From IMG/VR virus record IMGVR_UViG_2872698443_000008: a stretch of 42,559 bases of DNA; one strand, given 5' to 3'. Origin of the DNA: a virus. Lineage: Duplodnaviria > Heunggongvirae > Uroviricota > Caudoviricetes. The translations under genes and the position numbers were made by a program. The number at the start of each line of letters is the position of its first letter. Within the stretch, counting starts at the first letter, position 1. Below the pieces are notes generated by a model. That model made no database searches. It was not told where the DNA came from and saw only the letters and a program-made list of their open reading frames with translations. Shown one piece after another: positions 1 through 42,559 of the stretch.

Positions 1-2754
1 ATGAACTGGATTGGTTCTCGGTGGTGGAAATTCGACTTCCATAATCACACTCCGGCATCGGACGATTATGGAAAAGGCCCTAATCAGGCCCAGTATATGC
101 AGATCACTCATAAAGATTGGCTGCTCAACTACATGCGACAAGGCATCGATTGTGTCGCTGTCACGGACCATAATTCAGGCGCTTGGATTGATCCGCTCAA
201 GCAGGCACTCAAGGAACTGGCATCTGAGAGTCATGAAGATTATCGACCACTCTACTTATTCCCAGGTGTTGAGCTTACTGTTCAGGGGAATATCCATATT
301 CTGGCCATTTTCGGCGAAGACAAGACAACCTCTGATATCGACTCACTGCTTGGTGCGGTCAGGTATCGCGGCACCAAAGGAAAGAGCGACGGCTGCTCTG
401 AATGCTCAGCAGTTGAGGTGATCGACGAAATTGCTAGGTCAGGAGGACTTGCAATACCTGCTCATGTAGATCAGGCTAGCGGACTTTTTACGGTCTGTAC
501 GGGCAACACACTAGAGCAGGTGCTTGACAACAAATGTGTTTTTGCTATGGAGGTAACGGACCTTGCTAAAGCAAAACCGCAGCTCTATATTGGCAAGAAT
601 TTGAATTGGGCAGAGATTCTTGGAACCGATTCCCATCATCCGTCCGGTACCGGAAATCAACGCTACCCGGGTAGCCATTTCACTTGGGTAAAAATGTCGG
701 AGCCATCTTATGACGGATTACGGCTGGCGCTCGTTGATGGGGCTCTTTCACTGAAGCGGTCGGACAACTTCACTGGTGACCCAAATATCCATGGACAACT
801 TGCCATCGAAAGTATCGTGGTTGATGATGCGAAGTACTTAGGACGAGGGCAATCTTTAACTTGTCAACTGAACCCCTGGCTCAACACTATCATTGGTGGA
901 CGAGGCACTGGGAAATCGACTTCGTTGGAATTCCTGCGGATTGCTCTTAAACGAAAGGGAGAAATCCCCAAGAGCCTTGAAAAGGAATTTACCAAATACA
1001 GTCAAACTTCGAAAGACCGCCAAGATGAAGGGCTGTTAAAAGATTCCACGAAAATAACTGTAGGCTTTCGAAAAGACGGTGGCCGTTTCCGAATCACCTG
1101 GTCTAATACCGACGACATATACAGCATCGAGGAAGAGACCGCTCCCGGAGTCTGGTGTGATTCCGAGGGAGACATAGCACAACGATTTCCTGTCAGGATT
1201 TACAGCCAGAAACAGATATTCGAATTGGCAAAGCATCCCCAAGCACTCTTGCAGGTTGTCGATGATGCCCCGGAGGTCAATCATCGTGATTGGCAGCTTA
1301 AGTGGGATGAACTGGTTTCCAAATATCTCTCGCTTCGCGCCCAAGAGCGTGAAGTTCAGGCTGGGCTTCAGGAAGAATCGGTAACCAAAGGTCAGCTTGA
1401 AGACGTCAAACGCAAACTCGATGTTTTTGAAAAGGCGGGCCACGCGGATGTCCTTAAGGCTTACCAACTCAGACAGAACCAGAGTAAGGCTATGGACTCC
1501 TGGGTAACGACTTGGGAGGATTCCGCCGAACAGGTCCGAGATATTTCTGGAAGCCTACTGCCAGCAGAATTGGATTTACAATATTTCGACATTGGGAATG
1601 CGGATGACAAAGAACTCTTCGATACCATCAAGGACATCCGTGCGACGTTTGAGAAGCTTCAGACAGAGATGAACTCGATCGCGCAGCGGATTGATGATGT
1701 GAAGAACTCATGGAATCAAACTCGATCAGACTTGGGAATATCGAAAAGAATTACAGCGGCGAGCCATGAATACAACGCCCTCCTCGGTCAACTCAGCGCA
1801 GCAGACGCAGGTGATCCATCTGCATATGGTGTTCTGGTTAAGCAGCGACAAGATTTCGAAGATAAGCTCAAGGGATTCGACAAAAAGAGAGAAACTCTTG
1901 CGCAGCATCAGAAGAGCGCGGAAGAATACTTGGTCAAACTCCATGAGCATCGAGCATTGATAACCAAACTTCGTGAGGACTTTCTCAAGGATACTCTCGT
2001 CGGCAATTCATATGTACAGATCAATGTCATTCCGTTTGGAAACAAGATTACGGTTGAGGAAGAATTCCGTAACCTGATCGGCCGCAGTGGTGGCGGATTT
2101 GACCGCGACATTGGAGTTGTTGACGGGGATGAGGGCTTGCTGGCTTATTTAACGCAAGACCAATCCAATACTATGGATGATAAAATTGAGAAAATAAAAT
2201 CATCGCTACTTGCAATCCATGAAAACGATACTATGGCGGTGGAATCCTGCAAAGATCGACGTTTTGTATCCCTCATTCAGGGGCTAACTCCGGAACAGAT
2301 AGATCGAATTCAGTGCTGGTTTCCAGGCGATTCTCTGGATATCAGATATAGCCTCAAGAACGGCGAGAGTTTCAAACCCGTAGAGCAAGGATCTCCGGGG
2401 CAAAAAACGGCGGCTCTCCTTGCATTTATCCTTTCATATGGCAATGAGCCTCTTATACTTGATCAGCCTGAGGATGATCTTGATAACCACTTAATCTATG
2501 ATCTTATCGTGACGCAATTGCGTGAGATCAAACAAAAACGGCAGGTTTTAGTAGTCACGCACAACGCTAACATCGTCGTGAATGGTGACGCGGAAAACGT
2601 CATTGCCCTTGATATTCGGTCTGGTCAAACCAGAATTGTGGCGCAAGGGGGTCTTCAAGAACCTTCCATACGCGATGAGATATGCCGAGTGATGGAAGGT
2701 GGCAAAGAGGCCTTTACCCAAAGATATAAACGAATCAATGCAGCAATCAAATAG
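1..2754 (+). CDS. PHP-domain phosphoesterase fused to ABC/SMC-type ATPase with central coiled coil (917 aa); candidate single-gene defence protein
   Basis: Full-length ORF from position 1. N-terminal PHP motifs FDFHNHT, VTDHNS, PAHVD, GTDSHH. Walker A GGRGTGKST at nt 895-921. Long E/K/Q/L-rich region (aa ~400-700). C-terminal ABC signature-like SPGQKTAAL, Walker B LILDQPEDDLD (nt ~2461-2490), H-loop VVTHNANIV. Confidence 0.8.
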   Translation: MNWIGSRWWKFDFHNHTPASDDYGKGPNQAQYMQITHKDWLLNYMRQGIDCVAVTDHNSGAWIDPLKQALKELASESHEDYRPLYLFPGVELTVQGNIHILAIFGEDKTTSDIDSLLGAVRYRGTKGKSDGCSECSAVEVIDEIARSGGLAIPAHVDQASGLFTVCTGNTLEQVLDNKCVFAMEVTDLAKAKPQLYIGKNLNWAEILGTDSHHPSGTGNQRYPGSHFTWVKMSEPSYDGLRLALVDGALSLKRSDNFTGDPNIHGQLAIESIVVDDAKYLGRGQSLTCQLNPWLNTIIGGRGTGKSTSLEFLRIALKRKGEIPKSLEKEFTKYSQTSKDRQDEGLLKDSTKITVGFRKDGGRFRITWSNTDDIYSIEEETAPGVWCDSEGDIAQRFPVRIYSQKQIFELAKHPQALLQVVDDAPEVNHRDWQLKWDELVSKYLSLRAQEREVQAGLQEESVTKGQLEDVKRKLDVFEKAGHADVLKAYQLRQNQSKAMDSWVTTWEDSAEQVRDISGSLLPAELDLQYFDIGNADDKELFDTIKDIRATFEKLQTEMNSIAQRIDDVKNSWNQTRSDLGISKRITAASHEYNALLGQLSAADAGDPSAYGVLVKQRQDFEDKLKGFDKKRETLAQHQKSAEEYLVKLHEHRALITKLREDFLKDTLVGNSYVQINVIPFGNKITVEEEFRNLIGRSGGGFDRDIGVVDGDEGLLAYLTQDQSNTMDDKIEKIKSSLLAIHENDTMAVESCKDRRFVSLIQGLTPEQIDRIQCWFPGDSLDIRYSLKNGESFKPVEQGSPGQKTAALLAFILSYGNEPLILDQPEDDLDNHLIYDLIVTQLREIKQKRQVLVVTHNANIVVNGDAENVIALDIRSGQTRIVAQGGLQEPSIRDEICRVMEGGKEAFTQRYKRINAAIK

Positions 2755-2860
2755 AACGGAGTTGCACTTGAACGGCAATTGCGCTGAGCTCAATTGCCGC
2801 CAATGCTTGGTCGTTAACGTCTGCTCCTGGCACAGGGCTGCTGTTGCAGCCCTGACAACC

Positions 2861-3076
2861 TTAGACTTCAATCGATTCAGAGATCTCTAACGCATCATCG
2901 ACTTCAATGCCCAGATAACGGAATGTGCTTTCCAGTTTCTTATGACCCAACAGAAGTTGAATCACCCGAAGATTCTTGGTCAGCGGACAATAGGTGCAAC
3001 GCCATATTGAACCCTTAAGACTAAAGTGGACCGATATAGTAAGCGTTACACTGACCCGTTGCCAGCATCGAAATGC
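2861..3076 (-). pseudogene. Tyrosine recombinase C-terminal remnant (no start codon, ~70 codons open)
   Basis: Minus-strand translation reads ...TKNLRVIQLLLGHKKLESTFRYLGIEVDDALEISESIEV*, resembling the LLGH...Y box II region of integrases/Xer recombinases. Upstream frame closed by a stop at 3077-3079. Confidence 0.4.
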
Positions 3077-3344
3077 CTAAGCTACGAAAACTCTTTGACG
3101 GACATAATGTTCCTCATGTTTGCCACATGTCTCCGATTGAGCACAACTATAGTCTGCTGATGAGACTAATTATGGCACTGAGCAGACCTGCTCGCTAGGC
3201 GAGATCCGCTGTGAGCGAATTGCAGAGGTCTCGAATATGCTTGATAATAATGCTTGAAGATATAATTGGTATGAGCCTGAAAATTTATTTTTAAAGAATT
3301 ATTAAATACTGCCGATGTTAATAATTATACTAAAAAAAAGGAAC

Positions 3345-3851
3345 ATGGAATTTATGTTAAATTTAGACGAAATGTGCAGCGCATTAAGAAAACAATACTC
3401 TATAACGGCTGGTCAAGATGGTGAGAAATATGCTAGTAGATGGCTGGAAAAATCCAAGTGGAAATTTGAACATGTTGAGCAAGGAATAAATACTTTATCT
3501 GCAAACTTGAAATCATATGGGGGGAAACGCCCCGATTTCATTATTGACGCTGACGAATCCTCTTATATTCTTTTAGATGCGAAGTATCACTCAACAGATG
3601 GGTGTACCTCCTTTACACTTACTGATTGTGAAATAGGAAAGTATAGAGCACTTCAGCAATTCTTAAAAAATGTGTATAGTGATTGTACTTTCGAAGTAGT
3701 CTTTATGGTGTTTCCGAAAGAAAAAAATGGTGACGAATTTACATTTGTGAGTCTAGATGAGTTTGATAAAGGAGAGTGTACGACTCTAGCATCAAAAGAT
3801 GCAACGAAAATTAGTCTACTCTATCGAGATGACTTATGGTTTAAAAGTTGA
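3345..3851 (+). CDS. Small low-GC protein with PD-(D/E)xK nuclease-like motif (about 168 aa)
   Basis: ORF 3315-3851; ATG at 3345 follows AAGGA (ATG at 3354 is an alternative). Motif KRPDFIIDADESSYILLDAKYH (PD ... D-A-K). Markedly AT-rich relative to flanks. Confidence 0.6.
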   Translation: MEFMLNLDEMCSALRKQYSITAGQDGEKYASRWLEKSKWKFEHVEQGINTLSANLKSYGGKRPDFIIDADESSYILLDAKYHSTDGCTSFTLTDCEIGKYRALQQFLKNVYSDCTFEVVFMVFPKEKNGDEFTFVSLDEFDKGECTTLASKDATKISLLYRDDLWFKS

Positions 3852-4193
3852 TTAATAAAAAACAATTGGCTTTCACCATTTTTAATTACTTTTCCCAGCA
3901 TGCCGAAAATGTCTCATTTATTTGAATGATTGTATCTTTAATAGATATATCGCGACTATTCCTAAACTTATTTCTAGTTGTTAACAAAACTGTGTGCTAT
4001 GAATGTCTGCTGTTGGCACATAGCAGTTCTAGAGACAGTGGCGTAAAGTCATGGAGAATCGGTGGAAGGAGGTGCAAACCCTCTCATACAAAAATGCGTA
4101 AAATCAGTAACGGCTGGAAATCATTCAATACTCGCACTATCAAAAGTTCACCAGCCAACCGCGACACCTCCTGCATACGACATGTCTGCGGTT

Positions 4194-4748
4194 TTATATA
4201 ACCCTGGCTGGAAACCTCTTATACAAAGTTGACACACCAACATCATAGATAATAGCCACCTTCTGGCGAGGAACGCCTGATGCAATTAATCGCCCGGCCT
4301 GCGCCCATTGTTCTGGTGTAAGTTTGGGACGACGTCCACCAATTCGTCCCTGTGCGCGAGCAGCTTCCAGTCCAGCTTTTGTTCGTTCAACAATCAGTTC
4401 TCGTTCCATTTCAGCCAGGGCACCCATCACATGAAAGAAAAAACGCCCCATCGGTGTGCTGGTATCAATAGCATCCGTCAGGCTGCGAAAATTAACGCCA
4501 CGTTCGCGCAACTCCTCAACCAGAATGACCAGATGCCGCATACTACGTCCCAGCCGATCCAGCTTCCAGACAACCAGAGTGTCACCTGCCGATAATGTCC
4601 TGAGCAGTTTTTTCAGTCCCGGCCTTTCGGACTTTGTACCGCTTACCTTGTCTTCAAAAATCAGCTCGCATCCTGCACAGTTCAGCGCATTACGTTGTAG
4701 ATCTGTGTTCTGGTCATTTGTTGACACACGTACATAGCCAATAAGCAT
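4194..4748 (-). CDS. pin: Serine DNA invertase (Pin/Gin/Hin/Cin family)
   Basis: N-terminus MLIGYVRVSTNDQNTDLQ with catalytic Ser motif, C-terminal HTH; start taken at internal Met of ORF 4194-4784. Lies next to the invertible tail-fibre segment. Confidence 0.9.
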   Translation of the reverse strand: MLIGYVRVSTNDQNTDLQRNALNCAGCELIFEDKVSGTKSERPGLKKLLRTLSAGDTLVVWKLDRLGRSMRHLVILVEELRERGVNFRSLTDAIDTSTPMGRFFFHVMGALAEMERELIVERTKAGLEAARAQGRIGGRRPKLTPEQWAQAGRLIASGVPRQKVAIIYDVGVSTLYKRFPARVI

Positions 4749-4804
4749 GGTAGATCTCCCTGACAAAAGCAGGAATGATGCCATTTGCTCGTTATTTCTG
4801 CATT

Positions 4805-4828
4805 TTCATAAACGTTGGTTTGGGAGAA
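4805..4828. promoter_or_regulatory. Invertase crossover site (left boundary of invertible segment)
   Basis: ttcataaacgttggtttgggagaa; reverse complement TTCTCCCAAACCAACG shares the half-site plus AA core with the site at 7484-7509, in inverted orientation. Confidence 0.6.
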
Positions 4829-5164
4829 GCGGCAAAACGGAATGTGGGAACAGGGGAAAATCAGATACCAGATATGTCTGCATTTCCATCTGGCAAAAAC
4901 TGGTTTCAGTTACCAAGTGGTCATATTGTCCAAATGTTTTCGATGAATGTTTATGGGGCGGACACTAACGGAACTACAGGTAATTTCCCTATTGCATTTC
5001 CTTCAGGCGCACTGGCTGTTAGTGCCTTATGGTCAGATGGCACATTAACGGCTGCTCCGACCTTTAAACTTATGGGGTACACGACAACAAGGACATCAGT
5101 AACCTTAAAAGTATCAGCCGGAAATGGTTTGTATGGAACTATGATTATCGCAATAGGAAGATAA
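4829..5164 (+). CDS. Silent alternative tail-fibre C-terminal cassette (promoterless, no own start)
   Basis: Open frame 4775-5164 on the opposite strand to the expressed fibre, ending 1 nt before the alternative assembly gene; begins at the crossover site. Confidence 0.5.
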   Translation, partial: AAKRNVGTGENQIPDMSAFPSGKNWFQLPSGHIVQMFSMNVYGADTNGTTGNFPIAFPSGALAVSALWSDGTLTAAPTFKLMGYTTTRTSVTLKVSAGNGLYGTMIIAIGR

Positions 5165-5380
5165 TATGAATCAATATATTTATTCCCCTTCGGAAAATGC
5201 TTTTTATGCTGTTAATTTAAAAAACACTTATGAAGTAAATGGAACATGGCCTGCTGATGCATTAGATATTCCTGATGACATTTCTGTAAAATATATGGCG
5301 GAACCGCCACAAGGGAAAATCCGAGTTGCAGGGGAAAATGGTTTTCCCACATGGGTTGAAATACCGGTAATGACTCCAAC

Positions 5381-5884
5381 TTATTGATAGTGTTTTATGT
5401 TCAGATAATGCCCGATGACTTTGTCATGCAGCTCCACCGATTTTGAGAACGACAGCGACTTCCGTCCCAGCCGTGCCAGGTGCTGCCTCAGATTCAGGTT
5501 ATGCCGCTCAATTCGCTGCGTATATCGCTTGCTGATTACGTGCAGCTTTCCCTTCAGGCGGGATTCATACAGCGGCCAGCCATCCGTCATCCATATCACC
5601 ACGTCAAAGGGTGACAGCAGGCTCATAAGACGCCCCAGCGTCGCCATCGTGCGTTCACCGAATACGTGCGCAACAACCGTCTTCCGGAGCCTGTCATACG
5701 CGTAAAACAGCCAGCGCTGGCGCGATTTAGCCCCGACATAGCCCCACTGTTCGTCCATTTCCGCGCAGACGATGACGTCACTGCCCGGCTGTATGCGCGA
5801 GGTTACCGACTGCGGCCTGAGTTTTTTAAGTGACGTAAAATCGTGTTGAGGCCAACGCCCATAATGCGGGCAGTTGCCCGGCAT
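5381..5884 (-). CDS. insB: IS1 transposase InsB reading frame
   Basis: Overlaps insA 3' end in a different frame, as in IS1 (InsAB' by frameshift); sequence ...[41 protein letters not shown]... Confidence 0.9.
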
Positions 5885-6078
5885 CCAACGCCATTCATGG
5901 CCATATCAATGATTTTCTGGTGCGTACCGGGTTGAGAAGCGGTGTAAGTGAACTGCAGTTGCCATGTTTTACGGCAGTGAGAGCAGAGATAGCGCTGATG
6001 TCCGGCGGTGCTTTTGCCGTTACGCACCACCCCGTCAGTAGCTGAACAGGAGGGACAGCTGATAGAAACAGAAGCCAC
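5803..6078 (-). CDS. insA: IS1 InsA
   Basis: [43 protein letters not shown]... zinc-finger N-terminus typical of InsA. Confidence 0.9.
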
Positions 6079-6356
6079 TGGAGCACCTCAAAAACACCAT
6101 CATACACTAAATCAGTAAGTTGGCAGCATTACCGAAATACCTCCACCATCACATGAGGAACTTATTGAACAGGCCGAATCAGAGAGGCAATTATTGATTA
6201 ACCAGGCCAACGAATACATGAACAGTAAACAATGGCCCGGTAAAGCCGCTATTGGTCGTCTGAAAGGCGAGGAACTGGCACAATATAATTCGTGGCTGGA
6301 TTATCTGGACGCACTGGAACTGGTCGATACTTCCGGGGCGCCAGATATTGAATGGC

Positions 6357-6962
6357 CTACGCCTCCGGCAGTTCAGGCCAGATGACATCCGGCGCGGTGC
6401 TGGTATCTGTTGCCGTCACCGCGTCAATGTAATCCAGCACAGCGTTAAGGCGGGTTGTTTCTGCCTGCGTCAGTTTACGTCCGGCCTGTAATTTCAGCTG
6501 AATCAGACTGATGGAGGCCATTGCAGTATCAATCAGTGACTGGCGCTGTGCTTCTGCCGTGTCTACTGCGACGCTATGCTGTGCCTCAGTATCGGTCACC
6601 CATTTCTCACCATCCCATTTATCGTATGGTGTTAACGGGGCGATAGTTGTGGTATTTTCAGGGTAATCACCCGGAGCTGTGATTTCTTTTGACTCTCCCG
6701 TTTTGGTGCTATAGACGATTTCACCGCGATGGTCTGGCACATATTCCCATGAGTTAAAATTTGCAGAACGACAGATAGCATAACCCACCTTATATGTGCC
6801 AGGAGCATCTAAACAGGAATATGCGGGGATACCGACACCCACAGCAAGATATTCAATTGATGCAGAAATATACTCCCGTGTCTCACTGTCATAGTTATAA
6901 ACGGTAATCTCTCCTGCCTTTGTGGCAATAAATTTATTATTTAAGATGGCGTTATACATCAT
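6357..6962 (-). CDS. Tail-fibre assembly protein (active orientation)
   Basis: 201 aa, directly downstream of the tail-fibre gene with ATGA overlap; conserved C-terminal assembly-protein motif. Confidence 0.85.
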
Positions 6963-7786
6963 GCAGCCCTCACAATGTAATTAAATGAAATATTACGTGG
7001 GCGTGTCTCTGCTGCACCGACAATACTGGTGCTCAACCCCGTTGCCGTTCGTTTGTTATTTTTATTTCCTTCAATCAGACAGTTGTAATCATCATTACCA
7101 ATTAACGAATTGGTGGCATCAATACTGTCCGGGGACAAGGCATTAGTAGTGGAACTTAAAGTCAGCATCTCGTCTGAACTTGGAAGATTTTTTAATGGTG
7201 TTTCATTGCGTGAAATACCCGCGTAAAAAAAGGACTCATGCCTGTGAGCTTCAAAAGAGTCATCCTGAAGACTTAGCAAGGCTCGCCCCGCATCCACTCC
7301 ACGTCCATCATCCCAGCCACGAATAAATTCACCGCGTAAATCAGGCAATTTATTGGTCGGGTAAGCCTTTGCCAGTTCCGGGTATTCTTCAGCAGAAAAA
7401 GCCGCACCATTGCATTTCAGCCAGCCTGTTGGCGGAGTGGCTGAAGGCCACGGAACAGGCACCCCAACCGGTAATGCAGAGCCTTCTCCCAAACCAAGGT
7501 TTTCGAGAGCCGTTTTCACCGTGCCATCCGATTTGATATCGCCAAACGGATTCTTGCGGCTTAACAGCAGCGCACGAAGCGCGGTAAGCAACTGGTCGTG
7601 CCGCGCCTTCTCCAGGCTGGCACCGGATGCCTCCACCACGCTGCAGAGTTCTTCCTGCAACATATCAAAGTAGTCATCATCCAGATCGGTGGCAGGCGTG
7701 CCAGTCTGGGGGTTACCACGGGTAAAACCGTTCTTACCCGCGCCGAACTTATCCTTCTGCGCGGTTTTCGTGTCTATACGATGCAT
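6959..7786 (-). CDS. Tail-fibre protein (constant N-terminus outside, variable C-terminus inside the invertible segment)
   Basis: 275 aa; conserved fibre N-terminus [41 protein letters not shown]. Crossover site 7484-7509 lies inside the gene. Confidence 0.85.
7484..7509. promoter_or_regulatory. Invertase crossover site (right boundary, inside tail-fibre gene)
   Basis: ttctcccaaaccaaggttttcgagag, hix/gix-like with central AA. Confidence 0.6.
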
Positions 7787-7789
7787 GGA

Positions 7790-8374
7790 TTACTCCGGAT
7801 ATTTAAAAATTACGTAGGTATGCGACGGGCAGAGTTTGTTAAGCACACATTCGACAACGGTGTCGCCCCAGATACGCAGTGCGGAATCACAGGGATCGCC
7901 ACATGTCATCCAGGTGGTGTTGGTGGCGGCTGGCATGTTGATCTGCCAGTAATACCGCCATTCCGGCGCATTCACCGCGTCAGTACAGGCCGATGAGCAG
8001 GTGAACGTGCTTTTGTCGTATCGCGTGATGGTAGCATCTGGTCTGCCCAGGGCAGCAAGCTGTGCAAGATAAAAATCCTCGTTGATGCCACCCGACAGGT
8101 TAACCTTCGCATCCAGCCGTTGCTGGCGCTGGCGAAGGGTCTGTGTCCCTGTAGGAATACATTCATCCGGCAGGCCGCACAGACGCTCCCAGCGGTTTAT
8201 CAGTTCGGTGGTGGTGCGCGGATCCAGCTCCCGCATCAGGGCATCCGCACGCTGATGAACACGGGTTAATGACGGTGCCGTACCGGCAATCGCCGGATCG
8301 CTGGCTGACCACGCCGGACCGGGCGGCAGCAGTGCCGACAACAGACGGATGTAATCATCGTTTGTCACGTCCAT
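7790..8374 (-). CDS. Tail protein (Mu gp48-like)
   Basis: 194 aa; position between baseplate J-like gene and tail fibre; recognised as the family of e14 YmfQ-like tail proteins. Confidence 0.7.
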
Positions 8375-9423
8375 GAAATCGTCCCCAGAACCGCCAGTTC
8401 ATTTTTTGCAATGGAGATATTGTCCGCCGGTGCAAGCAATTGATGGCTGTATTCCCCGTTCGCACCGGAAATCGCCTCACTGATACGCGATACCTTCAGT
8501 TCTCCCTGCGGATAACCATCACGCAGCAGGAACGAACGCAACTCCGCGGTAATGGCAGCCCGTATTTCTGGTGTGTCCGGCGTCACGCGGATATGAAAAT
8601 CCACCGTATGCGCCGCCGGCCTGAACACATACAAATCAGAGCCTGCCACCGGGGCCAGTGGCCCGATATGTTGTCTTGCCGCCGTTTCCGTTGATTCTTC
8701 CGGAATGGGATTAATCAGGTCACTGCCGGCAATCATCACACCGACAGTCCCCGTTCCCATCCAGTGACGGTATGTCCATGCGCGGGTAATGCCGGGCACT
8801 TCTTTAGCCCAGACGACATAGTCCCCGTCAGCCCCGCCCTGCGGCGTCCAGTAATACCGCTCAATGACGCGGGCGCGCCACGTTTCCAGATCTTCAGTAT
8901 CGAATCCGCCAGTCAGGGTATCTGCCACACCGGAAGACGGCAGACCATTCACCGGCGTGACCAGGATTAATGCCGTACCGTCGTCAGCGTTACCGACCGC
9001 GCCTGCAGTTGAGCAGGCGATCGGCACGCGCAGGACTCCACCTGAGCTGGTTGCATCAGAAGTTGCCGTGTACTGAACCAGGTCATCGCGCTGAATAACA
9101 CTCCCGGCGGTCACCTTCAGGCCATCGCTGACACCTTCCCAGCGCATATACCCGCTGGCAGACGTGGCCCCCTTGCGCGGACACCGTTTCATCGCAGCAT
9201 GTCGCGCCAGCCAGGACTCATCGCACAGGTCAGGCAGCATGTTCATTGCCAGATAATCGATGTAACCGTAAACCGTATGCAGCGCCGCCGCATACACCTT
9301 TGCCCGCACGTCTTCATCCATGCGCCGGAGCGTGTCGCTGACGTCCAGCCTGGCGAATAAATCGTTACGGAGCATACTGATATTTTCTGCCAGCGTCGGG
9401 CGCTGAAATTCACTGTCCGCCAT
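8365..9423 (-). CDS. Baseplate J-like protein (Mu gp47-like)
   Basis: 352 aa; gene order and family resemblance within Mu-like baseplate module. Confidence 0.75.
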
Positions 9424-9838
9424 GCGTTATCGCACTCCACAGATCATCAAAAGAAATCATTACCGGTCCGTCACGACGCCAGAGAGTGATACTGTTACCC
9501 AGTTCATTAATCCCGGTGCGGCGGATATCCAGATCAATACGGGACACCACACCGTCATCAATCATCCATTGCAGGCATTCGCGGATATACCCCCTTACCG
9601 TCTGCACCAGCTGATTGGTCAGTTTGCCGCGCTGAAGCAGCCACAGCCGGGAGCCGTAACGGTCATTCTGTACCGCAGGCCAGGTATCCCCCCACCATCC
9701 CATCGGGACGTCGGCATTGTCATCAGGCTCCGCCCGCCGCCAGGTAAACAGGGAAATCACCACGGCGCGGGTCAGCGGATCCAGCGGTGCGCTGGCGCAG
9801 GTGCGTTTACCGTTCACCGTCAGCCACAGTTCCATCAT
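9410..9838 (-). CDS. Baseplate wedge protein (GPW/gp25-like, Mu gp46-like)
   Basis: 142 aa; position in the conserved baseplate order. Confidence 0.6.
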   Translation of the reverse strand: MMELWLTVNGKRTCASAPLDPLTRAVVISLFTWRRAEPDDNADVPMGWWGDTWPAVQNDRYGSRLWLLQRGKLTNQLVQTVRGYIRECLQWMIDDGVVSRIDLDIRRTGINELGNSITLWRRDGPVMISFDDLWSAITHGGQ

Positions 9839-10383
9839 GCCTCCATCGCTTTATCCGGTTTGTCGGTGTTACTGCCCTGACCGTTCTCTCTGTGACAATG
9901 GCCGTTATAGGCAAGCCGCATCGCTGACATGGTGGTGCCGCCGGAGTCGCACAGGTCTTTCACCTGTCCGGTCACTTCCAGGTCCATTTCAAAACGTGCT
10001 CTGGGCGCATTGCGAAACGTGATCGTTTTACCTGCACCGTCCACCACGATCCCCTCCCGGGTCAGCGTCACAGACTGCCCCTGATCGTCATAGACAGCCA
10101 CCTCACCCGTCTGCAGCCCTTTCAGGCGGTAGCGCCGGTCCGACACCGTAACAACCACCGCATGAGAACGGTCGCCATCCGGAAACAACACCACCGCTTC
10201 CGCACCGCTGTTTGCCCTTGCGGTAAAACCGTAGGGTTCAAGATGTTCAACCCCGGCTTTGGGTTCACCGGCAATCAGGGACACATCCACGGTCTGACAT
10301 TTCGTGGCGGCACTGATGCTTTTCACCACTGCCCGCCCAATCAGGCCGAGAAGTTGTCGCTGCATGGCTTCAATCGTCCTCAT
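9835..10383 (-). CDS. Baseplate assembly/central spike protein V-like (Mu gp45-like)
   Basis: 182 aa; position and composition. Confidence 0.65.
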   Translation of the reverse strand: MRTIEAMQRQLLGLIGRAVVKSISAATKCQTVDVSLIAGEPKAGVEHLEPYGFTARANSGAEAVVLFPDGDRSHAVVVTVSDRRYRLKGLQTGEVAVYDDQGQSVTLTREGIVVDGAGKTITFRNAPRARFEMDLEVTGQVKDLCDSGGTTMSAMRLAYNGHCHRENGQGSNTDKPDKAMEA

Positions 10384-11462
10384 CAGAACGGGTCCTCCTG
10401 TACTCTGGCTTTTTTCTTTTTCCGCGCGCCGGGGGCTTCAGGTTCAGGCAGATAAGCATCAGGCGGGCCGACACGGATTTCCGTCAGGGTGCCGTTCTGG
10501 TCCTGAGTAAACGTGACTTCCGAAACAAGCAGTTCGGTATTGTCAAAACCACAGACCGGATCAAAGACAATCACCCGCTGGTTGGGTTGCCACAGCGTAC
10601 CGTTACCCTGTCGCCAGCCCTGCACCACATAGGTGGTTTCATCCGTCCGCGCCGCCCGTTGCCGGGCTTCAAAGTCAGCACGCGCAATACAGCCTGCCCC
10701 CGTAGCCTGCCCTGTCTGCCTGATATACATCGGACGGTAACGGGCAATAAATGCGTCCTCTGTGCGGGCCCGCAGCGCGGTGGTGGTGGCCTCACCGAAA
10801 TCATCGTCGTTTCCGGCACGCTGCCCCGCCACCTGGTAAACAGAAAACCGCTCCCGGATACTCTTCTCCGTATCACAGGAAAGGATGTTTTCCCCAAGTA
10901 CCAGCGCGGTATGTGCCCGCGTTGAGCCAATACCGCCAATCACCAGCCTGCCGTGCGGGTCGTCGTAAGCCAGCGCCTGCTGCTGACCGAGTATTTTGTT
11001 GATTACCTCAATCACCGTTTCACCGTGATCAGGCTGAACATCAGGAATAACACCCGACGGCGCACCGCTGTTCACCACCTCAATACCGAAAGGCGCAGCA
11101 AGCGCCTGCGCAATCTGCACCAGCGAGCGTCCGTTAAACTGTGTCGGTTCGGCTGCACAGTCAATCAGGTCAGCCGTCAGACTACGTCCGGCAATACCGG
11201 TGCTGACCGAACGGGCATCGTACCGAACGGGCGTCGCCTCCACCCAGCCGGTGATCACCAGCTCATCACCAATCAGCACTTCCACTTTTGAACCGTTTTT
11301 AATGCGCGGCTGAAGCGTGGTGATACCCTCATCTCCCGGCCACTGGCGAGTGATCTCCACACTGAAATCCCGCGCCAGCCGTTCAATACCGGCACCGATG
11401 CGCACCGATGTCCAGCCATTCCACTCCCGGCCATTTACCCGTAGCGTGACGTTATCGTTCAT
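10383..11462 (-). CDS. Tail/baseplate hub protein (Mu P-like, P2 gpD-like)
   Basis: 359 aa, N-terminus MNDNVTLRVNGREWNGWTSVRIG...; gene order. Confidence 0.7.
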   Translation of the reverse strand: MNDNVTLRVNGREWNGWTSVRIGAGIERLARDFSVEITRQWPGDEGITTLQPRIKNGSKVEVLIGDELVITGWVEATPVRYDARSVSTGIAGRSLTADLIDCAAEPTQFNGRSLVQIAQALAAPFGIEVVNSGAPSGVIPDVQPDHGETVIEVINKILGQQQALAYDDPHGRLVIGGIGSTRAHTALVLGENILSCDTEKSIRERFSVYQVAGQRAGNDDDFGEATTTALRARTEDAFIARYRPMYIRQTGQATGAGCIARADFEARQRAARTDETTYVVQGWRQGNGTLWQPNQRVIVFDPVCGFDNTELLVSEVTFTQDQNGTLTEIRVGPPDAYLPEPEAPGARKKKKARVQEDPF

Positions 11463-12829
11463 TGCACTGGCACCTTCAGAGGGATCACCGGCACAAAGCC
11501 GGGATGCGTAATGGCATTACGCCGGATAATGTCCGCGTCACGCGCCGCGTTATCAAACCAGGTCGCCGCCAGCACCAGCGCGGGTAAAACCTCATCCGGC
11601 GTGCGCTGAATGATCCGTGCAGACTGTTCAAGGCGCGTGTTGATATCCGCATTCAGATCTGCTTTCACCCGGCGCAGCGCCAGAAACAGCGCATCACTGG
11701 TTGTACGGGACAACTCCTTATCAATTGCCGTATTCAGTGTGTCGCGAATGTCAGTCAGTTCTTCCCACGTCGGCAGGTCAACTGTGTTTTTCACCGCCGG
11801 TGCATTGTTCAGTGCCGGATGCGTGACGGAAGGCCAGCCAGTGCTCTGCGCAGGTGTTGTTGCCTGCCCCACTGCGGCATTCTGCATCACCGCGGAAGTT
11901 GTTGGCGTAGGCAATCGGGTGACGGCATACGCCGCTTCGCTGATTGCGGTCGTACGAAGGGTGCTGGCAACCACGTTACGCTGCTGCGTAGCCGTGGCGG
12001 TGGTTTTACTGTCCGTTTTCCAGACGCCGCGCGGTTGCAGATCGCTGCCGAGGCTGACACCGGAAAGCGTTTTGATCATGGTGACCAGGTCGCTGGCGTT
12101 ACCATAAAGGCGTTTCCCGGTACGCCACATTTTCTGCACCTGCTCAACGAAATTTTTGCCTGACGATGGCGGCGGCAGAAGTACCGAGATATCCCCCTGC
12201 AACAGCCTGGCGGCATCCGATACGGCAGAATCCACCACTTTCATCGCATCAGAAACATACCCAAGCATTGTGCTGGCATTACCGACGACGTCGTTCTGCA
12301 CAAAATCTGCCACGCCATCGATACTGAAACTACTGAAACTGTCACTGATGCAGTCATCCAGTGCAGAACAGGATGACATCAGCGTCTGCGCCGTCGCCGC
12401 ACCTGATGTGGGGTAAGAGAGTTCTCCCGCTTCGACAAACTTCAGGTCAAAGCGGACAATACGCCCTTCACTCTTCGATGTGCTGACCCGAACCTCTCCG
12501 TCAACACAGACTTTCAGCTCACCGTAAGTCGGATGGACAAGCGTGCCGGGACCGGGTTTATTCAGCGCGTCAATCAGGCGATCGCGCTGGTCAAAGCAGT
12601 CATCTCCCACCACATAAGCCGTGATGGACGGGCGGAAAGTGATTTTCCCCAGGTCTTCGGTATAGGGTTTGTCGCGGTTCGGGTATTCGTGCGTTTCCAC
12701 ACGACGACCGGTTCCCGCACTTTCTTCTTCAACCTTAAACGGCACACCGCGAAATGACGCGTCCTGAAGTCTGTCTTTCCACGTCATATAAACTCCGTAC
12801 ATAAAAAATCCCACCGGAGTGGGACTCAT
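11459..12829 (-). CDS. DNA circularisation protein N-like (Mu gp43-like)
   Basis: 456 aa, N-terminus ...MTWKDRLQDASFRGVPFKVEEE...; sits between tape measure and baseplate hub. Confidence 0.75.
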   Translation of the reverse strand: MSPTPVGFFMYGVYMTWKDRLQDASFRGVPFKVEEESAGTGRRVETHEYPNRDKPYTEDLGKITFRPSITAYVVGDDCFDQRDRLIDALNKPGPGTLVHPTYGELKVCVDGEVRVSTSKSEGRIVRFDLKFVEAGELSYPTSGAATAQTLMSSCSALDDCISDSFSSFSIDGVADFVQNDVVGNASTMLGYVSDAMKVVDSAVSDAARLLQGDISVLLPPPSSGKNFVEQVQKMWRTGKRLYGNASDLVTMIKTLSGVSLGSDLQPRGVWKTDSKTTATATQQRNVVASTLRTTAISEAAYAVTRLPTPTTSAVMQNAAVGQATTPAQSTGWPSVTHPALNNAPAVKNTVDLPTWEELTDIRDTLNTAIDKELSRTTSDALFLALRRVKADLNADINTRLEQSARIIQRTPDEVLPALVLAATWFDNAARDADIIRRNAITHPGFVPVIPLKVPVQ

Positions 12830-12847
12830 TAACAGATTAATTTTTCA

Positions 12848-14681
12848 TTACCTGCCAAAGCGCGTATAGCCAACATCATGGCTGACATCAAAACCGCTGG
12901 ATCGCGTTTCCATAACCCGCATACCCGGAGGCGAATTCACAAAAGAGACCTTGATCTCACCATCAACTTTTGGCGCAGAAGCTTTGTTAATCATGAAGGG
13001 ATTCAGGCCTGTGGCACCGGAGGCGTTGTTTGACTGAGCCGGATCTACCGCCGGATAAGGTGTGTATCCCCGCGCCGGTATTCCCGTCCCATAAGCATCA
13101 TAAGCACCCGCGCCCCACTGCGCAGAGTTAATGGCATCGACCGTGTCACCGGAACTGTCGGTAAACCACTCAATAATTGGCTTCAGCTTGTCCCACATAT
13201 CCTGAAACCACTTAACAACCGGTCCCCAGTTATTGATCACCATCCCCAGCGGCGACCAGGCAAAAACCTTCTTAAGAAGTTCCCAGCCAGTCTCAAAATA
13301 AGGACCAATGGTTTCCCAGAGTTTCTTAAAATAAGGTCCGACAACATCCCAGTTAGTGATAATTAATCCCGCAGCGAGGGCTATCGCCGTCGCAATCATG
13401 CCAATCGGCGTCATCGACATGATCCTGCTGACAATACTGATGGCACCGCCAACGCCCATCAATCCCAGTTTCAGAATCGCAAGACCGGCAGCAAGCCCGA
13501 CGACGCCGCGAATAACCCGGGGATTTTCATCCGCAAACTTCGTGAATTTTTCCCCTAACTCCCCAGCCATTGCGTGATATTTTTAGCGTCACCAGAAAAT
13601 GCGCCGCCAATAGCCGCAAGGCCGTTAGTTGCGGTCCCCGTCATTGCCTCCCACAGGTTGGACAGCGTACCAAGCTGAGCCTGAACACGTTTATTCAGGC
13701 TGGCCTGTTTATTCATCTTCTGCTGGATCTGATCGTAGCCATCCTTTCCTTTATCGATCAGCGCATTGACCACCTGAAGGGTTTCGGCATCATCACCAAA
13801 TATTGCCTTAAGTACACCGGTTCGCTTAACGTCGGTCAGTTTTCGCAGCTTTGCCAGTTGCCTGAACATGTTATCAAGACCGCCAAAACTCCCTTTGCCA
13901 TCAGTAAAATCGAGCTGTACCCCGAGTTTCTGGCGGGCCATGATTTTATTGACGTCCCTGATTTTCTTAACGCTTAATCCGGACTGGATAACTTTTCGCA
14001 GGGCATTACCTGCCGACTCCCCGTTCATCCCCATCTGATCCATCATGACACTGATGGGGCAAGACTCTGTGCAGCCTGAAGACCGTCCTTATTCACCATT
14101 TTCAGAACAGAACTGGTTTTAGTGAAGAAGGACAACATGTTGGTATCATCAACGCCCAGATAAAACGCCTTCTGGATAGTGTCGAACAGCCCCATCATGT
14201 CTTCTGACGCCGTTCCGGTAGCATCCTGCATCTTTGCAGCAAACTCAGCAGCCGCTTCCGGTGTTTTTTTCAGTTGTACCGCAAGATAAGCTGTCGCTTT
14301 ACCCACACCACCAAGAATGTTTTCTGCCGGGATCCCCTGACGCACCAGCATCTGCATCATGTTCTGGAAATCAGCCGTTGTACCGGGTAGCTGGTTACCC
14401 AGGCCAATAGCCAGTTTATTGATGTCCTGAAAGCTCTTTCCAACCTCGCCGTTCGCATCCATCATGGCGACTTTCAGCCCGGTGGCGGCGTTTTCCTGAT
14501 CGGCATAAGATTTCAGGGAAAGCGTCAGACCCGCTGCCAGTCCGCCACCAAGCGCCAGCCCACCCTGTGACGCTTCTTCCGCCTGGCGTTTAAATCCCCG
14601 GATTTTCTTTTGCATTTTCGACAGCGCGGGAGAAAGCCTGTCGACACCGGTGATCAACGCCTTAAGCTCAAATTCAGCCAT
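12848..14681 (-). pseudogene. Tail tape measure region split into three consecutive overlapping ORFs (212+163+240 aa)
   Basis: ORFs 14043-14681, 13555-14046, 12848-13570 overlap by 4 and 16 nt. Tape-measure-like composition (Ala/Gly-rich, C-terminal hydrophobic stretch). Either frameshifted or genuinely split. Confidence 0.55.
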
Positions 14682-15092
14682 GTGTGCGTTTCTCCTGCTC
14701 TATCCTGTTTGCCTGACTGACCAGCAAGGGAATTTCACTGATCGGCATATTCAGCAATTCGAAGGGATTAATGCGCCAGTAACTGGCGCAGTCAAAGAAG
14801 CGATCAGTGAGGTATTCAGCCGTCAGGCCTGGAGGAAAAAACCGGCCACAAGCCACGCCGCTGCATTCAGGTCTGCCGGAGACATCTGGTCGACAGAGCT
14901 TTGCGGCACTTTCGCCAGCCGCACGATGTATTTCGATACCACATGCGCCAGAAGTCTGACGGACTCATCCTGATTCATCTGGTAGGGATATCCCAGCTCG
15001 CGGACATCTTTCCCGGTGGGCTCATCAAACTCCAGTACGGAGAGTGTCTCGCCATGAGCGGTAATCGGTTTCTTTAACTCAAGCTCTTTCAT
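14674..15092 (-). CDS. Tail assembly chaperone pair (two overlapping frames, possible programmed frameshift)
   Basis: ORFs 14823-15092 (89 aa) and 14674-14856 (60 aa) overlap directly upstream of the tape measure, as for G/GT-type chaperones. Confidence 0.55.
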
Positions 15093-15447
15093 TACTGGTA
15101 ATCCCCTTCTTCACCGTGGAACTCAAGATCGACCGTGCCTTCTTCGGCATTATGGTTCGCTTCGCCGTGCAGCCAGGCAGACGACAGTACATAGACCTGA
15201 CCGTTTGCCAGCTCGGCAGTGATGGTCATCTCATCAGACGAGGTGATTTTGCTCACCGGAAAATTCTTCGGCACCTTGAAGGTCCCTTTGACATAAGGCG
15301 CACGGTGAGTTTCCTTGCGGTCCACTGAACCGTCCAGGCCGATGATGTCATCATTGACCGTCCTGTTCATGGCACCTCAATGCCGCCGGTCAGCGATAGC
15401 TGCTGACCGTCAATTTTGAAATAACAGGTTCCCCCGATACGGGCCAT
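15092..15447 (-). pseudogene. Tail tube protein with a frame break after about 25 codons
   Basis: ATG at 15447 gives MARIGGTCYFKIDGQQLSLTGGIEVP then TGA; the rest of the tube (NRTVNDDIIGLDG...) continues in another frame as ORF 15092-15370. Confidence 0.6.
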
Positions 15448-16940
15448 TATGCAGACTCCTCTGAATACTGAAGACGGAACTGGTTAACCACGGCAAAGAC
15501 ACGCAACTGGTTAACATAGTCAGGCGGGAACAGCGTGTTCAGGCGGTTCGGATCGCTGGCATCACGCTCCACAACCAGGTACTGCTTAAACAGTTCGTAG
15601 TTTTCCACGATCCCCCGCACGCTCAAGCTGACGGTAGGTTGCCAGCAGTTCCCCTTTGATCACCGCCGGTGTGACAATCGCCTGACCGGGACCAAAGCGG
15701 GTACCGTCGCTGGCAAGCTTGTGACGCCCGTACTTACTGGTAATGACGGATTTCAGTTTGCGCAGCACATACGCGCTGGTATGCAGCGTCTCGCTGTCGA
15801 GGTAGCTGTTATCCGCAACACCGTAAGCGTTTTTTCCTGTACGTGGTGACATCACGCTGAATGCGCAGCACCCCGCTTTCGACATACGCCGTTGCCACGC
15901 CATGAGACAGCAGGGTCTGTTGTTCGGTCATCGTGAACCGTTTCCCCTTCGGCGCAGGCAGCATACCCACCAGCTCACCGGTCTGCGTGGGACGTGCCGG
16001 ATCGTTGCGAATAAACACCGCTGCGCGGGCGGTACGGCTTGCCGCCAGCTCGTCGGCAGGCGTCTGGGTCTCTTTTTCGTATCCCGCCAGGGTAATGTGC
16101 TGCTGGTTAAACTGGTCACCTGCGTTCACCAGTTCTGACAGCGTGCCGATCTTTGCCGTATACACATGACCATACAGCTGACGCGCATAGCTCCAGCGAC
16201 CGCTGGTATCGTTCATCTCTGTCACCAGCGTGTTAACGGAGGCCGTGTCGTTGAACGGCAGGCCAATATAATCAAACGGCTCATCCGCCATTGCAGCCAC
16301 CGCGCCGGTGAGAACCGGAGCGCCCGTTCCGGCGCTCCCCGTCGCCACAGCAATCTGTACGCCGCTGGCAGCACTTCGCCCCCACCAAAGCCGTAGTAAT
16401 TGAGGCTGACAGGAATTTCATTCCCGCAAAGCCCTTATGACGCGCGGTCAGCGTGACCACGCCTGCCGAAGATGAGGCCGTAAACGCAGGGCCGGAACGG
16501 CATTAATGGCATCTTTGATACTGCTGGCAATCGTCGTGACGTTATCGCGTTGGTTCACCGGTGCCTGCACGCGGGTACGTCCCACATAAACATTCACCGT
16601 GCCGGTTTCGTTGCCGCCCCGGTCACCGTCAGCGTAACCGTTGCCGCCGCGCCCGTGGATTCAGGAACGGCAATTACATACAGTTCACCAAACGGGTCGG
16701 TCTGGCGATAAGCCTCGACCATACGCGCCAGCTGACTTCCCGCACCACAAATCTGGCGTGCATAGTCTGCGATGGCATCAGCACCAGACTGTTGGCAACA
16801 ATCTCTGCACCGTTATTGGCATGACCAATCAGCAGCGATGCTCCGCTGTCCTGTGCAGTATTCGCCGCCGAGTTATCCATTTCCGCATAAAAAATCGGAA
16901 CCAGCGTATTCGACGGAATGGTGTTAAAGCTTATCGTCAT
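15447..16940 (-). pseudogene. Tail sheath gene fragmented by several frameshifts
   Basis: N-terminus MTISFNTIPSNTLVPIFYAEMDNS at 16940. Further sheath-like pieces in ORFs 15809-16348 and 15586-15903. C-terminal frame ...IVENYELFKQYLVVERDASDPNRL... reached only after a shift at a poly-G run; stop overlaps the tube ATG. Confidence 0.6.
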
Positions 16941-17830
16941 CGGTATTCACCTTTTTATTCACGCGCCGGATATCACCGCTGCTTCACGGCGCAGCCAGTA
17001 GTTGTTCTCATCAACATTTCGCCCCTCGGCGGCAAAAGGTCGCCGCGGGCAGGGTCAGGAACTGACCGCCTTTAACAGGTTTCACAAACATGAAGATTCT
17101 CAGGAAGGAAGGGTTATTTCGGTGTGATGTTCGATATCGCCGTCAGGCCGTTACCGGATCGAGATAATCAACATCAATCGCCAGCGTTCGCAGTTCATCA
17201 GACTGTTCAGGTCATCCTGCTGGCGGGTATCGTCTTCGGTCAGCTCGCTGATGACCGAAAAATCGAACTGATAAATCAGCTCATGACGATTCAGATCCAG
17301 CAGCGTGCCGCCGTCATAAGTAATCGGGTTACCGCACGCTTCCGGGTTCCAGCCCAGCATGGCCTTAAAGAGCATCTGCGGACATCGTCCACCACATCAT
17401 ACGAGCAAACTGACCGCGCTCATCACGCCCGTTACTCAGTATGACAACCACGGAGAAGCCCTCTTTCAGCTCCTGCCAGTAGTCGGTCTGGCTTTTGTTT
17501 TCTCCCCGGAGAATCATCACCCGTGTCACAACCATATGCCGCCGGGAGTTTCAGCTTTCCGACCTCCGGCAGATTTTTGAACTGGGCCGCGCCTGCAACC
17601 CGGTTTTCAAAATACGGACAACGGCACGCAGGCAGTGCAGCAATAACAGGCGTCAGTTTCATCTGTGTCGTCGCTCCGGCTTCAGTGATTTACGCAATTC
17701 CCGCGCCCAATAGCCGTCCAGCTGCGGTTCTTTTCAAGCGTTTCCACCATGAAGTTATTACGTGGAGCCAGTCGCCAGCCGCTGCCACCGGATGCACCAC
17801 GATGATGGCTGCGACGACGCTTTGCCCCTC
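16941..17830 (-). pseudogene. Tail completion / virion protein gene(s), fragmented
   Basis: Only short ORFs (17432-17662, 17151-17375) of coding character between the HK97 gp10-like gene and the sheath; no intact gene fills the interval. Confidence 0.35.
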
Positions 17831-17833
17831 GCC

Positions 17834-18172
17834 TCACGCCATAGAACAAAAAAGCCGGATAAAAATCACCGGTGATACGGCGGTTTCCCTCTCCATTACG
17901 CTGGTTAGGGCTATACGTGCCATAAAACCAGGGCGATGTTTACTGGCTCTGGGTACCATATACCCAATCGAACGTGCCAGGCGTCCGGTCTGATAACCGG
18001 GGTTTTCACCCGGTGCCGACCGCGCACGGCGCATCACCAGCCGACGGGCATCACGCATATGACGCTGACCAATCGTGACAAACGCCCGCCGGACACGGGC
18101 GCGGTTAAAGCGCATCTCCGCGGGCTGCTGAAAATCAACGTGCAAAAAGGAAGTCGTCATTGTTGCCTCCAT
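17834..18172 (-). CDS. Tail-component protein (HK97 gp10-like)
   Basis: 112 aa; position after head closure gene. Confidence 0.55.
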   Translation of the reverse strand: MEATMTTSFLHVDFQQPAEMRFNRARVRRAFVTIGQRHMRDARRLVMRRARSAPGENPGYQTGRLARSIGYMVPRASKHRPGFMARIALTSVMERETAVSPVIFIRLFCSMA

Positions 18173-18545
18173 GACTCTGCCTATATTCGCCCAGCTCCGT
18201 ACACTCCAGCAGCAGAAAGCGCCGCGCCCCGTTCAGATCGCGCTGACGTTTCACCCGGTACACACTGTCATCACAGACCACCTCATAATCAGCAGTGATC
18301 CCCCGGCGGTAGCGAATGGTGATGTAATGGGTGATGGCGTCCCCGGTCTGCGCGGTTTCCTGCCAGGTGGTGGCACTGGTCTGGATAACCTTCGCCCATG
18401 TCCGGAACGTAACCGGGTATTGAGACTCCACACCAAAGTTATCCGCGGGCATATCCACCCGCTGGCGGATCAGGACGCGTTTATTCAGTTCACCGGGGTC
18501 CGGCAGAATGTAGGTTGCGCTGGTCTGCGCCTGACGAATTTTCAT
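18135..18545 (-). CDS. Head closure / head-tail adaptor protein
   Basis: 136 aa; position after gp6-like connector. Confidence 0.6.
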   Translation of the reverse strand: MKIRQAQTSATYILPDPGELNKRVLIRQRVDMPADNFGVESQYPVTFRTWAKVIQTSATTWQETAQTGDAITHYITIRYRRGITADYEVVCDDSVYRVKRQRDLNGARRFLLLECTELGEYRQSHGGNNDDFLFAR

Positions 18546-18865
18546 TGCGGAAAGTACCTGTACGGGCCGACAAGCCAGCCAAAACTCTGCGGCATGTCGA
18601 GTTTCTCCACTTCCGTAACCGACGAGCGGTTTTCGTAAAAATGGCTGATAAGCATCAGCATCCCCAGGCGAATATCATCCGGCAGGTGCAGCCCGTCTGG
18701 ATCGCTATCCGGAATGGTTTCATCCGGTGCATAGAGCTTCCGGTTCAGATACGTTTCCGTCCGCTTTTGCGCCGCACAGGCCAGCAGTTGCAGATGGCGG
18801 TCATCAGCATCGAAATCCTCATCCAGCCGGAGTTGGGCTTTAATCTCTTCCATTGTCAGAAGCAT
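18542..18865 (-). CDS. Head-tail connector protein (gp6-like)
   Basis: 107 aa, MLLTMEEIKAQLRLDEDFDADD...; gene order. Confidence 0.6.
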   Translation of the reverse strand: MLLTMEEIKAQLRLDEDFDADDRHLQLLACAAQKRTETYLNRKLYAPDETIPDSDPDGLHLPDDIRLGMLMLISHFYENRSSVTEVEKLDMPQSFGWLVGPYRYFPQ

Positions 18866-18867
18866 AC

Positions 18868-19068
18868 TCAGCCCTCTTTACTGGTCGTGGCTTTTTTCTC
18901 TTTTGCCGCTTTACTGCTTTTTGCACTGATTCCGCGCTCTGCTAACCCGGCCTGAAGTGCAATCTCCTGCACCCGGGCAGGAAGCGCCCCGTCGTCATAC
19001 TCACCGGCCCGAATGACCTCAACACGCATACCGTCCGGTGACCATTTCAGATCTTGTTTCAGGATCAT
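18868..19068 (-). CDS. Small hypothetical virion-module protein
   Basis: 66 aa ORF with upstream GGGTGAAG spacing to ATG, between capsid and connector genes. Confidence 0.4.
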   Translation of the reverse strand: MILKQDLKWSPDGMRVEVIRAGEYDDGALPARVQEIALQAGLAERGISAKSSKAAKEKKATTSKEG

Positions 19069-19075
19069 GATTCTT

Positions 19076-19095
19076 CACCCGTCAGAACAGGGGGC
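19076..19095 (-). terminator. Strong GC hairpin immediately downstream of the major capsid gene
   Basis: GGGGCGCGG-TT/AA-CCGCGCCCC, perfect 9-bp stem; no clean U-tract, so likely a partial terminator or RNA stabiliser. Confidence 0.4.
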
Positions 19096-19117
19096 GCGGT
19101 TCCGCGCCCCTGAGTGA

Positions 19118-20323
19118 TTACGCCGCTGCAATCTTCAGCAGTTTGATGGCCTGCGAATCGACCAGCATCCCGCCGGTGCGCTTGGTGGTATAAAAACCGA
19201 CAAACGGTTTATTGGTGTACGGGTCACGCAGAATGCGGGTGCCGATACGGTCAACGATGGTGTAACCCCGTTTGAAGTTACCAAATGCAATGGCTTTCGC
19301 ATCAGCGGCGATATCCGGCATCTGTTCGTTTTCAGCGATACCGTAACCCGCCAGAGAGGACGGCTGCCCCAGCTCCAGCCCCGGACGCCACAGATAGTTA
19401 CCCTCGCTGTCTTTCAGCAGACGGATGGCAAACAGGCTATTGTTGTTCATCATGAACTTCGCGCCGGTGCGGTGTGCCTTACGCAGCGTGTAAATCAGTT
19501 TGATAATGGCGTCTGCGGTCACCGCCGTCGCGTCGCCGGATACAATATGCTGAAGTTTGCCGAACGCCCGGACCTTATCGGTTTCATCCGTGGATTCATA
19601 CGCCAGGAACCCTTTCGGCTTCTTGGTACCATCGCCGGTGGTAAAGGCAATTTCTTCCTGTTCGGCAAATTCGGTTGCCAGCTCGCTGTTGATCCATGCT
19701 TCCACGTTGAAAAAGGCATCATCCAGCATTTTCTGGGTGGCCTGCGGGTTACCGTAGATTTCCCCCATGAAAGGTTCAATCAGGCCCAGTTTTGAGGTGG
19801 CAGTCTGGGAGCGCGCGTCAGTCTCGCCAACCCATCCGGAAGCCGTGCCGCCCAGATTCACCAGTTTTTTGTAGTCGGAACCACCAACGGTGATCACCGT
19901 GGCTTCCTGGCGCATCACCACTTCATCTTTCAGCAGGGTGAGAATGTTGCGATCCAGTGCTTCCGGCACGGCATAGCCGCCGTCTTCATCGGTGCCCACC
20001 TGTAATGCCTTGCGCTCCAGATCGCGCAGACCATCTTCACGGCCTTTACGCAGGAAGCCCACAAACGCTTCTTTATGCTCGGTGGCCAGTTTATTTTGCG
20101 CACCACCTGCCGGACGTTTCAGCTCAAGCAGCTCTTTTTCAAGATCGCTTTTGAGGTTTTCCAGCTCGCTGAGTTTCCCGTTCAGGGTTTCCACCTGCCC
20201 GGCAAGCTTGCCTTTTTCCTGCTCAATCGCATCCACGCGCTTGTCGTTCTTTGCTTTGAAGTCGTCAAACTTCTGCTGCAGCTCCTGCGCGACCTGTTCG
20301 ACATCTTTAATATCAACCGCCAT
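19118..20323 (-). CDS. Major capsid protein (HK97 fold)
   Basis: 401 aa, coiled N-terminal delta-domain-like start MAVDIKDVEQVAQELQQKFDDFKAKNDK...; follows prohead protease. Confidence 0.85.
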   Translation of the reverse strand: MAVDIKDVEQVAQELQQKFDDFKAKNDKRVDAIEQEKGKLAGQVETLNGKLSELENLKSDLEKELLELKRPAGGAQNKLATEHKEAFVGFLRKGREDGLRDLERKALQVGTDEDGGYAVPEALDRNILTLLKDEVVMRQEATVITVGGSDYKKLVNLGGTASGWVGETDARSQTATSKLGLIEPFMGEIYGNPQATQKMLDDAFFNVEAWINSELATEFAEQEEIAFTTGDGTKKPKGFLAYESTDETDKVRAFGKLQHIVSGDATAVTADAIIKLIYTLRKAHRTGAKFMMNNNSLFAIRLLKDSEGNYLWRPGLELGQPSSLAGYGIAENEQMPDIAADAKAIAFGNFKRGYTIVDRIGTRILRDPYTNKPFVGFYTTKRTGGMLVDSQAIKLLKIAAA

Positions 20324-20337
20324 CGTATTTCTCCTGA

Positions 20338-21024
20338 TTAGAAGTTCAGATTTTTCAGTGCATTCAGTGCAGAGCCCACATCCTCAGCGTCGCGCAGGGA
20401 CAGTGCGCCATAGCCCCCGGCCATGAATGCTTTGGCCTGGGTACGGGAGAGTCCGACATCACGCAGGACTCTTTCGATTTTTTTCTGTTCGGGGATTTCC
20501 CCGCGGGCCAGTGCGTTCTTGACGTCGCTGATCCGCGCCTCGTCGTTAGACGGGAACGTCACCAGGCTGACTTCCCAGAGGTCGATTTCTTTCAGCAGAA
20601 AGGCTTCTTTGCTCCGGTCGTATTCCCAGTCTTTCAGGACGTACCCAATAGAAAGGCCGGTTAACGAACCGGCCTTCATGTGTGCATGTGCGCGTTTTGC
20701 GAGGGGATCATCATCAATAAGCAACCGTCCCCTGACGTAAAGCCCGACATCGTCTTCCTTCATTTCGGTGTAAACACCGATGGGTTCATCCATGCGGTGC
20801 TGCCAGAGCAGCGCAGGTAACGCTTTTCTGTCACTCCACGCCCGCAGGGAAGCAGCAAATGCCCCGGACATCACCACATCATCGTGGCTGTCCTTTACAC
20901 CAAAGACGGAGCCATACCCTTCAAACTCACCGGAGTCACTGACAGATTTCAGACTCAGCGGTACATCAAGACGTTGTTTCGTCTGCATTGGCGTTATCCT
21001 TCTGCTTACCGGCTTTACTGCCAT
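20338..21024 (-). CDS. Prohead protease (HK97 family)
   Basis: 228 aa; ...GYGSVFGVKDSHDDVVMSGAFA... protease motif region; between portal and capsid. Confidence 0.8.
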   Translation of the reverse strand: MAVKPVSRRITPMQTKQRLDVPLSLKSVSDSGEFEGYGSVFGVKDSHDDVVMSGAFAASLRAWSDRKALPALLWQHRMDEPIGVYTEMKEDDVGLYVRGRLLIDDDPLAKRAHAHMKAGSLTGLSIGYVLKDWEYDRSKEAFLLKEIDLWEVSLVTFPSNDEARISDVKNALARGEIPEQKKIERVLRDVGLSRTQAKAFMAGGYGALSLRDAEDVGSALNALKNLNF

Positions 21025-22207
21025 CGGAGGGTTTCGTGGTCATGTTCATCGGTGTGAGATAGACATCACCACCGGGACGCGGATTCATATCTTCCAGGTC
21101 GCGGCAGTCATTGGGAGAGTAAATTCCCCAGTTAATCCCGGTGGCGTAGGCTTCAAAACGGGACTTCATATCCCCGCGCAGTAACGCCCCGGCGTTAAAT
21201 TTGGCGTAATAAACGCCCTGCTTACTTTTTCGTACCAGTCCGGTGTTGATCCGCTGTTCGATGCGGGTCAGATACGGCACCAGTGAATAGTTGATAAATC
21301 CAAGCCCCAGTTCTTCGATATTGTTGAAGGTGGCGCGATCGGTGTTCTGCACCATGTGCAACGGTACCCGGAACAGACGACAGATTTCTTCAAGTTGAAA
21401 CTTGCGGGTTTCCAGGAACTGGCTGTCCTCGGCGTTCAGCGCCATCGACTTCCAGTCCAGCCCCATCTCAAGGATCATCGGGCGGTGAGCATTGCCAAGC
21501 CCGGTGTGACGCTCCTCAAAATCTTTCTTCAGGCGCTCGTAAGCCTGATCTGACAGCGTCTGCTCTGTACGCAACACACCCGACGTCACCGCGCCATTGC
21601 TGAACAGTCTGGCCCCGTGCTCTTCGGTCGCTGCCGCCAGCGATATTGCCTCGCGGGCATAGGCGATGGGATTCAGCCCCACCAGTCCGTCCAGCGTCAG
21701 CGTGCGCACATGCCAGATATCCTCCTGGCTCAGTACATCCGTGGAGCCATCCGGGAATGTGACCTGATAGACCGGCTCCCAGCTACTGTTAAGCTTCGGT
21801 ACCACACAGCCGGGATCGACGGGCAGCAGTTCAGCCACTTCGCCAAATGCTTTCACTTTGTAGGCGTAAAAGTTTCCCCGCAGGCACAGACAGGTGACCA
21901 CCAGCTCCCAGAACTCCTGCGGCGTCATATAGCCATTGGGATGCGTGGAGATCAGCTTATGCAGACGTTCGCCAGTGGCTCTCTGCTTCAGGCTGCCGTT
22001 CAGGTGATACAGGTTGCAGGGCAACATCCCGACCGACTCCGCCAGCACCCTGACGCAGGAAAAAACCGCCGTCAGTCGCATGGCCCTCTGGCTGCTGATC
22101 TGCTTTCCGGTATAGGTGTCGTATGACAGCCCGATAGCATCCACCAGCTCTGCTGGCGTGGTCACCGGTGCGTCACTTTTTCGTTGAAATAATCCCGAAA
22201 AGAACAC
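20966..22207 (-). CDS. Portal protein
   Basis: 413 aa, downstream of terminase large subunit. Confidence 0.85.
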   Translation of the reverse strand: MFFSGLFQRKSDAPVTTPAELVDAIGLSYDTYTGKQISSQRAMRLTAVFSCVRVLAESVGMLPCNLYHLNGSLKQRATGERLHKLISTHPNGYMTPQEFWELVVTCLCLRGNFYAYKVKAFGEVAELLPVDPGCVVPKLNSSWEPVYQVTFPDGSTDVLSQEDIWHVRTLTLDGLVGLNPIAYAREAISLAAATEEHGARLFSNGAVTSGVLRTEQTLSDQAYERLKKDFEERHTGLGNAHRPMILEMGLDWKSMALNAEDSQFLETRKFQLEEICRLFRVPLHMVQNTDRATFNNIEELGLGFINYSLVPYLTRIEQRINTGLVRKSKQGVYYAKFNAGALLRGDMKSRFEAYATGINWGIYSPNDCRDLEDMNPRPGGDVYLTPMNMTTKPSDGSKAGKQKDNANADETTS

Positions 22208-22389
22208 TATTTACCTCCACCAACAGACATCTGTGTACGGTCGAGATATCGCGCTACCAGCCACGACCAGAACAGGCACAACGCCCCGGCAACAACAAAC
22301 CCCGCCGGGGGATAAATCAGCCAGGCACCATACGCCAGCAAAAGCACCCCCAGCACGCCCACCAGAGGCGCGAGAATCAGCATGATCAT
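22207..22389 (-). CDS. Small two-helix membrane protein
   Basis: 60 aa, [49 protein letters not shown]; AGGT 5 nt upstream of ATG; wedged between terminase and portal. Confidence 0.4.
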
Positions 22390-22400
22390 AATTACCTCAG

Positions 22401-24134
22401 TTAAAGCGAGCGGATCCCGTAGGACTCAATGTGGTCGGACAGCGTGTCTTCTTTCTCATACAGCATGGCTCTGCCAACCGCCATAATCAGCGCAACTGCA
22501 CCATCGATTTTGTTTTCCGCCTGCTCTTTGACGGGCTTCACCACATCATCGTTACCCGGAATGGTTTTGCCGACCACGTTGCCGATACACCAGGTCATGA
22601 TGGGATTGCCGTCATGATGAAAGCGCCCCGATTCAATTGCCGCTTCCAGCTCTTTCATCGGGTCGGACATGTTGGTGTAGTTCTGAATGATGGTGATGGG
22701 ATTCAGGTCTTCATCAGCAAGGTCATGTGACAGCCCGGTCGCCCCGAAGGGGTCGATGGGTGACTCGCTGACCGGGCTGATTTTGTTCGCTGCTTTGGCC
22801 TCTTCGAGGATGTAGCGATAATCCACCTCTGCACCATCGGTAACGGTCAGGACGCCCATTTCCACCCATTTCTGAAAGCGTTCGGCTGTCCGGCGATCTT
22901 CATTTTTCTCGACGCTGTACACCGTGTCATACGGTACCCAGAAACGCGGGGCCACACTGTAGTAATGCGTTTTACCGTCAATCTCGCGGGTATAAAGTCG
23001 CGCCATGCTGTTCATATCCAGCTTACGCGCCAGGTCAAAGGCCAGAATGCACGGCTGCCCCTCGAACTGCTCAAGGGTCAGTGATTTATCCTCGCAGCTC
23101 TGCCAGCTCACCAGGTTGAAATACGCCGAACGCGCCGACACCCAGATATTGAGGTGTTTTGTTTTAAAGACGTTTGCCAGACGGGCGTTATTTTTCGCAC
23201 GCTGCTGCTGACTTAACAAAAATTCGCGATAAACCGACACGCCAATATTTGGATTGGCTTTTTCCAGCACCTGCGGGTCGGTCCAGTCGTCACCTTCATC
23301 AACGGTATAGATGATCCCGAACAGTTCATCGTTGGGCACCGAGCCGTTGAGCATCTCGATGACTTCCCGCCGCTTGTCGTAGCACGGCCCCTCAATGTTG
23401 TACCCGGCAGTAGTAATGGCCCACATCAGTGGCTGACGTCGCGCCCCCATCCCGGTAAGCATCGTGGTGTAAAGCGCATCGGTGGCGTGCTCGTGATATT
23501 CATCCACCACCGCACAGTGGGGTGATGATCCATCACCGGGGTTACCGATCAGCGGTTCAAACCGCGCGCCATCCTCCGGACGGTTCATGTTTGAGGCGTT
23601 AACCTCAATCCCGAACGCTTCCGTCAGCATGGGCGTGCGTTTACACATCAGTCGCGCCGGGCGAAAGACTTCCCACGCCTGTTTCTCTGTCGTGGCACCG
23701 GAATACACTTCCGCGCCAAACTCGTTATCACAGGCAAAACAATACAGGGCAACACCGGCAGAGATTGCCGATTTGCCGTTCTTACGGGGGATTTCGGTAT
23801 ACACCTCCCGGAAGCGGCGCAGCCGGGACCCTTTATTGACCCAGCCAAACGCACAGCAGACCACAAATAGCTGCCACGGCTCCAGCGTGATGGGCATCCT
23901 CTTGAATGCCCACTCACCCTTGGTGTGCGGCAACAGCTGAATAAATTTGGCGGCCCGTTCAGCCAGGTCCTTGTCGAAGCGGTAACGAAACGACTTACTT
24001 TTTTCCGCCATCAGGTCATCAAGATGGCGCTGGCAGGCCTGAATCACAAACTGGCAGGCCACAATCTTTCCGCGAACGACATCCCGGGCATACTGATTGG
24101 CAGCATTTACGTTGGGGTAAGATTTCCGGCTCAT
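22401..24134 (-). CDS. Terminase large subunit
   Basis: 577 aa with ATPase region (...[20 protein letters not shown]...) and nuclease C-terminus. Confidence 0.9.
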
Positions 24135-24634
24135 GATTCGATGATTTTCAGAAACGGGTTAGTAGCTTTCTTCTGCCCCGCCAGGCCAATCAGACGCTGG
24201 CGGCTGCTGGGGTCGAGTCCGAGCATTGCCCCCGTGCTGCTCATCTCGGACTCCTGTTCTTTTTTGGCGGTCAGCTCAGGATTTTTGACCATACCGCCCA
24301 TTGCACCGGTGATGGTGTTGCCCTGTCTGGCAATATTTTTCACGGCACGTCGCCAGAACTCATAGGCCACACACCACCGCTCAAGCACCGCGAGGTCAGT
24401 CACGCACAGCAGGCCCTGACCGCAAAGTTCTTTAGTTGTCAATTGCCACATGATCGTGGCGAGAGGGAGATCTTCTTCAGCGAACCACTCCGGTGGCTCA
24501 ACACCTTTGATGGGCGTAAAAACAGGTTCATCTTTATTCAGGGCTCGCTTGCCGGGGTTTCCGGCCAGCGCCTTGCGCGCCGTTGGCTTGGGGCGACGCC
24601 CGGAACGCCCCGCCGTTCCAGCCATATGCGGCAC
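24131..24634 (-). CDS. Terminase small subunit
   Basis: 167 aa, basic N-terminus, ATGA overlap with the large subunit gene. Confidence 0.8.
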
Positions 24635-24675
24635 TCCTGGTTAAATTTCATTTTTCGCGGGTATAAAAAAACGAT

Positions 24676-24724
24676 GGGGCGGGCAGTCCGGAAGACGTCA
24701 GGTCACAGGGATTTGACCCGCCCC
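24676..24724. promoter_or_regulatory. GC-rich palindrome between HNH and terminase small subunit (candidate cos/packaging site)
   Basis: GGGGCGGG (24676-24683) ... CCCGCCCC (24717-24724) perfect 8-bp inverted arms around a 33-bp spacer. Confidence 0.3.
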
Positions 24725-24750
24725 TCCCCTCTGGCAGTGGGAACTGGTTC

Positions 24751-25101
24751 TTACTTAATCCGTTCACGGGCCGTCTTCGCCTTATGACACGGCCAGCACA
24801 GACTCTGTAGGTTACTGTCTGCATCGGTGCCGCCATGCGCTTTAGGGATGATGTGGTCAACGGTTTTCGCCTCGCGCACCACACCGGCACGCAGGCACAA
24901 CTGGCACAGGCCTTTGTCACGCTTCAGCACACGCGCGCGGATAACGTCCCACTTCGAACCATAACCGCGCTGATGACGGGACTGGCCAGACTTGTATTGC
25001 TTCCAGCCTTCGCTTTTGTGGCTTTCGCAGTAGCCTGATGGGTCAGTCGTGGTATGGCGGCAGCCGCGAACGCGGCAGGCTTTTGGGGTTCGTGGAGGCA
25101 T
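24751..25101 (-). CDS. HNH endonuclease (terminase-associated)
   Basis: 116 aa, Cys-rich with ...VDHIIPKAHGGTDADSNLQSLCWPCHKAKT... HNH motif. Confidence 0.85.
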   Translation of the reverse strand: MPPRTPKACRVRGCRHTTTDPSGYCESHKSEGWKQYKSGQSRHQRGYGSKWDVIRARVLKRDKGLCQLCLRAGVVREAKTVDHIIPKAHGGTDADSNLQSLCWPCHKAKTARERIK

Positions 25102-25228
25102 CTATTATCCCTGTAGTTTTCGTTAAATATCTAACCATAACTGCAATCAGAAACCGCTTTAACACGGTTTGCTAAATAGACTTTTCAATCCAATGAATAA
25201 ACGGCAAGTAAATACCAATCGTTCATTT

Positions 25229-25675
25229 TCATTTGAATACAAACTGTTCTGAAAGAATATTATGACAAATATATTTCGCCTGAATACTATTATCTCTCAT
25301 TCTAATATATTCTTTGTGGGCAACAGATAAAGAACGACAACCGCTGTTTACACGTGGGTATTTTTCCAACATATGTTCGCATATCAAAAAAGCATTATTA
25401 ATAGCATTTAATTTATGGCTTAACTCTCGTAGCTCGGCCCTTTTTTCAATACGAACATTACGACTAAGAGATAAAGGTAGCTGTGATAATGCATTTGAAT
25501 AATCAGCCACTGCCATTTTCAGAGCCATTTTGGCCTTCAGAGCCTCCTGTCGCCGCCAAACATTCATTGCCCAAAAACCTAATGTAACAGTTACAATTGA
25601 ACCTAAAGCCGATACAGCTGACCACACAGTTCCCCAAGGCCAGTTAAGTAATGTATGCCACATCATAACCTCCAC
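25229..25675 (-). CDS. Low-GC membrane-anchored hypothetical protein (moron)
   Basis: 148 aa; N-terminal hydrophobic helix WGTVWSAVSALGSIVTVTLGFWAMNVW; AT-rich, with a 350-bp AT-rich upstream region. Confidence 0.5.
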   Translation of the reverse strand: MEVMMWHTLLNWPWGTVWSAVSALGSIVTVTLGFWAMNVWRRQEALKAKMALKMAVADYSNALSQLPLSLSRNVRIEKRAELRELSHKLNAINNAFLICEHMLEKYPRVNSGCRSLSVAHKEYIRMRDNSIQAKYICHNILSEQFVFK

Positions 25676-26031
25676 TGAATGAAAAGGTTAGTTTATCGTA
25701 AGTGAACATCACTGGCACTATCTAAAGATTAGCTGCTCTACTAGTTGTACTCTCGATAATCTAAACAAAATGATACGTAATAAACCTGTTCATGACTAGC
25801 TCTACTAGACACATGTTTAATCATCTACAAACGATTTGTACAAACTTCCACTTTCATATTGGTCCAAAATGTTGGACTAATAGTTAATCACGATGCATAT
25901 TTTATGTAAGCTGCTACATTACACTATAAAAACGCTGGCGTCTGAATTTAAGCCCATAAGTTTTATAAAATTATCATAATACACAGCTTTATTAGGCGCA
26001 TTCGCACTGATAATGAAAAATATAACTCGAG

Positions 26032-26304
26032 CTATTTGTCTTTCGAATGCAAAATAGCGCGCCGTGATTCAATCTTTCTGATTCCAGTTTTATCAAAATT
26101 ACATTGTCCCAAGGCTGACAATAGAGCAACATTCAACTCCAGACTGGTACCATACGTCAGCGGATTGGGTATAAACGGTACAGGAGTATCAGAAGTCAGG
26201 CTGGCTGGCAGTGGTGCCACCGGAGCGCTCACGTAAACCGTTCGCGAATTTCCGCAACCGGTCAGCAGCGGCAGCAGGCACAGGACGTGAAGCACAATCA
26301 TCAT
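26032..26304 (-). CDS. Rz1-like outer-membrane spanin (lipoprotein)
   Basis: Internal start MMIVLHVLCLLPLLTGC (lipobox LTGC), overlapping the Rz gene out of frame. Confidence 0.6.
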   Translation of the reverse strand: MMIVLHVLCLLPLLTGCGNSRTVYVSAPVAPLPASLTSDTPVPFIPNPLTYGTSLELNVALLSALGQCNFDKTGIRKIESRRAILHSKDK

Positions 26305-26581
26305 CCGCAACAGCCACTTTGATATCTTCCTGGGTTCTCTGTGACTCCAGTGCGATCTGCTGTTTTGCATGCTGGTTAACCTCTATAACTGTATTGACGA
26401 TTTGCAGTGATTGCAGGACGTTACGGGTAATGGCTGTTGCAGATTCAACATTTTGTACAGCCTCATCAGCACGTTTCTTTTCGTGCTGATATTTGCTGTA
26501 GTAGTGGTTGGCAGACCAGATGAAAGAACCGATGACAGTAAAGAAGAATGCAGCGATAACCAGCTTATAGCTCAACTTCAT
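26189..26581 (-). CDS. Rz-like inner-membrane spanin
   Basis: 130 aa, N-terminal TM then coiled region; follows endolysin. Confidence 0.7.
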   Translation of the reverse strand: MKLSYKLVIAAFFFTVIGSFIWSANHYYSKYQHEKKRADEAVQNVESATAITRNVLQSLQIVNTVIEVNQHAKQQIALESQRTQEDIKVAVADDDCASRPVPAAAADRLRKFANGLRERSGGTTASQPDF

Positions 26582-27041
26582 TTACCACCCCACCAGCCTC
26601 TTTAAACCGGGAAATCAGGTCACCGATTTTATGTTCATACTGACCGTAACCTGCACCAGGTAACGACGCCCAGATATTGCTGCAACGATCGATAGCCTGA
26701 CGGATATCACCGCGATCAATCATCGGTAAAGCGCCACGCTCTTTAATCTGCTGCAATGCCACTGCGTCCTGGCTTTTGGGGGAGAAGTCTTTCAAACCAA
26801 GCTGTTTACGGTAAGCATCCCACCAGCGTGAAAGAAGCTGATAACGTCCGGCGGCTGTTGATTTGAGTTTGGGGTTTAACGTGACAAGTTTGCGAGGGTG
26901 ATCAGAGTAATCAGTAAACAGTTCGCCGCCAACAATAACATCATAACCGTGGTTACGTGTCGGTTGTCGCCCGTTATCCGTTCCTTCTGACCATGCAACC
27001 ATATCCAGGAAAGCTTTACGCTGGGAATTTAGTACCTGCAT
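26565..27041 (-). CDS. Endolysin (lambda R-like lytic transglycosylase)
   Basis: 158 aa, ...NSQRKAFLDMVAWSEGTDNGRQPTRNHGYDVIVGGELFTDYSDHPR... closely resembles lambda R. Confidence 0.9.
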   Translation of the reverse strand: MQVLNSQRKAFLDMVAWSEGTDNGRQPTRNHGYDVIVGGELFTDYSDHPRKLVTLNPKLKSTAAGRYQLLSRWWDAYRKQLGLKDFSPKSQDAVALQQIKERGALPMIDRGDIRQAIDRCSNIWASLPGAGYGQYEHKIGDLISRFKEAGGVVNEVEL

Positions 27042-27044
27042 AAA

Positions 27045-27380
27045 TTACTCCTTCGAGCTACCAAACTTGTTACCGATTACTCTCATTGCAGCCCCACGAA
27101 TAGCATCGACACCGATCAGCCCCACCCCACCACCAATGGCAACAGAAAGCGATTTAGGCCATCCGACATACTCAAGCGCGGATGCAAAGGTCAACGTCAG
27201 AGCGCCACATAGCAAAATCTCGAGCGTTTTTCGCTTCCAGCCACCACCACCGCCAAAATAGGCGATGCGCAAACCAGCCATAACAATCGACATAATCACT
27301 GCGCCCAGCGGCGTATCTCCACGCCACCAGCTCTGAAACAACTCCAGCCAGTCCGGCCAGGTATTTGGGTTATGAGGCAT
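27045..27380 (-). CDS. Putative holin
   Basis: About 111 aa from internal Met (MPHNPNTWPDW...) chosen because the longer ORF would run through the terminator; hydrophobic segments; immediately upstream of endolysin. Confidence 0.5.
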   Translation of the reverse strand: MPHNPNTWPDWLELFQSWWRGDTPLGAVIMSIVMAGLRIAYFGGGGGWKRKTLEILLCGALTLTFASALEYVGWPKSLSVAIGGGVGLIGVDAIRGAAMRVIGNKFGSSKE

Positions 27381-27420
27381 TTCGTCATCTCTCACCTCGC
27401 GATATTTGCGGGTGCTGTGT

Positions 27421-27449
27421 TGGAAATAAAAAGGCCACGCAACGTGGCC
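27421..27449 (-). terminator. Intrinsic terminator after the methyltransferase gene
   Basis: Minus strand reads GGCCACG-TTG-CGTGGCC followed by TTTTTATTT. Confidence 0.6.
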
Positions 27450-27456
27450 ACCAGAA

Positions 27457-28509
27457 TTATTTCCCCACCAGTTCACTTACCTCTTTCACCGTCTGATTAA
27501 ACCGCTCTGACTCAAGTTCAACACCTAACGCCCGACGCCCCAGCGCCATTGCCGCTTTTATTGTGGAACCGGATCCCATAAAGAAATCAGCAACCAGATC
27601 GCCTTGTCGACTACTGGCACTGATTATTTGCCGGAGCATATCCGCAGGCTTCTCACACGGATGTTTACCCGGGTAGAACTGAACGGGTTTATGCGTCCAG
27701 ACGTCGGTATAAGGCACGGAAACTGATACGGAGAAATAGCGCCGGAGAGTTTTAAACTCATCCAGCAATTCATAATATTTGCGATTCAGTGAATCATAAG
27801 ATGCCACCAGCTGGTGGTGTGGTTGTTCCAGTTGTTGTTCCTGAAACTTCTCTGCCGCTATACGGGAAAACAGTGCCTGCAACTTCCGGTAGTCAGCCTC
27901 ATTCGGCAACTGCCACTGACTGGCACCAAACCAGTGGGAAACCATATTTTTCTTACCAGTGGCTTCGGCAATCTGTTTTGCCGTTATACCCAGTTCGGCA
28001 CGAGCATCCCTGAAATACGATATCAGCGGTGCCATTATGTGCTGTTTGAGTTCCCTTTCTTTTGCCGCATAGCCGTCACTTTTGCCGCGATATGGCCCCT
28101 GGTAATGTTCAGCAAACAGAACGCGCTCTGTGGCAGGAAAATATGCGCGCAGACTTTCTTTATTACACCCATTCCAACGTCCGGACGGCTTCGCCCAGAT
28201 GATATGGTTAAGCACGTTGAAACGTTCACGCATCATGATCTCAATATCAGATGCCAGGCGATGCCCACAGAACAGGTAAAGGCTTCCGGCAGGTTTCAAC
28301 ACCCGCCAGAACTGGGCCAGACAGTGGTCCAGCCACTTAAGGTAATCTTCGTCCCCTTTCCACTGATTGTCCCAGCCGTTGGGTTTCACCTTGAAGTAAG
28401 GCGGATCGGTAACAATCAGGTCAATGGAATCATCAGGCAGGGACTGAATAAAATGCAGGCAATCAGCGTTGATTAAATCAACACTGTTTATTTTTACAGT
28501 ATTTTTCAT
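27457..28509 (-). CDS. DNA methyltransferase (DPPY motif, N6A/N4C class)
   Basis: 350 aa; LIVTDPPYF near N-terminus, FMGSGST near C-terminus; no adjacent endonuclease. Confidence 0.85.
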   Translation of the reverse strand: MKNTVKINSVDLINADCLHFIQSLPDDSIDLIVTDPPYFKVKPNGWDNQWKGDEDYLKWLDHCLAQFWRVLKPAGSLYLFCGHRLASDIEIMMRERFNVLNHIIWAKPSGRWNGCNKESLRAYFPATERVLFAEHYQGPYRGKSDGYAAKERELKQHIMAPLISYFRDARAELGITAKQIAEATGKKNMVSHWFGASQWQLPNEADYRKLQALFSRIAAEKFQEQQLEQPHHQLVASYDSLNRKYYELLDEFKTLRRYFSVSVSVPYTDVWTHKPVQFYPGKHPCEKPADMLRQIISASSRQGDLVADFFMGSGSTIKAAMALGRRALGVELESERFNQTVKEVSELVGK

Positions 28510-28659
28510 GGATCAGTAAGCGTAACTCTGGTAGGCTCACTCTGCTTTTGCGCTAAAGCAGTGGGCCGTGGTTCGCTTGTGACCAGTAGGCATGAGCGAA
28601 TGGCTGGCAGGTGCTACCAACACCCACCAGCCGCCCATTTTCACAGCAGGAAACCGCCA

Positions 28660-28887
28660 TTACTGGCAGCGTCTGAATTTATTCCCGTACCCGCCGTTAT
28701 CCTTCGCCAGACCCGCCAGAACTAACTGAGTCAGTATTAACTGGCACCGGGCTTCGCTTACTCCGGTAGTTCTCGTCATCATGCGTGGCGTTACCCACTT
28801 GTCAGCAGGTAAGAAATGAAGGACTGCGGCGGCGGTTTCTGTCATATCTTGCTGTTTTAGCATGTCTTTTTCCCTTCTGGTTAACAT
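28660..28887 (-). CDS. Small hypothetical protein
   Basis: 75 aa ORF between late-promoter region and methyltransferase. Confidence 0.35.
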   Translation of the reverse strand: MLTRREKDMLKQQDMTETAAAVLHFLPADKWVTPRMMTRTTGVSEARCQLILTQLVLAGLAKDNGGYGNKFRRCQ

Positions 28888-29182
28888 GACATACCAATAA
28901 CTCTTGTCTAAAAAGCCAGCAAGATAAAAAGTCAGTATTCACGACCACCAGCGTGTTTACTGTGCTGCACCAAGTTTACAGGTACAAAAAAACCGCTCAG
29001 CGGCGGGTTTAAGTTGTGTGGCGAAGTAACCACTCTTAACACAGTAATCTAGAAAATGCGGACCGCGTTAGTGATTTTTATCTGTTTTTCCATTATTTTT
29101 TTGCCACACAGCTTAAAACGAAAAATAAAGCAGGCGTTGCCAAACCTCACGGTGACAGTTGGCTTAGAATGAGGACATATTT
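28888..29182. promoter_or_regulatory. AT-rich intergenic region downstream of Q: expected late promoter/terminator region and promoter of the reverse-oriented gene
   Basis: Position after the Q gene; minus-strand hairpin CCGC-TGA-GCGG followed by T7 (about 28986-29003); GAGGA 7 nt before the TTG start at 29183. Confidence 0.35.
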
Positions 29183-30202
29183 TTGGATAAGTTTGATGAG
29201 ATTCATGTAGACATTGAATCTGAGCAGCAAGCCTTCGATTTGCTTGAAAGCTATCTTGATGGTTATGGTTTACCTGACAGTTTAAGTTTCAACGGATGGC
29301 CAAACCTTACCATCAGATTAACCGGTGAAAAATTCAACAGATCGCTAACACCTTCAGTTATGAAGGGATTTGTTGAAATGCAAGCTCAAATCAACAAATC
29401 ATATGCCCTTGCCAAGTACGGTGTCCCTGACGTCCGCAAACTGACCAAAGAAGAACTTGATGCCCTAGAAATAGAAGTTACGGTAGAACAGGGTTCTTCA
29501 ATAGTAGAAATCAACATTGATGGCTTTTTAACCAAACTCACACAGGAACTTGTTGGTAAAATGAACGCAACTGAGATCATGTTTACTGTTCTCGGCGCAG
29601 CAGTCATCTGGGGCGGAGTAACAGTATTTAAACGGTTCTTGGACAACCGTAAAGATATTCGCCTTGCAGAAATTGCTAAGGATGGAGAGAAAGAACATCT
29701 CCGGACTATGCAGATCATGAGCGAGCAAGAAACTAAACGCCTGCGGGTTATTTCAGAAATGATTGCGGAAAAACCACTTCTCGATAACATGGACCGTATG
29801 TCGTATGACGCTAAAACCCAAATGGTCAAATCCTTTGTGCGTTCAGATAACGCTCAAATTGATGGCGTTACTATTGATTCTGAAATGGCGAAAGAGTTGG
29901 TTACGAATGCTCGTAGACGTTCATCAGAAATGAGGATTGATGGTATTTACCGAATTGAAGAAGTCAATAATACTGACCCAGAGAGTTTCAAAGTTAAGGT
30001 CCGACGCGTAGATACCGACCAACGTCTAACCTGCGTAGTTCAGGATGTTTTCCTTGATGAATCCGGAAACAAAGAAGCATTGCAGCGAGCTGAGTGGGAA
30101 AGAAAGCCTGTACATTTGAGCATTAACGCAAAACACGTCGATGGTGACATTAAGTCAGCAGTAATTCTCTATGTTCGAGATGTGGAACAAAAGCCCGAGT
30201 AA
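29183..30202 (+). CDS. Reverse-oriented low-GC protein with single central transmembrane helix (339 aa)
   Basis: Long ORF opposite to all neighbours; TTG start with GAGGA at 29171-29175; central hydrophobic segment ATEIMFTVLGAAVIWGGVTVF. Confidence 0.6.
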   Translation: MDKFDEIHVDIESEQQAFDLLESYLDGYGLPDSLSFNGWPNLTIRLTGEKFNRSLTPSVMKGFVEMQAQINKSYALAKYGVPDVRKLTKEELDALEIEVTVEQGSSIVEINIDGFLTKLTQELVGKMNATEIMFTVLGAAVIWGGVTVFKRFLDNRKDIRLAEIAKDGEKEHLRTMQIMSEQETKRLRVISEMIAEKPLLDNMDRMSYDAKTQMVKSFVRSDNAQIDGVTIDSEMAKELVTNARRRSSEMRIDGIYRIEEVNNTDPESFKVKVRRVDTDQRLTCVVQDVFLDESGNKEALQRAEWERKPVHLSINAKHVDGDIKSAVILYVRDVEQKPE

Positions 30203-30216
30203 TCGGGCTTCAATAA

Positions 30217-30609
30217 TCAATCTTTAATTTCGGGGTCCATCTCTAGACTAATTTCCAGCATCGATAGGCAGCCATCAATAAACCCCTCAGCCATCTGTAT
30301 CTCAATGCGTATTAGTTTCTCATCCTTTTTACGAGCCTTGGCGAGCTTTCTTTTAGAGATACCGTATAGGTAATGGGCAACAAGAAGCGAATGTTCGTCC
30401 GGCCTTTTTTGCCTTAGACGAGCAAGACAACCTTCAATAATTAATGCATCACTATCTGAACATGCCTGACGTGTTTTGCTTGTATAGGGAAGAAGCCCTT
30501 TAAACCCAGCAGCTATAGGAGAATAGTCTACTCCTGAACTATCACTCGCCGCCCATGCTCCCCAACGATCCAGAACCATTTGAATATCACGCATCAACTT
30601 TCTCCACAA
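30217..30609 (-). CDS. Late-gene antiterminator Q (phage 82/21 type)
   Basis: MRDIQMVLDRWGAWAASDSSGVDYSPIAAGFKGLL... resembles Q-family N-termini; true start may be the Met 5 codons in. Confidence 0.7.
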   Translation of the reverse strand: MWRKLMRDIQMVLDRWGAWAASDSSGVDYSPIAAGFKGLLPYTSKTRQACSDSDALIIEGCLARLRQKRPDEHSLLVAHYLYGISKRKLAKARKKDEKLIRIEIQMAEGFIDGCLSMLEISLEMDPEIKD

Positions 30610-30611
30610 AA

Positions 30612-31607
30612 TCAGGCCAGCACGCCAATTGCCAGCGCACGATCGATAAAACGAAATATCAGCTCCAACTGAGAGCCATACTTTTCTTCAAATACCACGG
30701 TATCCGCATGCAGCTCGTCGTGATGCTTTCTGCACAAAGGCAGCACGAAGAGGTCATGCGCTTTTGTACCCATTCCACCCTGACCGTGGCCTATCAGGTG
30801 GTGGGGATCATCTGCAGGCTTTCCACAACATGCACACGGCTGCGTCTTAACCCAGCGCGTGTACTTTTCGTTAACCCAGCGGCGACGTTTGGGACGTAAC
30901 ATAAAAGACTCCGGCGACTCCGGATCCACTTTCAGCGCCAGCACCTTTTTCGCTTTATCCTGGATGATGCTGGTGGCAGGAACCGAAGGCACAAGGTCAC
31001 TTTCCCGGGTGACAGACGGCACAACAGGCTTCGGTAATCTCAGTGCCTTACGGGCTGCGCTTTCCGGTAAGGCATCCGCCAGGTCATTACGAACCAGCCA
31101 CCAGCACAGTTCCGGCATTGTCACAACGTGACTGTCATCAAAACCGAGATCCCGACGCACGACAGACAACACCCAGCGGGCACAGTTATCCGTTGCCATT
31201 GATTCCAGCCGTTCCGTGAATTGATCGCGCAGCTGGTTATCGCAGTGCCAGCACAGACGGATTGCGCCCGGAGCATGTCGCATTGTGGTCATGTTCTCGC
31301 TGTGCCAGCCGGAATGAGGCCACTGACAGCCTTTTTCACGAAGTAACCAGCTTTCAAGACATTCCACGCCACCAGCACGACGGATCACTGCCTCATTACG
31401 GAACACGGCCCGAACGGCAGGATCATCCGCCAGTGGTTGTGATGCCGCCGGAACGGCACCACTGGCAAAAGATGAATAACGTTCCGGCTCAGGCTCCAGC
31501 AGGACACGCCCCTGCATAAACAGGGGCATCAGCTCTGAACCAGGCCTGAATAATACGATCCCCATACGCGGGGCAATTTCAGGGGTCAGTAGTGCTCTCA
31601 CGGTCAC
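30612..31607 (-). CDS. Nin-region protein with C-terminal Cys/His HNH-like motif (DUF968-like)
   Basis: 331 aa, ...CACCGKPADDPHHLIGHGQGGMGTKAHDLFVLPLCRKHHDELH. Confidence 0.55.
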   Translation of the reverse strand: MTVRALLTPEIAPRMGIVLFRPGSELMPLFMQGRVLLEPEPERYSSFASGAVPAASQPLADDPAVRAVFRNEAVIRRAGGVECLESWLLREKGCQWPHSGWHSENMTTMRHAPGAIRLCWHCDNQLRDQFTERLESMATDNCARWVLSVVRRDLGFDDSHVVTMPELCWWLVRNDLADALPESAARKALRLPKPVVPSVTRESDLVPSVPATSIIQDKAKKVLALKVDPESPESFMLRPKRRRWVNEKYTRWVKTQPCACCGKPADDPHHLIGHGQGGMGTKAHDLFVLPLCRKHHDELHADTVVFEEKYGSQLELIFRFIDRALAIGVLA

Positions 31608-31608
31608 C

Positions 31609-32439
31609 TCAATGAACGGTATCGAGCAGCTTTAACAGCTCAGGGAATCGGGATTCGAAGAAATGCGGCTGCGTCTCGCGCGGATTTGCAGGACTGGTAA
31701 TGTTCTTGCCGAACATGCAGCCTTTCGCCGTCAGCGACCAGAATTTTTTGATGTTGTTAATCGCGGTACGGCTGTATCGTTCGCGTTGTTCAACGATCCC
31801 CAGCTTCGCCATCTGGTGATATGCCTGATTAGCTGTCAGGCGGATACCATACTGCCTCAGCAGTGCACTCAGTGACAGCGTGGGGCGGCTTGAGCCATCA
31901 GGCGCGTCAGCAGGAGCATCAATGGCATAGCGCGGTGCCAGATTCGGTAAGCCAACAGCCTCCTGGAGTTTCTGACAGGCACCAAGCACTGAAGAGTTAG
32001 ACAGGTTTAATTCCCGGCGCATAAAGTCCAGCAGAATCACACCAGCCTGCATCTTGTCAGCAGCCTGTCCGGATAATTTTTCCGGTGCGCTGGTTACCAT
32101 GTCGAAAGTACGGATCACCTTCAGATGGAATGACGGGCTGATCCACATTGCATAGGCATACACCAGTTCTTTGCAGACATACGTCCCCTGGTTATTTCCG
32201 CCACGAATAACGTTAACTGGCTCTATATTGACCGAGTTGCAAATCTGCAACTCGCTTATTAAACGTTCAGTTTGCTCATTGCGGAGCCAGAATGCAGGCT
32301 TATGCTTATCCAGAGAACCGGCAGCCCTGTGCAGATCGTTCAGGCTGTAACGTCCATAAGCATCACGACGAACTTCAATACCATCAATGACCATCAGATT
32401 ATTCATACTTCGTTTCTCCTCTTGATCAGGCGGCTGCAC
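31609..32439 (-). CDS. KilA-N domain antirepressor-like protein
   Basis: N-terminal ...LMVIDGIEVRRDAYGRYSLNDLHRAAG...; probable start at Met 12. Confidence 0.65.
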   Translation of the reverse strand: MQPPDQEEKRSMNNLMVIDGIEVRRDAYGRYSLNDLHRAAGSLDKHKPAFWLRNEQTERLISELQICNSVNIEPVNVIRGGNNQGTYVCKELVYAYAMWISPSFHLKVIRTFDMVTSAPEKLSGQAADKMQAGVILLDFMRRELNLSNSSVLGACQKLQEAVGLPNLAPRYAIDAPADAPDGSSRPTLSLSALLRQYGIRLTANQAYHQMAKLGIVEQRERYSRTAINNIKKFWSLTAKGCMFGKNITSPANPRETQPHFFESRFPELLKLLDTVH

Positions 32440-32815
32440 CCGCCGTTTTCTCGTACTTACTGATAGTGATCTCGACCTTCCCTTCCGGGATAACCGGTCC
32501 CCACTCCACCAGCATTCTTTTCACCTGGCTGTCGTCTTCCCACACACCCGCGTGGGTCAGGGCGTCAAACAGTGCCTTGTTATAGTTGTCCAGATCGCGG
32601 ATCCGGTTATCCGGAGGAAACAACACGATCTCCACTGAAGCAGGTGCCGACGTTGGTTTTGGCAGACGACGTAACTGCTCAACTATTGCTGCACACGCCG
32701 CGCTCTGAAATTTTCGCCCCGCCGCGCTTATCAGGCTCTTACCAGCAAATGCCCCTTTGTTGGGGTGTCGCCAGTACGTGTTCACGCTGGGCGGGAAAGG
32801 AAGGATCAACTTCAT
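32426..32815 (-). CDS. rusA: Holliday junction resolvase RusA
   Basis: 129 aa, MKLILPFPPSVNTYWRH...DLDNYNKALFDALTHAGVWEDDSQV..., RusA signature. Confidence 0.85.
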   Translation of the reverse strand: MKLILPFPPSVNTYWRHPNKGAFAGKSLISAAGRKFQSAACAAIVEQLRRLPKPTSAPASVEIVLFPPDNRIRDLDNYNKALFDALTHAGVWEDDSQVKRMLVEWGPVIPEGKVEITISKYEKTAGAAA

Positions 32816-33138
32816 ACTTTCAGGCCCCTCTCATGTAACCAGTGGGCTGCACGCAGCCTGGCGTTTTCCTCACCGGCAAGCAGTGAGCGGATAATCCCGA
32901 CCGCCTCGCTGTCGTCGTCCTTCACCGCGGTATGAAGCGTGATGCCCCGGGCCACGCCACGCTTTATCGTGATGACGCCTTTTTTCTCCAGTGCGCGAAG
33001 ATGCTCCACCGCTGCATTCACTGAACGGTATCCCAGCATGGTTGCCACCTCCTGATTGGTTGGCGGGAAGCCACGTTCTTTCTGATAAGAAATCAGCATA
33101 TCCAGCACCTGCTGCTGGCATTGAGTTAACGTCGTCAT
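32812..33138 (-). CDS. LexA-type DNA-binding domain protein (no peptidase domain)
   Basis: 108 aa, ...QQQVLDMLISYQKERGFPPTNQEVATMLGYRSVNAAVEHLRALEKKGVI... Confidence 0.6.
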   Translation of the reverse strand: MTTLTQCQQQVLDMLISYQKERGFPPTNQEVATMLGYRSVNAAVEHLRALEKKGVITIKRGVARGITLHTAVKDDDSEAVGIIRSLLAGEENARLRAAHWLHERGLKV

Positions 33139-33788
33139 GCCGCCATCTCCCTGACCAGTTTTTCTGCCTGCTGGCGAACCTGCGCCAGAAAGGCCTCACC
33201 ACATGCCTCAAGTTCATCGCGCCCGATGTAGCTGATTGCCGGTCCCTTCCAGGTCTTGTCGAAAACAGCAATAGCACCAGCGAAGAAAGCGCCTGTCGGC
33301 ACCTGCTTCTCATCCTTCGGGATAAACCAGGCAGGCAGTTCAAAACCAATACGCCCGCGAATAAAAGCAATATGATCTGCATCTTCCGGCCACCACACTT
33401 CGCTGGTGGCAGCTTTGATCAGGAAAACATAGCGCCCGCCTTTATCACGCATGGCACTGGCATGCTTCATGATGTAACGCATGCCGGTGATGTATTGCCC
33501 CTCATGCTGACTGGCGCGGCTGTATGGGGGATTACCAAAGGCAGCACCTTTAAGCTCCGCAAGGCGTTCTGACCAGTCATGCGCCAGCGCGTTGTCTTCC
33601 GCCGTGTAATACGCAGCACATTTGGCGTTATCACCGTCAGTGAACAGATCCAGAACAAACGGGCCAAACAGGGTGTTAATTCCCCAGAAAATGTTGTCCG
33701 GCGTGCGCCACTGATCGCCCACTTCCTTCAGTTCATGGGCTGGTTTGTTCCGCAGTTCCGCCAGCGCCTGGCAATATTTATTACTCAT
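33135..33788 (-). CDS. Phage Dam-like N6-adenine DNA methyltransferase
   Basis: NPPY motif (...AAFGNPPYSRA...); start taken at MSNKYCQ. Confidence 0.85.
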   Translation of the reverse strand: MSNKYCQALAELRNKPAHELKEVGDQWRTPDNIFWGINTLFGPFVLDLFTDGDNAKCAAYYTAEDNALAHDWSERLAELKGAAFGNPPYSRASQHEGQYITGMRYIMKHASAMRDKGGRYVFLIKAATSEVWWPEDADHIAFIRGRIGFELPAWFIPKDEKQVPTGAFFAGAIAVFDKTWKGPAISYIGRDELEACGEAFLAQVRQQAEKLVREMAA

Positions 33789-34282
33789 TAAGCCCCCACG
33801 TAATTCCCTGAGAGATACCACTCTTCACCTGATGCAGCCTGCTTACTGCTTTTCCGTAAACACCGTTCACGACGCGCCAGAAAATTGTTTCGTTCTGGCT
33901 GGGAGTGGCTTTCACGGAATGCCGCCATCCACACGGTTGCAGCACGACGGTATAAGCCCCTGGACTCCAGTTCTTCAGCCTGGCGGGTCAGGCACAAAAT
34001 CACCTGGGGATCGTTAGTGCCGACATAGAAATTGCGCACAGGTCTGGTTTCTCGAACTGGTTGTGGTTCCGGTTCCTGCGCTCTCTCAGTCAGGCGCGGG
34101 AAATGTCTGCGTGTATCTCCTTCACAACGGTGAGCCACACGCCCACTCTGACGTAACTTGCTTGCTGACTGCAGAACGCGCTGCCGTGAGTAACCTGCAA
34201 AAGCATCCGCAATGTCTCCGGAAGTACATCCCGGATGGGCTTCAATGAATTTCTGAACTTCATTCAAAAGACTCATGATCAC
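33788..34282 (-). CDS. Hypothetical protein (C-terminal region loosely PerC-like)
   Basis: 164 aa; ...AEELESRGLYRRAATVWMAAFRES... Confidence 0.35.
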   Translation of the reverse strand: MIMSLLNEVQKFIEAHPGCTSGDIADAFAGYSRQRVLQSASKLRQSGRVAHRCEGDTRRHFPRLTERAQEPEPQPVRETRPVRNFYVGTNDPQVILCLTRQAEELESRGLYRRAATVWMAAFRESHSQPERNNFLARRERCLRKSSKQAASGEEWYLSGNYVGA

Positions 34283-35220
34283 CCCCTGAATCCTGCCGGG
34301 ATCTGGCTGTAGTCCACGTTGTCGTAACTGGATTTGAAGTACGGGTCTTCGCGTTTTTCGGTGTACGTGCTAACGGACGGTGATAAGCGCAGGGAAAGCT
34401 CATCCCATTTTTCCCGCAACTTCGACGGGCTGAGCACGTTACGGCACCAGAACGGATCGCGGCTGACGCGGCTGTACATCTCGCAGATTTGTTTGTGAGT
34501 ACGACCATCCTGCACACACATCAGGCGAATTTCGTTTGCCCAGGCTGTCCAGTTCGGTTCTTTGGGACGAACCACCTCGCCGTCACATTCGGCGGCTTGC
34601 TCGTACAGGGCGATGATTTTTTTCCAGAGCCACTGTGCGCAGGTCAAATCATCCTGCGTTCCCCACTGGCGCTTTTTAGGGCTGAATACAACCGCATCAG
34701 GATGGCGAGTTAAAAAATCCTGTTCATCCGTCTGCGTGTCCGGTTGCGAAGCGTCCGGACGAGAAGGTTTTTTATCTGACGGATCATGTTTTGATTTTAC
34801 TGACGGATCCCCGCCAGATTCTGACGGGTGAAAACCCGCTTTTTTGCCAGATTTCGACGCATCAAATTTTGACGGGTCAGATTTTGATGCGTCAGATTTT
34901 GACGGGTCAGAATCTGACAGTTGAGAAAATGCCGCTGCCTGAAGCTTCGCAACGTTAAGCTGATAAACATTCGACGCATTGCGGTTACCCTGGCGACGCG
35001 CCTTACGCGTTAACCAGCCTTCTGCTTCCAGCCGTGCGATAGCCGTTCTGACGGTACTCATTCCCGCGCCAATCTGGCGGGCAATGGTTTCAATTGATGG
35101 CCAGCACACACCTTCGTCATTACTGAAATCAGCCAGGCGGGCCATAATTGCCACGCTGGATAATTTCATGCCTGATGCAGCGCAACCATCCCATACATAG
35201 CCGGTTAATTTAGTGCTCAT
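34279..35220 (-). CDS. Replication initiator (lambda O-like: N-terminal HTH, iterons inside gene)
   Basis: 313 aa; N-terminal HTH ...WPSIETIARQIGAGMSTVRTAIARLEAEGWL...; internal Ser/Asp/Lys repeats encoded by the iteron array. Confidence 0.7.
   Translation of the reverse strand: MSTKLTGYVWDGCAASGMKLSSVAIMARLADFSNDEGVCWPSIETIARQIGAGMSTVRTAIARLEAEGWLTRKARRQGNRNASNVYQLNVAKLQAAAFSQLSDSDPSKSDASKSDPSKFDASKSGKKAGFHPSESGGDPSVKSKHDPSDKKPSRPDASQPDTQTDEQDFLTRHPDAVVFSPKKRQWGTQDDLTCAQWLWKKIIALYEQAAECDGEVVRPKEPNWTAWANEIRLMCVQDGRTHKQICEMYSRVSRDPFWCRNVLSPSKLREKWDELSLRLSPSVSTYTEKREDPYFKSSYDNVDYSQIPAGFRG
34780..34920. repeat. Iteron array (candidate replication origin) inside the initiator gene
   Basis: About eight tandem copies of a 12-14 bp unit, e.g. 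cagattttgacggg, cagattttgatgcg, aaattttgacggg, gattctgacggg. Confidence 0.55.
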
Positions 35221-35229
35221 GACCGACCT

Positions 35230-35568
35230 CTATTTCCCTGAATTTACGACGAAACTGTTCGAGCGGGCTGAAGCACTCATGCTCATAACCTTCGCGGAGG
35301 TAGATAACCCGTTGTGTTTCCGGCTCCCAACGAATGACTCTGACGGGCACTCCGTAGTGATCTTTGAACCAGCGGTTAACTTGTCGCAAAGGACTGTCTC
35401 CTTCTGCCGGTTGAAATCACCCACAGCCCACTCTGCAAAGCTGTGGGTTACAATTTCCCTGTCACCTGGTACATTTACTGCATAGCAATACTCCACCTTC
35501 GCTTTTCCACCCGGTACAGGAAGCGCAATCAGTTGCGAGCGACGGTAGTGTGTTGTTAAACTGTTCAT
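35230..35568 (-). CDS. Hypothetical protein
   Basis: 112 aa ORF translationally coupled to flanking genes. Confidence 0.4.
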
Positions 35569-36128
35569 GCGTTAGTTTCTCCACAGTCACGACACGCCAC
35601 GGCGCCCGGAGCTGCACACTCGCGGGCGTCATTACTTTCTGAAATGCAAAAAATTTTGTAGACCAGTGCTGCATGCTCCTGCAGCTTCGAAATTGAGAGG
35701 TACAGCTCGTCGTTAATTGCTGTCTTCTCATGCGGTTCCACTACACCGTCTTCAATTGCTGAACGAATCTGTTTTGAATAACTGCCGATCTGTTCAATGA
35801 CTTCCAGCAGGCGCTGGTTAATATCGGCGTTGTCCACATCCTCGACGTCAGGAAGAGACACAAAGACGCCATTTGCAGACTGCGCCACAGCGTCAGCAAT
35901 GAAGTGAGTTCCACCAGCACGTTGCAAAATCATTGCCCATCCCAGCGGGAAAATCTGATCGCCATCGGCACGAAGGCGGTTAAATAATGCGTTCTCTGTT
36001 ACATCCAGCCAGTCAGCTGCTTCAGCGTAACCACCCGGCAACTTTGCGATAGTTTTTCTGACAGCTTTCACGTACCACTCAGGCTGTTTTTCTACTTTCC
36101 AGTGATGCTTACCCACGGTTAGCCTCAT
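35565..36128 (-). CDS. CII-position protein, tentatively YdaT-like
   Basis: 187 aa immediately downstream of the Cro/YdaS-like gene; assignment by position and loose resemblance only. Confidence 0.45.
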
Positions 36129-36159
36129 CGTTCTGTGGTTAAAAATTGAAAGTGTTCTG

Positions 36160-36360
36160 CTAATCTTTCGGATAGATATCCGGTCTTAAGTCAGATTTCG
36201 TAATTGCACCTGACGTGCATTGCTCAAGTTTTTTAGCCAGCACAAAACTGGCTTTTTTATAGCCATTGAAAACCAGCCGTAAGTAGCCAGGTGTTGAGCC
36301 AACTTTTCCGGCCAACTCGCCCTGCTGTTCTTTGGTTAAAGAGTCCCAATACGCTTTCAT
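36160..36360 (-). CDS. Cro/YdaS-like HTH regulator
   Basis: 66 aa from internal ATG at 36360, MKAYWDSLTKEQQGELAGKVGSTPGYLRLVFNG...ITKSDLRPDI; divergent from the repressor gene. Confidence 0.7.
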   Translation of the reverse strand: MKAYWDSLTKEQQGELAGKVGSTPGYLRLVFNGYKKASFVLAKKLEQCTSGAITKSDLRPDIYPKD

Positions 36361-36363
36361 ACA

Positions 36364-36435
36364 ATATGTACCTCCGGTGTACATATTACATGATTGAAAT
36401 GAACCTTCAAGATACTTGTACCTTAACGGTACAAG
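36364..36435. promoter_or_regulatory. Operator region between the divergent cro-like and cI-like genes
   Basis: Two palindromes with GTAC cores: ATATGTAC-ctccggt-GTACATAT (36364-36386) and CTTGTACC-ttaac-GGTACAAG (36415-36435). Confidence 0.55.
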
Positions 36436-36450
36436 GGTTTTAATTTCGTT

Positions 36451-37125
36451 ATGAAAACAATCCATGACATCCGGCGGTCTAACGCCAGAAAACTGAGAGA
36501 TGGTGTTGGCGGGAATTCTTCCTTTGCCACTATGATTGATCGCGAGCCAACCCAGACCAGCAGGTTTATGGGAGATGGTGCTACTAAAAATATCGGTGAC
36601 AGCATGGCACGACACATCGAAAAATGTTTCGACCTGCCTGTCGGATGGCTCGATCAAGAACACCAGACAACGAACATCACAAAAAAACCTGATGTTTCAA
36701 TCACTAATAAACAAATCACATTAGTCCCTGTCATATCATGGGTACAGGCCGGAGCATGGAAAGAAGTTGGATATTCTGAGGTTGATTTGAGCACAGCAGA
36801 AACGTATCCCTGCCCTGTACCCTGTGGGGAAATGACTTATATCTTGCGGGTGATAGGTGATTCAATGATTGATGAGTACCGCCCGGGAGACATGATTTTT
36901 GTCGATCCTGAAGTACCTGCCTGCCACGGTGACGACGTTATTGCATTGATGCACGATACAGGCGAAACCACCTTCAAAAGGTTGATAGAAGATGGGACAC
37001 AGCGTTATCTCAAAGCGTTAAACCCAAACTGGCCTGAGCCTTACATTAAGATCAACGGTAATTGCTCTATAATTGGTACAGTGATTTTCTCAGGAAAACC
37101 AAGAAGATACAAAATCAAAGCCTAA
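36451..37125 (+). CDS. CI-like repressor with S24 (LexA-type) autocleavage domain
   Basis: 224 aa; C-terminal ...RVIGDSMIDEYRPGDMIFVD...TTFKRL... (Ser/Lys dyad context). Confidence 0.8.
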   Translation: MKTIHDIRRSNARKLRDGVGGNSSFATMIDREPTQTSRFMGDGATKNIGDSMARHIEKCFDLPVGWLDQEHQTTNITKKPDVSITNKQITLVPVISWVQAGAWKEVGYSEVDLSTAETYPCPVPCGEMTYILRVIGDSMIDEYRPGDMIFVDPEVPACHGDDVIALMHDTGETTFKRLIEDGTQRYLKALNPNWPEPYIKINGNCSIIGTVIFSGKPRRYKIKA

Positions 37126-37139
37126 TCAATGTTTATGAA

Positions 37140-37160
37140 CCTGCTTCGGCAGGTTTTTTT
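37140..37160 (+). terminator. Intrinsic terminator after the repressor gene
   Basis: CCTGC-TTCG-GCAGG followed by TTTTTTT. Confidence 0.7.
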
Positions 37161-37164
37161 ATAC

Positions 37165-37197
37165 TTGACAATGTACCTTTGAGATACATAATGTACC
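37165..37197 (+). promoter_or_regulatory. PL-like promoter with operator-like repeats
   Basis: TTGACA (37165-37170), 17-nt spacer, ATAATG; two copies of AATGTACC overlapping, sharing the GTAC core of the 36364-36435 palindromes. Confidence 0.5.
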
Positions 37198-37296
37198 CAA
37201 GCGAAACAACGAACAGGCAGGACGCCCACGAAGTAGCCGCCTGGGGCATATGAAGTCCAGGATGATTCGTTAGCAACAAAAAAGCGCCCTACAGGA

Positions 37297-37314
37297 CGCT
37301 TAGCTCTTTAACAA
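37297..37314 (+). promoter_or_regulatory. boxA-like antitermination motif in the early-left leader
   Basis: cgcttaGCTCTTTAACAA matches the boxA consensus (GCTCTTTAACAA as in rrn boxA; CGCTCTT in lambda nut). Confidence 0.35.
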
Positions 37315-37359
37315 TCTGGTCCCCATCAACAAGTAACTGATAACTTGAGGAGGTGTGAA

Positions 37360-37566
37360 ATGCACAAAACAGAACCCAAAATCGTCGCGCCTGGCTACAC
37401 AGATGAGGAAATTTATGAGTGGATGACAAAGAAGCTGGCAGCTATAAACCAGCTTCGTGAAGTGCTGTCTTATCGACAGGAAACAATAGACTCCTTAAAA
37501 AAACTGGATCAGGAAATCACAGTTTTATCACAGGATGTTACTTTAGATATTGTGCAGACAAATTAG
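37360..37566 (+). CDS. Small hypothetical early protein (68 aa)
   Basis: ATG at 37360 preceded by GAGGAGG (37347-37353); first ORF after the PL-like promoter. Confidence 0.5.
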   Translation: MHKTEPKIVAPGYTDEEIYEWMTKKLAAINQLREVLSYRQETIDSLKKLDQEITVLSQDVTLDIVQTN

Positions 37567-37972
37567 GATCCCATTCATTTTCGTCAAAATTATCAAAGTG
37601 ATGAATTTGTGATCTCCAGTCTCGATAATCTAAAAATTTCTGGGCGGTTACGCTTATTTTATCAAGTGTGAGTTCATCCTGAATTGAAAGAAGAAGTTCA
37701 TCAAATTTCATCTCATTAATCTGTTTTGGCATCCAGTGATGCTTCATCAGAATAAGGTGAACCAGAGCCTTTTTCCCATTCAACTGATTATAGGGAGTGC
37801 CGAATTTCTTCCGGTGCTCATGTAAGACAAGGTCCAGAAGAGTAAGTAATGTTGCCCTTGATTCAACTTTGCTTATTTCGACTGATGACACTACCCCACT
37901 GATTTCAATGCCCCGATACTTTCCAACATTTTCACAGTGGGATTTGTACAGCGTGTAGATATTACCGGACAT
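37538..37972 (-). CDS. Low-GC hypothetical protein transcribed against the early-left operon
   Basis: 144 aa ORF, AT-rich, AAAGGA before ATG; direct repeats immediately upstream. Confidence 0.55.
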   Translation of the reverse strand: MSGNIYTLYKSHCENVGKYRGIEISGVVSSVEISKVESRATLLTLLDLVLHEHRKKFGTPYNQLNGKKALVHLILMKHHWMPKQINEMKFDELLLSIQDELTLDKISVTAQKFLDYRDWRSQIHHFDNFDENEWDPNLSAQYLK

Positions 37973-37987
37973 TTCTTTTCCTTTTGC

Positions 37988-38039
37988 GTTGTTGGGGATA
38001 ACCAGATTAACCGAATCCTTGTTGTTGGGGAATAACCAG
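37988..38039. repeat. Two direct repeats upstream of the antisense gene
   Basis: gttgttggggataaccag (37988-38005) and gttgttggggaataaccag (38021-38039). Confidence 0.6.
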
Positions 38040-38099
38040 GTCCACCTCGCCTGATGTGGCTAAAAGCAGGCACATAACAGCTAAGTATTTTTAACCAGA

Positions 38100-38470
38100 G
38101 AGAATCCTTAGCGTTGTGGTGAATGCGGCTCAGCGCACGCGGGTTAAGGTTGAGGCTGACAGTCGACCTTCTGTGGATACCCACCCGTCTGGTGTGCAAC
38201 CTTCGCCAGGCACCGGGAGGCACCCGGCACCACAACTTTATGCTGTGTGTAGTCCTGGAGGTACCAGTTTGTACCCTTGCTTCCGGCTGGTACCGTCCTT
38301 TTTACAAAACAGAGAAGAGCATCACCGGACGACGGGCTCATAACCCAATCCATCCGGGCGGCTGCCACCGCAGGTGTTCTTCTCTGTTTTGTGGAGAAAC
38401 TAACCGCCCCTACGGGGGCATTCATGGAAATGTAATTGACTCAATAATCGCCGGACGGTGAGGGCTTCCT
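38100..38470 (+). other. GC-rich non-coding region with nested inverted repeats (candidate structured RNA)
   Basis: No protein-like ORF on any strand. TTGTGGTG (38114-38121) pairs with CACCACAA (38228-38235); AAGGTTG/CAACCTT nested inside; AAAACAGAGAAGAG (38301-38314) pairs with CTTCTCTGTTTT (38377-38390). Confidence 0.3.
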
Positions 38471-38516
38471 TTTACCCGAATTCAGCGCGGTGCAGCGCAT
38501 ATACGTGGAGAACAAA

Positions 38517-39053
38517 ATGTCATTTATTAAAACTTTTTCCGGGAAGCATTTTTATTATGACAGGATAAATAAAGACGACATCGTTATTAACGATATCGCG
38601 GTTTCCCTTTCAAATATCTGTCGCTTTGCAGGACATCTTTCACACTTCTACAGTGTCGCCCAACATGCGGTGCTTTGCAGCCAGCTGGTGCCGCAGGAAT
38701 TTGCTTTTGAAGCTTTAATGCATGATGCAACAGAAGCATATTGCCAGGACATCCCCGCACCACTGAAACGACTTCTTCCTGACTATAAACGTATGGAAGA
38801 AAAAATAGACGCCGTAATCCGTGAGAAATACGGGTTACCTCCTGTTATGAGCACGCCAGTGAAATATGCCGATCTCATTATGCTGGCAACCGAACGCCGC
38901 GATCTCGGGCTTGATGATGGCTCTTTCTGGCCTGTACTGGAAGGTATCCCGGCAACAGAGATGTTCAAAGTGATTCCACAGGCACCGGGCCATGCCTACG
39001 GGATGTTTATGGAACGTTTTAACGAGTTATCGGAGTTACGCAAATGCGCATGA
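38517..39053 (+). CDS. HD-domain phosphohydrolase (YfdR-like 5'-deoxynucleotidase)
   Basis: Start at MSFIKTFSGKHFYY; H...HD motif (AQHAV ... ALMHDATEAY). Confidence 0.75.
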   Translation: MSFIKTFSGKHFYYDRINKDDIVINDIAVSLSNICRFAGHLSHFYSVAQHAVLCSQLVPQEFAFEALMHDATEAYCQDIPAPLKRLLPDYKRMEEKIDAVIREKYGLPPVMSTPVKYADLIMLATERRDLGLDDGSFWPVLEGIPATEMFKVIPQAPGHAYGMFMERFNELSELRKCA

Positions 39054-39406
39054 ATGTTTTCGAAATGGAAGGGTTTCTTCGTGGGAGATGTGTACCGCGA
39101 GATCTGAAAGTGAATGAAACAGATGCTGAATACCTGGTACGTAAATTCGATGCGCTTGAAGCTAAATGTACAGCACTGGAAAACAAAGTAATACCAGTGT
39201 CAGCTGAACTGCCGCCAGCAAATGAAAGTGTTCTGTTATTTGATGCTAATGGAGAAGGCTGGCTGATTGGCTGGCGTTCTCTCTGGTACACCTGGGGACA
39301 AAAAGAAACCGGAGAATGGCAGTGGACATTTCAGGTCGGGGACCTTGAAAACGTCAATATCACTCACTGGGCAGTAATGCCAAAAGCACCGGAGGCTGGA
39401 GCATAA
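39044..39406 (+). CDS. Hypothetical early protein (DUF551-like)
   Basis: 120 aa, Trp-rich C-terminus; overlaps preceding gene end. Confidence 0.45.
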   Translation: MRMNVFEMEGFLRGRCVPRDLKVNETDAEYLVRKFDALEAKCTALENKVIPVSAELPPANESVLLFDANGEGWLIGWRSLWYTWGQKETGEWQWTFQVGDLENVNITHWAVMPKAPEAGA

Positions 39407-39711
39407 TGACCACTTTTACCGACAAAGAACTGATTAAAGAAATTAAAGAGCGTATCAGCAGCCTTGACGTGCGAGACGATATTGAGCGCCGTGCTTATGA
39501 AATCGCACTCCTATCTCTGGAAGTAGAACCAGATGAACGCGAAGCTTATGAATTATTCATGGAAAAGCGTTTCGGTGACTTAGTAGATCGTCGGAGAGCA
39601 AAAAACGGCGATAACGAATACATGGCATGGGATATGACTCTCGGTTGGATCGTCTGGCAGCAACGAGCTGGTATCCATTTTTCAACAATGTCACAACAAG
39701 AGGTGAAATAA
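39406..39711 (+). CDS. Hypothetical early protein
   Basis: 101 aa, acidic; ATGA-coupled to the preceding gene. Confidence 0.45.
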   Translation: MTTFTDKELIKEIKERISSLDVRDDIERRAYEIALLSLEVEPDEREAYELFMEKRFGDLVDRRRAKNGDNEYMAWDMTLGWIVWQQRAGIHFSTMSQQEVK

Positions 39712-40061
39712 TGGAGCCATACAGCCTCACACTCGATGAGGCCTGTCATTTTCTCAAGATATCCAGACCGACTGCCATTAACTGGATACGCACAGGGCGT
39801 CTTCAGGCAACACGTAAAGATCCCACTAAGAATAAATCTCCTTACCTCACAACACGACAAGCCTGCATTGCGGCTCTTCAGTCTCCGCTGCATACTGTCC
39901 AGGTGAGCGCGGGTGATGGCATAACAGAGGAAAGAAAATGTCACTCTTCCGCAGAGGTGAAATATGGTACGCCAGTTTCACATTGCCGAACGGTAAAAGA
40001 TTTAAACAGTCTCTTGGAACAAAGGACAAAAGGCAGGCGACAGAACTCCATGACAAGCTAA
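39711..40061 (+). CDS. xis: Excisionase (AlpA/Xis-type HTH)
   Basis: Start at [36 protein letters not shown]; 116 aa frame overlapping the integrase start by about 120 nt. Confidence 0.7.
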
Positions 40062-41101
40062 AGGCTGAAGCATGGCGGGTCAGCAAACTTGGTGAAATAC
40101 CTGATATAACGTTCGAGGAAGCTTGTGTCAGGTGGCTTGAAGAGAAAGCACATAAAAAATCACTGGACGATGACAAAAGCCGGATCGGATTCTGGCTTCA
40201 ACATTTCGCAGGAATGCAACTAAGAGACATTACTGAATCAAAAATTTATTCAGCAATGCAGAAAATGACGAACCGGCGTCATGAGGAAAACTGGAAACTC
40301 AGGGCAGAAGCATGCAGAAAAAAAGGGAAACCTGTTCCAGAATACACGCCAAAACCAGCGTCCGTTGCAACGAAGGCTACGCATCTTTCATTTATAAAGG
40401 CCCTACTAAGAGCCGCAGAGCGTGAATGGAAAATGCTGGATAAGGCACCAATTATTAAAGTGCCTCAACCAAAGAATAAACGGATCCGCTGGCTGGAGCC
40501 CCATGAAGCACAAAGGCTGATTGATGAATGTCCGGAGCCATTAAAGTCTGTTGTTGAATTTGCACTGGCAACAGGCTTAAGACGCTCGAACATCATCAAC
40601 CTTGAATGGCAACAAATAGATATGCAGCGCCGGGTGGCATGGATAAACCCGGAAGAGAGTAAATCAAACCGCGCAATTGGCGTTGCGCTGAATGATACTG
40701 CATGTCGCGTATTGAAAAAACAAATCGGGAATCATCACCGTTGGGTATTTGTGTACAAGGAAAGCTGTACCAAACCAGACGGAACGAAAGCGCCAACAGT
40801 AAGGAAGATGCGGTATGACGCAAACACAGCCTGGAAAGCGGCGCTGAGACGGGCTGGTATTGATGATTTCAGATTTCACGACTTGAGACACACCTGGGCA
40901 AGTTGGCTGGTTCAAGCCGGAGTCCCGTTGTCAGTGTTACAGGAAATGGGAGGCTGGGAGTCTATCGAAATGGTTCGTCGATATGCTCACCTTGCACCTA
41001 ATCACCTTACCGAACACGCACGGCAAATAGACTCGATCCTGAACCCATCGGTCCCAAATTTGTCCCAGTCAAAAAATAAGGAAGGTACTAATGATGTGTA
41101 A
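39938..41101 (+). CDS. int: Tyrosine integrase (P22 Int type, thrW-specific)
   Basis: 387 aa, [40 protein letters not shown]...; catalytic region ...[20 protein letters not shown]...VRRYAHL; ends 15 nt from the tRNA. Confidence 0.95.
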
Positions 41102-41115
41102 CTTATTGATTTAAA

Positions 41116-41191
41116 TGGTGCCGATAATAGGAGTCGAACCTACGACCTTCGCATTACGAATGCGCTGCTCTACCAACTGAGCTATATCGGC
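41116..41191 (-). tRNA. thrW: tRNA-Thr (anticodon CGU)
   Basis: Reverse complement reads GCCGATATAGCTCAGTTGGTAGAGCAGCGCATTCGTAATGCGAAGGTCGTAGGTTCGACTCCTATTATCGGCACCA. Confidence 0.9.
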
Positions 41192-41305
41192 CCTGAAAGG
41201 ACATGTTCACGAACGTGAATCACGGTGGACAAGGTTAAAACTAACCGGGCGATGCGTCAATGGCCTTGTGAATCAAATGGCTACTTTTGCATCACCCGGT
41301 TTTAT

Positions 41306-42559
41306 TTACGCACGAATGGTGTAATCACCAATGCCGATCCACTTGTAAGTGGTCAGTGCTTCCAGCCCCATTGGGCCACGCGCGTGGAGTTTTTGTGTGC
41401 TTACCGCCACTTCCGCACCCAGACCAAACTGGCCGCCGTCGGTAAAACGCGTAGAGGCGTTAACGTAAACAGCGGACGAATCCACTTCGTTAACAAAACG
41501 CTGGGCGTTGCGCATATCGCGGGTCAGGATCGCATCGGAGTGTTGTGTGCCGTGTTCACGAATATGGGCGATGGCATCGTCAAGATCGCTGACGATTTTG
41601 ACGTTCAAATCTAATGACAGAAACTCATCGTCATACTCTTCGGCTTTAACAGCAACCACCTTCGCAGGGCCTGCCTGCAACTGCGCCAGTGCAGCTGCAT
41701 CTGCGTGTAATGTCACGCCGCTTTCCGCCATTTGTTTGCTTAATGCGGGCAGGAAGCTATCGGCGATGTTTTTATTCACCAGCAACGTTTCAACCGTATT
41801 ACATGTGCTCGGACGCTGAGTTTTCGCGTTGACGATCACTTTTAATGCTTCAGCGATCTCTACACTTTCATCAACGTAAATATGGCATACGCCTATACCA
41901 CCTGTGATCACCGGGATTGTCGACTGTTCACGGCACAGTTTATGCAAACCAGCGCCACCACGCGGGATCAGCATGTCGATGTATTTATCCATACGCAGCA
42001 TTTCACTGACCAGCGCACGGTCAGGATTATCAATCGCCTGCACGGCACCCGCCGGTAAGCCGCAGGATTTCAGGACGTCCTGAATCACCGCCACCGTTGC
42101 AGCGTTAGTGCGACACGTTTCTTTGCCACCGCGCAGGATCACCGCATTACCGGTTTTCAGGCACAGCGAAGCGACATCAACCGTCACGTTCGGGCGCGCT
42201 TCATAAATCACGCCAATAACCCCCAGCGGTACGCGACGACGCTCAAGACGCAGGCCGCTGTCCAGTACGCCGCCATCGATTACCTGCCCCACCGGATCGG
42301 CGAGGTTGCACACCTGACGTACATCGTCGGCAATGCCTTTCAGCCGTGCGGGCGTCAGTGCCAGACGGTCAAGCATCGCTTCGCTAAGGCCATTGGCTCG
42401 CGCGTCAGCAACATCCTGGGCGTTAGCGTTGAGGATGATTTCGCTTTGTGCTTCCAGTTCATCGGCGATTTTTTCCAGCACGCGATTTTTTTCGCGGCTG
42501 GAGAGTTGCGCTAATTTATACGAGGCTTGCTTCGCGGCAATGCCCATTTGTTCCAGCAT
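41306..42559 (-). CDS. proA: Gamma-glutamyl phosphate reductase
   Basis: 417 aa, [34 protein letters not shown]...; aldehyde dehydrogenase family; start coincides with the window end. Confidence 0.95.

What the first reader, a model, noticed from the sequence alone, without database searches (positions are those of the whole stretch)
1..2754. 917-aa PHP phosphoesterase fused to an ABC/SMC-type ATPase in the cargo slot next to the tail-fibre invertase
One polypeptide carries a complete set of PHP metal-binding motifs (HNH-T, DH, PAHVD, DSHH), a Walker A (GGRGTGKST), a ~300-aa coiled-coil-like spacer, and a C-terminal signature/Walker B/H-loop. That is a nuclease-plus-ATPase layout comparable to OLD, Gabija GajA or SbcCD, with PHP in place of Toprim or Mre11. 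It sits beyond pin at the attR-proximal end of the prophage, where related prophages carry variable cargo (mcrA next to pin in e14; gtr genes in P22/SfV-type phages). From memory the architecture resembles the single-gene 'Ppl' family of Gao et al. 2020, so the protein family may already be described even if this locus is not.
Basis: partly seen in the sequence, partly recalled or inferred. Interest (0 to 1): 0.75.

Follow-up and report, generated by a model that had tools for sequence, protein, structure and literature searches.

The report
Prophage-borne Ppl-like PHP nuclease–ATPase gene
The gene is an intact, distant (30% identical) relative of the known single-gene anti-phage protein Ppl, carried as cargo at the far end of an e14-like E. 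coli prophage; it is a new member of a known family, not a new kind of system.

Summary
Window 1-2754 (+) is one intact 917-aa ORF. It has an N-terminal PHP phosphoesterase domain, an SMC/Rad50-type ABC ATPase head, and a ~240-residue helical arm inserted between Walker A and the signature motif. Two residue numbers are off by one: the histidines are H14/H16 and the Walker A lysine is K305.

- The PADLOC Ppl model matches end to end (E 2e-157).
- NCBIfam places it in the TrlF family (651 bits, cut-off 350).
- It does not reach the strict Ppl equivalog cut-off (631 bits against 1000).
- It is 30% identical, collinear over its whole length, to a RefSeq-annotated Ppl.

The gene lies inside the att-bounded prophage at tRNA-Thr (thrW). 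It sits between pinE and the distal att copy, the slot that holds mcrA in K-12 e14. Only 17 of 5,426 complete E. coli genomes carry it.

Close relatives (83-97% identity) occur in other prophages, on plasmids, and inside BREX and type I R-M operons in other phyla.

The most likely function, inferred from published Ppl work, is defence of the lysogen by a nucleotide-gated, DNA-end-triggered exonuclease. RefSeq already annotates the gene and PADLOC's Ppl model matches it. Interest is modest.

The parts
1..2754 (+). Ppl-like / TrlF-family gene, 917 aa, intact
   Evidence: ORF. PADLOC Ppl E 2.3e-157, profile positions 3-892 of 894. NCBIfam TrlF_fam_ATP 651 bits against a cut-off of 350. 30% identity over the full length to the annotated Ppl WP_015059139.
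1..786 (+). N-terminal PHP phosphoesterase (nuclease) domain, residues 1-262. Metal ligands H14, H16, H57, E91, H99, H155, D210, H212
   Evidence: These residues are invariant in 78 family members, including Ppl. The domain model has pLDDT 95. Foldseek matches EndoQ (TMq 0.67, E 5e-10), TM0559, RNase AM and the Pol III alpha PHP domain. The family profile hits solved PHP proteins at E 1.7e-10.
856..1281 (+). ATPase head, N-terminal half, residues ~286-427. Walker A GGRGTGKST at 299-307 (K305), Q403
   Evidence: Motif positions. G299, G302, G304, K305, S306 and Q403 are invariant. Foldseek matches SMC, MukB, JetC, Rad50 and RecN heads.
1282..1995 (+). Antiparallel helical (coiled-coil-like) arm, residues 428-665. 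The turn is around 519-533 and has no cysteine hook
   Evidence: AlphaFold2 secondary structure: helices 428-456, 458-505, 508-518, 534-575, 579-600, 607-665; pLDDT mostly 70-95. The sequence of the turn contains no Cys.
1996..2751 (+). ATPase head, C-terminal half, residues 666-917. Signature SPGQK 798-802, Walker B 818-828 (D821, E824), H-loop H854, conserved C-terminal C895/E899-G901/R908
   Evidence: Motif positions, invariant columns, Pfam AAA_21 above its gathering score, Rad50 sequence hits.
2755..2834 (+). 3' flank that travels with the gene. It contains the hairpin GGCAATTG...CAATTGCC at 2774-2798
   Evidence: The flank is conserved in the E. coli prophage, the Klebsiella plasmid and the Klebsiella prophage copies; similarity stops near 2834. 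megablast matches to plasmid copies end at 2834. Hairpin coordinates and fold.
4194..4748 (-). pinE serine invertase. It marks the inner edge of the cargo slot
   Evidence: Pfam Resolvase E 7e-52 plus HTH_7. RefSeq annotates pinE at this position in identical genomes.
41116..41191 (-). tRNA-Thr(CGU), thrW: the integrase-proximal att site of the prophage. The distal copy lies 362-410 bp before window position 1, outside the window
   Evidence: ARAGORN. A repeat of at least 48 bp is found at L002 3591-3639 and in L001. The integrase sits next to the tRNA.

Best explanation
The gene encodes a stand-alone defence protein of the Ppl/TrlF family, carried as a lysogenic-conversion gene by an e14-like prophage.

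Shown here:
- One chain joins a PHP metal-dependent nuclease domain to an SMC/Rad50-type ABC ATPase head that carries a short helical arm.
- All catalytic and nucleotide-binding residues are intact and invariant across the family.
- The gene moves as a ~3-kb cassette with its own conserved leader and 3' hairpin.
- It lands in prophage cargo slots, on plasmids and in defence islands.

Inferred from published work on E. coli Ppl (Xu et al. 2026, as summarised in PMC12904381):
- In an uninfected cell, bound NTPs keep the PHP exonuclease and the NTPase domain inactive.
- When an infecting phage drains the nucleotide pool and creates DNA ends with 3'-hydroxyl overhangs, the protein engages those ends. 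The published trigger is a phage homing endonuclease.
- The protein then degrades ssDNA 3'->5', which halts phage replication.

Here this would protect the lysogen, and so the prophage, from superinfecting phages.
For: Family assignment:
- PADLOC Ppl E 2.3e-157 over the full length.
- NCBIfam TrlF family 651 bits against a cut-off of 350.
- BLASTP against the RefSeq 'anti-phage protein Ppl' gives 30% identity over 99% of the length, E 5e-125.

Active sites:
- H14, H16, D56, H57, E91, H99, H155, D210, H212, K305, S798, D821, E824 and H854 are invariant in 78 diverse members, including Ppl.

Folds:
- The full-length model has pLDDT 90.8 and matches SMC, MukB, JetC, Rad50 and RecN heads.
- The N-terminal domain matches the PHP nucleases EndoQ and RNase AM and the Pol III PHP domain.

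Accessory, mobile and defence-linked:
- 17 of 5,426 complete E. coli genomes carry it.
- It lies inside the att-bounded prophage, in the slot that holds mcrA in e14.
- Relatives sit beside a type II R-M pair on a Klebsiella plasmid.
- Others sit inside a type I R-M operon and inside BREX-like clusters.
- Others sit in other prophages.
- None has a constant partner gene.

Mechanism of Ppl from the literature.
Against: - No experiment exists on this protein or on its clade.
- It is only 30% identical to the tested Ppl and falls below NCBI's Ppl equivalog cut-off (631 against 1000 bits).
- Ppl proper is an outlier that is roughly equidistant (~29-31%) from the window protein and its own closest representatives of this clade. 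Trigger and substrate specificity may therefore differ.
- The primary Ppl paper could not be read. The mechanism is taken from a review's summary and from the paper's title.
- No sigma-70 consensus promoter was found in the conserved leader, so expression in the lysogen is not shown.
Confidence: 0.72

Rival explanations
1. It is an accessory effector of methylation-based immunity (R-M or BREX), not an autonomous sensor. The exonuclease would process DNA ends made by a partner restriction activity. The E. coli prophage copy would be a detached or orphan version.
For: Relatives at 83-85% identity sit directly after a methyltransferase gene with 0-4-nt gene junctions:
- in a type I R-M operon in Dethiosulfovibrio;
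- in BREX-like clusters in Sphaerochaeta and Acidithiobacillus.

Another sits right after brxL. A 38%-identical relative follows a DEAD helicase and an N6-methylase on an IncFIA plasmid.
Against: In E. coli, Klebsiella and Proteus the same cassette stands alone in prophages, with its own conserved leader and no adjacent R-M genes. Unrelated defence genes are commonly nested in R-M and BREX operons without depending on them (general knowledge). Ppl proper protects as a single gene.
Confidence: 0.12
2. It acts mainly against plasmids or other mobile DNA, recognising DNA shape or ends through its SMC-like head and arm as Wadjet or Lamassu do, and not against lytic phages.
For: The best structural matches include the JetC, MukB and Rad50 heads. 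PADLOC gives weaker hits to LmuB, mad3, AriA and GajA.
Against: - The arm is short (~240 residues) and has no hinge or zinc hook.
- No kleisin-like or KITE-like partner is encoded nearby.
- The gene itself rides on conjugative plasmids.
- Its closest characterised relative is an anti-phage protein.
Confidence: 0.07
3. It works like TrlF of the Photorhabdus Temperature Restricting Locus, as part of a growth-arrest module with a RecG-like helicase. Alternatively it is a prophage DNA-repair or recombination enzyme of the SbcCD type.
For: NCBIfam names it as TrlF family. The family name comes from the trlR-trlF-trlG operon. The domain logic is the same as Mre11-Rad50/SbcCD.
Against: - No RecG-like helicase or trlR is nearby.
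- In Photorhabdus no temperature-resistant mutation mapped to trlF.
- The gene sits outside the prophage replication and recombination modules, in a slot whose content varies between related prophages.
- It is absent from 99.7% of E. coli genomes.
Confidence: 0.05

Closest known systems
Ppl (Gao et al. 2020 single-gene defence system; PADLOC PDLC02208; NCBIfam NF042955; mechanism in Xu et al. 2026, Mol Cell 86:180)
   Same: - Single polypeptide with an N-terminal PHP domain, then an ABC ATPase head split by a helical arm.
- Collinear alignment over 99% of the length.
- Identical PHP ligands, Walker A/B, signature and H-loop.
- Carried on mobile elements of Enterobacteriaceae.
   Different: - Only 30% identity.
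- Scores 631 bits against the 1000-bit equivalog cut-off.
- Belongs to a separate, much larger clade (150+ clusters at 34-53% identity), to which Ppl proper is an outlier.
- Sits in a prophage, whereas the Ppl copies seen here are on IncF-type plasmids.
- Untested.
TrlF of the Photorhabdus laumondii Temperature Restricting Locus (PMC7554251; NCBIfam NF045780)
   Same: The window protein passes the curated TrlF-family cut-off (651 against 350 bits). Same PHP + ATPase architecture.
   Different: No trlG RecG-like helicase and no trlR regulator next to it. A stand-alone TrlF-family protein from a Yersinia ruckeri plasmid aligns with the window protein only over the C-terminal ATPase part.
SbcCD / Mre11-Rad50
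   Same: A metal-dependent nuclease working with an SMC-like ABC ATPase that has a coiled-coil arm and acts on DNA ends. The ATPase head fold matches Rad50.
   Different: - Nuclease and ATPase are fused in one chain.
- The nuclease is PHP, not a calcineurin-like phosphoesterase.
- The arm is short and has no CxxC zinc hook.
OLD-family nucleases / Gabija GajA
   Same: An ABC ATPase fused to a nuclease in a single defence protein. Published work reports nucleotide-pool sensing for both Gabija and Ppl. Weak PADLOC GajA hits fall on the ATPase motifs.
   Different: The nuclease is an N-terminal PHP domain, not a C-terminal Toprim domain. No GajB-like helicase partner is present.
McrA in the e14 prophage of E. 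coli K-12
   Same: It occupies the same position: between pinE and the distal att site of an e14-type prophage. It is a prophage-borne defence nuclease.
   Different: An unrelated protein: an HNH type IV restriction enzyme. e14 integrates at icd, whereas this prophage integrates at thrW.
PHP nucleases EndoQ and RNase AM (YciV/TrpH)
   Same: Best structural and profile matches for residues 1-262.
   Different: These are stand-alone enzymes without an ATPase, at 17-23% identity. Their substrate preferences cannot be transferred to this protein.

Membership tests
Ppl (single-gene anti-phage system) | One polypeptide with an N-terminal PHP domain and a C-terminal ABC-type ATPase, collinear with Ppl over its full length | tested here: met
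   PADLOC Ppl HMM positions 3-892 of 894, E 2.3e-157. BLASTP against WP_015059139: 99% coverage, 30% identity, E 5e-125.
Ppl (single-gene anti-phage system) | Complete PHP metal-binding residue set | tested here: met
   H14, H16, H57, E91, H99, H155, D210 and H212 are invariant in a 78-sequence alignment that includes Ppl. PHP fold confirmed.
Ppl (single-gene anti-phage system) | Intact Walker A, Walker B, signature motif and H-loop | tested here: met
   Positions 299-307, 818-828, 798-802 and 851-857. K305, D821, E824, S798 and H854 are invariant.
Ppl (single-gene anti-phage system) | NCBIfam equivalog NF042955 curated cut-off (1000 bits) | tested here: not met
   631.3 bits. By NCBI's rule it is a homologue of the tested protein, not an equivalog.
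Ppl (single-gene anti-phage system) | Acts alone, with no conserved partner gene | tested here: met
   Neighbours differ in every context examined: E. coli, Klebsiella and Proteus prophages, a plasmid, and R-M and BREX operons. Cassette similarity ends ~130 bp upstream and ~80 bp downstream of the gene.
Ppl (single-gene anti-phage system) | Confers phage resistance; 3'-5' ssDNA exonuclease inhibited by NTPs and triggered by 3'-OH overhangs | not testable with these tools
   Known for E. coli Ppl only, from the literature.
TrlF family AAA-like ATPase (NCBIfam NF045780) | Score above the curated cut-off of 350 bits over the full-length model | tested here: met
   651.4 bits, model positions 2-943 of 944. 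RefSeq annotates identical proteins with this name.
TRL operon (trlR-trlF-trlG) of Photorhabdus | Adjacent RecG-like helicase gene trlG and small regulator gene trlR | tested here: not met
   No helicase or small HTH gene flanks the ORF in the window or in the upstream sequence of identical genomes. Operon description from PMC7554251.
SMC/Rad50-type ABC ATPases | ABC head fold with an antiparallel helical arm inserted between Walker A and the signature motif | tested here: met
   The model places helices at 428-665 between residues 307 and 798. Foldseek top hits are Smc, MukB, JetC, Rad50 and RecN heads, E 1e-11 to 1e-7.
SMC/Rad50-type ABC ATPases | Rad50-type CxxC zinc hook or SMC hinge at the tip of the arm | tested here: not met
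   The turn region ~519-533 (LLPAELDLQYFDIGNADDKELF) has no cysteine and no globular hinge.
OLD / GajA nucleases | C-terminal Toprim nuclease domain | tested here: not met
   No Toprim hit in Pfam or NCBIfam. GajA PADLOC hits (E 2e-5 or weaker) cover only the ATPase motifs.

The most novel reading that the evidence does not exclude
The window protein belongs to a distinct, unstudied lineage of the Ppl/TrlF family that has crossed phylum boundaries recently.
- It shares 83-85% amino-acid and 81-83% nucleotide identity with copies in a Dethiosulfovibrio genome (Synergistota by its NCBI label), in a Sphaerochaeta-labelled metagenomic contig, in Proteus and, at the protein level, in an Acidithiobacillus MAG.
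- The gene's GC stays near 0.48 in these three cross-phylum hosts (0.43 in Proteus), although the flanking DNA ranges from 0.35 to 0.57.

Outside Enterobacterales it is repeatedly placed directly after the methyltransferase gene of type I R-M and BREX operons.

The untested reading is that its end-sensing exonuclease is a plug-in 'finisher'. It would degrade DNA from 3'-OH ends made by any upstream endonuclease, whether a restriction enzyme or a phage homing enzyme. The prophage copy would then exploit ends made by the invader itself.
Probability: 0.2. Interest if true: 0.55.

Novelty: new member of a known kind. Interest (0 to 1): 0.3.

Why it matters
- It adds a documented case of a defence gene in the pin-distal cargo slot of e14-type prophages. 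Three contents were seen in that slot: mcrA in K-12 e14, a DUF4365 protein in strain GF3-3, and the Ppl-like gene here. Only mcrA is a proven defence gene.
- It shows that the experimentally studied Ppl is one outlying branch of a much larger family: about 1,300 clusters at 50% identity with E<=1e-30. Most members are closer to this protein than to Ppl.
- If this clade shares the published Ppl mechanism, that mechanism (NTP-gated, 3'-end-triggered exonuclease) would apply to a very widely transferred cassette.
- If it does not, the clade is a natural comparison for finding what sets trigger specificity.
- For genome annotation, the practical point is that 'TrlF family AAA-like ATPase' and older 'ABC transporter' labels hide a probable anti-phage gene.

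Tried and rejected
- **Pfam on the whole protein and on its N-terminus.** No PHP hit for this sequence. I settled the PHP question with a family profile and fold searches.
- **PDB sequence search and Foldseek for a solved Ppl structure.** None is present in copies up to April 2026, so no direct structural comparison with Ppl was possible.
- **The primary Ppl mechanism paper** (Xu et al. 2026) is not held by DOI or PMID. Only secondary summaries were used.
- **Literature search for 'TrlF'.** The first search was swamped by the spectroscopy acronym TRLFS. A whole-word search found the Photorhabdus TRL paper.
- **Promoter scan of the region upstream of the gene.** No consensus sigma-70 site falls in the conserved 130-bp leader, and the number of sites is no higher than in shuffled sequence.
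- **Rfam scan of the leader and the cargo region.** Nothing found.
- **Two-gene system with the downstream 178-aa ORF: considered and rejected.** Cassette similarity ends at window ~2834, and that ORF is absent from the plasmid, Klebsiella and Proteus copies.
- **Remnant of an older island outside the prophage: considered and rejected.** No third att copy lies between the gene and pinE.
- **NCBIfam scan of the 78-sequence alignment.** I used pairwise BLAST clustering instead.
Full report
**Observation**

Window 1-2754 on the + strand is a single ORF of 917 codons that starts with ATG at position 1.
- FHNHT at 13-17
- TDHNS at 55-59
- GVELT at 89-93
- H99
- PAHVD at 153-157
- TDSHH at 209-213
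- Walker A GGRGTGKST at 299-307
- signature SPGQK at 798-802
- Walker B LILDQPEDDLD at 818-828
- H-loop VVTHNAN at 851-857

The histidines are H14 and H16, and the Walker A lysine is K305. The protein matches the family HMMs from the first to the last profile position, so it is intact.

**What the protein is**

Profile searches:
- The PADLOC model for the single-gene defence system Ppl matches residues 4-912 at E 2.3e-157.
- NCBIfam gives 651 bits to 'TrlF family AAA-like ATPase' (cut-off 350).
- NCBIfam gives 631 bits to 'anti-phage protein Ppl', whose equivalog cut-off is 1000.
- RefSeq annotates identical proteins as TrlF family. Older records call them 'ABC transporter'.

Comparison with Ppl itself:
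- A tblastn search of plasmids found genes that PGAP names ppl at about 30% identity over 99% of the query.
- Direct BLASTP against one of them (WP_015059139, plasmid pGUE-NDM) gives 30% identity, collinear from residue 4 to 912, E 5e-125.
- Another TrlF-family protein on an IncFIA plasmid is 38% identical.

The name TrlF comes from the Photorhabdus 'Temperature Restricting Locus' trlR-trlF-trlG. In that study the phenotype mapped to the RecG-like helicase TrlG and no mutation mapped to trlF (PMC7554251). Nothing like trlG or trlR flanks the gene here.

**Domains**

Pfam recognises only pieces of the ATPase (AAA_21 above its gathering score). It gives no PHP hit for this particular sequence. 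I therefore tested the PHP claim independently, and four results support it:
- A profile of 19 family N-termini hits solved PHP phosphoesterases (9etk at E 1.7e-10, RNase AM 7ug9 at 6.7e-10, TM0559, EndoQ, YcdX, histidinol phosphatase).
- Twelve of those 19 N-termini hit Pfam PHP directly.
- An AlphaFold2 model of residues 1-262 (pLDDT 95) matches EndoQ (TM 0.67), TM0559, RNase AM and the PHP domain of Pol III alpha.
- In a 78-sequence alignment that spans the family and includes Ppl, H14, H16, D56, H57, E91, H99, H155, D210 and H212 are invariant.

The same alignment has K305, Q403, S798, D821, E824 and H854 invariant.

The full-length model (pLDDT 90.8, pTM 0.76) places long helices from 428 to 665 between the two halves of the ATPase head. 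Its best PDB matches are the heads of Smc, MukB, JetC, Rad50, cohesin, condensin and RecN. The turn of the arm has no cysteine, so there is no Rad50-type hook. No Ppl structure is in the PDB copies searched.

**Genomic setting**

- The window runs from this gene's start codon to proA. It contains a complete e14-type prophage: ymfK/T/L/Q/R, pinE, Mu-like baseplate and sheath genes, an HK97-type head and an integrase. The genes were identified through an identical region of strain S163-2.
- The integrase abuts tRNA-Thr(CGU) at 41116-41191.
- A copy of at least 48 bp of the 3' part of that tRNA lies 362-410 bp upstream of window position 1. I found it in two genomes that are 100% identical to the window over 1-4200. 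No further copy lies between the gene and pinE.
- The gene is therefore inside the att-bounded element, at its integrase-distal end.
- In K-12 e14 the same slot, between pinE and the att site, holds mcrA.
- In strain GF3-3 a related thrW prophage has a DUF4365 protein and a different hypothetical gene there.
- The gene is present in 17 of 5,426 complete E. coli genomes: 13 chromosomal and 4 on plasmids. One copy is cut by an IS3-family element and one is split.

**Mobility and relatives**

- Proteins 83-97% identical occur in Klebsiella, Salmonella, Citrobacter, Hafnia, Proteus, Acidithiobacillus, Dethiosulfovibrio and Sphaerochaeta.
- Nucleotide identity to the Dethiosulfovibrio, Sphaerochaeta and Proteus copies is 81-83%. 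The gene's GC is 0.48-0.49 in the first two and 0.43 in Proteus, while flank GC ranges from 0.35 to 0.57. This points to recent transfer.
- In Enterobacterales the gene travels with about 130 bp of conserved leader and about 80 bp of 3' flank that contains a hairpin.

Contexts of the close relatives:
- a lambdoid Klebsiella prophage at icd;
- the tail-fibre end of a Proteus prophage;
- beside a cytosine methyltransferase and restriction endonuclease on a Klebsiella plasmid;
- between hsdM and hsdS of a type I R-M operon, with overlapping stop and start codons;
- directly after the methyltransferase in BREX-like clusters;
- directly after brxL;
- more distant members in defence-island-like settings.

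No neighbour is constant, so the gene acts as a stand-alone cassette.

An exhaustive HMMER search finds about 1,300 clusters (at 50% identity) with E<=1e-30. The best 150 are nearly all full-length or near full-length (a few are fragments) at 34-59% identity. Ppl proper is ~29-31% identical both to the window protein and to its own best-matching representatives, so it is an outlier to this clade.

**How it most likely works**

Shown here:
- an intact PHP nuclease site;
- an intact ABC nucleotide-binding site;
- an SMC-like head with an arm;
- mobility;
- defence-type neighbourhoods.

Inferred: the mechanism reported for E. coli Ppl. Ppl protects against T7 and is countered by Bas63 gp130. A 2026 review describes it as a ssDNA 3'-5' exonuclease with two activation requirements. 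First, NTPs bound to the PHP and NTPase domains inhibit it, and phage-induced nucleotide depletion relieves that inhibition. Second, it needs 3'-OH ends made by phage homing endonucleases. The primary source is Xu et al. 2026, Mol Cell 86:180; an earlier form of its title names T7 Gp5.3.

By analogy, the prophage-borne protein would protect the lysogen from superinfection. I put the probability of this function and mechanism at about 0.72. Family membership itself is close to certain.

**Rivals**

- **Dependence on R-M or BREX partners.** Suggested by the operon-embedded relatives, but the enterobacterial copies stand alone.
- **An anti-plasmid role like Wadjet or Lamassu.** The head fold is similar, but there is no partner subunit and no long arm, and the gene itself rides on conjugative plasmids.
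- **A TRL-type growth-arrest or SbcCD-type repair role.** There is no helicase partner, the slot is variable cargo, and the gene is in 0.3% of genomes.

**Novelty and score**

- The protein family is known and experimentally characterised.
- RefSeq already names this exact protein, and PADLOC's Ppl model matches it end to end.
- New here: the placement in the pin-distal cargo slot of a thrW e14-type prophage, the demonstration that this is a separate clade from the tested Ppl, and the cross-phylum spread with R-M/BREX embedding.

This makes it a new member of a known kind. Interest is 0.3.

Noticed in passing
window 3315-3851 (+) (RefSeq calls 3354-3851): A second cargo gene between the Ppl-like gene and pinE, in a low-GC stretch (0.36).
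- It matches phrog_28481 (unknown function) at E 3e-76.
- It has no PADLOC, NCBIfam or PDB hit.
- Pfam gives a weak RmuC hit (E 0.01).
- The sequence RPDF...LLDAKY looks like a PD-(D/E)xK nuclease motif.
- It is absent next to the cassette in other hosts.
   Followed up: partly
window 5366-6133: A complete IS1 (768 bp) with an 8-bp target duplication GAAATACC. It is inserted in the invertible tail-fibre / tail-fibre-assembly segment next to pinE. Identical prophages in other strains lack it.
   Followed up: yes
window 3999-4195: About 200 bp just beyond the 3' end of pinE is found at 87-91% identity in thousands of E. coli genomes (3,244 of 5,426 matched the 4.2-kb query, mostly through this segment). 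Different genes lie beyond it each time, for example an FRG-domain protein or a 479-aa hypothetical. It looks like a conserved module junction.
   Followed up: partly
L006 8001-10772; L007 7001-9763; L017 4142-6904; L019 7001-9757: Homologues 83-85% identical to the E. coli protein are built into type I R-M and BREX-like operons of Dethiosulfovibrio, Sphaerochaeta, an Acidithiobacillus MAG and a metagenomic contig. Most sit directly after the methyltransferase gene, with junctions of 0-4 nt.
   Followed up: partly
window 1-2754 compared with L006, L007, L009: Unusually high conservation across phyla: 83% amino-acid, 81-83% nucleotide and 64-68% third-codon-position identity. Gene GC is 0.43-0.49 while host flanks range from 0.35 to 0.57.
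   Followed up: partly
L002 3886-4000 (the 115 bp before window position 1, outside the window): A conserved leader travels with the gene in the E. coli, Klebsiella plasmid and Klebsiella prophage copies, and in part in Proteus. It contains an imperfect palindrome CTTTACAAGG-N8-TTTGCAAAG. No consensus sigma-70 promoter and no Rfam match were found.
   Followed up: partly
window 29183-30202 (+) and 25229-25675 (-): Two more low-GC (0.38-0.41) ORFs of unknown function inside the prophage. One is opposite in orientation to its neighbours. Neither has a PADLOC or meaningful Pfam hit. They may be further moron genes.
   Followed up: partly
window 27457-28509 (-); and the gene RefSeq annotates at L002 36371-37024 (roughly window 33.1-33.8 kb): The prophage encodes two DNA methyltransferases with no adjacent restriction gene. 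One is type II-like (PADLOC MTase_II, E 3e-152). The other is annotated as a phage N6-adenine methyltransferase.
   Followed up: no
E. coli PV16-126 (NZ_AP038987.1) and UPEC_U013 (NZ_CP058596.1): Two of the 17 E. coli copies are damaged. One is interrupted by an IS3-family element. The other is annotated as two pieces (TrlF family + PHP domain protein).
   Followed up: no
window from 4829 onward, compared with L002: The window is identical to strain S163-2 up to position 4829. It then diverges inside the invertible tail-fibre segment, which fits an inverted or alternative fibre cassette.
   Followed up: no

Follow-up and report, generated by a model that had tools for sequence, protein, structure and literature searches.

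A probably decayed, integrase-less module array bordered by conserved core sites in a thrW-integrated Escherichia coli prophage, and a possible cassette-exchange system for defence genes

No settled account exists of the rapid spread of anti-phage systems among phages, satellites, plasmids and islands. Defence hotspots and morons of prophages and satellites, such as those of P2/P4 and the lambda b region, hold defence-dominated cargo of deviant GC near att between conserved phage genes, and published accounts delimit them by the genes on either side. To explain exchanges with unrelated elements, a survey of the P2/P4 hotspots from September 2026 considers transposons and homologous recombination but doubts both; it leaves open how cargo is swapped and makes no mention of the sites and repeats described below (PMC13586616).

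Several systems built on dedicated sites are known. In the pdif modules of Acinetobacter, cargo lies between two tyrosine-recombinase-type sites of ~27-28 bp in inverse orientation, which are dif-like, of the form XerC-6-XerD, and served by the host XerCD; identical modules occur across replicons, with homology ending at the sites. The FimB/FimE-type invertases are tyrosine recombinases of ~200 aa that consist essentially of the catalytic domain, and in Hin-type switches the recombinase gene is flanked by inverted repeats, as with hin. Integrons combine a tyrosine recombinase, IntI (~320 aa, with a core-binding and an IntI-specific domain), with arrays of diverse cassettes, mostly of 1-3 genes, separated by co-oriented imperfect palindromes of ~70 nt with the box order R''-L''...L'-R'; arrays without an integrase are termed CALINs, and these as well as chromosomal integrons can store anti-phage systems. 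An attI site and a Pc promoter lie beside the integron integrase gene, and the cassettes are promoterless.

Here we describe the att-proximal cargo islet of a thrW-integrated E. coli prophage, which lies in a window of 42,559 nt (the whole 42.6-kb stretch of DNA analysed) and is organized by a family of short sites, hereafter cores. A core spans ~27 bp (about 24-30 bp) and comprises ~9-bp inverted arms (GTCCGCTnn/nnAGCGGAC) around a 6-bp centre, which is TCGCTC in the U type and GTGCCA in the D type, U being approximately the reverse complement of D. Conservation of the site peaks at the central hexamer, which reads TCGCTC in 76 of 80 U cores located independently, as would fit the overlap region of a strand exchange. 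The cores follow a simple grammar: cargo lies between D and U, and either the gene for a 200-aa recombinase or a loop of ~17 nt lies between U and D. The compact 72-nt U-loop-D elements have the same ends as the integrase unit and a semi-conserved loop; these composite palindromes consist of two box pairs with outer triplets AAC...GTT and lie between cassettes. The features of the islet are as follows:

L001 9188-9214, just outside the window: outer U core, with a 1-nt deletion in its hexamer
1..2815, no strand: in-window part of module 1, which begins 86 nt before the window, directly after the U core
1..2754, plus strand: gene for a 917-aa Ppl/TrlF-family protein (N-terminal PHP phosphoesterase domain and ABC/SMC-like ATPase), the cargo of module 1
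2773..2799, no strand: hairpin 1, a 9-bp perfect stem with a 9-nt loop in the 3' flank of the Ppl gene
2816..2842, minus strand: D core at the boundary of module 1 and the integrase module, AGCAGCCCT-GTGCCA-GGAGCAGAC-GTT (nhmmer D half-site HMM, E 2.5e-3 over the whole window)
2833..2854, minus strand: hairpin 2, a 9-bp perfect stem with a 4-nt loop, following the stop codon of the small integrase
2861..2980, minus strand: tyrosine recombinase remnant, codons 162-200 and stop (2861-2863) of a 200-aa gene
2981..3167, no strand: filler, remaining after loss of the 5' part of the integrase gene
3168..3230, minus strand: degenerate composite site, consisting of a U core, a short loop and a D core (~3168-3187) that lacks its outer arm
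3203-3230, minus strand: U core of the composite site, GACCTCTGCAAT-TCGCTC-ACAGCGGAT (nhmmer U half, E 8.4e-5)
3231..4001, no strand: AT-rich module 2, GC 0.32, with cores at both boundaries
3354..3851, plus strand: gene for a 165-aa protein of predicted PD-(D/E)xK nuclease fold, from catalytic residues, an AF2 model and Foldseek
4002..4027, minus strand: D core closing module 2, on the plus strand AATGTCTGCTGT-TGGCAC-ATAGCAGTT (nhmmer D half, E 7.6e-4)
4002..4193, no strand: conserved non-coding element of ~190 nt between the D core and the pin stop codon
4194..4748, minus strand: pin, a serine DNA invertase gene

Half-site matches with E < 0.01 in the whole window are confined to 2816-2842, 3203-3230 and 4002-4027, all on the minus strand; these cores are degenerate and score modestly (E about 1e-3 to 1e-5). 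A strict arm-only definition (at most one mismatch per 7-mer arm) yields no match in the window, since its sites are degenerate and it is the centre, not the arms, that is conserved; half-site HMMs were used instead. The composite site at 3168..3230 is further recovered by the covariance model R1 (30.6 bits, E 2e-6). All three window cores coincide with breakpoints of homology or GC: the similarity to all intact integrase loci stops at 2816/2817, the GC drop starts at 3231, and the homology with L003, L008, L011, phage lambda and viral contigs begins exactly at the D core of 4002..4027.

Read along the minus strand, the islet runs from the D core (4027-4002) through the nuclease module to the damaged composite U-loop-D (3230-3168), then through the 187-nt filler and the truncated small-integrase module with hairpin 2 and its D core (2842-2816) to the Ppl module and a U core just beyond the window. 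A sister prophage (L008) has the intact version at the same locus: D, a restriction-endonuclease module, U-int-D, a hypothetical-gene module, U. The flanks of the islet are conserved (275 nt on the att side and 190 nt on the pin side), and thrW (41116-41191) is the sole tRNA gene found by a tRNA scan of the window. In thrW phages, gtr genes adjoin attP. The earlier note had read the interval as a mosaic formed by successive insertions at a hotspot, on the grounds of a recombinase remnant, paired hairpins and abrupt GC shifts, and had proposed aligning it with related thrW prophages. Such comparisons indeed found it variable: the same two slots hold different genes in related thrW prophages (in L003, module 2 is swapped for another gene and a DUF4365 gene stands in place of module 1, L001 9215-12117), and the complete interval occurs in 13 of 5,426 complete E. 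coli genomes. The distributions also differ by piece, with the Ppl module on Klebsiella and Enterobacter plasmids, the integrase piece matching 877 E. coli genomes and the nuclease in a P2-like phage. The AT-rich block is likewise as described: its GC is 0.32 (3231-4001), whereas the DNA flanking it has 0.47-0.48 and the window as a whole 0.51. The central idea of a mosaic cargo hotspot assembled from independently acquired pieces is supported; its boundaries lie at ~27-bp cores that had previously gone unnoticed, not at the hairpins. Module exchange followed by decay is a better fit than successive random insertions, and the islet is probably a decayed, integrase-less and immobile module array. 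The products of this decay comprise the truncated integrase, the damaged composite site and the filler, which lacks integrase homology by tblastn and, among all fetched loci, matches only those with the same islet, including the viral contig L124, whose fetched stretch begins within the filler.

The cargo of the islet includes two likely anti-phage genes. What had been called a PHP-ATPase gene belongs, by its profile matches, to the Ppl/TrlF family and is a candidate anti-phage ATPase: PADLOC Ppl covers aa 4-912 of 917 (E 2.3e-157), NCBIfam TrlF_fam scores 651 bits (cut-off 350) and the Ppl_antiphage equivalog 631 bits, under its cut-off of 1000. Together with its bordering cores, this module recurs at 98% identity in 44 plasmids of Klebsiella, Enterobacter, Raoultella and Citrobacter; between the prophage and these unrelated plasmids, the homology ends inside the cores and there is no flanking homology. 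The suggestion of a small nuclease-like gene in the AT-rich block also held up. The 165-aa protein is predicted to be a nuclease of the PD-(D/E)xK superfamily fold: E24, D61 and D75-x-K77 are invariant across 26 homologues, and Foldseek searches with its AF2 model (pLDDT 89.4) recover Hjc resolvases (E 2e-4, probability 1.0), the SPARDA nuclease, HincII and PspGI. It matches no Pfam, PADLOC or NCBIfam family at threshold. The entire module 2, together with its non-coding flanks, is found again in a P2-like prophage (L101, 81%) and in Citrobacter (L103, 80%), preceded in both by a U-type core and followed in L101 by a D-type core.

The two perfect hairpins reported earlier are both present (2773-2799 and 2833-2854), but they are internal parts of two modules and not insertion scars marking junctions. 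Hairpin 1 (MFE -16.8 kcal/mol, z -2.6) is co-inherited with Ppl, window 2601-2834 corresponding at 97.4% to 4847-5080 of L006, the plasmid pKPC2_Vir. Hairpin 2 (MFE -19.6 kcal/mol, z -4.4) belongs to the integrase module: in the 50 nt after the integrase stop of 72 homologues from many genera, the median fold z is -3.2, and 72% of these windows have z < -2 as against 4% of control windows, with stem sequences that vary by lineage. Neither is called as a canonical intrinsic terminator by a consensus scan, and no T-run follows either. Perfect hairpins with a stem of 8 bp or more number 18 in the whole window, where 5.8 +/- 2.3 would be expected; the 1.4-kb interval accounts for three of these.

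The tyrosine recombinase C-terminus recognized in the earlier note is real but shorter than the ~70 codons (2861-3076) then assigned to it: its coding part, 2864-2980, comprises 39 codons, 38 of them encoding the same residue as in aa 162-200 of a 200-aa protein (tblastn with the 200-aa query). Neither tblastn nor blastn detects recombinase homology in any frame beyond 2980, leaving 2981-3076 unmatched and excluding a 70-codon remnant; the longer reading was an open frame overrunning the true breakpoint. With only the LLGH...RY motif kept and the other 161 of 200 codons gone, the window copy cannot be functional. The remnant itself gives only a weak XerC-type match in NCBIfam and none in Pfam. 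The search that had been suggested for its full-length relative found one: at the DNA level, 2817-2980 shares 92-98% identity with the 3' end of intact genes of 603 nt, one of which occupies the corresponding position of the thrW prophage in strain HCP17S3_I4 (L008 7038-7640). The remnant is a truncated copy of the gene that is intact there and framed by cores, not an accidental fossil of some integrating element. Intact versions of the recombinase include WP_024178309.1, and strains with an intact U-int-D array include HCP17S3_I4 and STEC2018-553. The query interval is matched by 877 E. coli genomes and many Enterobacterales plasmids, mostly over 2817-2980, and L003 retains 190 nt of the integrase unit.

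The full-length protein matches Phage_integrase (PF00589, E 7.4e-18) over residues 35-184 and displays the motifs RGCD, HSMRR, LLGH and RY of a tyrosine recombinase catalytic domain. Its best NCBIfam match, 'XerA / integron integrase', covers the catalytic part only (53.9 bits against a cut-off of 220), and there is a weak match to 'tyrosine-type DNA invertase' (E 1.8e-5). It is thus approximately a catalytic domain alone, with neither a core-binding domain nor an IntI-specific insertion, and among 80 loci no conserved partner or neighbour gene was found. The 709-nt unit that holds its gene is sharply delimited and recurs, 92-97% identical, in unrelated loci, with a median of one copy and a maximum of three per genome. 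In the Enterobacterales loci examined, the U motif lies ~62-66 nt upstream of the gene and the D motif ends 41-42 nt past its stop; in Pseudomonas and Stutzerimonas the inverted repeat that frames the gene has a lineage-specific form, and around most betaproteobacterial homologues the motif is not recognizable. The D motif follows the integrase stop in 21 of 70 loci as against 26 of 1066 control segments; an ungapped 14-mer inverted-repeat test over all integrase homologues, which is insensitive, gave a clear signal in Pseudomonas-type and some Enterobacterales loci. Among ~355 genomes with the locus (at least 99% identity), none carries U-int-D inverted between its native flanks at 80% coverage or more, which speaks against an invertible, phase-variable switch; an apparent inversion between two 142,244-bp plasmids reflects the opposite orientation of their records.

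The same core architecture is seen in hundreds of loci. At least 120 IMG/VR contigs carry the exact D pattern, and of 122 consecutive core pairs, 84 are of the D>U type on a single strand, 536-4673 nt apart, 20 run U>D (17 of them with gaps of 15-27 nt) and 3 lie on opposite strands, with 9 D>D and 6 U>U pairs breaking the grammar. The 84 D>U modules fall into 67 families, many of them defence systems: they include PD-T7-1, CBASS, PARIS (AriAB), DarTG, AbiL, GmrSD, and TIR and HEPN proteins, alongside arsenic-resistance genes. Bracketing D and U cores also occur at K-12 Qin flxA and at lambda ea31-ea59, where they lie at 24326-24352 and 27319-27348, respectively; none were found around mcrA in K-12 e14. 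In most core-bearing viral loci, including lambda, Qin and 54 two-core loci, a lone D and a lone U face the cargo without their partner halves. The integrase gene was present in the fetched stretch of only 2 of 120 such viral loci; hence the enzyme would have to act in trans, or the sites may serve another enzyme. No otherwise identical genome pairs differing by a single module were found.

Building on the anatomy of the sites, their grammar and the portability of the modules, which are direct observations, we infer that the 200-aa tyrosine recombinase uses the cores as its recombination sites. U and D would behave as heterospecific sites because their central hexamers differ, which the absence of inversion fits. 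Exchanges of U with U and of D with D between two replicons would then swap the intervening module, much as in recombinase-mediated cassette exchange, the module being neither inverted nor deleted. In the window this system would be fossilised through the loss of most of the recombinase, of an arm of the composite site and of one nucleotide of the outer U core. On balance, we consider it probable that the islet is such a fossilised array of exchangeable modules, whose cores the small recombinase would recombine. More tentatively, and with somewhat less than even confidence, we propose a general cassette-exchange system in which this 200-aa 'mini-integrase' and heterospecific cores of 24-27 bp swap defence and accessory modules among temperate phages, their satellites and plasmids in Enterobacterales, and perhaps in other Gammaproteobacteria too, with lambda ea31-ea59, Qin flxA and the present islet among its products. 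At 27-30 bp, the cores could also be used by phage-encoded homologous recombination. In our literature search, whose coverage was incomplete, no published description of the core sites or the 200-aa recombinase was found, and the system is apparently undescribed so far.

Homologous recombination might even suffice: the cores could be short conserved linkers between which RecA or phage Red/RecT-type homologous recombination swaps cargo, the integrase being an unrelated passenger. The near-absence of the integrase in cis (just 2 of 120 arrays), the conserved 275-nt att and 190-nt pin flanks that could anchor exchange, and the fact that no site-specific product was observed all agree with this. 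We nevertheless hold it rather unlikely, as it has no need of the strict D>U/U>D grammar, and it is at odds with a Ppl module that moved between the prophage and unrelated plasmids with homology ending in the cores, with the tyrosine-recombinase anatomy of inverted arms and a most conserved 6-bp centre, and with an integrase framed by both core types at fixed distances across genera. Highly improbable, in our estimate, is a history in which unrelated insertions and deletions piled up by accident at a permissive prophage end, the remnant being a passive fossil and the hairpins scars or terminators. Every boundary coincides with one conserved site family, the architecture is repeated in hundreds of loci, the hairpins are parts of modules, and the half-site HMM hits, the grammar and the conserved hexamer contradict chance matches to the cores, even though the decay products noted above are what such a history would leave.

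The sharp-ended 709-nt unit in unrelated loci and the shared ends and semi-conserved loop of the compact elements suggest another alternative, namely that U-int-D resembles a minute transposon bounded by terminal inverted repeats, that the 72-nt U-loop-D elements are its non-autonomous, MITE-like derivatives scattered over hotspots and that the modules are merely the DNA between insertions. This seems quite improbable: insertion of a whole U-loop-D cannot yield the lone D and lone U of lambda, Qin and the 54 two-core viral loci, shared cargo brings its cores along, and the copy number per genome is low. The cores could also be the sites of some other enzyme, such as a small serine recombinase (Pin or plasmid resolvases) or the host XerCD. 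Here pin lies 190 nt from a D core, as it does in 4 other viral loci, the plasmid copies of the Ppl module have serine recombinase genes next to them, and the outer TGTCCG...CGGACA with its 26-bp spacing is, we presume, reminiscent of resolvase-type sites. Yet a serine recombinase is near only 5 of 120 core-bearing viral loci and none of 80 integrase loci, a frequency on which we rejected an association, and the cores at lambda, Qin-flxA, the icd-prophage locus and the P2-like locus have none. We also take the consensus GTCCGCTnn-TCGCTC/GTGCCA-nnAGCGGAC to be unlike E. coli dif, and the cores to be unlike Gin/Hin-type crossover sites, and regard this explanation as very unlikely.

If module exchange by the small recombinase is the correct reading, its likeness to the described systems has clear bounds. 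As in integrons, arrays of diverse cassettes go together with a tyrosine recombinase and are divided by co-oriented ~70-nt imperfect palindromes, U-loop-D being comparable to R''-L''...L'-R', and many arrays lack an integrase, as in CALINs, with defence-rich cargo. The recombinase is, however, of 200 aa, its gene lies inside a composite site with no attI or Pc platform seen beside it, the cargo genes lie on either strand relative to the cores, and the hosts are Enterobacterales prophages and plasmids. The core sequence is unrelated to RYYYAAC/GTTRRRY, which we take to be the attC box consensus, differing from the boxes of the composite site. An attC-like folded hairpin substrate was also considered: the covariation score of the composite palindrome does not exceed that of shuffles, which says nothing for or against protein binding to double-stranded DNA and lends no support to folded single-stranded sites. 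The islet shares with pdif modules an unproven exchange mechanism and inversely oriented sites (84 D>U), with the Ppl and nuclease modules recurring within the same borders; it differs in its 9-6-9 sites of distinct sequence and two classes by central hexamer, in a dedicated recombinase gene that is itself one module, and in its occurrence in temperate phages as well as plasmids. Unlike FimB/FimE and Hin-type systems, U-int-D shows no inversion and has differing flanking hexamers, and cores are also found around unrelated cargo with no recombinase anywhere near. As regards defence hotspots, the Ppl and nuclease-fold genes match the general picture, but here the cargo units have their own conserved borders.

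Conserved borders and a dedicated small recombinase would, if real, make the question of defence-gene swapping directly testable, offer a possible route by which phages and plasmids trade such genes, and reinterpret part of the phage lambda b region; the borders would also give a simple sequence handle on new cargo and defence genes, the present sample alone having yielded 67 module families from 120 viral contigs. For the window itself the import is modest: a decayed array with a Ppl-family gene and a small nuclease-fold gene.

At its right edge, the 190-nt element has no Rfam match and no convincing covariation, which led us to reject a structured RNA there, and a wider search found no known Rfam RNA in 2600-4900 at E <= 1. 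The element is nonetheless well conserved, with 87% mean column identity over 8 unrelated contexts that include lambda 24162-24352. It is followed by the conserved right-hand neighbour of the islet, pin, with matches to Pfam Resolvase (E 5.9e-52) and HTH_7 and to RefSeq pinE.

We traced the recombinase-like stretch between the PHP-ATPase gene and pin to a genuine remnant of a tyrosine recombinase C-terminus, which is shorter than the ~70 codons (2861-3076) assigned to it in the earlier note: it comprises 39 codons (2864-2980), 38 of which encode residues identical to positions 162-200 of a 200-aa protein, with no homology to that protein found beyond 2980. The full-length relative is an intact 603-nt gene, whose 3′ end is 92-98% identical to 2817-2980; the query interval finds matches in 877 E. 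coli genomes, for the most part along this very segment. Contexts of the intact gene include Qin-like prophages and a CFT073-type island, and it is also plasmid-borne in Lelliottia, Pantoea, Klebsiella, Enterobacter, Hafnia, Rahnella and others. Its product is a bare catalytic domain, with PF00589 as the sole Pfam match, no NCBIfam cut-off reached and no PDB relative recovered by sequence. Homologues at least 60% identical are widespread in Proteobacteria (547 confirmed in one scan), and no conserved neighbouring gene was found beside them. In RefSeq, the 34-codon tail of the remnant (2861-2965, minus strand) carries a CDS labelled “hypothetical protein” or “integrase” (WP_015364432.1 / WP_412534570.1); this is a pseudogene fragment and not a gene. 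In the Qin-like prophage of STEC2018-553 (L004), a second small-integrase copy (4456-4739), internally deleted and more divergent (76-78%), lies downstream of the intact one, separated from it by one cargo gene, and the arrangement looks like tandem integrase-cargo units.

Across the integrase loci compared, the gene lies in a 709-nt unit with sharp ends, which starts with AACGTCCGCTyyTCGCTCAt..., ~62-66 nt upstream of the start codon, and closes with a GC hairpin followed by ...GTGCCAGrAGCGGACGTT, 41-42 nt past the stop. Paired back to back, the two end motifs also form 72-nt elements that separate unrelated genes, with the consensus AACGTCCGCTCC-TCGCTC-ACAGCGGAC, a ~17-nt loop and GTCCGCTTT-GTGCCA-GAAGCGGACGTT. 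Each core consists of two ~9-bp inverted arms flanking a hexamer, TCGCTC in the U class and GTGCCA in the D class; the hexamer excepted, U is approximately the reverse complement of D. Conservation within the site peaks at the hexamer: of 80 U cores recovered without reliance on the seed pattern, 76 have TCGCTC. When the whole window was scanned with a covariance model and two half-site HMMs, all built from the 72-nt elements, only three significant matches emerged, all on the minus strand, and a fourth core lies just outside the window:

87-113 nt before the window start: fourth core, U-type, at the left border of the Ppl module
2816-2842, minus strand: D core, from the covariance model / half-site HMMs
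3203-3230, minus strand: U core, within a composite site (3168-3230) whose outer D arm is deleted
4002-4027, minus strand: D core, from the covariance model / half-site HMMs

The three window cores coincide exactly with the starts and stops of homology to other loci and with the drop in GC. The array in the window is a decayed one: the integrase is truncated and followed by a 187-nt filler (2981-3167), one arm of the composite site is lost, and the hexamer of the outer U core carries a 1-nt deletion in the window's lineage.

The two perfect hairpins reported after the PHP gene do exist, at 2773-2799 (9 perfect pairs, loop of 9 nt, z −2.6) and 2833-2854 (9 perfect pairs, loop of 4 nt, z −4.4), but neither is a junction scar, each being internal to one module. 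The window has 18 perfect hairpins whose stems are 8 bp or longer, against 5.8 under a Markov model (~3x), three of them inside the 1.4-kb interval. In a set of 72 integrase homologues spanning many genera, the first 50 nt past the stop codon fold with a median z of −3.2 relative to shuffles, with z < −2 in 72% as against only 4% of control windows; the stems are lineage-specific in sequence, and T-runs lie behind several. The second hairpin belongs to the integrase unit, most likely as the terminator of the small-integrase gene and possibly also as a structural part of the D end. The first, which is inherited together with Ppl on plasmids, belongs to the Ppl module. A third perfect 9-bp hairpin (3297-3326, AATTATTAA...TTAATAATT) sits in an AT-rich leader, ~30 nt before the nuclease-fold gene, and overlaps the region where that gene's promoter or RBS is likely to lie.

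The prophage is integrated at the tRNA-Thr(CGT) gene thrW (41116-41191). In matching genomes, the 3′ 56 nt of this gene (41106-41161) recur 361 nt upstream of where the window starts (8884-8939 in L001, the genome matching the islet), adjoining a truncated LysR gene and paoABCD. Hence, the islet is the att-proximal prophage end, flanked on its other side by the tail-fibre invertase gene pin. Alignment with related thrW prophages bore out the expectation of variable cargo: one sister (L008) has an intact integrase gene exactly where the remnant sits, between a hypothetical gene and a restriction endonuclease, and a third variant (L003) retains a 190-nt remnant, with a DUF4365 gene replacing Ppl and a different gene replacing the nuclease. 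Thus, the islet has two variable slots, one on each side of the small-integrase unit. Of 5,426 complete E. coli genomes, only 13 contain the full interval 2700-4250.

Both modules in these slots are portable. The PHP-ATPase is a Ppl/TrlF-family protein, whose module (L001 9215-12117) is shared at 98% identity with 44 plasmids from Klebsiella, Enterobacter, Raoultella and Citrobacter, in alignments that start at the U core's outer edge and end within the D core. In IncFII/IncU KPC-type plasmids of Klebsiella and relatives (L095/L006), it is flanked by a type II restriction-modification pair and by a serine recombinase gene, amidst a cluster of recombinase and Rpn-family genes, forming a plasmid-borne defence islet that has a module in common with the prophage. 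The AT-rich block holding the second module is likewise real and sharply delimited (GC 0.32 over 3231-4001 versus 0.47-0.48 on either side). Its gene (3354-3851) encodes a 165-aa protein with a confident AF2 model (pLDDT 89.4), invariant E24, D61 and D75-x-K77, and Hjc Holliday-junction resolvases, the SPARDA nuclease domain and HincII/PspGI as the closest solved folds; by these features it has a PD-(D/E)xK nuclease fold, in agreement with the “nuclease-like” label it had been given. The module recurs with its non-coding flanks in a Rahnella P2-like prophage (81%) and in Citrobacter (80%), preceded in both by a U-type core and followed in the former by a D-type core, and a more distant homologue is found in an icd-integrated prophage, within a cargo region that cores likewise bracket.

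At least 120 IMG/VR contigs contain the exact D pattern; a rough calculation predicts only a handful by chance. Among the core-bearing contigs listed, the half-site HMMs placed 242 cores, forming 122 consecutive pairs:

D then U, same strand: 84 of 122 pairs, gap 536-4673 nt (median 1476)
U then D: 20 of 122 pairs, gap 15-27 nt in 17 of the 20
D then D: 9 of 122 pairs
U then U: 6 of 122 pairs
Opposite strands: 3 of 122 pairs

Longer arrays exist, for example one reading D, 1.4 kb, U.D, 0.6 kb, U.D, 0.6 kb, U. The integrase, where present, fills a U-to-D interval in the same orientation as that interval. The 84 D-to-U intervals fall into 67 sequence families, encoding among others PD-T7-1, a CBASS cyclase with a 4TM effector, AriAB (PARIS), DarTG, AbiL, LmuB, GmrSD, and TIR and HEPN proteins, alongside ArsB/ArsC, SDR and EAL proteins. 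Classical loci carry the same brackets: in phage lambda (19000-29000 compared), a D core (24326-24352) and a U core (27319-27348) enclose the b-region genes ea31 (HNH endonuclease) and ea59 (AAA ATPase), placed as in the window between the tail-fibre side and attP, with 190 nt left of the D core homologous to 4002-4193. In K-12 Qin, D-type and U-type cores (NC_000913.3 1645981-1646007 and 1646969-1646995) enclose flxA along with the 3′ portion of the ORF annotated as ydfV; none were found beside mcrA in e14.

The inverted arms and asymmetric 6-bp centre are the anatomy of tyrosine-recombinase core sites, and the cores on either side of the recombinase gene are of the two types that also enclose cargo. 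Hence, we infer that the small recombinase acts on the U and D cores. Tyrosine recombinases require matching overlap regions between partner sites; given their different hexamers, U and D should not recombine with each other, which fits the absence of an inverted U-integrase-D unit among about 355 near-identical genomes. U × U and D × D events between two replicons would instead exchange the intervening DNA, a natural recombinase-mediated cassette exchange alike in logic to that proposed for Acinetobacter pdif modules. The integrase is encoded in cis at 2 of 120 core-bearing viral loci, most arrays being without it, and the composite palindrome shows no covariation. Modules might also be exchanged by homologous recombination at the cores, the compact elements might be of MITE-like origin, or the cores might serve another recombinase; as regards the last, a serine recombinase is nearby in only 5 of the 120 loci.

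Prophage cargo and defence hotspots, as well as Ppl, are already known, and the window is a new instance of such a locus. Site-bounded cassette or module systems (integrons, pdif modules) are also a known kind, of which we consider, with moderate confidence, the cores and mini-integrase to be a variant. Within the incomplete coverage of full-text literature, we found no prior description of the core sites, the motif itself included, their grammar or the mini-integrase link; a P2/P4 hotspot survey of September 2026 regards the mechanism of swapping as an open question (PMC13586616).

The ~190-nt non-coding element at 4002-4193 abuts the D core and extends to the stop codon of pin. Unrelated contexts share it at 78-88% identity, among them the lambda segment 24162-24352, which lies between ea47 and ea31. 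It has neither an Rfam match nor clear covariation; candidate roles are an accessory or platform sequence serving the array, or else a gene for a small RNA or peptide. Far from the prophage in the same genomes, 4097-4180 is repeated at 88% over an 85-nt stretch of the chromosomal ecpE-ykgJ intergenic region (L001 1838-1922).

A circular record of prophage size (41,492 bp), labelled “plasmid” (CP085522.1), likewise contains interval 2700-4250, with the islet 99.7% identical throughout and phage tail genes aboard. This is probably the excised or replicating form of the window's phage, so the phage may be active. In the tail-fibre region near pin, overlapping minus-strand ORFs (5381-5884 and 5803-6078, spanning approximately 5381-6100), which we take to resemble IS1 InsB and InsA, are missing from L001, which is otherwise identical there.

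Follow-up and report, generated by a model that had tools for sequence, protein, structure and literature searches.

The window, i.e. the whole stretch of 42,559 nucleotides that was analysed, comprises nearly all of an e14-like E. coli prophage integrated at tRNA-Thr(CGU). A 47-nt att core is located at 41114-41162, inside the tRNA gene (41116-41191); in strain S163-2 it is found again some 365-414 nt before window position 1. A circular 41.5-kb GenBank record filed as a plasmid, CP085522.1, carries the attP junction together with pinE, the small open reading frame (ORF) of interest here, an integrase relic and an ATPase gene. The att sites and the CP085522.1 circle enclose both cargo genes, which therefore lie inside an element able to exist as a circle; a location of the small gene outside the prophage was rejected for the same reason. 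The genes and features at this end of the prophage are as follows.

1 to 2754, plus strand: TrlF-family or Ppl-like gene for a PHP and ABC-type ATPase, occupying cargo slot 1 (NCBIfam TrlF, PADLOC Ppl)
2861 to 2965, minus strand: relic of a tyrosine-integrase C-terminus between the cargo slots, outside the nuclease module (105-nt CDS in RefSeq, named 'integrase' in some records; conserved in strain GF3-3)
2978 to 4004, no strand: cargo slot 2 of the prophage end, where strain GF3-3 has an unrelated 208-aa gene instead
3354 to 3851, plus strand: stand-alone gene for a 165-aa protein of predicted PD-(D/E)xK nuclease fold, with alternative in-frame starts at 3345 and 3315
4194 to 4748, minus strand: pinE serine invertase, a conserved prophage gene bordering the cargo region (Pfam Resolvase, 7e-52, and HTH_7; RefSeq pinE)

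The two neighbours, namely the invertase gene pinE (4194-4748, minus strand) and the gene for a PHP and ABC-type ATPase (1-2754), are those that an initial sequence-only reading of this DNA had named. The ATPase gene scores 651 bits with NCBIfam TrlF (cut-off 350), 631 bits with Ppl_antiphage, which is below the cut-off of 1000, and 2.3e-157 with PADLOC Ppl. The small gene is transcribed opposite to the adjacent pinE and to the tail genes. Homology with locus L002 stops at 2977/2980 and restarts at 4005. In the comparison with GF3-3 the region upstream of 2817 is exchanged (TrlF here, a DUF4365 protein there), and both 2817-2977 and the sequence from 4005 onwards are conserved. Judged from these alignments, the prophage end is made of two independently replaceable cargo slots divided by the integrase relic. 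The gene right after pinE at the prophage end of e14 in K-12 is mcrA, which encodes a type IV restriction nuclease; defence cargo is thus already known from this slot.

The plus-strand ORF extends from 3315 to 3851 and contains in-frame starts at 3315, 3345 (an ATG, the start used in the sequence-only reading) and 3354 (also an ATG). A start equivalent to 3354 is present in 28 of the 34 homologues, and the RefSeq CDS, WP_015364431.1 (hypothetical protein, 165 aa), covers 3354-3851. The true start was therefore taken as 3354, which this comparison makes the most likely one. The GC content is 0.357 in the ORF and 0.334 in the conserved module around it (3205-4010), compared with 0.475 in the TrlF gene, 0.495 in pin and a window median of 0.52, and the module region is the lowest-GC segment within the whole 42.5-kb window. 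The AT-richness relative to the flanks that had been described is thus borne out. Values of dN/dS between the window gene and five orthologues range from 0.08 to 0.21, and from 0.08 to 0.29 over all computable pairs. By its substitution pattern the small ORF is a real gene under purifying selection, and its in-frame start at 3345, its lowest GC of the window, its motif and its neighbours are all as first described. It is very rare in E. coli, being present in 16 of 5426 genomes.

Conservation beyond the coding sequence delimits a compact unit, in which the following features can be placed.

3205 to 4010, plus strand: single-gene module of about 0.8 kb, consisting of the gene with about 125-150 bp upstream and about 150 bp downstream, a conserved unit in unrelated prophages
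3237 to 3266, plus strand: putative promoter, a 13-nt tandem repeat (ATGCTTGAnnATA, two copies, 3237-3262) overlapping TATAAT (3261-3266), proposed by likeness to the consensus
3338 to 3343, plus strand: Shine-Dalgarno-like AAGGAA, 10 nt 5' of the ATG at 3354, recognised from the sequence, with AAAGGAAC kept in homologous loci

DNA identity is about 80% over 3228-4010 with a Rahnella P2-like prophage and over 3205-3990 with a Citrobacter locus. This module of about 0.8 kb, shared with Rahnella and Citrobacter and enclosed by the att sites, agrees with the initial description of a stand-alone gene in prophage cargo. The upstream flank is common to six loci, in which the TATA core is invariant and is accompanied by a TAAAGAAT block and a AAAGGAAC ribosome-binding region. 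A flank with TATAAT kept across six loci also fits the AT-rich promoter region of its own that had been ascribed to the gene, as a putative assignment by consensus. A generic promoter and terminator scan did not call the TATAAT at 3261-3266, returned no more sites than in shuffled sequence, and placed its single 'terminator' within the small ORF. On the minus strand, 3984-3955 weakly resembles a promoter directed into the 3' end of the small gene. An Rfam scan of 2700-4300 gave no RNA family, and the conserved downstream stretch of about 150 nt, itself without an Rfam match, is absent from more distant homologous loci.

The catalytic motif had been noted from the letters as a textbook PD-(D/E)xK signature. 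With residues counted from the start at 3345, its parts are located as follows.

3423 to 3425, plus strand: E27 codon, the conserved acidic residue of helix alpha-1 (144 of 145 members; helix 19-36 of the model)
3525 to 3590, plus strand: catalytic core K61-R62-P63-D64 ... D78-A-K80-Y-H82 (conservation; local match to McrC; sub-threshold matches to RmuC)
3630 to 3644, plus strand: E96-x-x-x-Y100 at the start of helix alpha-2 (conservation; helix 94-110 in the model)

The codons for RPDFIIDADESSYILLDAKYH span 3528-3590; among them, that of D64 lies at 3534-3536, that of D78 at 3576-3578 and that of K80 at 3582-3584. Conservation was counted over 145 aligned family members of at most 50% mutual identity. 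E27 is kept in 144 of these, D64 in all 145, D78 in 143 (with Glu in the other 2) and K80 in 143. Flanking positions are also well conserved, namely Q46 (130/145), K61 (137/145), R62 (140/145), E96 (128/145, plus 14 with Asp) and Y100 (111/145). The motif is more than a chance match, because the catalytic residues are kept across 145 divergent relatives, and the first assignment is thereby upheld. The E96-x-x-x-Y100 element resembles the QxxxY motif of RecB-type nucleases and may be comparable to it.

No more than 38 clusters emerged from a word-indexed search of 5.8 billion proteins; every one is from Gammaproteobacteria and about 165-180 aa long. When 1.84 billion cluster representatives were searched with a profile, 239 matched at E<=1e-3, 85 of them at E<=1e-10, and most proteins among the profile matches listed are 150-210 aa long. 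The family is rare and described by no database; it is an undescribed family within a well-known kind, the small nuclease carried as prophage or integron cargo.

An AF2 model built from the 34-sequence alignment (pLDDT 89.3, pTM 0.84) places E27 in a helix (19-36), D64 at the opening of a strand (65-68) and D78 and K80 in a further strand (73-82), which is followed by a helix (94-110) and a strand (115-124). This is the alpha-beta-beta-beta-alpha-beta core of the PD-(D/E)xK superfamily as modelled, and the family-wide residues follow the same pattern, with D on beta-2, (D/E)xK on beta-3 and an acidic residue on alpha-1. By model fold and catalytic residues together, the small protein is a member of that superfamily. 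The motif residues would occupy the canonical active-site positions, as far as secondary structure and conservation indicate the geometry. The minimal restriction-endonuclease-like fold anticipated earlier is consistent with this model; the motif was not placed outside a nuclease-like active site, and the nuclease-fold reading stands.

Sequence comparisons are sparser and point the same way. Searches of the PDB with phmmer and with the family profile gave nothing significant, and scans of the window protein against Pfam, NCBIfam and PADLOC gave no match above threshold (0 families at E<=1 in PADLOC-DB v2.0.0 and 0 families in NCBIfam). The sole match in PHROGs is PHROG 28481, an unannotated family, and tblastn did not find the small nuclease in 50,697 phage genomes. 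The weak matches that do occur are exclusively to nuclease families: RmuC, McrC, NERD, HSDR_N and VRR_NUC. Sub-threshold RmuC matches occur in 20 of the 34 close members (best E 1.1e-05) and McrC matches in 10 of the 34; the 113 distant members show scattered matches to RmuC, NERD, HSDR_N, DpnII, PDDEXK_7 and VRR_NUC. It is very probable that the small gene encodes an autonomous PD-(D/E)xK nuclease.

The best structural matches of the model are Holliday junction resolvases, including Hjc, Hje, RecU and viral Hjc-like proteins. Foldseek ranks Hjc first, followed by the SPARDA nuclease domain and HincII, and the matches in BFVD, to viral Hjc/RecU-like proteins, are weak (TM about 0.5). The likeness to archaeal Hjc (PDB 2WCW, 1GEF, 1HH1) and Hje (1OB8) is one of fold. 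None of the 147 family members matches Pfam Hjc, and hhalign of the family profile with the verified P. furiosus Hjc sequence (1GEF) gave a probability of 1% with the catalytic residues not aligned, so that the link to Hjc holds at the fold level only. The model of the small nuclease also differs from Hjc in having some 20 inserted residues, modelled with low confidence, between beta-1 and beta-2, an extra N-terminal helix and a beta-rich C-terminal extension of about 45 residues, and the gene is bacterial mobile-element cargo, whereas Hjc is an archaeal core gene.

These matches raise the alternative that the protein is an Hjc/RecU/RusA-like resolvase, specific for Holliday junctions or branched DNA, with a role in recombination or repair of the element or host and no part in immunity. 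A junction-specific enzyme would be tolerable without an immunity partner, in keeping with the absent partner gene, and the structural matches are those just given. However, a RusA gene is already present in the replication/nin region of the prophage (32426-32815), on which ground the role of the prophage's own junction resolvase was rejected. The small gene is moreover low-GC cargo at the prophage end, opposite to pinE and the tail genes, lacks sequence-level similarity to Hjc, is carried by only 16 of 5426 E. coli genomes, and is also known from a P4-like satellite, from chromosomal islets and from an integron cassette. A resolvase outside immunity is, on balance, unlikely.

By sequence the family closest to the small nuclease is the RmuC domain (PF02646), which is used in the Shield defence system. 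The alignment spans E...PD...DxK...ExxxY and stays sub-threshold in the same 20 of 34 close members and in 6 of 113 distant ones; the window protein reaches 15 bits against a gathering threshold of 26, and even the best member (E 1.1e-05) lies below it. RmuC proteins are much longer, and their N-terminal regions are absent from the small nuclease. RmuC-type nucleases serve in phage defence (bioRxiv 10.1101/2024.07.02.601686). Among them are Damona and similar single-gene cassettes of V. cholerae integrons, which encode an RmuC-related PD-(D/E)xK nuclease and were shown to be phage-protective (Darracq et al., bioRxiv 10.1101/2024.07.02.601686). A homologue of the small nuclease is likewise a V. 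cholerae integron cassette. The domain that defines Damona, DUF6602, matches none of the 147 (34 + 113) family members scanned, and it is by this domain scan that the small nuclease is set apart from Damona. The V. cholerae homologue is probably not among the 16 tested N16961 cassettes, because it is known from a single contig of a single assembly.

Likeness to McrC (PDB 6UT5) is local, limited to the motif (K/R)PD(F/Y)(I/V)...(L)DAKY, and not significant (E 0.17); sub-threshold matches to Pfam McrBC occur in 10 of the 34 members. McrC, of 350-450 aa, functions together with the McrB GTPase, for which the small nuclease locus has no counterpart. McrA, the type IV restriction enzyme of e14, is a positional analogue, since it lies directly after pinE in K-12 and e14 is related to the window prophage, and both are single-gene nucleases without a methylase. 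McrA (277 aa) is an enzyme of the HNH type and reads 5-methylcytosine through a separate domain, whereas the small nuclease is a PD-(D/E)xK protein of 165 aa with no recognisable reader domain. Pfam scans, family members included, gave no evident sensor or modification-reader domain in the 165 aa, which include the C-terminal beta-rich extension of about 45 aa. Among catalogued anti-phage systems, the small nuclease matches no defence model of PADLOC or NCBIfam. As assessed by sequence, it falls outside Hjc, RmuC, Damona/DUF6602 and the PADLOC and NCBIfam defence models.

Information on how the gene travels was obtained from its other occurrences. Complete E. coli genomes carrying the whole 2755-4200 stretch number 13 of 5426, and all are 99-100% identical over it. 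At this identity they represent one lineage and hold no independent evidence of co-occurrence. Besides the window, the family was found in 13 other independent contexts.

E. coli/Shigella lambdoid prophage at icd, in the order int, gene, Septu PtuB/PtuA, icd
Rahnella P2-like prophage, gene between gpV and gpS
Citrobacter prophage end, gene beside umuDC
Enterobacter P2 ogr end
V. cholerae chromosomal integron cassette
Mobilizable island, gene downstream of Shedu
Siphophage end
Satellite-like element with a P4-type primase
Acinetobacter locus, gene downstream of a type III R-M system
Halomonas locus, gene adjoining a transposase
Three chromosomal islets

Defence genes directly adjoin the small gene in five contexts, these being TrlF/Ppl-like, Septu PtuA/PtuB, Shedu SduA, type III R-M and a type IV REase-like cassette. 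The chromosomal islets (L004, L029 and L030) have no recognisable defence neighbour. No neighbour gene is conserved throughout the 13 contexts, and a TrlF/Ppl homologue is present in 0 of the 13. No methyltransferase adjoins the small gene in the window or in most of the other contexts; L005 alone has a complete type III R-M system upstream, which is self-contained. The small gene thus lacks the linked cognate methyltransferase that a type II restriction-modification system would have.

The sequence-only reading had proposed, as one option, that the nuclease is a partner of the neighbouring ATPase, i.e. an effector or partner subunit in a two-gene system with the TrlF/Ppl-like protein. In favour of this, both genes share a strand and a cargo region, with 600 bp between them, pairs of an ATPase and a nuclease are a common defence architecture, and two other contexts adjoin an ABC/AAA_15-21 ATPase system or Shedu. 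Against this, none of the 13 other contexts has a TrlF/Ppl homologue. The genes are kept apart by the integrase relic and by a slot boundary, each slot is exchanged without the other, what is conserved as a mobile unit extends over the small gene only, and those 13 genomes of E. coli in which both genes occur are a single lineage. Ppl is a single-gene system that protects on its own (PMC11482910). Co-occurrence of the small gene with the PHP-ATPase, suggested earlier as a check, is not conserved across independent genomes, and a partnership of the two is very improbable.

The V. cholerae homologue, of 37% identity and with the catalytic residues intact, is found in a single contig of a single assembly. 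Its cassette is bounded by attC/VCR repeats at L021 6847-6968 and 7529-7649; 32 nt separate one attC from the start codon, and 3 nt the stop codon from the other. That this cassette has no further gene strongly indicates that the protein is functionally complete and requires no protein partner, antitoxin or methylase. Integron cassettes have been shown by experiment to abound in one-gene defence systems, RmuC-related nucleases included (bioRxiv 10.1101/2024.07.02.601686). The gene has no adjacent co-conserved small antitoxin gene of the kind that defines type II toxin-antitoxin systems, given that no neighbour is conserved and that the integron cassette is a lone ORF. For the same reasons the toxin role put forward at the outset is disfavoured in the form of a toxin with a protein antitoxin.

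A toxin of a toxin-antitoxin or abortive-infection module could instead have an antidote other than a neighbouring protein, e.g. a cis-encoded antisense or small RNA in the flanks. In favour of this, flanks of about 125 nt upstream and about 150 nt downstream are kept with the gene at about 80% identity, and the weak minus-strand promoter-like site at 3984-3955 is aimed into the 3' end of the gene. Yet the V. cholerae cassette, with its 32 nt and 3 nt of sequence outside the ORF, leaves no room for a second element, the conserved downstream stretch is absent from the more distant loci, and the flanks gave no Rfam match and a promoter-like count no higher than in shuffled sequence. A toxin held by an RNA antidote is accordingly improbable.

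The same range of contexts bears on the idea of a selfish free-standing homing endonuclease, which would spread by cutting related prophages and being copied during repair. Its insertion sites are mutually non-homologous and coincide with known cargo hotspots common to other accessory genes; the gene also lies next to housekeeping genes and, in V. cholerae, within an attC-bounded integron cassette, and is absent from the 50,697 phage genomes. Selfish homing is an improbable account of the gene.

The best explanation of the combined data is a lone-module PD-(D/E)xK endonuclease with a defence or exclusion role, to which we give a probability of roughly 0.5. Under this explanation the product of the ORF at 3354-3851 would be a metal-dependent DNA endonuclease of minimal, Hjc-like PD-(D/E)xK fold. 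The small protein would act alone, probably in homodimeric form as small enzymes of this fold do, and would be independent of the TrlF/Ppl-like ATPase, of any methylase and of any antitoxin. Its most likely function would be a minimal one of defence or exclusion against incoming phage or other foreign DNA. For that part of the proposal, which draws on genomic association, the odds appear even, and an effector role in abortive infection or in defence more widely is plausible from the same association. Scans against PADLOC, NCBIfam and PHROG gave no homology link between the small protein and any validated defence protein, a literature search for WP_015364431.1 gave no match, and one for TrlF by name returned only unrelated spectroscopy papers.

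An endonuclease without an immunity partner must spare normal host DNA, by being specific for structure or modification, or else stay latent until infection. Its targets would thus be told apart by a feature of the DNA, such as a branched structure or a base modification, with no indiscriminate cutting of duplex; latency of the nuclease until infection would be the alternative. Given the Hjc-like fold, cleavage specific for DNA structure is the leading guess, and any particular substrate is a doubtful proposition. In its most specific form the defence reading would have the protein be an Hjc-like one-protein immune system, which cuts branched replication or recombination intermediates of phage, or non-B DNA, with the few junctions of the host being tolerated; so narrow a version is rather unlikely. 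If true, it would account for the gene's solitary spread among prophage hotspots, satellites and integron cassettes, and would require no sensor, methylase or antitoxin, which would put the protein among the smallest enzymatic immune systems.

Should the nuclease protect against phage, a very compact single-domain nuclease would join the autonomous defence genes, and the manner in which a partner-free nuclease spares its host would become a question. A protein of 165 aa in a 0.8-kb module would then also be easily transplanted and dissected by mutagenesis. If it is merely a resolvase or a selfish endonuclease, the small gene is an ordinary accessory gene. A small cargo nuclease would be unsurprising to a specialist unless partner-free discrimination of self from non-self proved mechanistically new. 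The end of e14-like prophages after pinE, the position of mcrA in K-12, can in addition be regarded as a two-slot exchangeable cargo site at which nucleases and ATPases differ by strain.

The window is an e14-like prophage at thrW and is almost entire. Its att core of 47 nt is the 3' part of tRNA-Thr(CGU), with positions in the window and in related records as follows.

41114-41162, window: att core, within/at tRNA-Thr
41116-41191, window, minus strand: tRNA-Thr
8836-8884, strain S163-2 (L001): counterpart of the att core
about 18076-18127, CP085522.1 (L032): attP junction region

CP085522.1, a 41.5-kb circular GenBank record labelled 'plasmid', is a close relative of this prophage in its excised state. 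The attP junction is present in the circle, identity to the window prophage is about 82-99%, by segment, and both the TrlF gene and the small nuclease gene are included.

Within the cargo region two independently exchangeable slots are divided by the conserved remnant of a tyrosine-integrase C-terminus. Strain GF3-3 fills the same two slots differently, one with a nuclease-like gene of the DUF4365 type and the other with an unrelated gene of 208 aa; the pinE-distal end of the prophage is therefore a two-slot hotspot. Two kinds of repeated sequence mark the surroundings of slot 2: the short motif ATGTCTGC(T/G)G(T/A)T and an imperfect repeat of 27 nt.

2817-2977: conserved segment with the integrase relic (relic CDS 2861-2965, minus strand); counterpart in strain GF3-3 (L002) 8001-8161
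3112-3138 and 4167-4193: 27-nt imperfect repeat
3150-3162, 4003-4014 and 4182-4193: short motif

Copies of motif and repeat lie within slot 2, exactly at its boundary (4004/4005), and beside the pin stop codon, and they may be remnants of module exchange via recombination. In slot 1, the PHP and ABC-ATPase gene (1-2754) scores 651 bits against NCBIfam TrlF, above the cut-off of 350, and 631 bits against Ppl_antiphage, below the cut-off of 1000. Because the first cut-off is passed and the second missed, its product is, as predicted from sequence, a relative of Ppl and not Ppl proper.

The stretch of about 150 nt lying 3' of the nuclease gene (3852-4010) is co-conserved with the gene in Rahnella and Citrobacter loci and partly conserved in the E. 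coli lambdoid prophages at icd; no Rfam match was found for it. A weak promoter-like site on the minus strand (3984-3955) is directed into the 3' end of the nuclease gene. Immediately upstream of the module in the Rahnella P2-like prophage (L015), between gpV and gpS, lies a 329-aa gene (5844-6833) with no significant family match. It falls outside the conserved 780-bp unit, occupies the P2 orf30 position and is one more uncharacterised piece of cargo. Another low-GC patch (0.35) occurs in the window at about 25100-25700, between the lysis and terminase regions, and may be a further moron; its 148-aa ORF (25229-25675, minus strand) has no match in Pfam.

Alignment of window 7483-42559 (~35 kb) with strain S163-2 (L001/L027) gives 39 gap positions and only about 3 mismatches, and ORFs in the window, among them the tape-measure gene (12848-14681), are broken into pieces. 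The gap-rich, mismatch-poor pattern together with the split ORFs suggests homopolymer indel errors in one assembly rather than real decay. Compared with strain S163-2, the Pin-invertible tail-fibre segment (4810-7502) is inverted. A copy of IS1 at 5366-6133 (insA/insB ORFs 5381-6078) splits the segment and probably inactivates one set of tail-fibre or assembly genes.

Follow-up and report, generated by a model that had tools for sequence, protein, structure and literature searches.

The P segment and its invertase PinE, carried by the defective Escherichia coli K-12 prophage e14, were reportedly described by Plasterk and van de Putte in 1985 and by Mehta et al. in 2004. In K-12 (b1153-b1158), ymfQ is followed by the constant head of a tail-fibre gene, a fibre cassette, a tfa gene, a second and convergent tfa gene, a second cassette and finally pin. 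The G segment of phage Mu (Sv-U, Sv'-U') is inverted by Gin, a serine invertase encoded next to it; one of its sites falls within the fibre gene where the constant part meets the variable part, and a dedicated Tfa gene comes after each variable tip in the two convergent arms. Inversion at the K-12 e14 sites has been documented by experiment (PMC4272514; PMC12529663), with about 30% inverted in wild-type e14 cultures (PMC12529663).

Here, we analyzed a 42,559-nucleotide stretch of viral DNA (the window). Its host element is a full-length e14-like prophage of roughly 37 kb, lambdoid but with a Mu-like contractile tail, located at the tRNA-Thr gene thrW and carrying head, contractile tail, lysis, Q, repressor and integrase genes. 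We found that it very probably harbors a P-segment/Pin DNA-inversion switch of the e14 family, by which such an E. coli prophage alternates between two tail-fibre tips, and in which an IS1 element breaks the chaperone gene of the unexpressed fibre tip and would make the flipped state a dead end. Both the type of system and the routine IS1 insertion are familiar and unsurprising; the locus has little importance beyond annotation and does not bear on any long-standing open question. Nevertheless, the e14 P-segment switch, known mostly from the defective K-12 remnant, is thereby seen in full-length thrW prophages as well, whose fibre-tip alleles differ and which occur naturally in both orientations.

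Anatomy of the switch and its relation to e14 and Mu

The features of the locus are as follows.

4194-4748, minus strand: pin, serine DNA invertase, 184 aa, with a resolvase N-terminal catalytic domain and a C-terminal HTH_7 domain
4778-5164, plus strand: unfused fibre C-terminal cassette with a gp53-like C domain, a 128/129-aa ORF starting in the pin-proximal leader (MPFARYFCIFINVGLGE...)
4803-4828, no strand: pin-proximal 26-bp crossover site (pixL-type), TTTTCATAAACG TT GGTTTGGGAGAA, core dinucleotide 4815-4816
5166-5365, plus strand: 5' part of the interrupted assembly gene, codons 1-67, variable fibre-binding domain
5366-6133, minus strand: complete IS1, 768 bp, with insA (6078-5803), insB (5884-5381) and an A6C frameshift motif
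6142-6385, plus strand: 3' part of the assembly gene split by IS1, with codons 68-147 for the conserved helical C-terminal Tfa domain
6357-6962, minus strand: tfaE-type tail-fibre assembly gene of the expressed arm, 200/201 aa
6959-7483, minus strand: expressed fibre C-terminal cassette, a phage tail collar domain followed by a short-tail-fibre-like tip
7484-7509, no strand: distal 26-bp crossover site (pixR-type), TTCTCCCAAACC AA GGTTTTCGAGAG, core 7496-7497
7510-7786, minus strand: tail-fibre gene, constant N-terminal portion of about 92-95 aa, outside the invertible segment

The two 26-bp crossover sites are inverted relative to each other and share 21 of their 26 positions, including the core AA; the reverse complement of the pin-proximal site reads TTCTCCCAAACC AA CGTTTATGAAAA. 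Their inner half-sites are identical, the palindromes of the half-sites match at 8-9 of 12 positions, and both sites overlap a 20-nt inverted repeat (4810-4829 and 7483-7502) that is 95% complementary. The 42.5-kb window contains a 19-nt core pattern at these two places and nowhere else, where 0.02 occurrences were expected by chance. The distal site sits within the fibre gene, where it codes for ...ENLGLGE, at the boundary between constant and variable parts, as an e14-type P segment requires. Both sites are identical to those of K-12 e14, the one at 4803-4828 to the pin-proximal site of the P segment and the one at 7484-7509 to the site within stfP. The sequence-only reading had recognized this pair of inverted sites, although it let the left one start at 4805, 2 bp too far in. 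The sites share 17-18 of 26 positions with Mu gix; the core dinucleotide is TC in Mu gix and AA in the window. Only these two sites are present in the window, which rules out a multi-site shufflon of the Min/p15B type.

The invertase had been expected next door, and an intact pin indeed adjoins the segment, lying just outside it with its start 54 bp from the left crossover site. The 184-aa product matches PF00239 over residues 3-135 (5.9e-52) and PF02796 over residues 138-181 (1.5e-13), and its catalytic serine lies within the motif GYVRVSTNDQ, which is conserved with Gin and PinE. It is identical to K-12 PinE at 174 of 184 positions (94.6%) and to Mu Gin at 142 of 193 (74%). The DNA at 1471-4829, which contains pin, is 100% identical to that of FORC_081, where the RefSeq protein is WP_015364430.1. 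Din-family systems have a Fis-dependent recombinational enhancer in cis, within the 5' part of the invertase gene. Comparing pin with gin and K-12 pinE in a simple scan for Fis-like sites (G-N13-C) revealed no clear, correctly spaced pair in the pin of the window. Over its first 210 nt, pin has just 5 differences from K-12 pinE, and whatever recombinational enhancer e14 has is therefore probably kept in the window.

Between the sites lie two convergent pairs of a cassette and an assembly gene, which give in-frame fibre fusions in both orientations. The proposed bracketing of opposing fibre cassettes and assembly genes was borne out by the Pfam domains, with Collar and Gp53-like_C in the tips and Caudo_TAP in both assembly genes. 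Last in the late tail operon, behind the Mu gp48-like ymfQ (7790-8374), comes the constant head (7510-7786), which is nearly identical to that of K-12 e14. At present it is fused to the collar-type cassette (Pfam Collar, 1.6e-15), forming a 275-aa fibre that is 70% identical to the K-12 constant-plus-E fusion and diverges from it distally. The assembly gene of this arm (Pfam Caudo_TAP, 9.2e-32) aligns over its full length with K-12 TfaE, is annotated as WP_027661783.1 in relatives, and overlaps the other tfa gene tail to tail by 29 bp. Inversion would instead join 4815-5164 to the constant head, giving a predicted 212-aa fibre (Pfam Gp53-like_C, 1.9e-08).

Together, the identity of the sites, the 94.6% identity to PinE and a gene order equal to that of K-12 place the locus among Pin-type (Din-family) tail-fibre switches of the e14 P-region type, in good agreement with the sequence-only reading. 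K-12 e14 differs from it in several respects. There, the element is a defective remnant at icd and its cargo beyond pin is mcrA, whereas the window holds a full-length element at thrW with a Ppl/TrlF defence gene adjoining the switch beyond pin. Different alleles are found for the gp53-like cassette and for the N-terminal half of its Tfa, the collar-type tip differs distally, and one tfa gene of the window carries the IS1. The segment, 1,827 bp from core to core in K-12, would measure 1,905 bp in the window without IS1, which lengthens it to 2,681 bp. Mu is related through its baseplate genes, for which the window has Mu-like counterparts including homologues of gp44-48. However, Mu is a transposable phage, while the phage in the window is otherwise lambdoid with a tyrosine integrase, and the Mu S fibre is 504 aa long compared to 212 or 275 aa here.

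Natural inversion and an IS1 insertion in one assembly gene

In FORC_081 and S163-2, the internal segment of this same prophage is reversed. Their flanks are 100% (FORC_081) and 99.96-99.97% (S163-2) identical to the window, and the breakpoints map to 4810-4829 and 7483-7502. Since these near-identical prophages are reversed with breakpoints inside the 20-bp repeat, the lineage, as distinct from the window's own strain, does invert its segment. Furthermore, the predicted 212-aa fusion junction is found at 100% identity in both genomes, where the fusion gene (639 nt) is annotated as WP_027661781.1. The prophage of TUM9754 has the orientation of the window. Both arrangements of this gp53-like cassette occur among complete E. 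coli genomes: 23 have it next to pin and 7 have it joined to the head.

Insertions of IS1 are common in E. coli and Shigella. An IS1 measures 768 bp, has terminal inverted repeats of roughly 23 bp and duplicates 8-9 bp of its target, 8 bp being an accepted length. In the window, the 8-bp direct repeat GAAATACC borders the element on both sides (5358-5365 and 6134-6141), and the terminal inverted repeats of the element (5365-5388 and 6111-6134, 24 nt) are 83% complementary. The insA and insB frames, both on the minus strand, are unbroken, the NCBIfam transpos_IS1 model being covered over 1-81 and 75-199. The complete IS1 with its 8-bp duplication had thus been identified correctly from the letters, except that it starts at 5366 and not at 5367. 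It matches thousands of IS1A/IS1B copies in E. coli, with a median of 11 places per genome having any, and is 97.5-99.1% identical to the copies among the matches listed; the window holds a single copy. An assembly artefact, as might be suspected from a stretch of poor quality elsewhere in the window, was rejected: the element is exactly 768 bp long, its 8-bp duplication is perfect, and the flanks rejoin precisely onto the relatives.

As had been proposed, the assembly gene split by IS1 belongs to the arm not fused to the constant head. The break follows codon 67, so that codons 1-67 and 68-147 lie on either side of the element; the reading frame of the 5' piece runs on into IS1 as far as a stop at 5387, for a 73-aa product that is not on record, and the 3' piece is cut off from any start codon. 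Joining 5166-5365 to 6142-6385, that is, removing IS1 and one copy of the repeat, restored a single uninterrupted reading frame for a 147-aa Caudo_TAP protein (PF02413, 1.4e-33). The reconstituted gene aligns without gaps to its IS1-free counterpart, WP_073279077.1, in three relatives (FORC_081, S163-2 and TUM9754). In an alignment with K-12 TfaP and TfaE and with Mu U and U', the C-terminal half was conserved and the N-terminal half variable, and the insertion point fell at the invariant P67, on the boundary between the two regions. This fits the modular Tfa model, in which a variable N-terminal fibre-binding domain precedes a conserved C-terminal domain (PMC9608196).

The same insertion was absent from 5,426 complete E. 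coli genomes searched with a 901-nt junction query, which matched only unrelated IS1 copies; the two best-extending matches lay in the pdeF-yfgG interval, downstream of ppk-ppx, and in the zwf-hexR interval. Similarly, exact IS1 junction patterns occurred neither in species-representative genomes nor in metagenome contigs. As in other IS-inactivated prophage morons and tail genes, a complete IS1 with its target duplication interrupts a structural-accessory gene of the phage. In contrast to those cases, the element lies inside an invertible segment, and its effect thus depends on orientation.

Expected consequences of the insertion for the two orientations

The last gene of the late tail operon, on the minus strand, provides a constant fibre head ending in a 26-bp crossover site. 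Pin would pair this site with its inverted copy 2.68 kb away, presumably depending on the help of Fis and an enhancer as Hin and Gin do. Cleavage at the AA core followed by strand rotation would then flip everything between the sites. In the present orientation, the head is continued by the collar-type tip and then by that tip's own chaperone, so that a complete fibre/chaperone pair is expressed. In the flipped orientation, the head would be followed by the gp53-like tip and by a chaperone gene broken by IS1 after codon 67, its variable fibre-binding domain parted from its conserved C-terminal domain; relative to the operon, the chaperone gene of the collar-type arm would be antisense. Flipped cells or virions would be expected to make the fibre tip without assembling it properly, leaving the phage in effect with one productive host-range state and wasting part of its progeny.

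The sequence-only reading had considered the switch to be probably locked or unproductive. For a locked switch we found no support, the sites being identical to the functional e14 sites and pin being undamaged, with 100% DNA identity to relatives of both orientations. Invertible segments of comparable size exist, the Mu G segment measuring about 3 kb and the P1 C segment about 4.2 kb, and the 2,681 bp found here lie within that range. With sites and invertase undamaged and a length of this order, DNA inversion of the IS1-bearing segment should still occur, presumably also in the window's strain.

The flipped orientation is expected to be unproductive, because tail fibres of such type generally require their cognate Tfa (PMC9608196) and the gp53-like tip would be served by a chaperone lacking the conserved C-terminal domain. 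The same expectation includes that this particular tip needs its chaperone. A Tfa supplied in trans by a second prophage of the cell might make up for the loss; E. coli genomes have sequence like our 2.9-kb pin-to-fibre query at a median of 2 places each. The IS1 allele is a natural allele with an orientation-dependent effect, in which one state would be productive and the other crippled, and it could be used to gauge the cost of bet-hedging by inversion or the need of gp53-like tips for their cognate Tfa.

Alternative readings and the state of the prophage

A different meaning is suggested by a 2025 study of e14, in which the pin-proximal cassette was reported to be expressed and an anti-phage role protecting the host was claimed for it (PMC12529663). 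Inversion of the P segment puts the gp53-like cassette behind the pin-proximal leader, and the chimera, K-12 StfE2, reportedly keeps T2 and other phages from adsorbing; over-produced TfaP sensitised the cells (PMC12529663). The term "silent", which the sequence-only reading had used for this arm, may therefore not strictly hold. By extension, the switch of the window could have been domesticated for host defence, with ORF 4778-5164 made as a free receptor-masking protein like StfE2 and the IS1 in tfa neutral or even favoured as it penalises the phage-productive alternative. We consider this improbable. The window does have the same architecture, the same leader (MPFA.YF.IFINVGLGE) and an intact 128-aa ORF, and the Ppl/TrlF defence gene adjoins the switch. 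However, its cassette is another allele, with 37% identity to StfE2 overall and less beyond the leader, and the function is thus not transferable; moreover, the published StfE2 effect leaned largely on plasmid over-expression. Upstream of ORF 4778-5164 no promoter-like site stood out above chance, and the AGGA motif lies only 0-3 nt from ATG codons, a poor spacing. The underlying consensus scan for promoters and terminators at 4100-8000 gave 6 promoter-like sites against 5.8 expected, which is uninformative on the expression of this ORF either way. Finally, an insertion unique to the window among 5,426 genomes shows no sign of selection.

In its specific form, this reading would have the lysogen make the 128-aa leader plus gp53-like ORF to mask receptors, while IS1 would remove a costly or sensitising tfa and leave the prophage with an alternative orientation that is a dead end. 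Built by analogy with StfE2, this scenario seems very unlikely to us. If true, it would amount to a step from a phage host-range switch to a host-owned, recombinase-controlled defence beside the Ppl/TrlF gene.

Escherichia phage vB_EcoM-689R6, whose Pin is 98.3% identical, was set aside as evidence for a viable phage of this family: its genome is partial, contains the host genes icd, mnmA and hflD, and reads like a prophage region. An observation that the sequence-only reading had overlooked concerns the tail genes of the window, where 28 frameshifting single-base indels at 13561-17908 split the tape-measure, tube, sheath and tail-terminator genes, all intact in TUM9754 and FORC_081. If these indels were real, no tails would be made and the distinction between productive and unproductive orientations would be moot. 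Compared to TUM9754, the 28 indels are accompanied by only 3 substitutions within about 4.4 kb, the rest of the 36-kb alignment being otherwise identical; such a ratio is typical of a low-quality stretch of assembly and not of evolutionary decay.

It is accordingly hard to credit that the prophage is already dead and the switch a decaying relic, with IS1 one of many lesions and neither orientation having a phenotype: even though the split tail genes would suggest as much and the defective e14 of K-12 still inverts (PMC4272514), all other prophage genes match intact relatives, and Pin, both crossover sites and the expressed fibre/chaperone pair are undamaged.

Segment architecture and the IS1 insertion

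On the minus strand, the late tail operon passes through ymfQ (7790-8374; Mu gp48-like) and on into a fibre gene of 275 aa (7786-6959), whose N-terminal 92 to 95 residues, the constant head, lie outside the invertible segment. A 20-nt inverted repeat, 95% complementary (4810-4829 and 7483-7502), was lengthened to the 26 bp typical of Hin/Gin-type sites to define both crossover sites. These match each other at 21 of 26 positions, with identical inner half-sites and AA core, and the 19-nt core pattern (up to three mismatches) occurs at these two places only in the 42.5-kb window, where shuffles predict 0.02. The distal site encodes ...ENLGLGE, the end of the constant head. When inversion was simulated at the AA cores, the head and the gp53-like cassette joined in frame as a 212-aa protein.

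Features of the segment and its surroundings
1-2754, plus: PHP and AAA ATPase protein (917 aa), an anti-phage gene; prophage cargo beyond pin
3345-3851, plus: orphan protein (168 aa) between the Ppl-like gene and pin; WP_015364431.1 in relatives
4748-4194, minus: Pin invertase (184 aa), resolvase and HTH_7 domains; start 54 bp outside the left site
4803-4828: left (pin-proximal) crossover site; reverse complement TTCTCCCAAACC-AA-CGTTTATGAAAA
4815-5164: gp53-like C-terminal cassette, converging on the collar-type arm
5166-6385: second Caudo_TAP (tail-fibre assembly, tfa) gene, converging arm, interrupted by IS1
5366-6133: IS1, exactly 768 bp, with terminal inverted repeats
6962-6357, minus: Caudo_TAP assembly gene (200/201 aa), downstream of the collar-type fibre
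7786-6959, minus: fibre gene with the collar-type tip, a phage tail collar domain in its present C-terminal part
7484-7509: distal crossover site; TTCTCCCAAACC-AA-GGTTTTCGAGAG
41116-41191: thrW tRNA-Thr (CGT), adjoining the integrase gene (39938-41101) and proA

Direct reading, the ORF list and the repeat search thus confirmed the sequence-only reading of inverted sites bracketing opposing fibre cassettes, with a split assembly gene. IS1, present as a single copy in the window, lies between two direct copies of the 8-bp sequence GAAATACC (5358-5365 and 6134-6141), and its intact insA and insB frames together span the NCBIfam IS1 transposase model. Both the element and the duplication had been recognized, with the start placed one base late, at 5367. 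The same insertion was found in none of the complete E. coli genomes, representative genomes or metagenome contigs searched, and the truncated Tfa product had no database record.

The two convergent tfa genes overlap at their 3' ends (6357-6385). An 18-nt inverted repeat (6295-6312 and 6421-6438, 83% complementary) arises because both share the conserved coding motif WLDY(L/I)DA.

Natural inversion in IS1-free relatives

Relatives were searched for with the segment from which IS1 and one repeat copy had been deleted. E. coli TUM9754 matched this query over its full length (99.5%); where the window has the interrupted gene, TUM9754 encodes an intact "tail fiber assembly protein" of 147 aa (WP_073279077.1). 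The junction expected after inversion, at which the constant head meets the gp53-like cassette, was found at 100% identity in two further genomes, FORC_081 and S163-2. Both are annotated with the same prophage, the segment lying opposite to that of the window, and the protein accessions are the same for Pin, both Tfa and nearly all listed neighbours; in FORC_081, YmfQ and one hypothetical protein differ. Direct alignment placed the window flanks (1471-4829 and 7483-12000) on one strand of these genomes at 99.96-100% and the segment (4810-5365 and 6134-7502) on the opposite strand. Flank and segment alignments overlap exactly within the 20-bp repeat, and the gap at IS1 closes on the duplicated 8 bp. 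The lineage is thereby shown to invert at these sites in nature. Excision of IS1 restores the ancestral tfa gene, so that the proposed split of one reading frame stood both in IS1-free relatives and in the IS1-deleted frame. Among complete genomes, the gp53-like cassette is pin-proximal in 23 and head-fused in 7.

In TUM9754, the unfused gp53-like cassette, annotated as a pseudogene in RefSeq, carries small indels at the equivalent of 4976-5080, including T-runs lengthened by 5 and 3. These reflect either an assembly error or independent decay of an unexpressed arm.

The system exemplifies a classical, well-understood member of the Din family, the P segment of the defective K-12 prophage e14; the IS1 insertion in it is routine. 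Gene order equals e14 b1153-b1158, both crossover sites are identical to those of e14, and K-12 PinE shares 174 of 184 residues with the window Pin. Mu is more distant (Gin, 142/193 identical; gix, 17-18 of 26 positions). That the e14 segment inverts is documented by sequencing and PCR (PMC4272514) and by qPCR (PMC12529663). Unlike e14, the window element is a prophage of full length that sits at thrW, adjoining proA, and has genes for head, contractile tail, lysis, Q, repressor and integrase. It carries other alleles of the gp53-like cassette and of the N-terminal half of the corresponding Tfa, the distal part of its collar-type tip is replaced, and beyond pin it has a Ppl/TrlF-type gene as cargo where e14 has mcrA.

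Function of the switch after IS1 insertion

The sequence-only reading held the switch to be probably locked or unproductive. Locking found no support: judged from the window's sequence, the recombination machinery appears undamaged. The stretches that hold Pin and the sites are identical to those of relatives in both orientations, save one mismatch between the repeats. The 5' part of pin, which would carry the enhancer, departs from K-12 pinE at only 5 of 210 nt; a motif scan of the window pin did not locate the Fis enhancer. The segment length, 2,681 bp, is within the range known from Mu G and P1 C.

That one orientation is unproductive can reasonably be inferred. When the reconstituted Tfa is aligned with TfaP/TfaE of K-12 and U/U' of Mu, the N-terminal half is variable and the C-terminal half conserved, and IS1 lies at this boundary, after the invariant P67. 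The 73-aa truncated product keeps the variable domain and loses the conserved one. In the modular Tfa model, the former binds the fibre tip and the helical C-domain drives trimerization and assembly (PMC9608196). Since the other tfa gene (6962-6357) would be antisense to the operon after inversion, the flipped state would make a gp53-like tip that lacks a functional chaperone.

We also considered whether the pin-proximal arm acts in defence. Kirigo et al. 2025 (PMC12529663) report for K-12 that "StfE2", the pin-proximal leader joined to a gp53-like cassette, blocks adsorption of T2, and its positional equivalent here, 4778-5164 (plus), is an intact 128-aa ORF starting in the same conserved leader (MPFARYFCIFINVGLGE). 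Three points speak against carrying this function over to the window: the tip allele is different and distantly related (37% identity overall, shared leader included), no promoter-like site stands out in a consensus scan, and the IS1 allele is a singleton.

Tail genes, cargo and immunity region

Compared with TUM9754, single-base indels number 28 in the window and substitutions only 3, all clustered in 13561-17908. The indels fragment the genes for tape measure (12848-14681), tail tube, sheath and terminator. TUM9754 and FORC_081 align without gaps over 28.7 kb including this region. The indel-to-substitution ratio points to a poorly assembled stretch. Were the indels real, the prophage would be tail-defective and build no tails, leaving a switch without virion phenotype.

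The 1-2754 product matched PADLOC Ppl (2.3e-157) and the NCBIfam TrlF family (651 bits, above cutoff); its Ppl_antiphage score (631 bits) is below the cutoff of 1000. The 168-aa orphan had no match in Pfam, PADLOC or NCBIfam, and by eye its stretch DFIIDADESSYILLDAKYH resembles a PD-(D/E)XK nuclease motif. In TUM9754, a 64-bp copy of the thrW 3' region lies just past the window's left end, about 430 bp upstream of its start, so that the element bounded by att sites takes in the Ppl-like cargo and is a little larger than the window. The immunity region (36140-37208; repressor/cro, ymfK/ymfT-like) matches TUM9754 and does not align to the FORC_081 prophage, which is otherwise 99.8% identical; the immunity module is a mosaic replacement.

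Follow-up and report, generated by a model that had tools for sequence, protein, structure and literature searches.

Frameshifts in the tail genes of an SfV-like Escherichia coli prophage very probably reflect a low-quality stretch of consensus in CP029687.1

Results

The window analysed here is a stretch of 42,559 nucleotides that carries a prophage, with an integrase gene at its right end adjoined by a tRNA-Thr gene (41116-41191) and proA. The tail module shares 96.8-97.8% nucleotide identity over 6.5 kb with those of SfV, SfI, SfII and vB_EcoM-689R6, and the gene order is kept. These are temperate phages of Shigella and E. coli that have an HK97-type head and a Mu-type contractile tail, and that insert at tRNA-Thr by proA. 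Judged by its sequence, the element qualifies as an SfV/SfI/SfII-like E. coli prophage with a Mu-type tail. It differs from the SfV group in that the window contains no O-antigen modification genes, and in having an invertible tail-fibre segment near the left end of the window, with a gene for a TrlF-family ATPase beyond it. Relative to the corresponding prophage of S163-2 there is also an IS1 insertion in the tail-fibre region, lying within an alternative tail-fibre assembly gene.

The tail-module genes all lie on the minus strand, and their positions (Table 1) were transferred from the annotated, intact prophage of S163-2. This mapping confirms the labels of sheath, tube and tape measure that an earlier sequence-only reading had given to the genes. 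In SfV, SfI, SfII and vB_EcoM-689R6 every tail gene occupies one frame, whereas six genes are broken in the window, i.e. those encoding the tape measure, the tube, the sheath, the DUF2635 protein, the tail terminator and a 168-aa neck or tail-completion protein. The tape measure gene now reads as three overlapping open reading frames (12848-13570, 13555-14046 and 14043-14681), as had been described, and two indels account for this; an unbroken homologue of 611 aa is annotated in S163-2, FORC_081 and SfI. The interruption of the tube gene that had been placed after codon 25 corresponds to the loss of a single G.

Table 1. Tail-module genes and the affected stretch, in window coordinates
Feature	Position	Strand	Events and remarks
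Tail tape measure	12848-14681	-	2 events: C5 to C4 at 13560, G5 to G4 at 14055
Chaperone -1 frame extension	14674-14856	-	Slippery site GGT TTT TTC near 14837-14845; intact
Tail assembly chaperone (Phage_TAC_7)	14823-15092	-	0 events; identical to homologues
Tail tube	15092-15447	-	1 event: G3 to G2 at 15370, at about codon 26
Tail sheath	15447-16940	-	9 single-base indels: 15612, 15830, 16361, 16431, 16485, 16548, 16554, 16609, 16769
DUF2635	16924-17091	-	3 single-base deletions: 16975, 17030, 17068
Tail terminator	17100-17662	-	10 events, among them scrambled patches 17524-17532 and 17625-17631
168-aa neck/tail-completion gene	17659-18160	-	3 events: scrambled patch 17707-17715, G4 to G3 at 17907
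Probable low-quality consensus patch	13560-17907		CP029687.1 3657135-3661482; compared with FORC_081, S163-2 and TUM9754

The same prophage is found at the same site in S163-2 (CP058709.1; from a pangolin in China), FORC_081 (from a chicken in Korea) and TUM9754 (from Japan), three independent assemblies belonging to one clone with the window. All six genes that are broken in the window are annotated as intact in the three of them, each in a single frame. Base-by-base comparison with S163-2 over the full 42.5 kb finds 28 indel events, comprising 32 gap columns, and not one clean substitution; the only three mismatches each lie within a scrambled indel patch. Every event falls between 13560 and 17907, and the remaining ~38 kb of the window contains no indel at all. 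Outside this interval S163-2 differs only by the one IS1 and by inversion of the tail-fibre segment, and no larger deletion separates the two prophages. The rest of the window has the sequence of S163-2, and its genes for head, baseplate, lysis and regulation are therefore intact, being base-for-base the same as those of the unbroken prophage in that strain. The contrast drawn by the sequence-only reading, between clustered frameshifts in the tail genes and intact modules elsewhere, is thus upheld. Its right-hand limit at 17830 was set slightly too short, since the last indel is at 17907, in the gene that starts at 18160.

At all 28 sites S163-2, FORC_081 and TUM9754 have the reference state, with no lesion in common with the window, and the isolated phages SfI and vB_EcoM-689R6 carry the reference state there too. 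Lesions that are real in this lineage, a frameshift in yagU and a stop codon in paoA located just upstream, are by contrast shared with S163-2 and TUM9754.

The indels have a distinct statistical signature. All 28 events lie in 4,348 of ~41,800 aligned bases (scan-type P ~1e-25), and to observe 28 indels with no substitution would have P ~6e-17 were indels to account for no more than 20% of the differences that arise naturally. From left to right the density of events is 1.1, 3, 14 and 13 per kb, and it then falls abruptly to zero. Each of the 18 simple deletions shortens a G or C run that is 2-5 bases long (P ~4e-5). Among runs of at least three bases, 13 of 94 G/C runs were struck, compared with one of 120 A/T runs (Fisher P ~1e-4). 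The hit rate was 50% for runs of five, 10% for runs of four and of three, and 1.7% for runs of two; most of the struck G/C runs are only 2-3 bases long. At three spots there are 2-4 indels inside 10 nt and outside any run, creating the scrambled patches.

We have also sought the same lesions in wider collections. Over 1-13851 and 1459-22829 (compared span 1-22829) the window matches GenBank CP029687.1 at 100% identity, and any errors are therefore located in the public record, where none of the six broken genes has a protein product listed. Identity to the module does not rise above 99.3% in any record of the RefSeq complete set for E. coli, a set in which no RefSeq version of CP029687.1 is present. 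Nothing similar was found in ~1,100 E. coli genomes having the module, where the best identity is 99.3% and the gap is explained by the indels themselves. Look-up of the exact products of fragments 16674-16940, 17834-18172 and 13555-14046 gave no match in 153 billion gene positions. The exact product of fragment 14043-14681 matched only an unrelated prophage variant that has one indel in common with the window. The indel in question is the G5 to G4 change at 14055, which an independent Logan assembly from short reads also shows in that variant; this site can therefore genuinely mutate. As a separate observation, the RefSeq search shows that TUM9754 gives a match at a second place as well.

Discussion

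We conclude that the frameshifts are very probably errors of base calling or consensus within a low-quality stretch of ~4.3 kb in CP029687.1 (GCA_003443795.1), and that the real tail genes are most likely intact and identical to those of the clonal relatives. We favor a low-quality consensus over decay of the prophage because the damage consists of indels only, is private to this record and is tightly localized. The stretch would most likely have been built from very few long reads and never properly polished; it might have originated as a contig end, a gap fill or a long-read bridge. Spots with several indels within 10 nt resemble noise more than mutation. A point against this explanation is that many strikes are on runs of just 2-3 bases, shorter than in the classic homopolymer error of a polished assembly, and so imply a very low effective coverage. 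The gradient in density and its sudden end would hint at reduced read depth or quality along the stretch.

Residual errors in long-read assemblies are mainly homopolymer indels that cause frameshifts and that locally survive polishing (PMC8812927; PMC12007338). The errors described with Polypolish (PMC8812927) and Kastor (PMC12007338) resemble those seen here in being single-base indels without substitutions, biased to mononucleotide runs and with more deletions than insertions. They likewise leave fragmented genes that are annotated as pseudogenes, and particular stretches stay faulty after polishing. Unlike that residue, the errors of the window are packed into one 4.3-kb stretch at up to 14 per kb, reach down to runs of two bases and have a strong G/C bias, which points to a locally near-unpolished stretch rather than to residue spread over the genome.

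The sequence-only reading had offered two possibilities, that the prophage is tail-defective or that the stretch carries homopolymer sequencing errors. The events being private, indel-only, confined and graded in density, they favor the latter and speak against the former, with the qualification that the word homopolymer is only roughly right, because most of the struck G/C runs have 2-3 bases and three scrambles fall outside runs. In practice, a widespread SfV-like prophage shows six of its tail genes as apparent pseudogenes in CP029687.1 through what is probably a local failure of the consensus, and it would be wrong to score it among defective or tail-less prophages or to take it for a case of pseudogene accumulation. 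The value of the finding is mainly one of data hygiene, in flagging this record. It also suggests a quick test for such artefacts that needs no reads, in which differences from a near-identical independent assembly are asked to be indel-only, private and spatially confined.

Genuine pseudogenization, giving a tail-defective cryptic prophage whose tail genes decayed by real frameshifts, is in our judgment very unlikely. The frameshifts do stand in the deposited sequence, and since an unrelated assembly from short reads has G5 to G4 at that tape-measure site too, natural frameshifts do occur in the module. Some true erosion of the prophage is plausible, since in this strain an IS1 has genuinely inserted into an alternative tail-fibre assembly gene. 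E. coli K-12 contains cryptic or defective prophages (e14, Rac, DLP12 and CP4-57) that make no complete virions, and genuine decay proceeds by large deletions, IS insertions and substitutions, with lesions that are common to related strains and affect all modules. In the window the damage, unlike that of such decay, is made up of indels alone, is private and keeps to a single stretch. A first inactivating hit would free the whole prophage to decay, yet all the events are in 10% of the element; the sole lesion outside those 4,348 nt is the single IS1. They are accompanied by no clean substitution anywhere and by no larger deletion, three spots have several indels per 10 nt, and none is shared with the three clonal relatives, unlike the lesions in yagU and paoA. 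Alternatively, the indels would be real products of a single episode. Break-associated, DinB-dependent mutagenesis generates localized -1 frameshifts with a bias to G/C runs, and the -1 bias at G/C runs, the tight localization and the density gradient seen here would by analogy resemble it. Real indels would amount to a remarkable localized frameshift shower, a bacterial 'mutation shower' of the indel type that silenced only the contractile tail. That all or most of the 28 are real, one localized event such as break-associated error-prone synthesis having strewn -1 frameshifts on G/C runs across 4.3 kb of the tail module while sparing the other 38 kb, we regard as highly improbable, and a real local burst of such changes, for example by error-prone break repair of the Pol IV type inside the prophage, as scarcely credible. 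About 28 events in 4.3 kb would exceed any reported per-site rate by orders of magnitude, and the process also makes base substitutions, none of which is seen against S163-2. Nor would the process account for the insertions, or for the scrambled multi-indel patches that lie outside runs, and the ~1,100 genomes with the module offer no parallel. Three further candidates were rejected. A decayed second copy that recombined with the prophage would have brought in substitutions, as would reads of a similar second prophage mixed into the assembly, and none is present; a mismatch-repair mutator would be expected to act genome-wide and to leave transitions, whereas 38 kb of the window are perfect.

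The tail genes might instead remain expressed by functional recoding, through programmed ribosomal frameshifts or phase-variable tracts, but the likelihood of this is negligible. At none of the 28 sites does any homologue have a split gene; the relatives all encode single uninterrupted open reading frames, by which the reading is in effect already refuted. Up to ten shifts in one gene of 561 nt would be undecodable. The tracts struck were 2-5 bases long, in contrast to the long repeat tract of a phase-variable contingency locus, and are 1-5 bases after the change; among the relatives examined no variation in tract length was found, the one exception being an unrelated variant with the G5/G4 difference at 14055. 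In favor of recoding, the module does hold one genuine programmed -1 site, where the tail chaperone gene ends. Programmed -1 frameshifting is well known in tail assembly chaperones, as in G/GT of lambda and E/E+E' of P2, and the prophage gene shares with these a slippery heptamer and a downstream -1 open reading frame. The gene carries this heptamer (T TTT TTC) at its end, and the -1 frame then runs to the start of the tape measure. An overlapping -1 open reading frame is annotated both in phage vB_EcoM-689R6 and in CP029687.1 (60 aa). Intact here, genuine and conserved, this programmed frameshift is separate from the 28 lesions, and it is the sole frameshift of the region that the relatives conserve.

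Comparison with the source record and clonal relatives

A search by exact protein identity pointed to the GenBank record CP029687.1 (GCA_003443795.1), which matches window 1-13851 and 1459-22829 at 100% identity, the whole damaged stretch included, with window base 1 at base 3,643,576 of the record. It lists no protein product for the six broken genes. The record, a 4.70-Mb single-contig chromosome, was perhaps kept out of RefSeq; among the complete E. coli genomes there it has no 100% counterpart, and the region is matched at 99.3% at best.

A complete temperate prophage lies on the minus strand of the window, and its tail module shows 96.8-97.8% DNA identity to those of the Shigella/E. coli temperate phages SfI, SfII, SfV and vB_EcoM-689R6 (689R6). 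In the annotation of these phages the gene order is head closure, neck/tail completion, tail terminator, DUF2635, sheath, tube, tail chaperone, tape measure, DNA circularisation protein and baseplate. The same prophage occupies the same site in three independent complete genomes, those of S163-2 (pangolin, China), FORC_081 (chicken, Korea) and TUM9754 (Japan), and the annotation of each shows every tail gene as one unbroken ORF.

Intact annotated genes of E. coli S163-2 were placed onto the window (Table). The gene labels of the sequence-only reading are correct, and the ORF list agrees with the breakage it described: the tape measure is three ORFs, the tube stops after ~25 codons, the sheath is in multiple fragments and beyond 16941 there are only fragments. 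Clustering in the tail genes is likewise upheld, but the damage reaches 17907, slightly past the end at 17830 that had been proposed.

Aligned with S163-2 over its full 42,559 bases, the window has 28 gap openings (32 gap columns), all within 13560-17907. There are no clean substitutions over this length, and each of the three mismatches lies inside a scrambled indel patch. Comparison with FORC_081 and TUM9754 gives an identical list of sites, and at the single-base sites the reference state is also that of the isolated phages SfI and 689R6. Set against intact homologues, the 28 indel events are private to one assembly.

Features of the window and indel events in the tail genes
Feature	Window position	Strand	Indel events	Remarks
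TrlF-family AAA ATPase	1-2754			917 aa
pin recombinase gene	4194-4784			Pin/Gin-type serine recombinase; adjoins invertible segment
Invertible tail-fibre segment	4810-7502
IS1	5366-6133			768 bp; InsA and InsB ORFs; 8-bp target duplication GAAATACC
Tape measure	12848-14681	minus	2
Programmed -1 frameshift, tail assembly chaperone	14674-14856	minus		slippery site ~14837-14845; conserved
Tail chaperone	14823-15092	minus	0
Tube	15092-15447	minus	1
Sheath	15447-16940	minus	9
DUF2635	16924-17091	minus	3
Tail terminator	17100-17662	minus	10
Neck/tail-completion gene	17659-18160	minus	3	168 aa
tRNA-Thr	41116-41191			with integrase and proA at right end of window

Nature and origin of the indels

In eighteen simple events a run of 2-5 bases is shortened by one G or C, and in four a run gains a single base (C4 to C5, C3 to C4, T5 to T6 and T to TT). 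The others fall at three spots (17524-17532, 17625-17631 and 17707-17715), each with 2-4 indels within ten bases. With the run composition of this stretch taken into account, 18 of 18 deletions being of G or C has P ~4e-5. Among runs of at least three bases, 13 of 94 G/C runs are hit vs 1 of 120 A/T runs (P ~1e-4), and the rate by run length is 50% for 5, 10% for 4, 10% for 3 and 1.7% for 2. Indel density rises from 1.1 per kb at 13.5-15.3 kb to 3 per kb at 15.3-16.3 and 14 per kb at 16.3-17.2, is 13 per kb at 17.2-17.95, and is then zero over the next 24 kb. For 28 uniformly placed events to share one 4.3-kb interval has P ~1e-25.

E. coli genomes diverge naturally for the most part by substitution, and the decay of a prophage that has lost function affects every part. 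The changes found here consist of indels alone, occur in a single assembly and are crowded into a tenth of the element, with a density gradient and some scrambling, unlike either process. For this reason the deposited record very probably contains a low-quality consensus patch, and the true prophage would have intact tail genes. The verdict on the clustered frameshifts is that they do not reflect real biology. Indel errors left in a consensus from long reads or low coverage are a known class; they are mostly of homopolymer length, break reading frames and can persist locally after polishing (PMC8812927; PMC12007338), and the window's indel pattern fits that class. The density gradient and abrupt end suggest a stretch made from very few reads, which might have been a former contig end, a gap fill or a long-read bridge.

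The sequence-only reading had offered sequencing error or a tail-defective prophage, and the former is supported. Genuine pseudogenisation of the tail genes is contradicted by the lack of sharing with the clonal relatives, the lack of clean substitutions and the confined distribution, and we regard it as most improbable. If -1 frameshifts had truly arisen at G/C runs in one local burst, by break-associated error-prone synthesis for example, an unprecedented density of events without substitutions would be required, and the insertions and scrambled patches would stay unexplained; we give this reading hardly any credence. With a consensus artefact as the preferred explanation, CP029687.1 3,657,135-3,661,482 should be flagged as unreliable.

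Frameshift sites in the chaperone and tape-measure genes

The chaperone gene ends with the slippery site GGT TTT TTC (heptamer T TTT TTC), followed by a 60-codon extension in the -1 frame whose end overlaps the tape-measure start codon. This is the only conserved frameshift in the tail module, and it is intact despite its T6 run. All homologues have single ORFs across the indel sites, which excludes functional recoding there.

One of the 28 changes, G5 to G4 at 14055, recurs in a short-read (Logan) assembly of run SRR17847163, at ~10620-10640 of contig SRR17847163_236, which is found in two samples. This contig represents another variant of the prophage, 129 substitutions away from FORC_081, and has none of the other indels. 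Its tape measure is split into 212 and 399 aa, and all other tail genes, sheath, tube and terminator included, are intact. Since the change occurs in an independent short-read assembly, the longest G run of the tape-measure gene can genuinely slip. It may be a natural frameshift hotspot, and there is a small chance that the change at 14055 is real in the window too.

Other features of the element and its surroundings

Apart from the indel patch, the window differs from S163-2 only in the inverted tail-fibre segment and the IS1. The IS1 has inserted into the invertible segment's alternative tail-fibre assembly gene, at present silent, and is not in S163-2, FORC_081 or TUM9754. S163-2 and FORC_081 have the segment inverted relative to the window, TUM9754 has it in the same orientation, and the crossover sites differ in their bases at 4814 and 7498. 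The segment resembles an active host-range switch.

An exact 63-bp direct repeat is present at window 41099-41161, overlapping the 3' part of tRNA-Thr, and at 7553-7615 of L003, ~420 bases left of the window start. It resembles an attachment-site repeat. If it is one, the integrated element reaches left beyond the window, and its cargo would include the TrlF-family ATPase and the small genes adjoining.

Just upstream of the window, yagU has lost one base and paoA contains a stop codon in both CP029687.1 and S163-2 (L013, the upstream stretch of CP029687.1, 305 and 1308), and the annotation of TUM9754 gives the two genes as pseudogenes. In contrast to the private tail-gene indels, these lesions are genuine and inherited in the lineage.

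Follow-up and report, generated by a model that had tools for sequence, protein, structure and literature searches.

An AT-rich cassette between the lysis and packaging genes

The stretch of DNA analysed here (the window, 42,559 nucleotides; IMG/VR record IMGVR_UViG_2872698443_000008, Caudoviricetes) belongs to an HK97/P27-type lambdoid prophage of E. coli. An AT-rich cargo island of about 930 bp (25102-26031, without strand assignment), delimited by the GC profile and by comparison with an empty site, fills the whole gap between the stop codon of the Rz1 gene (26032) and the start of an HNH gene (25101). On the lysis side, the island ends at the stop codon of an intact Rz1/LysC o-spanin gene (26032-26301, minus strand), identified from a Pfam LysC match (E 9e-15), RefSeq annotation and the empty-site alignment. 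On the other side, the HNH endonuclease gene (24751-25101, minus strand; Pfam HNH, E 2e-16) is part of an HNH/P27-terminase packaging module and is followed downstream by TerS (Terminase_4) and TerL. The GC profile falls to 0.31-0.40 over 25100-26100, against 0.55-0.60 on the head/packaging side and 0.45-0.55 on the lysis side, and the island contains a minus-strand open reading frame (25229-25675); the 356 bp upstream of it (GC about 0.33-0.34) hold no credible ORF. The initial annotation, which had described a gene of foreign composition between the HNH gene and Rz1, with some 350 bp of AT-rich DNA ahead of it, is borne out on all these points.

The same junction is empty in a collinear prophage of E. 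coli strain 1500, where only 26 bp separate the Rz1 stop codon from the HNH ATG; in the alignment with the window, the two sequences become homologous again from the Rz1 stop codon on one side and from the HNH ribosome-binding site on the other. About 15 nt of the island adjoining HNH correspond to the ribosome-binding region of that gene, and are also present in the empty site. The island is carried by 28 of 5426 complete E. coli genomes; NCTC11129 and FORC_081 have a copy 100% identical to that of the window. Most prophages whose flanks are near-identical lack it: of some 1437 genomes with related flanks, 28 have the island. In other prophages, the junction is occupied by unrelated cargo, such as a GrlR-family gene, a DUF6236 gene or two opposite-strand genes. 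The existence of an empty site, together with the differing cargo, identifies the Rz1/HNH junction as a moron hotspot.

After the stop codon of the gene, the RNA of the 3' region (25135-25228, minus strand) is predicted to be structured (-23.9 kcal/mol, z = -2.67). It includes a hairpin, AAACCG...CGGUUU (25151-25170), which lacks a U-tract and is therefore not a canonical terminator; a terminator scan of the gene strand in the window found none. Stem-plus-U6 terminators do follow the gene in three relatives (L007, L020 and L004).

The genetic contexts of the homologous genes show a considerable diversity of partners. AH65-type prophages carry the same gene, around 230 bp of the upstream DNA and the HNH gene, next to a different lysis cassette with a GH19 endolysin and other holins. 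Across the family, the lysis partners include lambda-S, S21-type, holin_8/holin_3_7, GH24, GH19 and GH108 cassettes, representing at least five holin/endolysin types, and the gene co-occurs with three terminase systems. Members are found almost exclusively in phage late regions: usually a lysis gene precedes them and a packaging gene follows, and the recognised flanking genes always lie on the strand of the family gene. In a CobraSix-type subfamily, TerL is found immediately upstream and the gene begins 1-67 bp after it. Strict co-orientation with the late operon and this post-TerL placement would suit a function expressed late just as well. Seven loci have tandem paralogues, and one homologue, on the IncX plasmid pSTY1, adjoins a SLATT gene and dinQ. 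In homologous cassettes from other genera, the distal part of the upstream region is absent and the intergenic spacing goes down to 79 bp.

What fills the junction is a self-contained moron cassette, placed exactly between the stop codon of Rz1 and the start codon of HNH and oriented like the late operon around it. A proximal leader of approximately 50-65 nt and the gene, joined in many relatives by a terminator, travel together between lambdoid phages with different lysis and packaging modules. The earlier reading of a foreign, independently mobile accessory gene is well supported by the empty site, the alternative cargo, the low GC in every context, the gene's own leader and the swapped lysis and terminase partners. 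The moron concept is reportedly due to Juhala and Hendrix, working on HK97/HK022, with lambda bor and HK97 gp15 as examples. In lambda, bor occupies a moron slot at the right end of the genome. The cassette shares with lambdoid morons its presence or absence between collinear genomes, a deviant GC content, a promoter-like element, a terminator in relatives and a late-operon recombination hotspot. It differs in that the window copy matches the promoter consensus weakly and lacks a canonical terminator, and in that its protein family is not related to bor, lom or other named moron products.

The gene family and its predicted product

When read from its GTG codon, the ORF (25229-25675, minus strand) encodes 148 amino acids, and two further in-frame starts are found at ATG 25666 and ATG 25663. 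The latter is almost certainly the true start, giving a predicted product of 144 amino acids (25229-25663, stop codon included), because GTG 25675 falls within the Shine-Dalgarno (SD) sequence (GGAGG, 25673-25669) and the homologues begin with MWQ or MWH. RefSeq annotates the gene as 144 or 145 aa. The initial annotation of a 148-aa low-GC ORF with an N-terminal transmembrane helix stands as regards the reading frame, the composition and the single hydrophobic segment, and its start codon should probably be moved to ATG 25663.

The protein matches the PHROG 6169 profile over its full length (E 3.3e-57; residues 7-148 of the longer frame against profile positions 2-164 of 165), and the members of this family come mainly from Enterobacterales. 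A search of 5.8 billion sequences gave 22 close clusters, and one of 1.84 billion gave 67 representatives at E < 1e-3; one locus came from a scan of genome contigs. The dN/dS values of 0.05-0.24 across genera indicate that the ORF is a real gene, and its GC content is low (0.34-0.43) in all 13 contexts examined. In the homology and structure searches proposed by the initial annotation, beside the full-length PHROG match, the window protein had no match in Pfam, NCBIfam or PADLOC-DB v2, and PDB and fold searches returned generic four-helix bundles only. When 35 family members were compared with PADLOC, only three single-member matches appeared, at E 0.007 or weaker. A search of the literature and supplements by accession numbers and PHROG identifier gave no match, and PHROG 6169 is a family without a characterised member. 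A possible zinc site (C96, C110, H117, C134) was discarded, being kept in close homologues and not across the wider family.

The AlphaFold2 model (pLDDT 84) is all-helical, with a long helix over residues 11-61 followed by a bundle. A single transmembrane helix is predicted at residues ~10-35 (25559-25636, minus strand), with Kyte-Doolittle windows of 1.3-1.5 and helix residues conserved in the family. No charge precedes this helix, and the 21 residues from its C-terminal end (35-55) include 5 K/R against 2 D/E; the N-terminal stub has a net charge between 0 and -3 in 34 of the 35 aligned members and of +1 in the other. Owing to this charge distribution, an N-out/C-in inner-membrane anchor bearing a four-helix bundle in the cytoplasm is predicted with good confidence. 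The helix is rich in Gly, Ala, Ser and Thr, and its small-residue face suggests that it packs against another helix, either of a second copy or of a host membrane protein. Within the family, conservation is seen in the membrane-proximal part, and the charge of the C-terminal domain is highly variable (pI 5.4-9.8).

A conserved lysis accessory protein, the alternative already contemplated by the initial annotation, is not what these data describe. No lysis PHROG or Pfam family matched the protein, and the gene is not co-inherited with one lysis cassette: at least five holin/endolysin types accompany it, it is absent from most prophages sharing the Rz, Rz1 and endolysin genes, and post-TerL and plasmid copies exist. 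The topology of an i-spanin (N-in, with a periplasmic C-domain) differs from the N-out/C-in arrangement that the charges predict, which is a prediction only. An i-spanin paralogue was ruled out by hhalign against the Rz of the window (probability 0.3%).

The proximal leader and the distal upstream DNA

Immediately upstream of the gene lies a family-specific leader (25661-25711, minus strand), defined with a covariance model and formed by a -10-like box, an anti-SD arm, a loop, the SD sequence and the start codon. In a scan of 605 kb, the model matched only upstream of family genes (window: 37.7 bits, E 0.0013); a leader motif shared with other morons was accordingly ruled out, the model matching none outside the family. 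This proximal 50 nt is the informative cis element of the region, and went unremarked in the initial annotation.

The -10-like hexamer of the window is TAAACT (25690-25695, minus strand; family consensus TA(A/G)AAT). Across 32 distinct leaders, the T at either end never varies and conservation of A2, A4 and A5 reaches 90% or more, and the hexamer usually starts 31-32 nt ahead of the start codon. The conservation of TAnAAT follows the -12T/-11A/-7T pattern, and promoter-consensus matches are not above those of shuffled sequences. Part of this conservation could, in a "TAGAAT" subgroup, stem from RNA pairing with the SD-AUG spacer. A -35-like hexamer, GTGCCA (25713-25718, minus strand), was read from the sequence 17 nt upstream of the -10-like box, and is kept as GTGCC(A/T) or GTGCTT in the closest groups. 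The resulting GTGCCA-N17-TAAACT is weak, with 8 of 12 consensus matches, and falls below the threshold of the consensus scan. The independent regulation proposed in the initial annotation is plausible on these sequence features.

The SD sequence GGAGG (25669-25673, minus strand), conserved across the family, lies 5 nt before ATG 25663. In the predicted hairpin (25666-25690, minus strand), the anti-SD arm UAACCUUU (25690-25683) pairs with the SD region GGAGGUUA (25673-25666); in this variant a U-run, CCUUUU, is paired with GGAGG. The window hairpin is weak (-7 kcal/mol, z = -0.9) compared with that of a typical relative (-15.3 kcal/mol, z = -4.6). In the family, the SD is paired with an upstream partner at a median probability of 0.98, against 0.53 in 145 control genes (P = 7e-12, a value that overstates independence, the family leaders being phylogenetically related). 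Distant members keep the hairpin with differing arms (L013, AUCCUUU/AAAGGAU; L057, GCCUC/GAGGC; L062, UCACC/GGUGA), and in one subgroup the start codon and the first three codons are sequestered as well (81 nt, -27 kcal/mol). Paired cells amount to 80-86%, and to 36-67% with the partner slid along. Covariation is not above that of shuffles, since the sequence of each arm is conserved and the SD itself makes up the 3' arm. Taken over the family, the leader probably restrains translation by means of the anti-SD arm, a reading that is less firm for the window copy.

In most of 38 leaders the SD-pairing arm is found at +2 to +8 after the hexamer, and the median predicted SD pairing goes from 0.94 in a read-through RNA to 0.51 in an RNA starting 7 nt past it. 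If the -10-like box is a promoter element, the arm would be formed by the second to eighth nucleotides after it. An RNA started at the gene's own promoter, at a site expected near 25681-25685, would then lack the arm, given this location, and would be translatable in the lysogen, and a Q-antiterminated late transcript reading through from Rz1 would include it and be poorly translated. Such a division, with own-start RNA translated and late read-through RNA repressed, is a tentative reading of the arm position, to which we give somewhat less than an even chance.

Fold-back inhibition is said to limit translation of read-through transcripts of the IS10/IS50 transposase genes (Davis, Simons and Kleckner in 1985; Schulz and Reznikoff in 1991). 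As in those elements, an arm able to pair with the ribosome-binding site is located at the gene's own predicted start or shortly before it, so that only externally initiated RNA would form the inhibitory hairpin; the difference is that the present case concerns a phage moron, not an insertion sequence, and a start predicted from sequence. SD-sequestering leaders are also found in the type I toxin mRNAs hok, tisB and dinQ and in fourU/ROSE RNA thermometers. With them the leader shares a predicted local hairpin hiding the SD of a membrane-protein gene, which in the window pairs a U-run with GGAGG; unlike them, the window copy has neither antisense RNA nor a processing signal, encodes a 144-aa folded product and has no Rfam match, the Rfam search being negative anywhere in 24600-26400.

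The distal upstream DNA (25720-26031, without strand assignment) is an AT-rich spacer specific to the E. coli lineage, found only with the gene and diverging faster than it, with a 23-bp deletion in strain SW070919. This lineage-specific and poorly conserved stretch of 290 bp looks like spacer; a role for the 312-bp distal DNA as an independent element was ruled out, as it occurs only together with the gene. The direct repeats of GCTCTACTAG reported in the initial annotation do exist, as two exact 10-nt copies 64 nt apart, at 25735-25744 and 25799-25808, that is, 1-2 nt away from the positions first given. That these repeats and the 350-bp upstream region form a regulatory array of operators or iterons controlling the gene is highly improbable, despite the presence of both exact copies upstream of it. 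Dinucleotide shuffling yields an exact 10-mer repeat in 12% of the shuffled versions of the 356-nt spacer and in 54% of those of the 930-nt island, so that the observation is at chance level. Furthermore, the variant islands of L3Cip3 and SW070919 have one mutated copy, that of AH65 has mutations in both copies (5 of 20 positions), the nearby 23-bp deletion is tolerated, and the distal region is missing from the cassettes of other genera. The repeats were ruled out as a functional array by the shuffle test and the lack of conservation. A further hairpin, GTCCAACATTTTGGAC (25877-25862), was also set aside: it shows a compensatory change in AH65 and is broken in two other variants.

Proposed function and competing readings

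HK97 gp15 is an inner-membrane superinfection-exclusion protein. The same role is known for SieA of P22 (PMC10883804). The window protein resembles these two and T4 Imm in being a small phage or prophage protein, encoded by an accessory gene and with a predicted inner-membrane anchor; it differs in showing no sequence or profile similarity to them, in forming a separate PHROG and in the predicted cytoplasmic location of most of its mass. The slot ahead of the packaging module has been published as an immunity hotspot, where phi80 orf63 encodes Tai, a tail-assembly-interference defence protein of ~204 aa, antisense to the late operon (PMC11364771). Both genes occupy the slot upstream of a lambdoid packaging module and both need to spare the lytic cycle of their carrier, and the window gene is distinguished by its 144-aa, membrane-anchored product and its co-orientation with the late operon. 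Homology to Tai was ruled out (BLASTP against TaiEcA, E 0.11 over 20 residues; hhalign probability 0.1%).

The hotspot slot, the tandem paralogues, the variable charge of the C-terminal domain and the plasmid copy next to a SLATT gene and dinQ are defence-like signatures. On this basis, phage exclusion or defence expressed from the lysogen appears as the most likely function of the gene. In its specific form, a prophage-expressed single-gene factor acting at the inner membrane by superinfection exclusion, abortive infection or another anti-phage mechanism, the proposal is a possible one, which we hold somewhat short of even confidence. For the locus as a whole, the best explanation is a mobile, translationally restrained accessory cassette encoding a membrane protein with an exclusion or defence role, an overall reading whose chances we consider evenly balanced.

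Among the competing readings, the one closest to the genomic arrangement makes the protein a late lytic-cycle accessory, produced from the Q-dependent late transcript and acting in lysis timing, late membrane events or exclusion during lytic growth, with the hairpin merely setting a low translation rate. The constant co-orientation with the late operon, usually directly after the spanin genes, the copies placed 1-67 bp behind TerL in CobraSix-type phages, a membrane protein whose transmembrane helix is rich in small residues, and the weak promoter consensus and missing canonical terminator of the window copy all argue for it. We consider it unlikely in view of the many lysis cassette types (lambda-S to GH108) and the three terminase systems that accompany the gene, its absence from most prophages with near-identical flanks, where the empty site is intact, the lack of similarity to Rz, the plasmid copy and the canonical terminators that follow the gene in several relatives. 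Some of the same features, read differently, would point to a toxin or abortive-infection effector that is membrane-active and, like a type I toxin, stays untranslated until processing, a temperature shift or a phage trigger, its SD (and in some members the start codon) being sequestered in the primary transcript. Strong SD sequestration in most members, covering in one subgroup also the start codon and three codons, a glycine-zipper-like face of the transmembrane helix, the plasmid copy adjoining dinQ and the SLATT gene and the likeness of the CCUUUU/GGAGG pairing of the window to a fourU thermometer are consistent with such an effector. Type I toxins are hydrophobic peptides of less than about 60 aa with a cis-antisense RNA; the present protein, at 144 aa with a folded soluble domain, is far above that size, no conserved antisense RNA, partner gene or Rfam family was matched, and the window hairpin is too weak for full silencing, all of which makes this reading improbable.

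A similarly low probability is given to lysogenic conversion, in which the gene would serve host fitness (under envelope stress, in colonisation or in antibiotic tolerance) in a way comparable to the Bor/Lom morons and unrelated to phage. The gene's location in the slot typical of morons, at the right end of lambdoid genomes, and the variety of hosts and sources of the carrier strains would agree with it, but most of the protein is predicted to lie in the cytoplasm and not to be surface-exposed, the family is nearly restricted to phage late regions, and tandem diversified paralogues better fit an arms-race gene. Returning to the preferred exclusion or defence role, its most complete formulation would have PHROG 6169 as a new inner-membrane, single-gene anti-phage or exclusion family of the lysis-packaging slot, with a promoter-embedded anti-SD switch that silences late read-through and shields the lytic cycle of the carrier; this combined proposal is speculative, and we regard it as rather unlikely to hold in every part.

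Prophage morons are a main reservoir of undiscovered exclusion and defence functions. A compact family with no characterised member or detectable homologue, a fixed address in lambdoid genomes and a single-gene architecture is cheap to test. Even without an anti-phage role, the analysis remains useful in that a real conserved cassette has been told from an uninformative repeat and the Rz1/HNH cargo hotspot has been mapped. Finally, the leader offers a falsifiable answer to the question of how a moron located inside a co-oriented and strongly transcribed late operon may escape over-production during the lytic cycle.

Island between the lysis and packaging genes

The window is a lambdoid prophage with regulatory genes for a Q antiterminator (30217-30609) and a CI-like repressor (36451-37125), as well as an integrase gene (39938-41101). 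Its late genes lie on the minus strand in the order DNA methylase (27457-28509, minus strand), holin, GH24 endolysin, Rz, Rz1, HNH, P27-type TerS and TerL. The methylase is an N6/N4 DNA methyltransferase gene in the slot between Q and holin, its 3' end overlapping the longest holin ORF; in relatives this slot holds KwaA (locus L013) or an Abi_alpha protein (locus L015), and the methylase of strain 1506 is a pseudogene.

Between Rz1, whose stop lies at 26032, and HNH, which starts at 25101, is a stretch of 930 bp with a GC content of 0.31-0.40, surrounded by values of 0.55-0.60 on the head side and 0.45-0.55 on the lysis side. Among 5426 complete E. coli genomes, 28 contain this island; about 1437 genomes have related flanking genes (HNH, TerS or lysis). 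In E. coli strain 1500 the site is empty, with 26 bp from the Rz1 stop to the HNH ATG, and homology to the window picks up again at the Rz1 stop codon on one side and at the ribosome-binding site of HNH on the other. Elsewhere the junction is occupied by other cargo: some prophages have a GrlR-family gene there, others a DUF6236 gene or two hypothetical genes on the opposite strand. AH65-type prophages have the gene, some 230 bp of upstream DNA and HNH in common with the window, combined with a different lysis cassette (GH19 endolysin, other holins), and the GC content of the family gene is 0.34-0.43 in every context found. The low GC relative to the flanks, the empty site and the varied cargo uphold the foreign accessory gene proposed in the initial annotation: the element is a moron, a known kind of element, and we consider it very probable that the ORF is real and under selection and the island a mobile cassette. 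In E. coli prophages of the P27/HK97 type, the junction of Rz1 stop and HNH start (25101/26032 in the window; also loci L021-L024) is a cargo hotspot. In E. coli strain 1506 (locus L002), the island is bordered by ISKpn26, an element of the IS5 family, which lies within the upstream spacer at the equivalent of about window position 25741; this prophage lacks the family gene, HNH and its entire head-ward part.

Gene start and protein

A single credible ORF was found in the 930-bp stretch (25229-25675, minus strand). The initial annotation had described it as a low-GC ORF of 148 aa with an N-terminal transmembrane helix; ORF and hydrophobic segment stand, while the start is moved to the ATG at 25663, since the listed GTG sits within the Shine-Dalgarno (SD) sequence GGAGG (25673-25669), the homologues begin with MWQ or MWH and the RefSeq annotation gives 144 or 145 aa. 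The product is thus 144 aa long (16.7 kDa, pI 9.8). It matches PHROG 6169 (unknown function; E 3e-57), and searches of Pfam, NCBIfam and PADLOC with the window protein gave no match. Near homologues of 145 aa, with 60-70% identity, come from Escherichia, Salmonella, Hafnia and Enterobacter, and an exhaustive profile search of 1.84 billion proteins returned only 67 representatives at E < 1e-3, with lengths of 137-195 aa. The dN/dS between genera is 0.05-0.24.

The hydrophobic segment (residues 10-35 approximately) has a high content of Gly, Ala, Ser and Thr, with no charged residue before it and WRRQEALKAK after it; the net charge of the N-terminal stub is 0 to -3 in family members, apart from one with +1. 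From this charge distribution an N-out/C-in topology is predicted, which would place the bundle in the cytoplasm. The transmembrane and juxtamembrane part (W..Q-E-.-L-K-A-K..F-K) is the most conserved region, and the C-terminal bundle is variable in charge (pI 5.4-9.8). A metal site was considered and rejected, since the cysteines kept in close homologues are not conserved family-wide, and homology to Tai was likewise rejected for the window protein. The AH65 variant (locus L003, 4128-4583) contains a 7-residue duplication within the transmembrane helix (SALGSVV-SALGSIL), and its N-terminal stub shows several non-conservative changes, the remaining protein being almost unchanged.

Upstream repeats and the conserved leader

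The interpretation of the initial annotation was largely right, except that its headline cis feature proved to be noise. The repeat GCTCTACTAG does occur twice (25735-25744 and 25799-25808), but dinucleotide shuffling yields an exact 10-mer repeat in 12% of cases for the 356-nt spacer and in 54% for the island; moreover, the variant islands of L3Cip3 and SW070919 each have one mutated copy, and that of AH65 has mutations in both. The repeats are therefore due to chance. A 23-bp deletion near them is tolerated in SW070919. The distal 312 bp of the spacer are only ever found with the family gene, diverge faster than the gene and have no match in Rfam; cassettes in other genera lack them and have intergenic distances down to 79 bp. 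The distal 312 bp include a perfect hairpin, GTCCAA-CATT-TTGGAC (25862-25877, minus strand); in AH65 it shows two compensating changes (GCCCAA/TTGGGC), and in L3Cip3 and SW070919 one of its pairs is broken.

Among the cis elements, the informative one is the proximal leader, the roughly 50 nt beside the start codon, which are conserved in DNA even at 29-39% protein identity. A typical leader reads GGTAGAAT-AACCTCC-TTAAATCA-AGGAGGTT-(N3-5)-ATG. In 32 distinct aligned leaders the hexamer has the signature of a sigma-70 -10 box (first and last T invariant, A2, A4 and A5 at least 90%), and an SD-complementary arm lies directly 3' of it. In the window, the minus strand carries a -35-like GTGCCA (25718-25713), a -10-like TAAACT (25695-25690), the anti-SD arm AACCTTTT (25689-25682) and the SD at 25673-25669. 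A covariance model of the leader, run over 605 kb of phage DNA, matched only upstream of family genes (25661-25711 in the window, 37.7 bits). The predicted median probability of SD pairing with an upstream partner is 0.98 in the family versus 0.53 in 145 other strong-SD genes of the same loci (Mann-Whitney P = 7e-12, which overstates independence, the leaders being related). Distant members keep the SD hairpin with other arms, such as AUCCUUU/AAAGGAU, GCCUC/GAGGC or UCACC/GGUGA. Formal covariation counts are not above shuffles, because both arms are sequence-conserved; in-register pairing is 80-86%, compared with 36-67% when slid. In the window the SD hairpin is weak (-7 kcal/mol, z = -0.9) compared with that of the related locus L016 (-15.3 kcal/mol, z = -4.6). 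In the TAGAAT subgroup (loci L088, L069, L068 and similar; about -45 to +10 of the start codon) the stem is extended outward, an upstream GTTTGCCA pairing with TGGCAAAC in codons 1-3, so that the predicted fold (81 nt, -27 kcal/mol) buries the SD, start codon and first codons. The upstream GCCAGGG block is kept even in members that have no TGGCAA in the coding sequence.

In most leaders the SD-pairing arm spans the 2nd to the 8th nucleotide after the -10-like hexamer, a position that would correspond to the discriminator and the predicted transcription start. In the mechanism proposed here, RNA from the gene's own promoter would lack the arm, and late read-through RNA from Rz1 would carry it; the median predicted SD pairing is 0.94 for the read-through transcript and 0.51 for the own-start one (Wilcoxon P = 6e-10, n = 38). 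The fold-back inhibition of IS10 and IS50 follows the same logic, by which translation would be limited to the lysogen and the carrier phage spared during lytic growth. Matches to the promoter consensus are moderate and not more frequent than in shuffles, and hexamer conservation could in part stem from RNA pairing within the TAGAAT subgroup. Canonical terminators lie 3' of the gene in the relatives L007, L020 and L004, and none is present in the window, where the 94 nt from the gene stop codon to the HNH ribosome-binding site (25135-25228, minus strand; -23.9 kcal/mol, z = -2.67 versus shuffles) fold into three hairpins, all without a U-tract. L004 and L057 are without the canonical TAGAAT/CCUCC leader. 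No earlier description of the leader architecture for morons was found in the literature.

Genomic address and possible function

Nine contexts with Pfam-annotated neighbours were surveyed, as were additional loci from viruses, metagenomes and genomes, for which reference proteins served as the screen; all recognisable neighbours are co-oriented with the family gene. At most loci it follows the lysis cassette and precedes the packaging genes, a slot upstream of the packaging module that has been published as an immunity hotspot (PMC11364771). In a second placement, a 138-aa subfamily starts 1-67 bp after TerL in CobraSix-type phages, which are temperate lambdoids with integrase, excisionase and Q; here the gene stands directly between TerL and portal (L004/L102, Enterobacter phage CobraSix, 1740-2156; L054, L057, L061, L076, L092). 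A plasmid homologue with 32% identity (Salmonella IncX pSTY1, locus L005, 4989-5420) lies in a conjugative plasmid accessory region, flanked by dinQ and a SLATT-domain gene. Seven loci (L051, L052, L053, L078, L082, L098 and L059) hold two tandem paralogues, for example at 3932-4438 and 4558-5010 in L098 and at 3379-3897 and 3983-4429 in L059; these paralogues have diverged, each with its own -10-like box and anti-SD leader.

The function probabilities worded here are our own estimates and together fall slightly short of certainty. A role late in the lytic cycle or as a lysis accessory is unlikely: the gene is combined with lambda-S, S21-type, holin_8 and holin_3_7 holins, with GH24, GH19 and GH108 endolysins and with Nu1/GpA, HNH plus P27 TerS and Terminase_2 packaging systems, and no conserved partner gene was found among the contexts examined, which argues for an autonomous single-gene module rather than a cassette-specific lysis accessory. 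The refuting outcome envisaged in the initial annotation, a conserved lysis accessory protein, is not borne out. Two other readings of the membrane-anchored product appear rather improbable, and equally so, namely a silent membrane toxin activated by a trigger, which would be a special case of defence, and a host-fitness factor unrelated to phage. Least credible by far is a regulatory repeat array, a sequence feature overlapping the functional readings, given the chance-level repeats.

The family, already catalogued as PHROG 6169 (unknown function), is without a characterised member. The support for an anti-phage role is circumstantial: the family's address in a hotspot, its autonomy as a single gene, a membrane anchor that has a face for helix packing, a membrane-proximal module that is conserved and a distal domain that varies, the occurrence of tandem paralogues, and a plasmid copy next to genes of conflict systems. 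On this basis, the product is tentatively, and with less than even confidence, read as a prophage-expressed exclusion, abortive-infection or other anti-phage factor.

Follow-up and report, generated by a model that had tools for sequence, protein, structure and literature searches.

The window analyzed here, a 42,559-nucleotide stretch of Caudoviricetes DNA (IMG/VR record IMGVR_UViG_2872698443_000008), carries an SfV-like prophage that encodes an HK97-type head, a contractile tail, and an integrase and is bordered on one side by tRNA-Thr/proA, and its positions 27000 to 29200 are 100% identical to the Escherichia coli FORC_081 chromosome. A DNA methyltransferase (MTase) gene lies on the minus strand in the order Q, MTase, holin, endolysin, Rz/Rz1, which bears out its placement in the lysis/late region by a first-pass annotation of this DNA. 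The features that concern us are as follows.

24751 to 25101: terminase-associated HNH gene
27045 to 27380, minus strand: lambda-family holin gene (Pfam Phage_holin_3_1, 2.6e-27; PHROG holin), the first lysis gene after the MTase terminator
27423 to 27449, minus strand: intrinsic terminator between the MTase stop codon and the holin start, GGCCACG-UUG-CGUGGCC followed by UUUUUAUUU
27457 to 28509, minus strand: MTase coding sequence, beta-class N6-adenine type of the M.EcoGII family, ATG start, 350 amino acids
27568 to 27582, minus strand: AdoMet-binding motif I, F-M-G-S-G, MTase residues 310 to 314, read directly from the sequence
28396 to 28407, minus strand: catalytic motif IV, DPPY, MTase residues 35 to 38, read directly from the sequence
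28510 to 28645, minus strand: structured RNA leader of ~135 to 150 nt, adjoining the MTase start codon
28660 to 28863, minus strand: small open reading frame (ORF) for a predicted winged-helix protein of 67 amino acids (phrog_331), upstream of the leader and read as cotranscribed
about 28985 to 29010, minus strand: tR'-like intrinsic terminator upstream of the cassette, GCCGCUGAGCGG followed by U7
29020 to 29095, minus strand: candidate pR' promoter and Q-utilization block, containing CGCGGTCCGCA...TGTTAAGAGTGGTTACTTCGCCACACA (also given as CGCGGTCCGCA...TGTTAAGAGTGGTTACTTCGCC)
30217 to 30597, minus strand: antiterminator Q gene (Pfam Phage_antitermQ, E = 2.1e-52; RefSeq annotation)
33135 to 33788: second MTase gene, Pfam PF05869 (Dam family), in the early/nin region

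The MTase reading frame is intact over exactly the interval first proposed, and its designation there as a beta-class (DPPY ... FxGxG) enzyme is confirmed by a Pfam N6_N4_Mtase match to residues 29 to 341 (E = 8.5e-42) and by the DPPY-to-FxGxG motif order, which is that of the beta class. PHROG DNA-methyltransferase families match at ~1e-101, PADLOC MTase_II matches at 2.6e-152, and the identical gene has the RefSeq entry WP_021563577.1, 'DNA-methyltransferase'. We checked the catalytic motifs for inactivating mutations and found both DPPY and FMGSG intact; DPPY is invariant across 16 family members, as are F310, G312, S313, and G314. Compared with the copy in phage 1720a-02, dN/dS is 0.08, and the gene is under strong purifying selection. 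Amino acid identity to the 1720a-02 protein reaches 90% in the catalytic N-terminal part and falls to 68 to 77% in the linker and recognition region, with the putative target-recognition region (residues 160 to 237) at 77%. The predicted secondary structure is helical at residues 146 to 257, and residues 135 to 260 align with M.EcoGII without gaps; an AlphaFold2 (AF2) model built on a 16-sequence alignment is poor (mean pLDDT, 60).

The gene is an orphan. The absence of a cognate endonuclease nearby, also noted in the first-pass annotation, extends to the whole annotated prophage, in which no restriction endonuclease was found and the only HNH-type proteins are the terminase-associated HNH and a DUF968/HNHc_6 protein. 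No restriction endonuclease adjoins the MTase gene or lies in the same element, as a type II restriction-modification assignment would require. Its neighbors are the winged-helix ORF, a plus-strand ORF with no assigned function, Q, and the holin gene, and the unnamed ones have no PADLOC match. The plus-strand ORF (29183 to 30202) was considered as an endonuclease or defense gene and set aside, having no Pfam, PADLOC, NCBIfam, or PDB match.

M.EcoGII is a nonspecific adenine MTase from a prophage of the O104:H4 strain E. coli C227-11 (Murray et al. 2018, PMC5778455). It methylates dA in any context, up to 99%, and acts on single-stranded DNA (ssDNA) nearly as well as on double-stranded DNA, and also on RNA and RNA:DNA hybrids, with weaker activity on RNA than on DNA (PMC5778455). 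The family architecture consists of a Rossmann catalytic domain, a long charged linker, and a four-helix-bundle recognition domain. As reference we used the M.EcoGII sequence (GenBank EGT69837.1, 349 amino acids) in a machine-read copy of Supplementary Table S1 of Ochiai et al. (PMC11551740), in which optical character recognition has left errors, such as NHHIWA where NHIIWA is expected, so that identities to M.EcoGII are approximate. The best match to M.EcoGII among our cluster representatives is 92.6% identical, and the phage 1720a-02 MTase, which Murray et al. name as a close relative of M.EcoGII (PMC5778455), served as a clean proxy; it is 94% identical to M.EcoGII.

The window MTase is ~81% identical to M.EcoGII (283 of 349 residues) without domain-level gaps, and 81% identical to the phage 1720a-02 enzyme. 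Identity to reconstructed ancestors is higher for Anc291 (89%) and Anc289 (87%), and stands at 71% for SUPREM; Anc291 and SUPREM are experimentally active and largely non-site-specific (PMC11551740). Two dimer-interface segments, residues 97 to 110 and 116 to 140 of M.EcoGII, are reported to be fully conserved among that enzyme and its ancestors (PMC11551740). Within these segments the window protein differs only at N97, which is the residue of Anc291, and at V130, which is I in M.EcoGII. By sequence, the window MTase is thus an M.EcoGII-type enzyme and a new allele of a characterized family. It is bracketed by nonspecific enzymes, given its identity to M.EcoGII and Anc291, whereas the nearest site-specific relative, M.PflMI, is only ~27% identical to M.EcoGII (PMC11551740). 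We conclude that it probably methylates adenine with little or no requirement for sequence context, and, because the M.EcoGII family is not context specific, there is probably no motif to assign to it. About 19% of positions differ from M.EcoGII overall, and most of these differences fall within the linker and putative target-recognition region.

Copies of the gene are widespread. Those in phages SfV (orf48), cdtI (orf56), mEp460, and Ayreon are 97 to 98% identical in protein sequence, Stx2c phage copies are ~90% identical at the DNA level, and protein homologues of 76 to 84% identity occur in Citrobacter, Klebsiella, Enterobacter, Salmonella, Cronobacter, and others. At megablast sensitivity, at least 80% of the MTase gene plus leader is present in 1,161 of 5,426 complete E. 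coli genomes (~21%), with as many as eight copies in one genome.

The relatives also bear on what this enzyme does, and here several alternatives need to be weighed. The first-pass annotation had left open an anti-restriction or an epigenetic role, and the latter would be served by a sequence-specific orphan of the Dam/CcrM kind that marks a defined motif in the lysogen. In its favor, some orphan MTases do have regulatory roles, conservation of the window enzyme is lowest in the central region (68 to 77%, compared with 90% for the catalytic N-terminal part), and a similar overall predicted fold is reported for M.PflMI (PMC11551740); however, the close identity to two nonspecific enzymes (81% to M.EcoGII and 89% to Anc291, with M.PflMI at ~27% to M.EcoGII), the location of the gene behind tR' in a late operon, and the lack of any methylation signal from M.EcoGI/II homologues in lysogen methylomes of O104:H4 (PMC5778455) and O111 (PMC6602927) strains make such an enzyme improbable. 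An epigenetic role in the lysogen is accordingly unlikely, since the gene lies behind tR' and since M.EcoGI and M.EcoGII stay silent in lysogens and do harm when produced (PMC5778455), and of the two suggested roles it is anti-restriction, favored by the late operon and the family, that stands. That M.EcoGII handles ssDNA, RNA, and RNA:DNA hybrids (PMC5778455), and that its ancestors have higher RNA activity (PMC11551740), raises the alternative that RNA or ssDNA is the main in vivo substrate late in infection, with protection of duplex DNA secondary. We consider this a little less probable still, as M.EcoGII is weaker on RNA than on DNA (PMC5778455) and the position before packaging and lysis, along with the Tad2-like neighbors described below, fits counter-defense. 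Least credible is a decaying, nonfunctional passenger of a cryptic prophage: the full-length ORF, intact motifs, dN/dS of 0.08, and complete surrounding head, tail, lysis, replication, and integrase modules all speak against decay, even though the element that carries M.EcoGII is called a cryptic prophage by Murray et al. (PMC5778455) and remnants do occur elsewhere, as at a locus (L184) that retains only the leader and MTase residues 283 to 348.

We favor the reading in which a late-expressed, nonspecific adenine MTase acts in anti-restriction, and the arrangement of the surrounding transcription signals is consistent with it. The terminator downstream of the MTase gene has a 7-bp stem with six G-C pairs and a 3-nt loop (dG, -12.5 kcal/mol), and is kept in 28 of 30 related loci sharing this holin; both terminators flanking the cassette are annotated as such in SfV and Ayreon. 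The tR'-like terminator is conserved in SfV, Ayreon, cdtI, and 1720a-02, and in single-sequence folding its hairpin is no more stable than shuffled sequences. When the region upstream of the cassette was aligned for five phages, the sequence from the tR'-like terminator onwards was common to all five, whereas a block of ~75 nt before tR' occurred elsewhere only in 1720a-02 and cdtI, the two phages with a Q of the same family. This block is missing from SfV and Ayreon, whose Q differs, and in phage 1720a-02 it directly follows Q. These patterns suggest that positions 29020 to 29095 contain pR' with a Q-utilization site and that the terminator is tR'; the pR' assignment is by inference because no consensus promoter hexamers could be assigned, a scan for them yielding only sites at chance level. 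The MTase gene would then be the second gene of a Q-dependent late operon. Its 'own terminator', as first described, is real as a sequence feature (27449 to 27423), and the implied independence is not: no promoter above chance was found before the MTase gene, so the terminator does not define a separate transcription unit. A better reading is that it insulates the MTase and lysis genes from each other within a single antiterminated operon.

The late position is general. We surveyed the architecture of 80 loci, each from a different species, with MTase identities of 62 to 91%. Q antiterminators of three Pfam families are encoded within 2.5 kb upstream of the MTase gene (29, 15, and 15 ORFs), and the first downstream ORF encodes a holin (five Pfam families) in 38 of 72 loci, a Tad2-like Thoeris anti-defense protein in seven, and a DUF7823 protein in another seven.

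The small ORF between tR' and the leader is present upstream of the MTase gene in 79 of 80 closely related IMG/VR loci, and occurs in two allelic forms that are only ~54% identical to each other. Among more divergent genome loci it was recovered in 58 of 78 after one iteration of a hidden Markov model search, and is absent from the other 20. It has no Pfam family. An AF2 model (pLDDT, 88) has the H-H-H-beta-beta topology of a winged helix, and Foldseek matches the model, with weak E values, to generic winged-helix domains, including Zalpha, the mRNA-binding domain of SelB, TrmBL2, and IclR; some homologues bear the names TrmB-family or DprA-like WH. We therefore predict a winged-helix protein, and a regulatory role seems plausible.

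Between this ORF and the MTase start codon lies the structured leader. Its helices, all on the minus strand, are as follows.

28637-33 with 28566-62: P0 (UGGGC/GCCCA), closing a three-way junction with P1 and P2
28632-21 with 28614-02: P1, a long hairpin
28600-595 with 28577-72: P2
28561-55 with 28548-42: hairpin P3
28541-35 with 28521-15: hairpin P4
28514-11: GAUC at the leader end, followed by the AUG at 28509

The single-sequence fold has a minimum free energy of -62.5 kcal/mol (z = -3.18), and none of 200 shuffled sequences is equally stable. The five helices were defined on a MAFFT alignment of 49 loci, in which standard pairs occupy 89.4% of 1,810 cells, compared with 33 to 45% when partners are slid by one to three columns. 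Changes on both sides of a pair are seen in 19 of 37 pairs, compared with 9.0 ± 1.8 in shuffled alignments (0 of 500 reaching the observed value) and 5 to 12 in the slid controls, and these compensatory changes are found across Enterobacterales. In P1, nine of the 12 pairs covary (e.g., GGCUGG/CCAGCC, GACCGG/CCGGUC, and GAUCGG/CCGAUC), and RNAalifold independently recovers P0 and P1. Pairing between UGUG (28645-42) and CACA (28581-78) is possible in 99% of cells and would form a pseudoknot; both sides are nearly invariant, and it is for this reason that covariation does not support it. A potential switch between GCUCAU in the P2 region and GUGAGC in the 5' arm of P4 was dropped, since variants in the alignment break the pairing without compensation.

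We also considered whether the region encodes a leader peptide (MGGWW...) from an invariant AUG in AAAUGGGCGG. This was rejected, as indels of 1 to 2 nt shift the frame, and four loci (L129, L134, L136, and L138) have altered codons with base pairing kept. The leader is thus noncoding, its substitutions tracking base pairing rather than codons.

The leader goes with the MTase gene wherever we find it. A covariance model (R1) gives a single match at a locus, in every case ending at the MTase start codon, and no other match in 650 kb, including the whole window. It scores at least 52 bits in 58 of 78 genome loci, with weak partial matches in Photorhabdus and none in Xenorhabdus. The leader is kept in different genera, and 18 of the 20 genome loci without the small ORF also have it. 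Conversely, when IMG/VR was scanned with the RNA pattern only, 80 leader loci were found and an M.EcoGII-type gene lies 30 to 90 nt downstream in 78; of the other two, one ends too early and the other is the L184 remnant. Rfam 15 has no match at its gathering score anywhere in the window, and from 26900 to 30700 at E ≤ 1 it gives no match to the leader and a single chance-level match at the terminator (27414 to 27475).

The end of the leader suggests how it might act. The MTase AUG has no canonical Shine-Dalgarno sequence, the leader structure ends 5 nt before it, and the 3' hairpin and the conserved UGAUC, part of a conserved CUGAUC(U/C)AUG that follows P4, fall within the ribosome-binding region. 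UGAUC can pair with GAUCA close to the 16S rRNA 3' end, and next to P4 it could be a weak ribosome-binding element. Of the elements in the operon, the leader is the most likely place for control of MTase dosage. More specifically, the leader of M.EcoGII-type genes in Enterobacteriaceae and their relatives may represent an undescribed class of cis-regulatory RNA that gates translation of a toxic, nonspecific MTase in response to a small molecule (SAM or SAH, for example), to the enzyme itself, or to the winged-helix protein, a tentative proposal in which we have somewhat less than even confidence.

A competing view is that the element functions as an antisense or independent small RNA, or in RNA processing or stability, with the MTase controlled by Q antitermination alone. 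Pairing statistics are equal on both strands, in that G·U counts do not separate them (89.4% versus 88.2%), and the leader persists where the winged-helix ORF is missing, both of which would be accommodated by this view. Nonetheless, we think it rather unlikely: the leader lies at a fixed distance from the AUG and only with the MTase gene (58 of 78 genome loci; 78 of 80 scan loci), no antisense promoter-like site was found near 28400 to 28650, and the 3' hairpin and conserved UGAUC are inside the ribosome-binding region.

Taking these observations together, we propose, and on the whole consider likely, that this is an M.EcoGII-type MTase with Q-dependent late expression that counters restriction by hypermethylation and whose dosage is limited by its leader. 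In the lysogen the gene would be silent because transcription from the late promoter, which is constitutive, would stop at the tR'-like terminator (29004 to 28985). After induction, Q-modified RNA polymerase would read through into, successively, the small winged-helix gene, the ~135-nt leader, the MTase gene, the terminator at 27449 to 27423, and the lysis genes. The MTase would methylate adenines with little or no context requirement, and, as a consequence of the timing of read-through, replicated phage DNA would be methylated shortly before packaging; on entering the next host, progeny would then withstand restriction of types I, II, and III that is sensitive to adenine methylation. The amount of enzyme would be kept low because overmethylation harms DNA function, with the leader limiting or timing translation of a protein harmful in excess. 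Constitutive M.EcoGII expression slows growth (PMC5778455), and plasmid heavily methylated by M.EcoGII transforms 10^4- to 10^5-fold less well (Murray et al., PMC5778455). An anti-restriction role for the M.EcoGII family was proposed by Murray et al. (PMC5778455), and a late-expressed, probably context-independent MTase fits that role.

The MTase gene itself adds little, as the family is characterized, commercially available for laboratory use as a reagent, and frequent in E. coli. The enzyme is of a known kind; what is new here is the leader and, to a lesser degree, its winged-helix partner. The fixed order of Q, tR', winged-helix ORF, leader, MTase, terminator, and holin had no earlier description that we could find, and a literature search returned no paper with the leader sequence, a description of the leader, or the cassette architecture. 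This fixed cassette offers a concrete way to examine how temperate phages control the dose of a DNA modifier that is toxic to themselves. Reading the gene as a late-expressed, probably context-independent adenine methylase also alters its annotation and how it should be tested. The first-pass annotation suggested comparing methylomes of the lysogen and a cured strain, with no new motif counting against the assignment; such a comparison would be misleading even for a fully active enzyme, since lysogen methylomes show no signal from M.EcoGI/II homologues. The DNA worth examining is that of virions produced by induction, or that of a host expressing the gene heterologously. Virion DNA methylated in this way may resist many restriction systems, yet face methyl-adenine-dependent nucleases.

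Comparison with known systems places the cassette more closely. M.EcoGII and M.EcoGI are, like the window MTase, prophage-borne orphans of the beta class with DPPY, a central helical region, and FxGxG (349 versus 350 amino acids). Phage 1720a-02 has the same upstream winged-helix ORF, leader, and Q family beside its M.EcoGII-like gene, and in Stx-type phages the MTase gene precedes stx, whereas in the window the holin follows directly. The SfV orf48, cdtI orf56, mEp460, and Ayreon genes (98% protein identity) have the same small ORF, leader, and terminators and are annotated only as putative methylase or as of unknown function; the Q genes and holins that flank the cassette differ. M.PflMI is reported in the same sequence-similarity cluster with a similar predicted fold, but is specific for CCANNNNNTGG and is reported to have no charged interdomain linker (PMC11551740). 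The Dam-type gene of the same prophage (PF05869; 33135 to 33788) is likewise an orphan adenine MTase without an endonuclease, but belongs to another Pfam family, lies in the early/nin region outside the late operon, and is not accompanied by the leader; judged by its family name, it is presumably GATC specific.

A functional parallel is found in phage Mu. Mom modifies adenines to counter restriction; it is toxic, stays silent in lysogens, and is made late, and mom is preceded by a small protein gene, encoding the translational activator Com, and by mRNA structure near its start codon. The likeness is by analogy only (PMC12707154): Mom is not a methyltransferase and is unrelated in sequence and fold to the window MTase, and Com belongs to the zinc-finger proteins, whereas here the small ORF, which is absent from 20 of 78 loci, encodes a predicted winged helix. 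We note that if the leader does act as a translation gate, it would parallel com/mom with unrelated parts.

The winged-helix ORF, which precedes the structured leader RNA and the M.EcoGII-family adenine methyltransferase gene (MTase) in the cassette, occurs in two forms among the close relatives from IMG/VR (L007-L086). Because these forms share only ~54% identity with each other and adjoin MTase genes that are 98% identical, the sequences imply that the cassette has undergone internal recombination.

Further features of the window
28650-28670, - strand: hairpin over the winged-helix ORF stop codon, with equivalents in related loci L002 and L006
29183-30202, + strand: ORF of 339 aa, putative cargo, function unknown (phrog_6191, E=1.6e-152)
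25229-25666, - strand: ORF of 145 aa, function unknown (phrog_6169)
33135-33788, - strand: orphan adenine methyltransferase, Pfam Dam family (PF05869, E=9.8e-46)
41116-41191, - strand: tRNA-Thr, marking the prophage end and adjoining proA

The stop-codon hairpin reads GCCAGUAAUGGC in the window versus CCUUCAGCAAUGAAGG in phage SfV, and its alleles vary in sequence with self-complementarity kept. In phage 1720a-02 a T-run lies directly 3' of the hairpin, and the two form a clear intrinsic terminator immediately upstream of the leader. Photorhabdus and Xenorhabdus copies (genome loci L137-L166) retain the winged-helix ORF, with the spacer shortened to 76-100 nt and a weak or absent match to the leader covariance model. 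Their leader may be reduced or of another kind.

The 339-aa ORF, which has no match in Pfam, PADLOC, NCBIfam or PDB, runs on the strand opposite to Q and fills the gap from Q to the inferred pR', with 14 nt separating it from the stop codon of Q; it is found in just 5 of the 80 close relatives. The same slot holds two other antisense ORFs in phage cdtI, unlike that of the window, and is empty of antisense ORFs in phage 1720a-02, so that the space separating Q from its promoter looks like a cargo hotspot. Counter-defence or cargo genes seem also to gather between MTase and holin: across 72 divergent genome loci (from L087-L166), the first ORF after MTase is Tad2-like (Thoeris anti-defence 2) in seven, DUF7823 in seven, and a kinase, a HicA and a cold-shock protein in one each.

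The 145-aa ORF, flanked by lysis genes on one side and the HNH/terminase module on the other, has no match in Pfam, NCBIfam or PADLOC. With the Dam-family gene, in the early/nin region, this one prophage carries two orphan adenine methyltransferases. Its tRNA-Thr/proA end is an integration site of the SfV type. Collinearity with the E. coli chromosome FORC_081 is incomplete outside the cassette; tRNA-Thr is shifted by 34 nt between the two, and the FORC_081 gene coordinates 765-3518 give no translation when applied to the window.

Remnants of the cassette exist as well. Locus L184 (2145-2443) has the leader followed by MTase residues 283-348 only, and E. coli E1620 (NZ_CM180509.1 4415568-4415785) has the leader and the first ~80 nt of MTase, overlapped by a gene annotated as terminase.
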